DNA from: Macrostomum lignano
Taxonomy: Eukaryota
Direction: 5' to 3'
DNA: 29,754 bases
NCBI GenBank assembly: GCA_002269645.1
Contig: NIVC01004973.1
Span: 1 to 29,754, forward strand
Shown here: positions 1 to 29,754 of the stretch, piece after piece
How positions within the stretch are numbered: position 1 is the stretch's first letter
Layout: every line of letters begins with the position of its first letter
Made by a program: the position numbers and the translations under genes
The notes under the pieces: model-generated
What the model was told of the DNA's origin: nothing
Database searches by the model: none
What the model saw: only the letters and a program-made list of their open reading frames with translations

Positions 1-37
1 CGTGTAGTGGATTAGCTTGCACAGCTTTTAAGACAAT

Positions 38-2219
38 TTCTAGGGAGGATGAGATGAGATGAAATGAGAACTGGGAGTTTCATTAATTAGGAAGCAGCCA
101 AGCTTACAATGTCCAGAGCCGGACGAGTCCTCCACAACAGTCGCAGGTGGTCCATTCTCCACTGTTGGTGGAAGCCACCTGAATGGTTTGAAGAGTTCGT
201 TACAGGGCGGGGATTAGTGCAGTCTTAATTTAGCCAACGACATATCTACAGATACTATTCGAATAGCTTAGCAATTTTCACCATCACTTGTCCAGACTGA
301 CTGTCGCTGGTGCTATCGGATCTCCTTCTGGAGCCGACGAGGCTGAAAGAATTTAGCAGTAATTTTCGAGAGATTGTAATATAGAATAAATTGTGAGATC
401 AGAGCCGAGAGTATAATGCACTAGATGTAGAATGTAGAGCTACTGAGTCCATCAGAGTCCTCTTGTCAAAAGATGATGTCCAAAGAGATTAGTATATCAG
501 CGCTTAGTGAGACTAGACGATAGTCTAAAGAGACTGGATCTCAGTGTATAGTGGAGACTAGATAGTCTAAAGAGACTGGATCTCAATAGTGAGACTAGAT
601 GATAGTCTAGATAGATTGGATCGCAGTCTCAGAAGCCCGTGTATATAACTCTGAGAGAACAAGGAATATCATAAGATGAGAAACTAATTTAAGAAATTGA
701 ACGCAAATCTTACACTGTCCAGAGCTGGACGAGTCCTCCACAACAGTCCAGGTGGTCCATTCTCCACTGCTGGAGGAGCCTGAGGTGCGGATGATTATCA
801 GTTGGTTTTCTTACAGTTTCAATGTTAAATCATAATTATAATCGGGTTATTCGTGCACACTTATTGGACTAACCCTCACTGCTGCCGCCGCCAGACCTCT
901 TTCTGGAGCTGCCGGAGCTGGATGACGCTAAAATCATTGTGAGATGGTCAGTTGCTAAATTCGGTTGTCAACTGTAAATGGAATACTGAAGACTGAGGAC
1001 TAAGGGAAGGTATTGGAATCAGGGAAAGCATAGGAATCAGGGGAATCAGGGGAATCAGGGGGAAGCAAAGGAAGCAGGGAAAGCAGGGGAATCAGGGGGA
1101 AGCAAAGGAAGCAGGGAAGCAGGGGAAGCAGGAAAAGCAAGGGAAGCAGGGGAATCAGGGGAAGCAGGGGAAGCAGGAAAAGCAAGGGAAGCAGGGGAAT
1201 CAGGGGAATCAGGGGAATCAAGGGAATCAGGGGAAGCAGGAAAAGCAAGGGAAGCAGGGGAATCAGGGGAATCGGGGGAATCAGGGGAATCAGGGGAAGC
1301 AGGGGAAGCAGGGGGAGCATGGGAATCAGGGGAAGCAGGGGAAGCAGGGGGAGCATGGGAAGCAGGGACTCAGGGGAATCAGGGGAAGCAGGGGAAGCAG
1401 GGGAAGCAGGGGAAGCAGGGGAAGCAGGGGGAGCATGGGAAGCAGGGGACTCAGGGGAAGCAGGGGAAGCAGGGTGAGCATGGGAAGCAGGGGACTCAGG
1501 GGAATCAGGGGAATCAGGGAAAGCAGGAAAAGCAAGGGAAGCAGGGGAATCGGGGGAATCAGGGGAATCAGGGGAAGCAGGGGAAGCAGGGGGAGCATGG
1601 GAAGCAGGGGACTCAGGGGAATCAGGGTAAGCAGGAGAAGTGATACATGTAGAGGATTTAGCAAAAACAAAGGCCAAGCAGCAACTTACAGCTGGAGTCG
1701 CCACCAGACGTGTCCACAACCCACTCGGTCCACGAAGTGGACACCACGGATTGGACGTCGTCACCTGATGATTATCGCACAGAGGATTTAGTATATTAGC
1801 AATCTATACAGTTGATTTGTTGATTTTCGAACAGTCTTCATATTTATTTACCCGACTTCGCGTCTCCGGAGCTCGTGCTCCACTCAGTCCACTCGCCCCA
1901 TACGGTCTCTAGAAACAAGAAAGTATTGGTCAGGAGTACATACATGTACGGTGGAGTGAGCGCTTGGCACCAGCATTTATATTACGGGCTTCACACCTAC
2001 GCTAACATATCTTCAAGTCAAGTAAGTCAAATTCTATCAGCTTACCTTCGCTTGAGGCCACTGTGACTCCAATGCAGAATACTGCAGTGAAAAAATGTGT
2101 TCGGAACTTGGTAACTTTTTCTCTATTGACAGCAAAAGAACAGCAACAACAAAAGCAGAAACAAGTCACCAACCTGCAAGGAGCAGCACGCCGAGTTTTT
2201 GCATTCCTGGCGCGCTCAT
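38..2219 (-). CDS. Small secreted Ser/Gly-rich protein with repeated WxxW motifs, encoded by micro-exons (about 153 aa if two exons are frame-corrected)
   Basis: Manual splice assembly: exons 2219-2174, 2081-2046, 1908-1852, 1764-1690, 927-880 and 779-714 all have GT..AG phase-1 junctions, and the five internal ones have lengths divisible by 3. They give MSAPGMQKLGVLLLAVFCIGVTVASSEETVWGEWTEWSTSSGDAKSGDDVQSVVSTSWTEWVVDTSGGDSSSSSSSGSSRKRSGGGSSSSSSGEWTTWTVVEDSSSSGQ. Exons 342-282 and 178-108 are homologous to earlier exons but carry indels. A final acceptor (..CCTCCCTAG, exon from 39) creates a split T|AA stop. Confidence 0.75.
505..625. repeat. Degenerate tandem repeat, about 3 copies of a 35-40 bp unit (GAGACTAGATAGTCTAAAGAGACTGGATCTCA..)
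   Basis: Unit visibly repeated inside an intron of the micro-exon gene. Confidence 0.7.
1005..1636. repeat. Intronic 9-bp minisatellite (CAGGGGAAG / CAGGGGAAT variants)
   Basis: Dozens of G-rich 9-mer copies lying between micro-exons 1764-1690 and 927-880. It explains the Pro/Leu and GSR/GIR pseudo-ORFs. Confidence 0.95.
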
Positions 2220-3259
2220 CTTCTTCCCGGCTTCGTCAACTTTCTACTTGAGCCGACTCAACCAGGCCGTCTTATTTCCAACAGAGATCTACTTAGTAAA
2301 TGTTGAAAAGTATCTTTGCTTCACTCGAACGGAGCTGCGGTCTTGTAGTTGCTAACCAAACTATTTGCAAGATTGGTCGTTAGAAAATCAAATCTCGGAC
2401 GAGACTTTCAAACGAGCGTGAAGGAGCGGTGACTCCGATCCGCAAGGTCAATTTATAACAAACTTGGTTGGCGCCGTTTTGACCAGCTGTCGCGTCAAAA
2501 ACGAGACCCGTTTTCGACCACACCCACTGCAGTGGACGCTATGCCGGTCGTAAAAACCTGCTGCGGCTGCGATCGCCCACATTCGCTAAAGAACTGCTTC
2601 AAAAGAAAATTTTCACTCGTCAGCAAATTTTTTTAAAGTAGAAAAAAGTGTTTTCTCCCCTTTGACGGCAACAGCCGATCATCGATTTTATTTTTTCGGA
2701 TTTACGCAAATGCTCGTCAGCTCATTCGCCACACAGGCAGCTAGCGACAGCTTGTTAGTCATCGTAAAATCTTTCTGCAATATCGAATCTGTTGCTACGT
2801 GGCGGTCGCTTGAAAATTTCTGCTTACCTTTCATTTTTTCTGTCGTTTATTGCTCAAAACGTTTTTATAGTTTCAGAGGAGGAATAAAGTACCGAAAAGG
2901 CGCGAACTAAATTTTGGTGGATTAAAGTTCTGTAAACTTACGAATTTACCTTCGTCTGATAGTAGCCTAAAGCTGAATTGTCGCCCTAAAGATGGCTTGT
3001 TTGTTTGGGGATGCTTGAACTAAGGACCACTGTACAATCGTAGTATACCAGAACGTAAAACTCAAGATCCTTGATCTATGCAACATGTTGATTTATCACT
3101 GATTATTATGCGATGAAAAAATGATTGTTTCCTATCCCCGCAGTGAATTTTTTCAGGGAATAGGCCTCCTAAAATTACACGATCTTCGAGTTTTGCGTCC
3201 TGTTATACTATATATACGATTATGCCTGATGCAACACATGATGTACATATGAGGGGACA

Positions 3260-3649
3260 TGCCAATGCTTTGTCCCCGCGCCCCCACCCCACCTTTTGAC
3301 CCATTATGGAAATCAATAATTTTGCTTCAGGGTGACAAAACGTAGCGCCTGCAGGATCAAAATAAGTGCATGTGGCGCTAAAATGAGTGCCTGTGGCGCT
3401 AAAATGAGTGCCTGCGCGCTAAAATGAGTGCCTGTGGCGCTAAAATGAGTGCCTGTGGCGCTAAAATGAGTGCTGGCGGCGCTAAAATGAGTGCCTGCGG
3501 CGCTAAAATGAGTGCTTGCGGCGCTAAAATGATTGATGATAACACAGATTCGGAAATAATGTACATTTAGGAATTTAGTCATGTACATGTACATGTATAA
3601 TTCTCGGCTTTTGTCCTCCCCCACTATAAAATCCATGGCGACGCCCCTG
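3260..3649 (-). mobile_element. Possible non-autonomous DNA transposon remnant hosting the 21-bp array
   Basis: On the minus strand it begins CAGGGGCGTCGCCATGG (3649-3633), a GC-rich MITE-like terminus. The opposite end and TSD could not be resolved. Confidence 0.3.
3360..3530. repeat. 21-bp tandem repeat GGCGCTAAAATGAGTGCCTGT, about 8 copies
   Basis: Directly visible head-to-tail units with minor variants. Confidence 0.92.
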
Positions 3650-3899
3650 GTTAAGTGAGTTGGCTTAAAATTTCATATCATCTACATGTATAATGTACAG
3701 TGCAAGGACAACTTGATAACTCAGGACCGGAAACGAGCCAATTCATGGCGAAAAAAGTATGAGGCTCGTTTAAAAGCATTGTTCTATGGTTTACCATACT
3801 AACAACGCTTCAGTCAAAGATTGATTGTTTAACGATGATTGAAAATTTTGCCATAGACAATTTATTTTATATGTATTGTACTAAACGTTCAATGCATGA

Positions 3900-4270
3900 A
3901 AAACATTAGGAATAGAAAATCATAGGAAAGCTACGCATTTTAACACATGCGCTAACAAATACATGGATGAACAAAACAAAAAGCATAGATGAACTAAATA
4001 CGCATTTTAACACAAACTGTGCGTTAACAAATTAAGCGTGAAAAACGTAGAATACGCATTTTTACATACATTTAAACAAATTAAGCGTGGAAAAACGTAG
4101 AATACGCATTTTTACATACATTTAAACAAATTGAGAGCATAGAAAAACGTAGAATATGCACTTTACACACACGTCACCAAATTGAGCACAGAGAAACAGA
4201 ATACGCATTTAAGCACACATTTAAGCAAAACCAAGCATAGAATAAACATAGAATGCATTTTAAAATGTGT
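3900..4270. repeat. Degenerate ~50-bp tandem array inside the CAAGG transposon
   Basis: Unit AACAAATTAAGCGTG(G)AAAAACGTAGAATACGCATTTTTACATACATTTA is near-identical twice (about 4026-4125) with diverged neighbours. Confidence 0.8.
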
Positions 4271-4349
4271 GTAGTGAAGCATTAAAAGCAATTAGCTAAT
4301 TGTTATGACACATCAGCATTTATCAAATCACATTTCTTCTCCCGTGACT

Positions 4350-4910
4350 TACGTCCCCTTGATTTATTGAAAGGTGCAATTATCGAATTTGCCGTTGAAA
4401 TTGAGAATGATGCTTGTTTTCTCGTCACGGTCCTTAGTTGTCATCTGCACGATCTCAGATGTATCAGCAGCATCACCCACGTCACGACAGCAGCTACGGA
4501 AGCTCCGGTTGAAACATTGACATGGGATTAGAATGTATCCAGAACCGAATGGTCATCCATCGTAGGATCTTCTAAGAAACGGATGAACTCCGCTAGGTCA
4601 GCGTCGCCAGCGTGGTCGGTTGCACTCAGCAGAGAAAGGAAATCCATTTCGCTTGAAGACACTCCATTAACTAGAGAATCAGTAGGCAGATTTTTCCATT
4701 TTATTAGATGCATTTTAGTGGTTGATGTTAAAGCAAGCAAGCTTATATCAAGCCACAGTCCCCTGCATTTCTCTACTCTATATTCACTCGATAGTCTATG
4801 GTACAGTTGGAATCGCTCCATAGCGCTTCCTATGGCAGTGTCGATGTCGTTGTCAATGTCTATGGCCAAAACCTGCGCAGTCTAGGACGTTTCTGATTCG
4901 CTGAGACATC
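4350..4910 (-). pseudogene. Interrupted ORF of unknown function carried inside the CAAGG transposon
   Basis: The 113-aa ORF at 4869-4528 is flanked by frame-shifted coding-like segments (MSQRIRNVLDCAG upstream; ..IILNFNGKFDNCTFQ* downstream). No family recognised. Confidence 0.4.
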
Positions 4911-6900
4911 GTTAAACAATCGGCGTTAAACAACGCTTCAGCGTTAAACAATGCTTCTAGTCGAGTATGCTAAACGATAGTGACAATAAGTCTATACATA
5001 CGGTACTTACCTCTAGTACCGTATGTATAATCTCCCATTGTGTATTTTCACGACGGTTACTTTATGTAATAAAACTATTCAACATTTAAGAAAACCGACC
5101 CTGCACCCGCCTTCTGACTGCCTATCAAAAAGTCAAATATGATACGAGTATACATTGGCAACTGAAAGCATGCGCATACGCACGGGCCATAGAACAATGC
5201 TTTTTAACGAGCCTCATACTTTTTTCGCCTTGAATTGGCTCGTTTCCGGTCCTGAGTTATCAAGTTGTCCTTGGTACAGTGATATATGCGTATAGGACTT
5301 GGGTTTTAAAATTGACATAAAAATCGGTTTGCAGAAACTATACATTATAAGGTAGGATTAAATTGACCCTGCAGAACATAAAACTATCGAGATTGTAAAA
5401 TTCAAATCAAACAGTTTAACTTTTGCTACATGTACATTCTACGAATCCCACGGCAGATGCACATGCAAGAGTATTTGACTGCTAACAAGTATCCTCCTGG
5501 GATGTACAGTAGTATAAAGAATCAACAAAATGTAAATGCATGTTGAAGTAGAGGCGTACATGTAGTAAGAACAGCTTATGTATGTGAGCGTACTGCAATC
5601 TTAAAATATAGTACATATATGTACTTGTGGCGTGTAAGTCATTTTCCTCGAAAGACCCGACATTACATGCACAATGTGCAAAATGCAATCTACAAAATGC
5701 AATCTGAACGTACATTGTCTTCAGTTTGCAACCTGAATGCAATAGTACTCCAGTGTTACAATGTCAAAGTCGGTTATTCAAGTCGGCATTAACTTTGAAA
5801 ATTTTCAAATGTCTTTCGAAATGTCTACGAGTACGTAATAAAGATACTGTAGTTAATGTTGATATTCTAAATTAAATCTATTGGAGCACTGGATTATTAA
5901 AACAAAACGACAATATTAGCACTCTGAAATATCTCAAAGTATCAGCCTAAATACAGTAACAAAGACCAAGTCTAAAAAGGGCATTTATTATTTTTAATAT
6001 ACAATTCAGAACAGAACTGGTAAGCGCACAATATTTATTAATAATATTTCAATTAGAAACGATAAACAAGCCCTCTAAAAAGACCAACAGCCTCAATAAC
6101 TACGGGACCAGGTAGGAATTTCTAGCAGTTAAAAACCCTGAAATAAATATAAACAAACAATGTTGAATTGAGAATTTAATGACGCAAGTTAATAAATAAT
6201 TGTATTCTTATATTATATTAACAGAATAAAATCTACTGACAATTTATCTTTGTATCCAAATAATCAAGAGTAATTTCTCAGTTAGCTTCTGGAGTTGTCC
6301 CAGAACAAGATGAGGGACTTCACAGCTAGGGAACAAGTTGATGACTCGGTAGGCCTTCCACCTCATAAACCAAAAGCTTGTGCATACGCAAGACTGACGG
6401 CTGAGTTAAAATAGGATTCACAACACAAGTTTGTAGCAGAGTAAACTATTATAGTAGAGATACACACCAATGAAAATATAGGGAATCAAAGTGATTAATT
6501 AGATAACGCAAGTATTTATTAATTATTATTACACATAATTTCGGGTATTAGAAGCCGCTGCACAGTTTATAACCTGATTACACTACTTACCAAGTAAGCA
6601 GCATCAACGGCGCCACACCCGCCGGGATTCTGAAGTAGTGTTTTTATACCTTTTCTAACTTTCAATTTACGAAGGAACATATTTTAGTACGCTATATTTT
6701 GTTGAATCCAAACCAGACTTGATATAACTATCAGAGTTCCTCCTACTAGTGAAATGTTGCCAATAAGTTTGTGTTACACAATAATGTACATGCCAACCCC
6801 AATAATAGTAGTTTAAAAAAGTAAAAAGCCACGAATTAGATCCGACCCGTAATTAATTCTTCATCAAGTGTGCAAGGATGTCGGCACAGAGCCGGCCCTC

Positions 6901-9820
6901 TCAGTTGCCCTCGCTGGCCAGCTGGGCCATGATCTCCCGCTCCAGCTCGTCGTCTTCTTCTCCGGCAGGCCCAGCAGCAGCAGCAGCGGATTTAGTCTGC
7001 TCAGAATTGACCAGCTCAAATTCTTTCAGCTCGCGTTGCAGCTCGCCTTCCCAATCGTCCGCATCCTCGCCACCAGCTGCCGATCCGACAGCAGTGGCGG
7101 CGGTGCCGCCGCCGATTTGCTGGCGTTCAACTGAGGACAGGGCGGCTGGCTGCTGGTTTGCCAGCTCCGAGCTGGCGAAGTCGCCACAGTCCGCTCCGTC
7201 GTTGTCGTCGTCATCCTCGTCGGCAGCTCCAGGGATGGCTGCTCTTGGAGAGTCTCTCGACGAAGCCGGGGAGGACCGCAACTGCTGCTGCTGCAGATAA
7301 GCCGACGAAGACGAAGGCGGAGGCGAGACTTTCTCGTAGCCGGCGTCGCTCGAAGTCGACGCGGAATCGGCGGCAGCGGCTCCGCCGGCATTCGCAGCCG
7401 CGGCGACTGCCGAGGCTGAACCGCTGAAGGCGGCATTGGATCTGGCCAGGGCCGACAGCTGCGAGGACTGACGGATGAGGCTCACCTGGGCGATGAGGCA
7501 CCGGGGGAGGGGTGCTGAGACTGGGCCAGTAAAGGGCAGCAATAAAACAGCATCAAAGTAATTTGGGGAAAGAGGAGGTTGAGCCCTGTGAAAACGGTCA
7601 AGAAGCGCCCCAGAGTTGTTGCAGGTGGTACAGGTAAAATAAGACAGACAAAGAAGTGATTTTCAACGTTTTTTAAACGACGAGATGTCACGTTACAAGT
7701 CGGCAAGAAGTCGTCAAAGAGTTGCCCAAGAGTCGAGTTGAGGCGTTTTAGTCTGCGACGCCAGTGACTCTGGCGCGACGGTATAGCGACTATCATACAT
7801 GCTTAACACCTGGCCGATTCGGCCGGGTGGCGAGAGGTCTGGCCAAAGTAAATCGCAAGAATGCTAATCCGAAAAAAACGTTGTACCAATTAGATGACGA
7901 GGTGATTGGCCTTAATAATACAGTTATAGTTACTCCTTTCGTTTACCCAAAATTACGGTAATTTTTGCTTCAGGGTTTTTTCATAGGCAAGTCGCATTTT
8001 TGGTCAAAAAGTAAGTCGCACGGCCGGGTGAAACTTTAAAGCTAGGCATGTATGGCGACTATGGAGCGGAAGAGTCGTAGTTGAGGCGTGCTAGATTTGC
8101 TGAAGTCACTGAGTTGTGTTTGAATTTGCGTCGCTTGATGAGTTATGAGTCAAGTCTCTAGCAAAGTTTAGCGCTAACACAATGCCTATTGGACGACTCA
8201 CGTTTTCAAACTCAAACTTAAATCAATTCAAACTCTTACCCTATAGAAATAATTCCGCCAGAATTCGGCCTCTTTAACGCGTTTCGGCACCAATTCGAAT
8301 CGCATCTTGCGCAAATTATCGTCAACTTCTAGCGTTGCCATGGCAACAGGCGAGCAGGACTCCAAATCGAAGGAGAAACTGGCGCCCTGCGGCGGACTGC
8401 GCAGAAAATTCCTAGTATCCTTGCTCAGAGCCAGAATCTGCTCGCGCAGCTGCTCTTCGTTCTCGTAGCCAACCCAGGGCGGCACGGCGGCCTCGGCCCG
8501 CGCCCGGCGCTCCGACTGGCTGCTGGCGAATTCCTTCTGCTGCCGATCGAACTCTTCGACAATGTTGGGCGCCGCGGCCAGCTGCTTGGCTTTGCTGGTG
8601 ACACTGGTTGTGGCTCGCTTGCCGAACGTGTAGATATATGAGCCAAGGTCCTTGGCCGTGTGCAGCAGCTCCTTTGACGGGTCCTTCTGCTGCTGCTGGT
8701 GTTCAGTTGGGGAATGAGAATGGCTAATTAAGAGATATTCAACGAATTGAACGCGAAGGCTGAAGGTTCAGAAGCTCCGCGTGGGTGAAGGTCAGTGACT
8801 AACGAAGGGATATTTGATGCAGACAAATTTGGTCGACATGCTGATAAAATTTAAAGGCTTGGCAAGGCAGCACATTTGCGTGTAAGCTACTTTCAGTTCA
8901 GTAGTAAGTTACGCTTAAAGCATTTTAATGTGTCTTTTTAAGACAAGGCTCTTTTGTTGGCTCTTACCCCCGTCAGGCATAAAACCTTAAACTCCCAATT
9001 TTTATTACCTTCCTCGGTTGTTCCAGCTCTAATCTGCCATGTACATTTCAGACTCAGTGGCTAATGTAAATTATGGCTGAACCAATTAGCAAGCTGTTTA
9101 CGTCTGAAAGCTTGGCTTCTAAACTTATCAGTCATCTCAATTGCCTTTATTCTCTTAAAATAGCTTATATATTCTTCATTGCTACTGAACTGAAAGTAGA
9201 AAGCTGTTTTGCTAAGCATTTATGCCTGAGTGGCCTATCTAGACACTCAGTATCTGTGGGCTGCACTGAATACACTGACTGGTGCTTATGGGAAACATCA
9301 AACCTTCTGACAGAATCGTTGAATATCTCGACCGTCTGGAGGGCTGGCGACTTGATTCTTGTTTGAGAAAGTGCGAAAAAATTTTCAGGGGAGGGGATAC
9401 CCTTTGGTAGTTTTAATGTTAAAAAGGATATTTTTTTCAATTTTGTACCGTGACTGATGACGCAAAAGTCAGGGACACTATACACCTGTAAGTATGGTCC
9501 ATGATCACTAAAATAGTTTTAAATTTTGGCTGCCATTCAAGCTTAAGTATTTCTGAATATGCTTAGAAAAATTTAATACAAATTAGTTTATGAGCCTATA
9601 TAGCTCATTGACATAGAATATAGCAAGTATCAAATAAAAGACTCTGTCTTACCCCAGTCTCCTTTCCAGAGATATTGGCATCAACATTCACACCTGGCTC
9701 TGTTTCCTGCTCAGACAGATTTTTCTTATTAGCCAAATGAGCAGCATCTTCATCATTGTCTGTTGGTGCAGCTGCTGGAGTGGCACCGGCACCCCACCAG
9801 TTTTTTACACTGGATAGCAT
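6901..9820 (-). CDS. SYAP1: Synapse-associated protein 1 / Sap47 (BSD domain), 3 coding exons, about 402 aa
   Basis: Exons 9820-9653, 8695-8240 and 7485-6901, all phase 0 with GT..AG. Family motifs: [59 protein letters not shown] and the C-terminal DDWEGELQRELKEFELV. Confidence 0.93.
7794..8054 (+). mobile_element. MITE, CATACATGC family, copy 1 (SYAP1 intron 2)
   Basis: Termini CATACATGC / GCATGTATG and a perfect 8-bp TSD GCGACTAT (7786-7793, 8055-8062). Confidence 0.9.
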
Positions 9821-9995
9821 GTTCTTTTAGCCTTTTTGTTGAATTAGACCAGCTTACATTAATAGTAAAACAATTTATAAACCAATTAAACAATTTATAA
9901 TATATATAGAACAAAGCAATGTTTAAAAAAGATATAGGTATGTCAATTTAAATATTTAAATTTTTTTGCCTTAACTATTGAATATCTTTTTTGAT

Positions 9996-10285
9996 CATAC
10001 ATGCGCAACTGCTGGCCGACCTGGCCGCCATAAATTGTGGTGGACCAGGGGTAAGTCGCAAAAATGCCCACCCTAAAGAAGAATGGAAAAAGAAGAAAAG
10101 AATACAGACATAGTACTAATTAGATGACGAGGCATTTAGCCCTTTTAAGAGAGTCATAGTTACTCCTGCCGTTTACCCAAAATTGCGTTAATGTTGCTCT
10201 AGGGTTTCTTTCACAGGTAAGTCGCATTTTTGGTCAAAAAGTAAGTCGCACGGCCAGTGTAAATCAGGGGGGTTGCGCATGTATG
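9996..10285 (+). mobile_element. MITE, CATACATGC family, copy 2
   Basis: Perfect 14-bp TIR CATACATGCGCAAC. TSD matches 7/8 (TTTTTGAT / TTTTTTAT). Shares internal blocks with copy 1 (AATTAGATGACGAGG; AAGTCGCATTTTTGGTCAAAAAGTAAGTCGCACGGCC). Confidence 0.87.
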
Positions 10286-11563
10286 TTTTTTATATTTGTT
10301 TTTTGATCACTCTTTTCTATTTTATTGCATTTATTTTATACTTTTTTTTCATGCATCCACTTTATAAAGTTTGTTGGTACTTAGTTGATTGTGTTTATGA
10401 GATATTTGCCTTGTCTCTTAGCTATGTGTTGCATATACTTTAACAACAATAAATATAAAGAAACTAGTGCAAAGATAACAAAGGAAAAGATAGTTTTTTC
10501 ATCGCAAGTCAAAGAGAACCCTAACTCTTGACTTAATCATGCTTTAAAAAGCTTAGTCCATATAGCCATATATTGAGAAGTCTTCTCTTCCAATATTTAG
10601 AGAAATTAAATTATAATTAACTGATTAGCTATGCTAAGGCAAAAAATGAATTGCATTTTTGGCAATCTCTTACTTTACTACATTAAATTGTGATTTTTTT
10701 CATTAGGTCATTATGAGATTGTTATAAGTATTAAGCAAGCAAGTCAATAATAGTTTGCCACCTAGTAGAGAAAGTTGCCAAACTCTTTCCCTAGAAAAGG
10801 CAGCACAATAGATACTCATTCAATTGGCTCTCAAATAGCCATATAGTTATTTTGCAAGCTATTGTAGGTCCACAATATGTCAATTATTATGTAAATGCTA
10901 AACCTAAAAACAAGAAAACTAAATAACTTAACCACAATGAGACTGATGGCACAATTTTGTGCCAAGCTAGCAAAACTGCCCCCAACTAACACCTGGCCCA
11001 GACTGGTGGATTAGAGCAGTCAAACTCTTTTCATGACTGCTCTTCTATACCACCACACCTATTCCCAACAGCTTGGTTTGATATCATGCCATGGAATTTT
11101 TTAGTTCAAGTTTTTAAGCTTGTATACAAACTTCTTGACTGAAGCAACTTTTCAAGTAGTCTTTGCCAAGTAGATTTTGACACACAGCCCTAATGTTTCT
11201 ACCAGTGCAGTCAAACTTGTCTTTAGCCTTATAGCATTGTATTACTAGCAGCATTGTACTTGGACGAGCATAGTATAAATTAAATCATAAGCTCTGAGTC
11301 TGATTCAGAGACCAACAATGTGACAGAGTCCCCAATAGTTACTGATGATGAGTCTCTAAGTGACTATGAAGAGCTGTATTTAGACATACATGAAGAACAG
11401 AACCTTGTAGTTCCACCTGGTAATTGGGTGCTTATACTCTGTTTCATACCCTTTATTGCATTTTTTCAAACTCTTGAATAGTTATACTGTTGCAACACCA
11501 ATATATCAGGTCCATCAACATATGTTTTCTGGCTCTCTTGGTTTTCACATTATTTATACAAGC

Positions 11564-11713
11564 GCAACCTTGGGAATCACCCGGCTGTTTCTATTGGCAA
11601 CACATGCATGTAAGTCGCTATTGGCTGAGAGTAGTCACGTGACTATTATTCCGTTTAATAGCAACTTACATGTGTGTTGCCAATAGAAATGGCCAAGTGA
11701 ATCCCAAGGTTGC
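11564..11713. mobile_element. 150-bp foldback (whole-length palindrome) element
   Basis: The left arm is the reverse complement of the right arm around a central GTCACGTGAC, with mostly transition mismatches. Flanks ATACAAGC / ACCCAAGC may be a decayed 8-bp TSD. Confidence 0.8.
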
Positions 11714-13954
11714 ACCCAAGCATGACATTATTTTTACATGTTTTTTTTTATCAAATATATACATAATTCCCCATTATTTATTACTTTTTTTCAAGTAATT
11801 TTTATTACAAAACTTGTTCTTTATATAATAATAATTAACTTAGGCTTTACTAAAACTAAACATACTCTTACCAAGAATTTTTGCTATAAGAGCATACTCT
11901 GTTTATAGTAGCATCTATCTTAGCAATATAATGTATAGAATTACATTTGCTTATATACTTAAACTATATCCTAGCCTATGAGTCTATGACTAAGGCTATG
12001 AAAAACACTGAAAAAGTAAGTCACTTTAACAACAAGACAATTTTAGACCATTTTGGTGAATGTTAGGCCTAGTATATAGGGATTGGGCTCTGTATTATTT
12101 GTGATATGCATGTGCTCCTTATTTATGGCTCATACTCTATGCATATATCTGCTTTATTGTGACTTTAATATGCACTATTATTATGAGTTTTTAGCTCTTG
12201 AGTTAGGGTGGCTACTATTAAACCTCACTTATAATGAATTGTACTAGATTGTTTTGTCAGTGCACTTGGCTCTTTTGTCTTGCCTTGCATACTTTGCTTT
12301 CAACTTGCTCTATTTAATAGTGATTCTCAAAATACATGGTCATAGACAATTATATACCCAATGGGAAAAGGGCAGCCTTCAATTTTTTAGTCCTTTTTGA
12401 TGCTAGTCTTAAAAATAATCTTTAGCATTGAAAGATAAACTACAATGTTTCTATAAGTTAAAAAGTCATTTAAACAAAAATTCTATCAGCATATCTATAT
12501 TCAGTTTTGGAAGGCAATCATTTAAATGAAATTGATATACATAATTGATTTCCTATATGCTAAAAATTTGTTCTAAAATTATAAAAGAAAAAGTAACATT
12601 TTATCATTTTTTCACTCTCTTAGCAAACAATTTATTCTGCAAATATAAGTAGTGCAATTTTGGTGTGAAGAGTGTGATTCAATAAAATAGGTGCTTATTG
12701 AGTAGAGTAGGCCCTAAGTGTTCTACAAAGTAAAAAAGATAGATTGCTGAATAGAAAGGATTTCCTAGAAGTAGACATAAGCTGTTGCAACCAAAATAGG
12801 CCTAGTGTAATACAGATATAGTATTAAGTCAAGATAGACTCTAGGTAGTACTAATAAGCCAGAAACCCCTTGGTCAATTGGTCATTGGTAATGCCATGTT
12901 GGACTATAGAAGTTGGTGATTAAGACTAAGGCCTAGTAGTCAGCAGTATCTTATCGCCTAGGCACTGAAGCTACTAAGGTAAATCATACTGACAATCAAT
13001 AGCTTATACATAGCCTATGTTACAGCTATGTATGTAACAGGTAGTAGGCCTATATTAAGGCAAAAGAGGTAAGATATGGTAAAGTAGGAGACTTAGTAGG
13101 CCTAATAGCAACTTGGTACTGGTGGGATTACAATTACAGAAGATAGAAAAATTTCCCTGTAACAACTTGGTGGCATTTTAGTGGGATGTACATGTATCAG
13201 AGAGAAGAAATAGATCTAGAACAAATAGGTAGTATTAAGCCTAGTGGGATATAGACTAACTACTAAGATATTATATAATCCTACAACAAATGCCCTACTA
13301 TTCTACCAGTACTACCAGATTCTACCAAAAACATCCAAATAAAGTAGGTCTAAGAAACGCCTTTAATACCTCAGGCTCAACAAAATTTTATGGTTTAGGA
13401 CTAATTATAGGCCTAATTCACAGCACACCCTTGCCATAAAATTTTTAGGCCCTAATCAAAAAATGAATTGAAAATTTACAACATGGGCCTAGTTCTTATA
13501 TGAAACTTGCTAGGACCTATCATTAAGTAGGCATAGCCTAGACTTAAGTCAACCCCTATTACTAGTATCACTAGTATCACTAGACAGGGACCCCTATCAC
13601 TATTACTAGGCCTACCTGCCTAGCAAAGCGAGCTCCCATACATAGGCCCCTATATTGAAATTAAAAAAAAATAAAATAATTAATGAAGAAAAAAGTAGAT
13701 TCTGTAATTTTAAGTCACTATTCGCTAACTAGATCAGAGATTCCAATGTACACGGTACACAAAATTTGGTCAATTACAGGATGTCTCGGGTGCACGTAAT
13801 CTGACTCATCCGGAAATTAAAATAGATCGGTTAAAACACTTTAAAACAAGTTAAACACATGCAGGTACGCATGTGTTTTGTCGTTCTTTCTTTAAAGTTT
13901 GTTTGCACATCCTTTCAGAGCATATCAATTAATGCTTATTATATTATTCTCACT

Positions 13955-14008
13955 TGTTACCGACGTGGCTGTTACCGAAATGGCTGTTACCGAAGTGGAC
14001 TGTTACCG
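13955..14008. repeat. 15-bp tandem repeat TGTTACCGAARTGGC, 3.5 copies
   Basis: Directly visible. Confidence 0.85.
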
Positions 14009-14349
14009 TCTAGCCCTTGGCCTAGACTTTGACTTTAACGTCAGCTGACCAGTAGAAAATTATATAAATTCAATCAAATTTATGAAAATGCTGTTATCAA
14101 AAAGGTCTAGCAGAGAAAATATAAAAAAATATTTTGTTCAAGTCTATATGCTCATTGAATTTTTTATACATTTGCGACAGTTAGAAACATAAACACTTTG
14201 TTTTACCCAGTTTTTGTTTTTTGTGCAATGCATTCTATTTTTAAATTTTATTTAATTTAGATTTAGCTGAAAACACATGCACGTTCAGAGGACTTAGCTG
14301 TCTGCTTACTCTGCTATCTGAAAGAAATAAAATTTTCTAGAAGTAAATG

Positions 14350-14526
14350 TAGCCTTACAAACGCTACGCTGGTGACTAAAGCTTTTTTGCATATTACTCT
14401 TTTTGCCGTGACAATTTGTAGCTTGTGAACTAATATTTGACTGTATAATATAAGGCCCGAAACCGAAGGCCCAGGCCTTTTTCGCTATATCCTCTATTAA
14501 AGCACAGAGTTAATTATAATTTTACA
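14350..14526. promoter_or_regulatory. Candidate bidirectional promoter for SAFB (+) and SYAP1 (-)
   Basis: CpG-retaining patch with GGCCC motifs just upstream of the SAFB ATG. A minus-strand donor GTAAGG at 14358-14353 could end a non-coding SYAP1 first exon. Inference only. Confidence 0.3.
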
Positions 14527-17500
14527 ATGCCCTTTAAGTTTTTGAAGCAGCTTAAGGTGGTTGAACTTAAAGAGAAGTTGTATATACGCAAGCTTGATGT
14601 GTCTGGAAACAAGGCAGATCTTGTTGAACGCCTACGAAAGGTATTAAATCCTTGATTAGGCTAGGCCTTTTTCTTTCCTGTTTTCGTAGTTTTATATGTG
14701 TACATTAATTGCTCGCTTTATTGGCCTTTTAATGCTAGTCTACTGGCTTTTAGTTAAAAAATAGCAAAAAATTAAGAGTTAGGTAGGCCAGCATTATATA
14801 GCAAACTCATTGTCTTAATCTCTTAGTTTGTTCTGTTAGTTTAATCTCTGGATTATTTTTAAAAGAGCTTTTCTTGATTGATATTTAACTACTGTATTCA
14901 AAGTATAGAAGGATTTCCATGCACAACTGAAGGTAAATTTTAGTTTTAGTCTCTTATACAATAGTACAAGTCATAATTTTACTTTGGCTATGCAACAATC
15001 CACAATACACAAAACAGTTCATAATAAACTCATTTTGTTAGGCCTATCATAGTTATCCCTAACAATATTTCACTTTTATTCTAGCTATAAGTTTAAGTGT
15101 TGATTGAATTTAAAAATATCATTACATTATACAATACAAAGCCAAAGGCAGACTAAAACAAAAAGTGCACCAATGCAGTTTAATAGAATGGTGCATAATG
15201 CTTTCAATAAGACTATTGTATTTTGCAGTTTTTATACTTATACTATAGAAAAAACATGTCTAAGACCAGGATGGAATTCTTACACAAAAGTTGTTAGGCA
15301 TTTGTGCATGCTTGTCAAATTCATGCTCGCTGGTGCGCTGAAAAGGAGCCTACTTGCATGCTCTTAAAAAAGGTGTGTGTGTGCTCCATCGTATGCACTT
15401 GCAAAGAAGTTGTTTGCCATAGAATCATAGACAAGATTTGACTTTAAATGCATTTAACATGGTTATATGCCATGCCACACTCCGGATCATATAGTATACG
15501 GTGTAAGACCAAGATGGCCACACACCAAGATGGCCACAGCTGGGGTGGGGGTCACGGAGAATGACAACTGGTTTTCTATTGGATAGCTTCAGGTGGGGAG
15601 ATGTGGGGTTGCAATGGGGTGGGGGTTTAGACATGCAGTCAAAATTTTATTAGTATATTGCAGGGCTAAAGACAAAAATGGTTACGAGTCTTAATTTCCT
15701 ACTTATAGTAGGCCCCTAAGAGGTGTAAACATATTTCATATTAAACAAATCTCTTCTTCATATAAAATCTGGTGTCCCTATTGGAATAAATGTTAAAAAT
15801 CCGCGGACGCGCGCTTTAGAAAAGAGTCAAAATATTTTACCGCGCTTTAGGATTATTAGAGATAATCCGAAAGATCTGCAGTTTCGTCGAAATCAAAATT
15901 TGCTAACTTTCCAAAATCAAAATTGAAATTTCCCGAAATCATAATTCAGAAAAACAAAGTTTAGTATGATCAACACTCACTTTTTTACTTTCAATTTACT
16001 GCTTAAGCAAAAATTAATACATGTATATGTAGTAGAAAGTAGTTTATTTTTAGCGACTCTTTAGACACTACCAAAATTTTCACTTCTAAATTTTTTTCTA
16101 AATTGAAATTCGCTCTAAAAAATTTCAAATTTTGGAAAATTGAAATTGAATTCTCGGAACATCTCTAAGCTTAATAAATTACGAGTGTATAAGCCCCTTC
16201 AACAGGGGTATTATACCCATTTCCATGTATATGTATTTGCTAGAGCAGCAGCCAGTAAGAAAGGGCAGCGCGCGCGCAGGCGATGCGCCTGTGCGCGCGC
16301 TGCGCTTTAGAAAAATTTCAAAAGTGCGCCGGACACCGTCCGCGGTTTTACAACTTTTTCCTATAGGGTCTGGTGTAGCTTTTTTCCATTTCTCTTATTG
16401 GTCGAGACTAATTTACTTGTTTAAAGGGATAAAAACTGGGTAAATTTCATGCCCTGTTCAAAATTCATCTGTCTCATTCACTGACAGCAGTCTAAGCACT
16501 TAGATACAAAATGGCAGGCGCATATCCATGTGTGGTCTGTCTGCAGCCCTTTTGCGATGGACAAGAAGCAATTGAGTGTTCTCAATGCTTGAATTGGCAG
16601 CACCGTGCATGTGACAGTCGCGTCACAATCAATCAGTATTCTGCAATGAGAAATGTCGGTGAGTTTTTCTGGCTTTGCAATCAATGCAATAGACGGGCTC
16701 CTGCAGGTAACTTAGCAGTGTCTCAAGCTGCAGATGCTGCAGTGGTACATGTACAAGCCCCGAATTCTGGACCAGCGGCTGTTCCTCTGCCTGCTGAAAA
16801 TCCAGAACCAGTGCATTTGATTTCGGCACAAGCAGAAAATTTTCTTTACTATTTTACTATCTTTACTATCTTTAATAGCATGACACGGCCTTCACACATG
16901 GGGGCTCCAAGGCCTCCATGCTCCTTCCAGTGATTTTTTTAGAATAGTCTTTGGCTCTTAGCAAAGACAGCGCACTGCCCCCATCCACCAGAAGGTGCAT
17001 GGGTGGGCACATTCTCGATTGGATATTTTACAACAAAATCTCTCCTGCGTTGCCTTCTAGCTGGCCTCAGCTGGTACAAGTCGGGCACCTTTTCAAACAT
17101 AGGCTTCTTTCCTATGTTTGCTATCTATCTTTCCTATCTTTCCTTCTTTCCTAAGGGGAGAGAGTGGAGACCAGAGATAAATGAGAAGAGAGAGCAAAGA
17201 TGAAAGAGAAGAGAGGTGAGGGAAGATCGACGAGAGAAGATGGGAGAGAGGAGATAGGAAAGAAGAGAAGAAAGAGAGAAGAGAGAGAGAGAGAAAACAA
17301 AATAGAAGATAGAAGTTTTAAAGGATCCGAGGGACATAGAGAGAGACAAGAGGCCAGAGATTTTGCCAATACATGTTTTCAAAAGACAAGTTTTTGTTTG
17401 ACAACAACAACAACAACAACAGAGTACGCTGCCAGTTCACAAAAGCAGCGTCAGATGGCGCGCTTCAAAGCTTGGGCGCGAACAAAAGCCGCACCGCCGG

Positions 17501-20500
17501 CAGAGTCCGGGGCGCCGGCGTCAGCCAGCAGACAGTTGACGTAGCGCCGAGTCTTCGCCTGTCCCCGCCGGTAGGGTGCCTGCAACGTAAGTAGCAGCAC
17601 CTCCTGCACCGGCTCCGGACAGTAGGCCTTGGCGCGGATGACGTGGCCTGCCAGCTGGAGTCGCCGACGGCGCAGCAGATCGCTAGGACGGGCCAGGCCG
17701 GCGCGATGATAGAGCGCCGTGTTGGTGACTCGCTCGTTGCCGATCTTGAAGGTGGCGCGCAGCAGGCCAGCGTGCGCCGTGTCGACTTGAGCCTCGAGCG
17801 AGTCTGTCAGCGTCCAGGTCTCGGCGTTGTATAATAGGATGGTCTCGATCACCGCCTAGAACAGCGCCGCCCTCTGGCGGTCCGGTAGGGCCTCGGGCTG
17901 CAGGACTGACCTTATAGAACGAAAGGCAGCCCAAGCAAGTCCTCGGCGACGCCGCAGATCCTCGTGGACGTCGGGAACCAGACTGCCAAGGTAGACCAAC
18001 TGCTGACATCTTGGAAGCTCACTCGCCTGTCCATCAGCGCCTTGGCAGAAAATTGCAGCCTCGGTGTCGTCCGGCACGCATAGCACGACGGTCTTCTGCA
18101 TGTTGACCACCAGGTCGACGCTCGCCGCAACGGCAACCAGCCTATCCAGCTGTCGTTTGTTTGAGTATGACTTCAGATTTTAGAACTAGATATAAGCTGA
18201 GCTGAGAGAGAAGATGAAAGTAGAGGCTGAGAGTAGAGAGAGGCTGAGAGTGGAGAGGCTGAGAATAGAGAGGTTGAGAGTAGATAGAGGCTGAGAGTAG
18301 AGAGGTTGAGAGTAGAGAGGCTAGTTCACATTGTTCTCAATCCCATTCCACTATACATGTAGTTTTTATCTAATGTGACTAAGCCAGGTGCTTTTAGTGC
18401 AGGGGTTGGCAAACTTTTTACCTTGATTGAGAACCTAGCTCATGACTGCCTTTCTATAGTCTGCTTCGTTGGCCCCCAAAGCGAAGCGAGGAGTCCTGAT
18501 GACAGCAGGCCAGAGGTGAGGAGAGAGGGTAAGGAATAGAGAAGAGAAATACAAACATAGGATAAAGGAGAGGCAAAGGAATAAAGGAGAAGAGAGTTGA
18601 TGAGAGGAGAGATTAAATATGAGCAGAGAGAGATCAGAGGAGAAGGGAGATTAATGGAGAGGAGAAAGGCGGGAAGGGAGAAGAGAATGAAGAGGAAAAG
18701 GGAGATGAGAGCAGAGGTGAGGAGAGAAGAGAGGATAGAGATGAGGAGAGAGGAGAGGAGAGAGGTGAGGAGAGGAGAAGGCAAGATATGAGAGAAGAGA
18801 GGGCAGAAATGAGAGAGAGAAAAGATTAGAGACGAGAGAGCAGAGATAAGAGAGAAAAGATAAGAGACAAGAGTGTAGAGATGAGAGAAAAGATCAGAGA
18901 AAAGAGGGCACTCCAATTTTTGCTTACTTCTATCATAACTAATACCTTTAACCTCTACCTTTAACTTTTAACATATACAAACAACACGTCAGTTTTAGTA
19001 TATTAAAGATAGGTTTGAAACTATTATCCATGATCCAAAAACCAAATGTATTGTGCTAGTAGTGCTACTAGCTTTAGTAGGTAGTAATACCTGCTGTAAA
19101 GGGAAGTGTTTTTTGTTTTACTTAGTCTAATTTCACTAACAAAATCTGTCTTCTCCGAGACTTGAAGCTAGGTCATACCCCATCCCAATCACAGCCAATA
19201 GGAAATGAGGAAATATATAGACCTATTCCTATCCAAGCAGCCATTCAGAGCTGTGGCCATCTTGGTGTGTTGCCATCTTGGTCATGTGCCTAGTATACGC
19301 CCGAAAATTTGGGCATGCATTGGCCTTGCACACCAAAGTTAGGCATGCACAGTTGGCGTGCATCACTCCTGAGAAAATAGTATGCGTGCACACCTGGCGT
19401 GTACTTTATAGAATCACGGGTAAGAGTTATTGTAAAGTAGAAAAAAGATGAAAAGAGTTCATTTTTAAGCATAAATTTCAAGCTTTCCAGTTTTTTCCAG
19501 CTCGTAAAAGACTATTTACACAAATTTTTGCGTATATAAACTTTCCGCTATAAATAGTATCGCCAAAAAAGCTTTAGAAGCAACAAAATATCTATCTAAT
19601 ATTAAGGGTCTATTATGCAATTTAAAAAAAGGAAAAAAAAGGTTGTTTATTGTCACAACGTAAAAAAAGGTATTTTATTATTGCAACACCGGCATATTTT
19701 TAAGAATGGGCATGCACTAAATTTTTTTCGGCATGCATTTGTAATTATTCAATTTTTGTTCGGGCGTGCACCCAGCATGATCCAGAGTATGCATGCCATA
19801 TAGTGTATGTGCACTCAAGTTCTACTTTTCATAGTCTGGAAGGTTGTGTTTACGCTGGAAAATTTTAAACAAAAATAAAACAAAGAATAAAAGTTTTTAG
19901 CAAAAAAAGTTACTTTGAAGTTTAGTGAAACTCTTATAATTTTTAAAGAATATTTTCTCTAAAAATTATAGTGTTCAAGCTACTATACACTTAAAGTATA
20001 ACTTTCTAATTTATGTCGGCATAAGAATTGAAAAACTAGAAATTTCATTTTTTAGCATATAGACCCACCATGCTCTGTATCATGATTTTTTACAGCTAGC
20101 GTGTACACTGCTCGTTTTCCTACCCCAAGCAAGAATTCCATCCTGGGACTAAGATATATTGTAAATTTCATTATGCATTCTGATATAATTAAGTATTATA
20201 TAGTATACCATATAAAAAATTTAGAACAACTCTACAATCAATGTACAAGGGGTGTCCCAAAAGTCTATGCAAAGTCTTTTTGTGACTACACTGGCTATTT
20301 ACCAAAATCATACATGCCCAACTTTGAAATTTCACCTAGCTTTGCAACTTACTTTGTGACCAAATATGCAACTTACTGATTAAAGAAGCTCTACTAAAGC
20401 AAAAATTAATGTGACTTGTGTAACTATGCATTATTATCATGAGTATATTATTAAGTAACTATGACTATATTTTAGGCTAAATTCTTTGTCATCTAATAAG

Positions 20501-23500
20501 TAGTACAATGTCTACTTTTTTAATTTTGGGTTAGCATTTTTGTGACTTACATTTGCTAGACCTTTTGTGCCACCTAGCCAAATTGGCCAGGTCAGCTAAG
20601 TGTTAGGCATGTATGACCAAAATGGTCTTTTCTTATTACAAAAATGAATATTATTAAAAGAAACATCTCACTAAAATCACAATAATCCTATTGGAAAGGT
20701 TAAGTATTTGACAAGTCAATAGTAGTATGCTATCCAATCACTCTTATTTGGTTACCAAACACTTATTTGAAAAAAAGCAGTACCATAAAATTTTTTTTAT
20801 CAAGTAGCTAGCTTTCAAGTTTCAAACATGGCATCAGAGATGTTGTGTATCACCCTGCATTTGGCCTTGGCCCTCGATATGGGCCCAAGACACCTCAATA
20901 AAATATCATGTTGGTACCAACCATTGGGTTGTTGGGGTCCTCAAAATAGAGTCAATAATTTAGAGTGACAATATATTAGCCAAACATTTGACATTCATAT
21001 ATCAAATGTTTTGGTTTGCTGAATTACATTAACATGTTGCTTAGAATCATTAAGTCATTTTAAGCTACTATAATGCACCCCATAGATTAATTTAACAATT
21101 TTATTATAAAATGTGTTATTGATACTTGGTTAAAAGTGTCCCCTTAATTTAATGCCTTCAATTTGTTATTAACCTGCAAAATTTTAGAACATGGAAGAAA
21201 ATGGCGAAGATGCTAGTGAATACCAGTTTGAAATTGAGACACGCGGTAAGATTATTGATTAATGTTTTTCTCACACTTTACTTGTTATTAATTAAGGTGT
21301 AACTGTGCGAACGTTATGAAAACTTCACCTTTCTATTGTTTTATTTTAGATGGCGATAATGCCCGGCTAAATGATTCGAAAAAAGAAGATCCACCAACAA
21401 CTATAGAGTCTGACATCTACTCAACTGACGTTGTAGACTATGTTGATGTGAGTAGTGGGTTATATGATTTTTTATTGTTGTAGCAGCAGTTTACTTTTTT
21501 ATTGATAAATGAGTTATGGCGAGACTAATATAATATTCTCTTAAACTTTGCAGGACGTTCAGGAAGAGTCTGGTGGTAAGCAATCATGTTTACATTCTTA
21601 TTTGCATCGTCAGCTTTCATCTGCACTCCCTTATCCTTCAGTGAAAGCAGAGTTGTCCCTAATAATGAATCCCGCAGTTGAAAATTTGTCAGAAAAAGTT
21701 GCAACCGAAGAAGACGGAGACAACGATTCTATGGCCGATGCTCACCTAGCGAGTCAGCAGGATGAGGAGCCGCAATTGCAGGAGTCTGGCAACGCGTCTA
21801 GCATCGCTAAAGATGAAGATAAACAACAAGAAGATGAATCTGCAAGCGCCGCTGAAGTTCATTCAAACGCGATAGTGTCAAAGCCGGTTTCAACTACTGC
21901 CGCTGAGGAGGCTTCGCTAGAGGTGCACGTTGAACAAACGGACGATCTCGACGAAGATTTGGCTAAGCATCAACGCTTGTCGTTGTCTTCTGCGGCTAAA
22001 AAGAGTCAGCAAGCTCATAAGTGGGCTTCTAAATCTAATGGGTTTGTAGTTTCGTTTTGTCTATTTTTATTGATGACTTTGCTGCATCTTAACTATTGTT
22101 TTGAATAATTTATTAAAAATTCCACTTTGCCAGCTCCGCTTCCGGACAGTCTTCTGCCGCTTCTAAGTCTAATGCTGTACCCGCGTCTAAAGGTAAGTCG
22201 GCAAACTATTGTTTAATTGTGAAACGGCTTCCCTTACTATACGAGTTACTGATGACTGCAAGTTTCAATTTGTGGCAAGTTTGTTTAAATGTTGAAAAAT
22301 GGCGGGACGGGGGGTCTGCTGTTGCAATATGCAGCCTACAACTGATTCGACTGCAGCACGAATTGTCAAACAAAGACCGAGTCGACTGCAAGCCAGGATC
22401 TACTACAGAGATTCAATCTGTTCGACTGCTGTCAGAGCCTACTTACTCCGTGGACATCTAAATTGATCTTGGGTTTTATTTCTTTTGGTACATAACGATT
22501 TCAGTCGACAGAACCATGGATTAAACAACAATAAAGATCATTGGTCTTGCACTCCAGTTATTGTGGTATATGTCTGTGCTTCAAGTCAAGAATCCGCAGT
22601 TCGAAGCAACAGCATTAAAGAGGATTAGAAAACAAATAAACAACTGATCCTTGGGCACCATAAGTATTGTGGTAATAATGTTTTAGGCCCAAGTTTCCAC
22701 AGCTCAAATCGAGAATATTCAAGAAGAACAAAGAACTTAAAGCATTGATCGTGGGATCCAATTCTTGTGGTAATAATTTTTATTCAAGTTTCCACAGCTC
22801 TAATTGACATGATAACAACAAGGACAATCTGCAACTATTAAATCAACGCTTTGTTGCGCATGTCAAGTCTTCAAAGTAAATAAATTGACGAAACTTATTG
22901 CTCTGTCTTGTCTTTGAGTTCGAAACGTCGGTAAAAAAAGACAGGAAACGCTGGGGAAGAAAAACTATTCGCCCAAAATATTTAAATTTCGTTCTTGCAG
23001 ACAGCAAAAGCCTGTGGGTTAGCAACATCCACAGCAGTACAAAGGCCGTGGATCTCAAACAGCTATTTAGCAAGCACGGCAAAGTTCTCGCTGCTAAAAT
23101 TGTTGTCAACGCTAAAGGATCCAATCAGAAGCGCTACGGCCTCATACAGATGTCATCGGCTGACGAGGCTGACAAATGCCAGAAGAGTCTGCACAAGACT
23201 AGCTTGCATGGTCGGACAATCTACGTTGACCGGGCCAATTCGGAGCCATCTACTACTAAAAAAGCAGAGTCAGCATCATTGACTACTACTAAGTCGTCTT
23301 CATCAGCGGAAGCGACTACCGATGCGACTAAGTCTGCAACCACTGGCTCGTCGAAGTTAGAGACGACATCGACGACAAAGACTGCCGACAATAAGCCAAA
23401 GCCCGGCGTTATCAAGTTGCCAATTACGTCGTTCTCTTCTAACCAGGAGTCGGCGCGGACAGCGGCGGCTTCGGCTTCAATGTCGCGCGGCGGCAGCGGC

Positions 23501-25698
23501 GGCCGCTCTCGATCTCCAATTAGCGGACGCGCCGGCAGCGCCAGAAGCCGATCGAGGCAGCGTCAGCAGCACGGCCGACCGTCTACTGATCAGCGCCGGA
23601 GCGCCGGTAGCGATCGTCGACGCGGTAGCGCCGACGGCGCCGGTAATATTAGTAGAGTCCCCAGTGCTTTGCAGGGTGATCGGCGACGGTCCAGCGGCGG
23701 CAGTCGGGACCGCAATAACCGAGGACGAACTGCCAGCAGTCGGGATCGGGACAGTCGGGCGCGGACAGGAACAAGTCGGGACAGACTTGCCGAGGCGCAT
23801 CATCAGCATCGACCTGGCGCTCACACGTCTGCCCGGTCTAATCCTCCGCGAGAGCGGCGCACCTCGATGGAGAATAGCGGAATCCGGCGCCAAGCTGGCG
23901 CTCCTAGTTCCGGCGCTAGAAATGCACTGCTTGGCAGCGACCATTCGGCCAGCGCTAAAGGCGTCCGAGAAGACGATTTGCGTCACCTTTTGGCTGCCAG
24001 GGACGCCAAGAAGGCCGCAGAAGACGAGAAAGTGCGCCTAGAACGCGAACGCCGCCAACTAGAAGAATGGAAGAGGCGCGAAGAGGCGCGCACCCGCGAA
24101 AAGTTCGAACAGATGCAATACCTATTGCAAAAAGAGAAGGCCAATCTGGAGCGCGAGAAGCAAGAAATGAAACGTGAACAAGAGCGAGCTCTGATTGAAG
24201 AGAAACGCCGACTGGAACGGGAGAAAGAAGAGTACAGACGAATGAAGGAGCACCTGGAGGCTGAGCGACGCCAGCGCGAGGAGCGCGAGCGACGTGAACG
24301 GGCCGAACGTGAGGCGCGCGAACGCTGGGAGCGCGAGCGGAAAGCGCGCGAAGAGCGAGATCGACGCGAACGCGCCGAACGCGAGGCGGCAGTCGTGGCC
24401 GCTGCTAAAGAGCGCGAACGCGTCGAACGAGAGCGCGCCGAACGCGAGCGACAAGAGCGCGCTGAACGGGAGGCGCGCGAACGCCACGATCGAGAGGCGC
24501 GCGATCGAATGTCTAGGAAGCGCAACTCTAGCCGCGAGCGGGACGATCGTAAGCGATCAGCCTACGATTCGAGAGGAGGAGGCGGCGGCGGCTCCCGTCG
24601 GGATGGCGAGCGCGACAGAAGTCGGGATTATCACGGTGGCCAGGAGCAGCGCCAGCATAGGTAATGCAAAGTAATTTCGATCGCAAAAGTCAAAGGCACA
24701 GTGTGTTGCGGTCAGCACGGTCCACAGACCCGCGCGGCTTTGGGAATTTTGCCAGTGGTTTCTTAAAGCATTTTTAAACTTGCTTTTAACTAGACTCTTC
24801 AGAAAAGGTGTTCAGCATCGGAGTCCGTCGGCCTCTTCGACTATATCAAGCCTGATGCATGCATGCTGTTATGTTGGGTGAAACTGAAATTATTATTGTC
24901 AGTGTTTGAGTTATATACTGAGTATTATTGCTTCCTTCATGAGGGTTTTTCCACAGCTACTCAGCTAATTTTCGTGTAGTGTAAAGTACTATGATAAGAT
25001 AATTAATAAATATTTATCGTTAGGCATGCACAATTTACTGTAGTTTAGGGACTGGCCCTCAAGGGTGTTAATTGCACTGGGAATCGAGCCTGGGCCGCTG
25101 CGCTGGCACATCAGAGCGCCGCCTCCTTGGCTGATGTACAAAACGGCTACGACTGAATTTGTTTTCATAACAAAAAATAGCTTAAACCTTTCCTTCTTGC
25201 TACTGGACTGATAGTACTAAGAGTTTATTGCCATTTTATTACTATAGCCGAGGCCGCCAGCCCGAGCCAGATCAGCAGTCGCAGCGCTACTATCACCGCG
25301 GCGAGCCTCAGCGTCAGCATCAGCGAGGCGCTGGCGGTCATCATTTCTCTGCTCAGCAGCCGCAGCAGCCTAGCGGGCCAACCCTGGCCTGGACTGGCGG
25401 CAGCGGAGCAGCTGGTAGCTTAATTGGCGCCCACCTGCCTACAGCTCCAACTTTGCCCACTGGCATTGCCGGCGTCAGCTCCGCCCGGCCGCCGCAGCCG
25501 CCCCAGCTGCCGCCGCATCATCTGGCGCATCATCATCATCAGCCTCCACCGTCTGCAGCGGCGGCCTACATGTCTGGCCGGGTTGCTATGCCTGGTGCTG
25601 GCGGTTCAACCGGCTCTGGATCGGGCGGCGGTGCGCCAATGTTCCTTGGCGGATCGGCTAGTCACGGCTACGACGTGTCCTCTTCGAGGCGATTTTGA
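14527..25698 (+). CDS. SAFB: Scaffold attachment factor B / SLTM-like protein (SAP domain, acidic linker, RRM, Glu/Arg-rich coiled region, Gly-rich tail), 941 aa
   Basis: Exons 14527-14640, 21188-21245, 21350-21447, 21554-21575, 21678-22041, 22134-22192, 23001-24660 and 25248-25698 have compatible phases and total 2826 nt. SAP: [84 protein letters not shown]. Confidence 0.9.
15776..16368. mobile_element. 593-bp MITE with CCCTA..TAGGG termini nested in the GG element
   Basis: Imperfect ~33-bp TIR (CCCTATTGGAATAAATGTTAAAAATCCGCGGACG) and a perfect 8-bp TSD TCTGGTGT (15768-15775, 16369-16376). CpG-rich ends. Confidence 0.88.
16511..16933 (+). CDS. PHD-finger (C4HC3) ORF carried by the GG-ended transposon
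   Basis: YPCVVC..IECSQCLNWQHRAC..FWLCNQC has PHD ligand spacing. The 3' end is uncertain (possible donor GTAACT near 16708). Confidence 0.75.
   Translation: MAGAYPCVVCLQPFCDGQEAIECSQCLNWQHRACDSRVTINQYSAMRNVGEFFWLCNQCNRRAPAGNLAVSQAADAAVVHVQAPNSGPAAVPLPAENPEPVHLISAQAENFLYYFTIFTIFNSMTRPSHMGAPRPPCSFQ
17150..17350. repeat. GA-rich polypurine low-complexity tract
   Basis: Almost pure A/G on the + strand. Confidence 0.8.
17401..18155 (-). mobile_element. 5'-truncated RTE-like non-LTR retrotransposon fragment
   Basis: End of a reverse transcriptase and C-terminal region (LDRLVAVAASVDLVVNMQKT..LVYLGS..IETILLYNAETWTLT..RRRRLQLAGHVIR) with an in-frame TAG near 17856, a 3' (TTG)n tail at 17401-17420, and TSD TTTGTTTG (17393-17400, 18156-18163). 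Confidence 0.9.
18200..18322. repeat. 15-bp tandem repeat AGAGAGGCTGAGAGT
   Basis: About 6 degenerate copies. Confidence 0.8.
18500..18910. repeat. GA-rich polypurine low-complexity tract
   Basis: Strongly A/G-biased + strand. It explains the Leu/Ser and Arg/Glu pseudo-ORFs. Confidence 0.8.
20309..20615 (-). mobile_element. MITE, CATACATGC family, copy 3 (inverted, CpG-eroded)
   Basis: Termini CATACATGCCCAAC / GTTAGGCATGTATG and a perfect 8-bp TSD ACCAAAAT (20301-20308, 20616-20623). Aligns to copies 1 and 2 in reverse orientation. Confidence 0.88.
22555..22830. repeat. Degenerate ~100-bp tandem repeat, 2-3 copies, in SAFB intron 6
   Basis: Recurring TTGTGGTAATAAT..CAAGTTTCCACAGCTC blocks. 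Confidence 0.55.
25040..25135 (-). mobile_element. Degenerate tRNA-derived SINE-like fragment
   Basis: The minus strand reads ..CCAGCGCAGCGGCCCAGGCTCGATTCCCAGTGC with a B-box-like GGCTCGATTCCC, but no complete cloverleaf. Confidence 0.35.
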
Positions 25699-26269
25699 AC
25701 TGATTGCTATAATTACTATTTTATTAACTACTAATTCATATTGGTTTCAAATGCGTCAAAGTTTTCCTAACATCTGTTTAGTTAGCAGTTACCGGTCTGA
25801 CATTGAGGCAAACTAAAAATAATATCTCCTAGACTAGCACTTATATCCCCTATTCTAAAGACATGGATTGTCTGCTTGCGTCAACATTAGTATCTTACTA
25901 TCTTTAGTTTTTATGTTCGTTTCCCAGCATCTATAATGTTGTGTTTGTAATGTTGCCGTTATAAACCTATATGCGCTTGTGTGTTGACTAATAATTCAAA
26001 TATTTCTATGTTGCTAATGCAGTATATCGACCGATTTCAATTAATAGTACAACTTTCTGTATCCGAGGCTGTTACGAGTTGTAACCAACTGTGTTTCTTT
26101 AAATAAGAGTTTTCTAATTTATATTTAGTAGCTAGTAGTAAAATATAGTTTTCAGTTCGGGGTTCGGAGTGTTAACTTAACGCCCATGAGGGCCAATGGC
26201 TGTAGCACAGAGTGAGTGCATGTCTGAGAGATGATGCTTTTCAACATCGGAGTCTGGACACAGTAGTAA

Positions 26270-26670
26270 ACAGTGGAGTCAGTAGACAGTGGAGTCAGTA
26301 GACAGTAGAGTCAGTAGACAGTAGAGTCAGTAGACAGTGGAGTCAGTAGACAGTGGAGTCAGTAGACAGTGGAGTCAGTTGACAGTGGAGTCAGTTGACA
26401 GTGGAGTCAGTTGACAGTGGAGTCAGTAGACAGTGGAGTCAGTTGACAGTGGAGTCAGTAGACACAATAGTCAGTAGACAGTGGAGTCAGTAGACACAAT
26501 AGTCAGTAGACAGTGGAGTCAGTAGACACAATAGTCAGTAGACAGTGGAGTCAGTAGACACAATAGTCAGTAGACGGTAGTCAGTAGACACAATAGTCAG
26601 TGGACATTAGATCATGTAGACGCTGTAGTGGACATTAGATAATGTAGACGCAGTAGTGGACATTAGAGTC
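26270..26670. repeat. 16-bp minisatellite AGTAGACAGTGGAGTC with variant blocks
   Basis: About 20 copies, decaying at the 3' end, between SAFB and LATS. Confidence 0.95.
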
Positions 26671-26824
26671 AGTAGTAAGTAGTCACTGTCATGACCCCAG
26701 AACAACAGAAGGTCGACTGCATTTGTGACCCTAACTGCTGCCTGCCTTTCATAGAAGGACTTAGAAAAATGAAAATTATAGAATCTCATTCTCATAGTAA
26801 GCTAAAGTTTCATGTCGATTTCAG

Positions 26825-28797
26825 CAGACCGACGCCGCTTCCGCCGCTGTCGGCAATCAGCCGCCGCCGCCGCTGCCGCCGCGTCGAATCCGGCCGGCAT
26901 TGGCGGCCGCTGTGCAGACTAGGCCGCCTGTGGTACTGCGCACCGTGTGCAGCCGGGAGATACCCAGGCCCACTGCTTTCCGAGCCGAGCCTGTCGCTTC
27001 TGTTGCCGCGCTGCCGCTGCCGCCGGCGGCGCCGCACCGGTCGTGGTTACCTCGGCAACCGGGTCCGTAGCTACGGCGAATTCTTCGCCAAGCTCGGCAG
27101 TGGGTCCGCCAGCTTATCCTACAGCATGGTTTGCCGCCACAGCTGCTCCAGTGTCTGCTACTGTTGTGTCAGCTACTTCGTTAACCTGCTTGCCTAGCTA
27201 TGTGCAACAACAGCAACAGCAGCTGCAGTTCCAGCAGCAGGTGCCTGTGCAGTTTCTCATGCAGTACCGGCAGCAACAGCAGCAGCAGCAATTCCAACAG
27301 TATCGCCCAATCAATGCGCCCGCAGCCCCGGCGCCGCCGCCGCGCACTGCCAGACGCAGCTCCTTAATAGGTAGCAATAATGTGAATTTAGCCAGCGCCG
27401 CTCTGTCTTCGTCGGGAGGCGGCGGCGCGGCGGCGTTGGTGGCGCAGTCCAGCCAGTGTTTTATTCGCCGACATTATCCACGCCGGGGGGCATCGGCGAC
27501 ACCGGCACTATGATTGTTCGTTGCAGCTCTTTAGGCGCTTTGAATACGTCAACTTCTTCGTCGGCTGAGGCAGCCGCAGTAGCCGATAGTAGTCGACGCC
27601 GGCCTCGGCTTGTTGAACAGCAGCAGCAGCAGCAGGCTCTCGCTGGCGCTACTGGCGGCGGCAGCGACGTTGCTAGCCTCACCGACACTGACAGTCAGGT
27701 TGGCGGCGACGATCTCGGGCCTCTAGAATCGCCTGGCTCGCCGCCGCCGATGTCAACAACACCGTTGACTCAACCGTTGCAGCAGCAGCACGAGGCTTCT
27801 CTACACCAGCTGCCCCAGTCGCAGCAGCAGCATCAGCAGCGATCTGCATCAACTATTAGACACGTGCCCGCAGCCGCTTGTAAATTCTATTTGGAGCATC
27901 ATTTCGAAAATCTGATGAAGCATCATCACGAGAGAATTAAACGGCGACAGAAACTAGAAGAAGAGATGAATAAGGTGCGTATAAATCATAACGTTATGTC
28001 ACAGTAACCCTTAGTAACCCATCGTAAGCGTGAATGGCGCCACGGACCCCGACCCCCCTAAAAAGAATCAACAATAAAATGCAGTTACGCACAGGATTCG
28101 AACCTCCGAGTTTTGTTTAGAGATTTATCCGAAACTCGATTTTTACCAATTCTTTTCCACAGGCTGTAGCCGAGTGGTTAGAGTATCGGACTCACGACTG
28201 AAAGGTCGGGGTTTGTTCCCGACCCAGTTGGACCAATTTGTGTCCTTGAGCAAGACATTTAACCCTGCATTGCTTCAGTTCATCCAGCTGTAAAATGGGT
28301 GCCAGCATTGGCTGGGGTAATTGAGGGTGTGTGTGGCGACCCCAGTCCTTGAACTGAACAGCCGTACGCAGCATTTAGATGCGCCGCGCCATAGCTGTCG
28401 GTTGCACATCTGCCCCATTAGAATAATGGGGGTAATTAATAAATAATTATTATATACTATTTTGTTATTATAATCCCAATATTCCCAGGTGAAGCTAAGC
28501 GAGCAAGCTCAAGAGCAGCTTCGCCAGCTGCTCAGCATGAAGGAGAGCCGGCATTTGCGGATGAAGCGGAGCAAATTAAACGTTGGCATGTTTCACAAGC
28601 ACGCTCTGTTGGGCGTCGGAGCATTTGGCGAAGTTCCTGTGGTGCGCAAGAAAGACAACGATCAATTGTACGCTATGAAAACTTTGCGCAAATCGCAGGT
28701 GGCGCTGCGCAATCAGGCGGCTCACGTCAACGCCGAGCGGGACATTTTAGGCGAAGCTGACAACGAGTGGATTGTGAAATTGTACTATAGCTTTCAG
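26825..28797 (+). CDS. LATS: LATS/Warts NDR-family Ser/Thr kinase, 5' portion (continues beyond the window), with two apparent -1 frameshifts
   Basis: Exon 26825-27974 contains PPVVLRTVCSREIPRP (resembles a conserved LATS N-terminal block), PPAY (PPxY) and CKFYLEHHFENLMKHHHERIKRRQKLEEEM. Exon 28489-28797 contains KESRHLRMKRSKL..LGVGAFGEV..YAMKTLRKSQV..AERDILGEADNEWIVKLYYSFQ. The frame changes near 27009 and 27453. Start codon unresolved. Confidence 0.9.
28162..28455 (+). mobile_element. tRNA-derived SINE with CORE domain in a LATS intron
   Basis: tRNA-like head (TAGCCGAGTGG A box, degenerate B box GGTTTGTTCCC), then TGTGTCCTTGAGCAAGACATTTAACCC..CTTCAGTT..CAGCTGTAAAATGGG resembling the MIR/CORE consensus, then an AT-rich tail. 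Confidence 0.8.
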
Positions 28798-28844
28798 GTG
28801 AGTCTGATTCGCCGGATTGTTTGTTTCATTCGCAACTATTTGTT

Positions 28845-29720
28845 TCATTCGCAACTATTAGATCTCTAATCTATAACTATTCGATCTCTAATCTAACTAT
28901 TCGATCTCTAATCTATCAACTATTCGATCTCTAACCCATCAACTATCGATCTCTAATCATCAACTATTCGATCTCTAATCTATCAACTATTCGATCTAAC
29001 CATCAACTATCGATCTCTAATCATCAACTATTCGATCTCTAATCTATCAACTATTCGATCTCTAATCTATCAACTATTCGATCTCTAACCATCAACTATT
29101 CGATCTCTAATCTATCAACTATTCGATCTCTAATCCATCAACTATTCTATATCTCTAATCCATCAACTATTCGATCTCTAACCCATCAACTATTCGATAT
29201 CTCTAATCCATCACTATTCGATCTCTAATCTATCAACTATTCGATCTCTAACCCATCAACTATCCGATCTCTAATCTATCAACTATTCGATCTCTAATCC
29301 ATCAACTATTCTATATCTCTAATCATCAACTATTCGATCTCTAACCCATCAACTATTCGATATCTCTAATCCATCAACTATTCGATCTCTAATCTATCAA
29401 CTATTCGATCTCTAACCCATCAACTATCCGATCTCTAATCTATCAACTATTCGATCTCTAATCCATCAACTATTCTATATCTCTAATCCATCAACTATTC
29501 GATCTCTAATCCATCAACTATTCGATATCTCTAATCCATCAACTATTCGATCTCTAATCTATCAACTATTCGATCTCTAACCCATCAACTATCCGATCTC
29601 TAATCTATCAACTATCGATCTCTACCATCAACTATTCTATATCTCTAATCCATCAACTATTCGATATCTCTAATCCATTAAATTCAACCTTTCTAATCCA
29701 TGAACACTATTTGATCTCTA
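28845..29720. repeat. ~23-bp minisatellite CTATTCGATCTCTAATC(C/T)ATCAA in a LATS intron
   Basis: Over 30 copies with length variants, starting just after the donor at 28798. Confidence 0.95.
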
Positions 29721-29754
29721 ATCCGTCAGCAACTCGACATAAAGTATACTTTTC

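What the first reader, a model, noticed from the sequence alone, without database searches (positions are those of the whole stretch)
38..2219. Hidden micro-exon gene encoding a secreted WxxW-repeat precursor
Seen: nine short exons joined only by phase-1 introns, invisible to the ORF track. They encode a signal peptide (MQKLGVLLLAVFCIGVTVASS), then Ser/Gly/Asp-rich segments with WGEWTEW, SWTEW and twice SGEWTTWTVVEDSS, separated by RKR and RRR. Established: W-x-x-W is the DPY19 C-mannosylation consensus, dibasic sites are prohormone-convertase targets, and acidic-Ser-Gly is a glycosaminoglycan attachment context. Inference: a processed multi-peptide precursor (adhesive, mucus, seminal or signalling) that I cannot assign to a known family. 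It lacks the cysteines of true TSP1 repeats and has no amidation Gly before the basic sites.
Basis: partly seen in the sequence, partly recalled or inferred. Interest (0 to 1): 0.8.

Follow-up and report, generated by a model that had tools for sequence, protein, structure and literature searches.

The report
Orphan flatworm secreted WxxW protein gene
This is a real-looking small split gene of the flatworm Macrostomum lignano that encodes an acidic, serine-rich secreted protein with tryptophan motifs.

Summary
The gene lies on the minus strand. Six exons (2219-714) join through canonical AG/GT sites. All five introns are phase 1 and internal exons are 36, 57, 75, 54 and 66 nt. The product has a signal-peptide-like N-terminus, then an acidic (pI ~4), 31-33% Ser, Cys-free chain with four WxxW motifs and one RKR. 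Two UniRef predictions from Macrostomum lignano share every one of these junctions: A0A1I8JM75 (94% identity) and A0A1I8II46, both named 'Secreted protein'. The core observation therefore holds.

The 3' part does not hold as written. Exons 7 and 8 are a diverged duplicate of exons 5 and 6. The RRR frame is not reached by phase-1 splicing. The second 'SGEWTTWTVVEDSS' carries a 1-nt insertion and reads SGEWTTC, then shifts frame. The intron between exons 7 and 8 is phase 2.

An exhaustive HMMER search, Pfam, PDB and AlphaFold2 gave no characterised relative and no fold. It is an orphan, probably disordered secreted protein. C-mannosylation, glycosaminoglycan attachment and convertase cleavage remain untested motif-level inferences. 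Transcription could not be checked here. Interest is modest.

The parts
2174..2219 (-). Exon 1 (46 nt). ATG at 2219-2217, with a second in-frame ATG at 2204-2202. Encodes MSAPGMQKLGVLLLA plus the first base of the next codon. This is the n-region and start of the h-region of the signal peptide. The donor is CAG|gttggt, phase 1.
   Evidence: P0001 and P0002 start MSAPG/MSASG and cross this junction identically.
2046..2081 (-). Exon 2 (36 nt, phase 1-1). Encodes VFCIGVTVASSE, the rest of the signal peptide and the probable cleavage region (VTVA|SS or ASS|EE).
   Evidence: AlphaFold2 predicts a helix at residues 6-25 in P0001. UniRef names both paralogues 'Secreted protein'.
1852..1908 (-). Exon 3 (57 nt, phase 1-1). 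Encodes ETVWGEWTEWSTSSGDAKS. It holds a WxxWxxW motif and two acidic Ser-Gly sites.
1690..1764 (-). Exon 4 (75 nt, phase 1-1). Encodes GDDVQSVVSTSWTEWVVDTSGGDSS and holds the WTEW motif.
928..1689 (-). Intron 4 (762 nt). It contains a 9-bp minisatellite (1015-1640, about 70 copies, unit GGAAGCAGG on the + strand). The minisatellite produces artefactual ORFs of 254, 114 and 118 aa.
   Evidence: It is absent from P0001 and P0002, which join GGDSS directly to SSSSSGSSRKR. After any 'gag' acceptor the phase-1 frame is the CFP frame, which has frequent TGA stops.
874..927 (-). Exon 5 (54 nt, phase 1-1). Encodes SSSSSGSSRKRSGGGSSE and carries the only in-frame basic triplet, RKR.
714..779 (-). Exon 6 (66 nt, phase 1-1). 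Encodes GSSSSGEWTTWTVVEDSSSSGQ. There are two overlapping donors: GGACAGT|gtaaga (phase 1, exon ends at 714) and GGACA|gtgtaag (phase 2, exon ends at 716). The phase-2 donor corresponds to the 'GH' junction annotated in P0001.
343..713 (-). Intron 6 (371 nt) with a 42-bp tandem repeat at 505-626.
284..342 (-). Exon 7, a diverged duplicate of exon 5. It is 55 nt if the weak donor CAA|gtgatgg at 288 is used. Otherwise it runs to the TGA at 286-284. The ancestral frame (…GSRRRSDSTSDSQSGQ) is one base out of register with a phase-1 entry. Phase 1 reads SSSAPEGDPIAPATVSLDK.
   Evidence: P0002 reads ASSGSRRRSGSSSDSQSGTSE in phase 1, which implies one more base in that locus.
108..178 (-). Exon 8 (71 nt), a duplicate of exon 6. 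The match is 91% over 76 nt and runs 11 nt past the exon at the donor end. One inserted C turns the second W of WTTW into C and shifts the frame. AG and GTAAG are retained.
1..39 (-). Possible exon 9. Acceptor ccctag|AA, where AA (39-38) completes a split T|AA stop. The 3'UTR would then run off the window edge.
   Evidence: There is no AATAAA/ATTAAA-type hexamer on the minus strand between 720 and 1, so the transcript end probably lies outside the window. This part is inferred and has no outside support.

Best explanation
WHAT IT IS. This is one copy of a small gene family, known so far only from Macrostomum lignano. It encodes a 130-150-residue secreted protein. The gene is assembled from short symmetric phase 1-1 cassette exons.

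THE PRODUCT.
- After a cleavable signal peptide the product uses only 11 residue types.
- Its layout alternates Ser/Gly/Asp/Glu spacers with three short beta-prone Trp/Thr/Val segments: TVWGEWTEWST, STSWTEWVVDT and GEWTTWTVVED.
- I read it as an intrinsically disordered, strongly acidic secretory product whose Ser/Thr-rich spacers carry O-linked modification (glycan, GAG or phosphate).
- Its WxxW sequons are available to the ER C-mannosyltransferase, if the species has one.
- That makes it a bulk component of a gland secretion, secretory-granule matrix, mucus or extracellular coat, rather than a source of bioactive peptides.

HOW IT EVOLVES. The cassette architecture lets modules be duplicated or dropped without breaking the frame. 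e5+e6 was duplicated to give e7+e8, and P0002 lacks the e6 module. In this copy the distal duplicate has picked up a -1 change in e7 and a +1 change in e8. It is therefore either decaying or mis-assembled.

SHOWN: the exon chain, agreement with the annotated paralogues, composition, motifs, and lack of detectable relatives or fold.

INFERRED: transcription, secretion, all modifications and the biological role.
For: - Canonical phase-1 chain with exon lengths in multiples of 3.
- P0001 (94% identity over 85% of the query) and P0002 reproduce all junctions from e1 to e5. P0001 also reproduces e5/e6.
- In e1-e6 the differences from P0001 are substitutions plus two in-frame indels (a GG insertion in e3, one Gly in e5), as expected under coding constraint.
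- Similarity between the two internal duplicates is confined to the exons plus about 11 nt at the donor. The introns do not align.
- The N-terminus has a basic n-region, a 15-residue hydrophobic core and a small-residue c-region. AF2 predicts a helix at 6-25. UniRef names it 'Secreted protein'.
- The mature part has pI ~4.05, 31-33% Ser, 12-14% Gly, 7 Trp and 0 Cys.
- AF2 mean pLDDT is 52, with nothing confident beyond the signal peptide.
- No Pfam family reaches threshold and there is no PDB relative.
- The only significant hit among 1.84e9 representatives is the paralogue.
- WxxW/C sequons are recognised in unfolded nascent chains by DPY19-type enzymes (PMC10154233).
- The M. lignano assemblies hold 180 Mb of duplicated blocks at 95% identity or more, which accounts for near-identical copies (PMC5730564).
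Against: - No transcript evidence was accessible.
  - The two UniRef entries are computational gene models.
  - The protein collection evidently lacks M. lignano read-derived sequences. The LATS exon in this window found nothing above 67% identity. Absence of transcript-derived ORFs is therefore uninformative.
- Paralogues differ by frame-shifting changes in e3 (P0002 DRMGDVVD against ETVWG) and in e7. This could mean weak constraint on the peptide sequence.
- Low pLDDT from a single sequence is weak evidence for disorder.
- Nothing ties the gene to a tissue.
- The role as a 'bulk secretion component' rests on composition only.
Confidence: 0.6

Rival explanations
1. The protein is a prohormone-like multi-peptide precursor. 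After signal-peptide removal, convertases cut at RKR and RRR. This releases two or three acidic WxxW peptides, possibly C-mannosylated, that act as signals or seminal or adhesive factors.
For: - RKR is in frame in e5, and KR/RR pairs are classical PC1/3 and PC2 sites (established knowledge).
- P0002 carries both RKR and RRR in frame.
- The module [basic site - Ser-rich - SGEWTTWTVVEDSS] was duplicated, as repeated peptides in precursors often are.
Against: - In this copy RRR and the second peptide are out of frame.
- No Gly precedes the basic sites, so there is no amidation signal.
- The 'peptides' would be 35-55 residues of low-complexity Ser/Gly/Asp, unlike known flatworm neuropeptides.
- P4 is Ser, so the furin R-x-[KR]-R motif is not met.
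- Paralogues tolerate frameshifts through the W motifs (P0002 e3), which is hard to square with a receptor-binding peptide.
- P0002 lacks the SGEWTTWTVVEDSS module altogether.
Confidence: 0.15
2. This particular copy is a non-functional or decaying duplicate, or the whole model is an ab initio artefact that is never expressed. Only other copies in the polyploid genome, if any, make protein.
For: - There are frame-disrupting indels in e7 and e8.
- The genome has extensive recent duplication (PMC5730564).
- No transcript-derived protein was found.
- P0001's annotated tail (LVALQKEIRQQQRQSVWDK) is itself an out-of-frame reading of the RRR exon.
Against: - e1-e6 are intact, with perfect splice sites and only in-frame indels relative to P0001.
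- The -1 and +1 changes compensate, so the nine-exon chain stays open.
- The indels could equally be assembly errors. REAPR rates only 32-64% of bases error-free in the two published assemblies (PMC5730564).
Confidence: 0.2
3. It is a degenerate remnant of thrombospondin type-1 repeats, that is, a TSR protein that has lost its cysteines.
For: - It has a WxxWxxW motif (WGEWTEWS) like the TSR Trp ladder.
- There are weak TSP1_2 hits on profile positions 5-24 only (E 0.015-3.6, 8-15.5 bits).
Against: - All scores fall far below the 27-bit gathering cut-off.
- There are no Cys, no Arg-ladder strand and no CSxTCG motif.
- Each hit covers 13-18 residues of a 66-position profile.
- The exhaustive search recovered no TSR protein.
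Confidence: 0.03

Closest known systems
UniProt A0A1I8JM75 and A0A1I8II46 (Macrostomum lignano, 'Secreted protein', uncharacterised)
   Same: Same family. A0A1I8JM75 is 94% identical over the e1-e6 product with identical exon junctions. A0A1I8II46 is 83% identical over the half of the query it covers (79% in the alignment) and shares e1-e5. All share the same signal peptide, W motifs and RKR.
   Different: - The tails differ by frame: GH-LVALQKEIRQQQRQSVWDK in one, and ASSGSRRRSGSSSDSQSGTSE (no e6 module) in the other.
- P0002 has lost the first two Trp of WGEWTEW.
- Neither annotated model includes an e8-like exon.
- None has any experimental characterisation that I could find.
Schistosome micro-exon genes (MEGs)
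   Same: - A signal peptide followed by a run of short symmetric exons whose lengths are multiples of 3.
- Products that are small, secreted and largely disordered.
- Lineage-restricted and fast-evolving.
- Modules can be dropped in frame.
- The exon range of 3-81 bp given in bioRxiv 10.1101/2023.06.21.545858 covers 36-75 nt.
   Different: - There is no sequence similarity.
- There are 7-9 exons, mostly 54-75 nt. MEGs have 10-20 exons, mostly about 15 nt.
- Introns here are 87-762 nt.
- The host is a free-living macrostomid, whereas MEGs are described as specific to Schistosomatidae.
- The MEG hydrophobic N-terminal motif is absent.
Thrombospondin type-1 repeat and other C-mannosylated WxxW proteins
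   Same: W-x-x-W(-x-x-W) sequons in a protein that enters the ER. These are the recognition element for DPY19-type C-mannosyltransferases (PMC10154233, PMC8433626).
   Different: There is no TSR fold: no cysteines and no Arg ladder. The motifs sit in a low-complexity acidic chain, and modification is unproven.
Serglycin and granin-type acidic secretory proteins
   Same: Small, very acidic, Ser-Gly-rich secretory-pathway proteins. This one has five acidic Ser-Gly sites. Like granins, it has scattered basic cleavage sites.
   Different: There is no homology. Ser-Gly dipeptides are scattered rather than in a long array. Trp-rich segments have no counterpart. This is an analogy by composition only.

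Membership tests
M. lignano 'Secreted protein' family (A0A1I8JM75 / A0A1I8II46) | Significant full-length sequence similarity with shared exon junctions | tested here: met
   E 4.8e-52 with 94% identity, and E 6.5e-32 with 83% identity. The alignment shows identical junction residues from e1 to e6.
Thrombospondin type-1 repeat (Pfam TSP_1 / TSP1_2) | Profile score above the curated cut-off | tested here: not met
   TSP1_2 scores 7.9-15.5 bits against a 27-bit cut-off and matches only profile positions 5-24 of 66.
Thrombospondin type-1 repeat (Pfam TSP_1 / TSP1_2) | Six conserved cysteines (three disulfides) and an Arg ladder pairing with the Trp ladder | tested here: not met
   There are 0 Cys in the mature e1-e6 product. 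The only Arg residues are in RKR.
Thrombospondin type-1 repeat (Pfam TSP_1 / TSP1_2) | WxxWxxW Trp motif | tested here: met
   WGEWTEW in e3. The other two motifs are single WxxW.
Schistosome micro-exon genes | Signal-peptide exon followed by short symmetric exons (multiples of 3, 3-81 bp) | tested here: met
   e2-e6 are 36, 57, 75, 54 and 66 nt, all phase 1-1. The definition is from 10.1101/2023.06.21.545858.
Schistosome micro-exon genes | 10-20 very short exons (mostly about 15 bp) forming most of the CDS | tested here: not met
   There are 7-9 exons, and only one is 36 nt or shorter.
Schistosome micro-exon genes | Sequence relationship to a MEG family; Schistosomatidae origin | tested here: not met
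   The exhaustive phmmer found no schistosome protein. The source is M. lignano.
Schistosome micro-exon genes | Protein variation by in-frame exon skipping | tested here: inconclusive
   P0002 lacks the e6 module, but it comes from a different locus. No transcript data are available.
Neuropeptide / prohormone precursor | Repeated peptides each flanked by basic cleavage sites | tested here: not met
   In this copy only one basic site (RKR) and one SGEWTTWTVVEDSS are in frame.
Neuropeptide / prohormone precursor | Amidation Gly before basic sites, or similarity to a known precursor | tested here: not met
   The basic sites are preceded by SS and GS. No related protein was found outside the family.
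C-mannosylated proteins (DPY19 substrates) | WxxW/C sequon in a chain translocated into the ER | tested here: met
   There are four sequons after a signal-peptide-like N-terminus. The sequon definition is from PMC10154233.
C-mannosylated proteins (DPY19 substrates) | A DPY19-type enzyme present in the organism | not tested
A literature search for DPY19 in Platyhelminthes found nothing.
C-mannosylated proteins (DPY19 substrates) | +162 Da on Trp in the mature protein | not testable with these tools
   This needs mass spectrometry.
Proteoglycan core protein (serglycin-like) | Ser-Gly dipeptides flanked by acidic residues | tested here: met
   SGD, SGDD, DTSG, SGGD and SGE. This is a motif match only.
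Proteoglycan core protein (serglycin-like) | Attached GAG chains; homology to a known core protein | not testable with these tools
   No homology was found. GAG attachment needs biochemistry.

The most novel reading that the evidence does not exclude
A free-living flatworm makes a cysteine-free, intrinsically disordered protein whose main ordered features are serial WxxW sequons. On this reading it is a dedicated C-mannosylated, possibly GAG-bearing, secretory product outside the TSR, cytokine-receptor and mucin contexts. It is encoded by a MEG-like cassette-exon gene. That would place MEG-style gene architecture outside parasitic flatworms and define a new class of C-mannosylation substrate.
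Probability: 0.1. Interest if true: 0.6.

Novelty: new member of a known kind. Interest (0 to 1): 0.3.

Why it matters
As it stands, this is one more lineage-restricted secreted protein in a duplicate-rich genome, with paralogues already in UniProt.

- If the gene is expressed in one of the well-studied M. lignano glands (adhesive, cement, prostate, rhabdite), it would be a tractable candidate for RNAi and in situ work.
- Its four WxxW sequons in a disordered, Cys-free chain would make a clean natural substrate. It could show whether C-mannosylation has roles beyond stabilising TSR folds.
- The symmetric-exon build is a small case study of how cassette exons let secreted low-complexity proteins expand and decay.
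- The finding also carries a practical warning. The attractive 'two identical peptides between basic sites' picture depends on two silent frame corrections.

Tried and rejected
- Minisatellite as a mucin-like exon. The PAS/PDS frame on the minus strand is open for 254 codons. I rejected it for three reasons. P0001 and P0002 skip it. A phase-1 entry after any 'gag' acceptor lands in the CFP frame, which has frequent TGA stops. A 1-nt slip switches the frame midway.
- Plus-strand gene over 38-2219. The only ORF is the minisatellite's 118-aa ORF. Rejected.
- Further copies in the window. tblastn found none beyond e1-e8.
- Rfam over the whole window gave no hits.
- Paralogue loci. The look-up of encoding contigs for P0001 and P0002 found nothing on record, so no paralogue DNA was available. 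The e7 '-1' is inferred from protein alignment only.
I ran P0001 alone instead. Its one extra hit, P0003 (1856 aa, E 4.6e-4), aligns only to residues 78-129 of the query, the Ser-rich RKR stretch, the e6 module and the annotated tail. I did not inspect P0003's sequence and treated the hit as a probable low-complexity match.
- Organism and database coverage. The RRM ORF search saturated at 8000 candidates with no hit. The LATS exon search found only 55-67% identical proteins from other organisms. M. lignano is therefore poorly represented. The absence of more family members or transcript-derived ORFs is weak evidence.
- Literature. Peptide strings and both UniProt accessions appear in no held paper, nor in the supplements of the seminal-fluid screen PMC5977470. 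No paper describes micro-exon genes in Macrostomum. The 2015 genome paper could not be read.
- Fold search was not run, because the model's pLDDT (52) would make any match meaningless.
Full report
WHAT IS IN THE SEQUENCE

The feature lies on the minus strand. A three-frame translation and exact exon mapping give a chain of six exons.

| Exon | Coordinates | Length (nt) |
|---|---|---|
| e1 | 2219-2174 | 46 |
| e2 | 2081-2046 | 36 |
| e3 | 1908-1852 | 57 |
| e4 | 1764-1690 | 75 |
| e5 | 927-874 | 54 |
| e6 | 779-714 | 66 |

Every acceptor ends in AG, four of the five after a clear pyrimidine run (e4's is purine-rich). Every donor begins GT, four of the six as GTAAG/GTAAA. All five introns are phase 1 and all internal exons are multiples of three.

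The product is MSAPGMQKLGVLLLAVFCIGVTVASSEETVWGEWTEWSTSSGDAKSGDDVQSVVSTSWTEWVVDTSGGDSSSSSSSGSSRKRSGGGSSEGSSSSGEWTTWTVVEDSSSSGQ. No exon is longer than 25 codons. The mechanical ORF list shows only artefacts of a minisatellite in this region.

Four WxxW motifs fall in these 111 codons. All six frames of the whole 29.7-kb window hold only 24.

INDEPENDENT SUPPORT AND ORGANISM

A search of the 5.8-billion-protein collection with the spliced product returned two proteins. Both are from Macrostomum lignano and both are named 'Secreted protein' by UniRef.
- A0A1I8JM75 (P0001): 131 aa, E 4.8e-52, 94% identity.
- A0A1I8II46 (P0002): 114 aa, E 6.5e-32.

The alignment shows that both cross every junction from e1 to e5 at exactly the residues predicted here. 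P0001 also crosses e5/e6.

Within e1-e6 the window copy differs from P0001 by a few substitutions and two indels. Both indels are whole codons: GG in e3 and one G in e5.

The neighbouring genes are metazoan:
- a long RRM-protein exon at 22898-24664;
- LATS1/2-type kinase exons at 27456-28869.

M. lignano assemblies carry 180 Mb of duplicated blocks at 95% identity or more, and 15% simple or tandem repeats (PMC5730564). This fits both the near-identical paralogues and the repeat-filled introns.

These UniRef entries are computational gene models. I believe they derive from the annotation of the first PacBio assembly, but I could not verify this. They corroborate the exon chain but do not prove transcription.

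Exons 7 (342-288) and 8 (178-108) are a diverged duplicate of exons 5 and 6.
- e6 and e8 align at 91% over 76 nt. That stretch is the exon plus 11 nt of the donor.
- e5 and e7 align at 78% over 27 nt.
- The introns do not align at all.

e8 carries an extra C: acctgCgactg against acctggactg. The supposed second SGEWTTWTVVEDSS therefore reads SGEWTTCDCCGGLVRLWTL* in one frame and ...PPATVVEDSSGSGH in the next.

The RRR frame of e7 is one base out of register with a phase-1 entry. P0002 reads ASSGSRRRS in phase 1, which implies one more base at tcgtc(c)ggc in that locus.

Three 3' models are possible.

| Model | Splicing | Tail |
|---|---|---|
| A | Phase-1 entry, stop at TGA 286-284 | ...GQSSSAPEGDPIAPATVSLDK* |
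| B | All ancestral sites used, split T\|AA stop at 39-38 | ...DKWLPPTVENGPPATVVEDSSGSGH* (153 aa) |
| C | Alternative phase-2 donor at 716, matching the 'GH' junction in P0001 | ...GHLVGSRRRSDSTSDSQSGQVASTNSGEWTTCDCCGGLVRLWTL* |

In model B the e7/e8 intron is phase 2, and the -1 in e7 and +1 in e8 cancel. So 'only phase-1 introns', an in-frame 'RRR' and 'twice SGEWTTWTVVEDSS' cannot all be true of this sequence.

This is not absurd. REAPR rates only 32-64% of bases in the published assemblies as error-free, and fewer transcripts keep intact ORFs in the older assembly (PMC5730564). It is nonetheless a correction, not an observation.

No poly(A) hexamer occurs on the minus strand between 720 and 1. 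The transcript end is probably beyond the window edge.

WHAT KIND OF PROTEIN

N-terminus:
- a basic n-region (K8);
- a 15-residue hydrophobic core;
- a small-residue c-region (VTVASS);
- an AlphaFold2 helix at residues 6-25, with nothing confident after it (mean pLDDT 52).

Mature e1-e6 part:
- only S, G, D, E, T, V, W, A, K, R and Q are used;
- pI about 4.05, 33% Ser, 14% Gly, 7 Trp, no Cys.

The layout alternates acidic Ser/Gly spacers with three Trp/Thr/Val segments.

Family searches gave little.
- Pfam gives only sub-threshold TSP1_2 matches, confined to the Trp motif (8-15.5 bits against a 27-bit cut-off).
- PDB sequences give nothing.
- An exhaustive phmmer of P0001 against 1.84 billion representatives finds only its paralogue, plus one weak hit that I treated as a probable low-complexity match without inspecting it.

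The family is therefore an orphan as far as these databases can see. There is a caveat. M. lignano itself is poorly covered, since the LATS exon of this window found nothing above 67% identity. Other Macrostomum species are probably absent.

MECHANISM

The best-supported reading is an intrinsically disordered, acidic secretory protein whose spacers are modified on Ser/Thr. It would be a bulk component of a gland secretion, granule matrix, mucus or coat.

Motif-level support:
- The four WxxW sequons fit the requirement of DPY19-type C-mannosyltransferases, which act on unfolded nascent chains (PMC10154233, PMC8433626).
- Five acidic Ser-Gly sites fit the xylosyltransferase context.
- Six S-x-[DE] sites (three are S-x-E) would suit a Golgi casein-kinase. 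This point rests on my own knowledge.

None of these was tested, and I did not establish that M. lignano has DPY19 (one search found no literature).

The precursor model is weaker for several reasons.
- Only one basic site and one peptide are in frame here.
- There is no amidation signal.
- The fragments would be long low-complexity chains.
- P0002 tolerates loss of the e6 module, and a frame change removes the first two Trp of WGEWTEW.

A third possibility is that this copy is decaying, or that the model is never expressed. This cannot be excluded without reads.

COMPARISON WITH KNOWN SYSTEMS

It is a member of the uncharacterised M. lignano 'Secreted protein' family (tested and met).

It is not a TSR. 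The profile score, the cysteines and the Arg ladder were all tested and not met. Only the WxxWxxW motif is shared.

It works like a schistosome micro-exon gene in architecture. Shared traits are a signal peptide followed by symmetric short exons within the 3-81-bp range quoted in bioRxiv 10.1101/2023.06.21.545858, and a small, probably disordered product known so far from one species. It fails on exon number, exon size and sequence relationship. 'MEG-like' is therefore an analogy, not membership.

Serglycin and granin-type proteins are compositional analogues only.

VERDICT

The core observation is real and the gene model for e1-e6 is well supported. The 3' repeats as described are not in frame. 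The functional reading remains motif-level speculation.

Near-identical copies are already annotated, though uncharacterised. No paper mentions them or their peptides.

Novelty is a new member of a known but uncharacterised kind, and interest is modest at 0.3. The most novel reading not excluded is a MEG-style gene in a free-living flatworm encoding a new, disordered class of C-mannosylation substrate. I give that about 10%.

Noticed in passing
window 1015-1640 (intron 4 of the gene): A 9-bp minisatellite of about 70 copies (GGAAGCAGG; 82% matches). It creates stop-free artefactual ORFs of 254 and 114 aa on the minus strand and 118 aa on the plus strand. A 1-nt slip near 1370 switches the minus-strand reading from PAS/PDS to LLP/LIP repeats.
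   Followed up: yes
window 505-626 (intron 6): A 42-bp tandem repeat, 3 copies, 80% matches.
   Followed up: no
window 15507-15541 and 19249-19283: A 35-nt inverted repeat pair (97% complementary, each arm itself a 16-nt tandem duplication) with 3707 nt between the arms. The enclosed stretch contains a PHD-finger ORF (16511-16933, +) and an ORF at 17451-17852 (-). That second ORF looked reverse-transcriptase-like to me but had no Pfham/Pfam hit. The stretch also holds purine-rich simple repeats at 17.1-18.9 kb. This is probably a composite transposable-element insertion.
   Followed up: partly
window 22898-24664 (+): A long single exon (588-aa ORF) with an RRM domain (E 7e-13) followed by Ser/Arg- and Arg/Glu-rich low complexity. 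It resembles SAFB-type proteins, which is my own impression. The homology search saturated and returned nothing.
   Followed up: partly
window 27456-28007 and 28489-28869 (+): Exons of a LATS1/2 (warts) type kinase. The second exon is 55-67% identical to LATS-like fragments from other organisms. No M. lignano entry was found in the protein collection.
   Followed up: partly
window 28852-29728: A 23-bp satellite of about 38 copies with a higher-order period of 164 bp. It starts immediately after the kinase exon, presumably in an intron.
   Followed up: no
window 26265-26590 and 3359-3532: Further minisatellites: a 16-bp unit in about 20 copies and a 21-bp unit in about 8 copies. This is in line with the 15% tandem-repeat content reported for this genome (PMC5730564).
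   Followed up: no
window 6901-7542 (-): A GC-rich 213-aa ORF, Ala/Ser/Asp-rich, with no Pfam hit and several overlapping ORFs on both strands. It may be an exon of an unidentified gene or a compositional artefact.
   Followed up: partly
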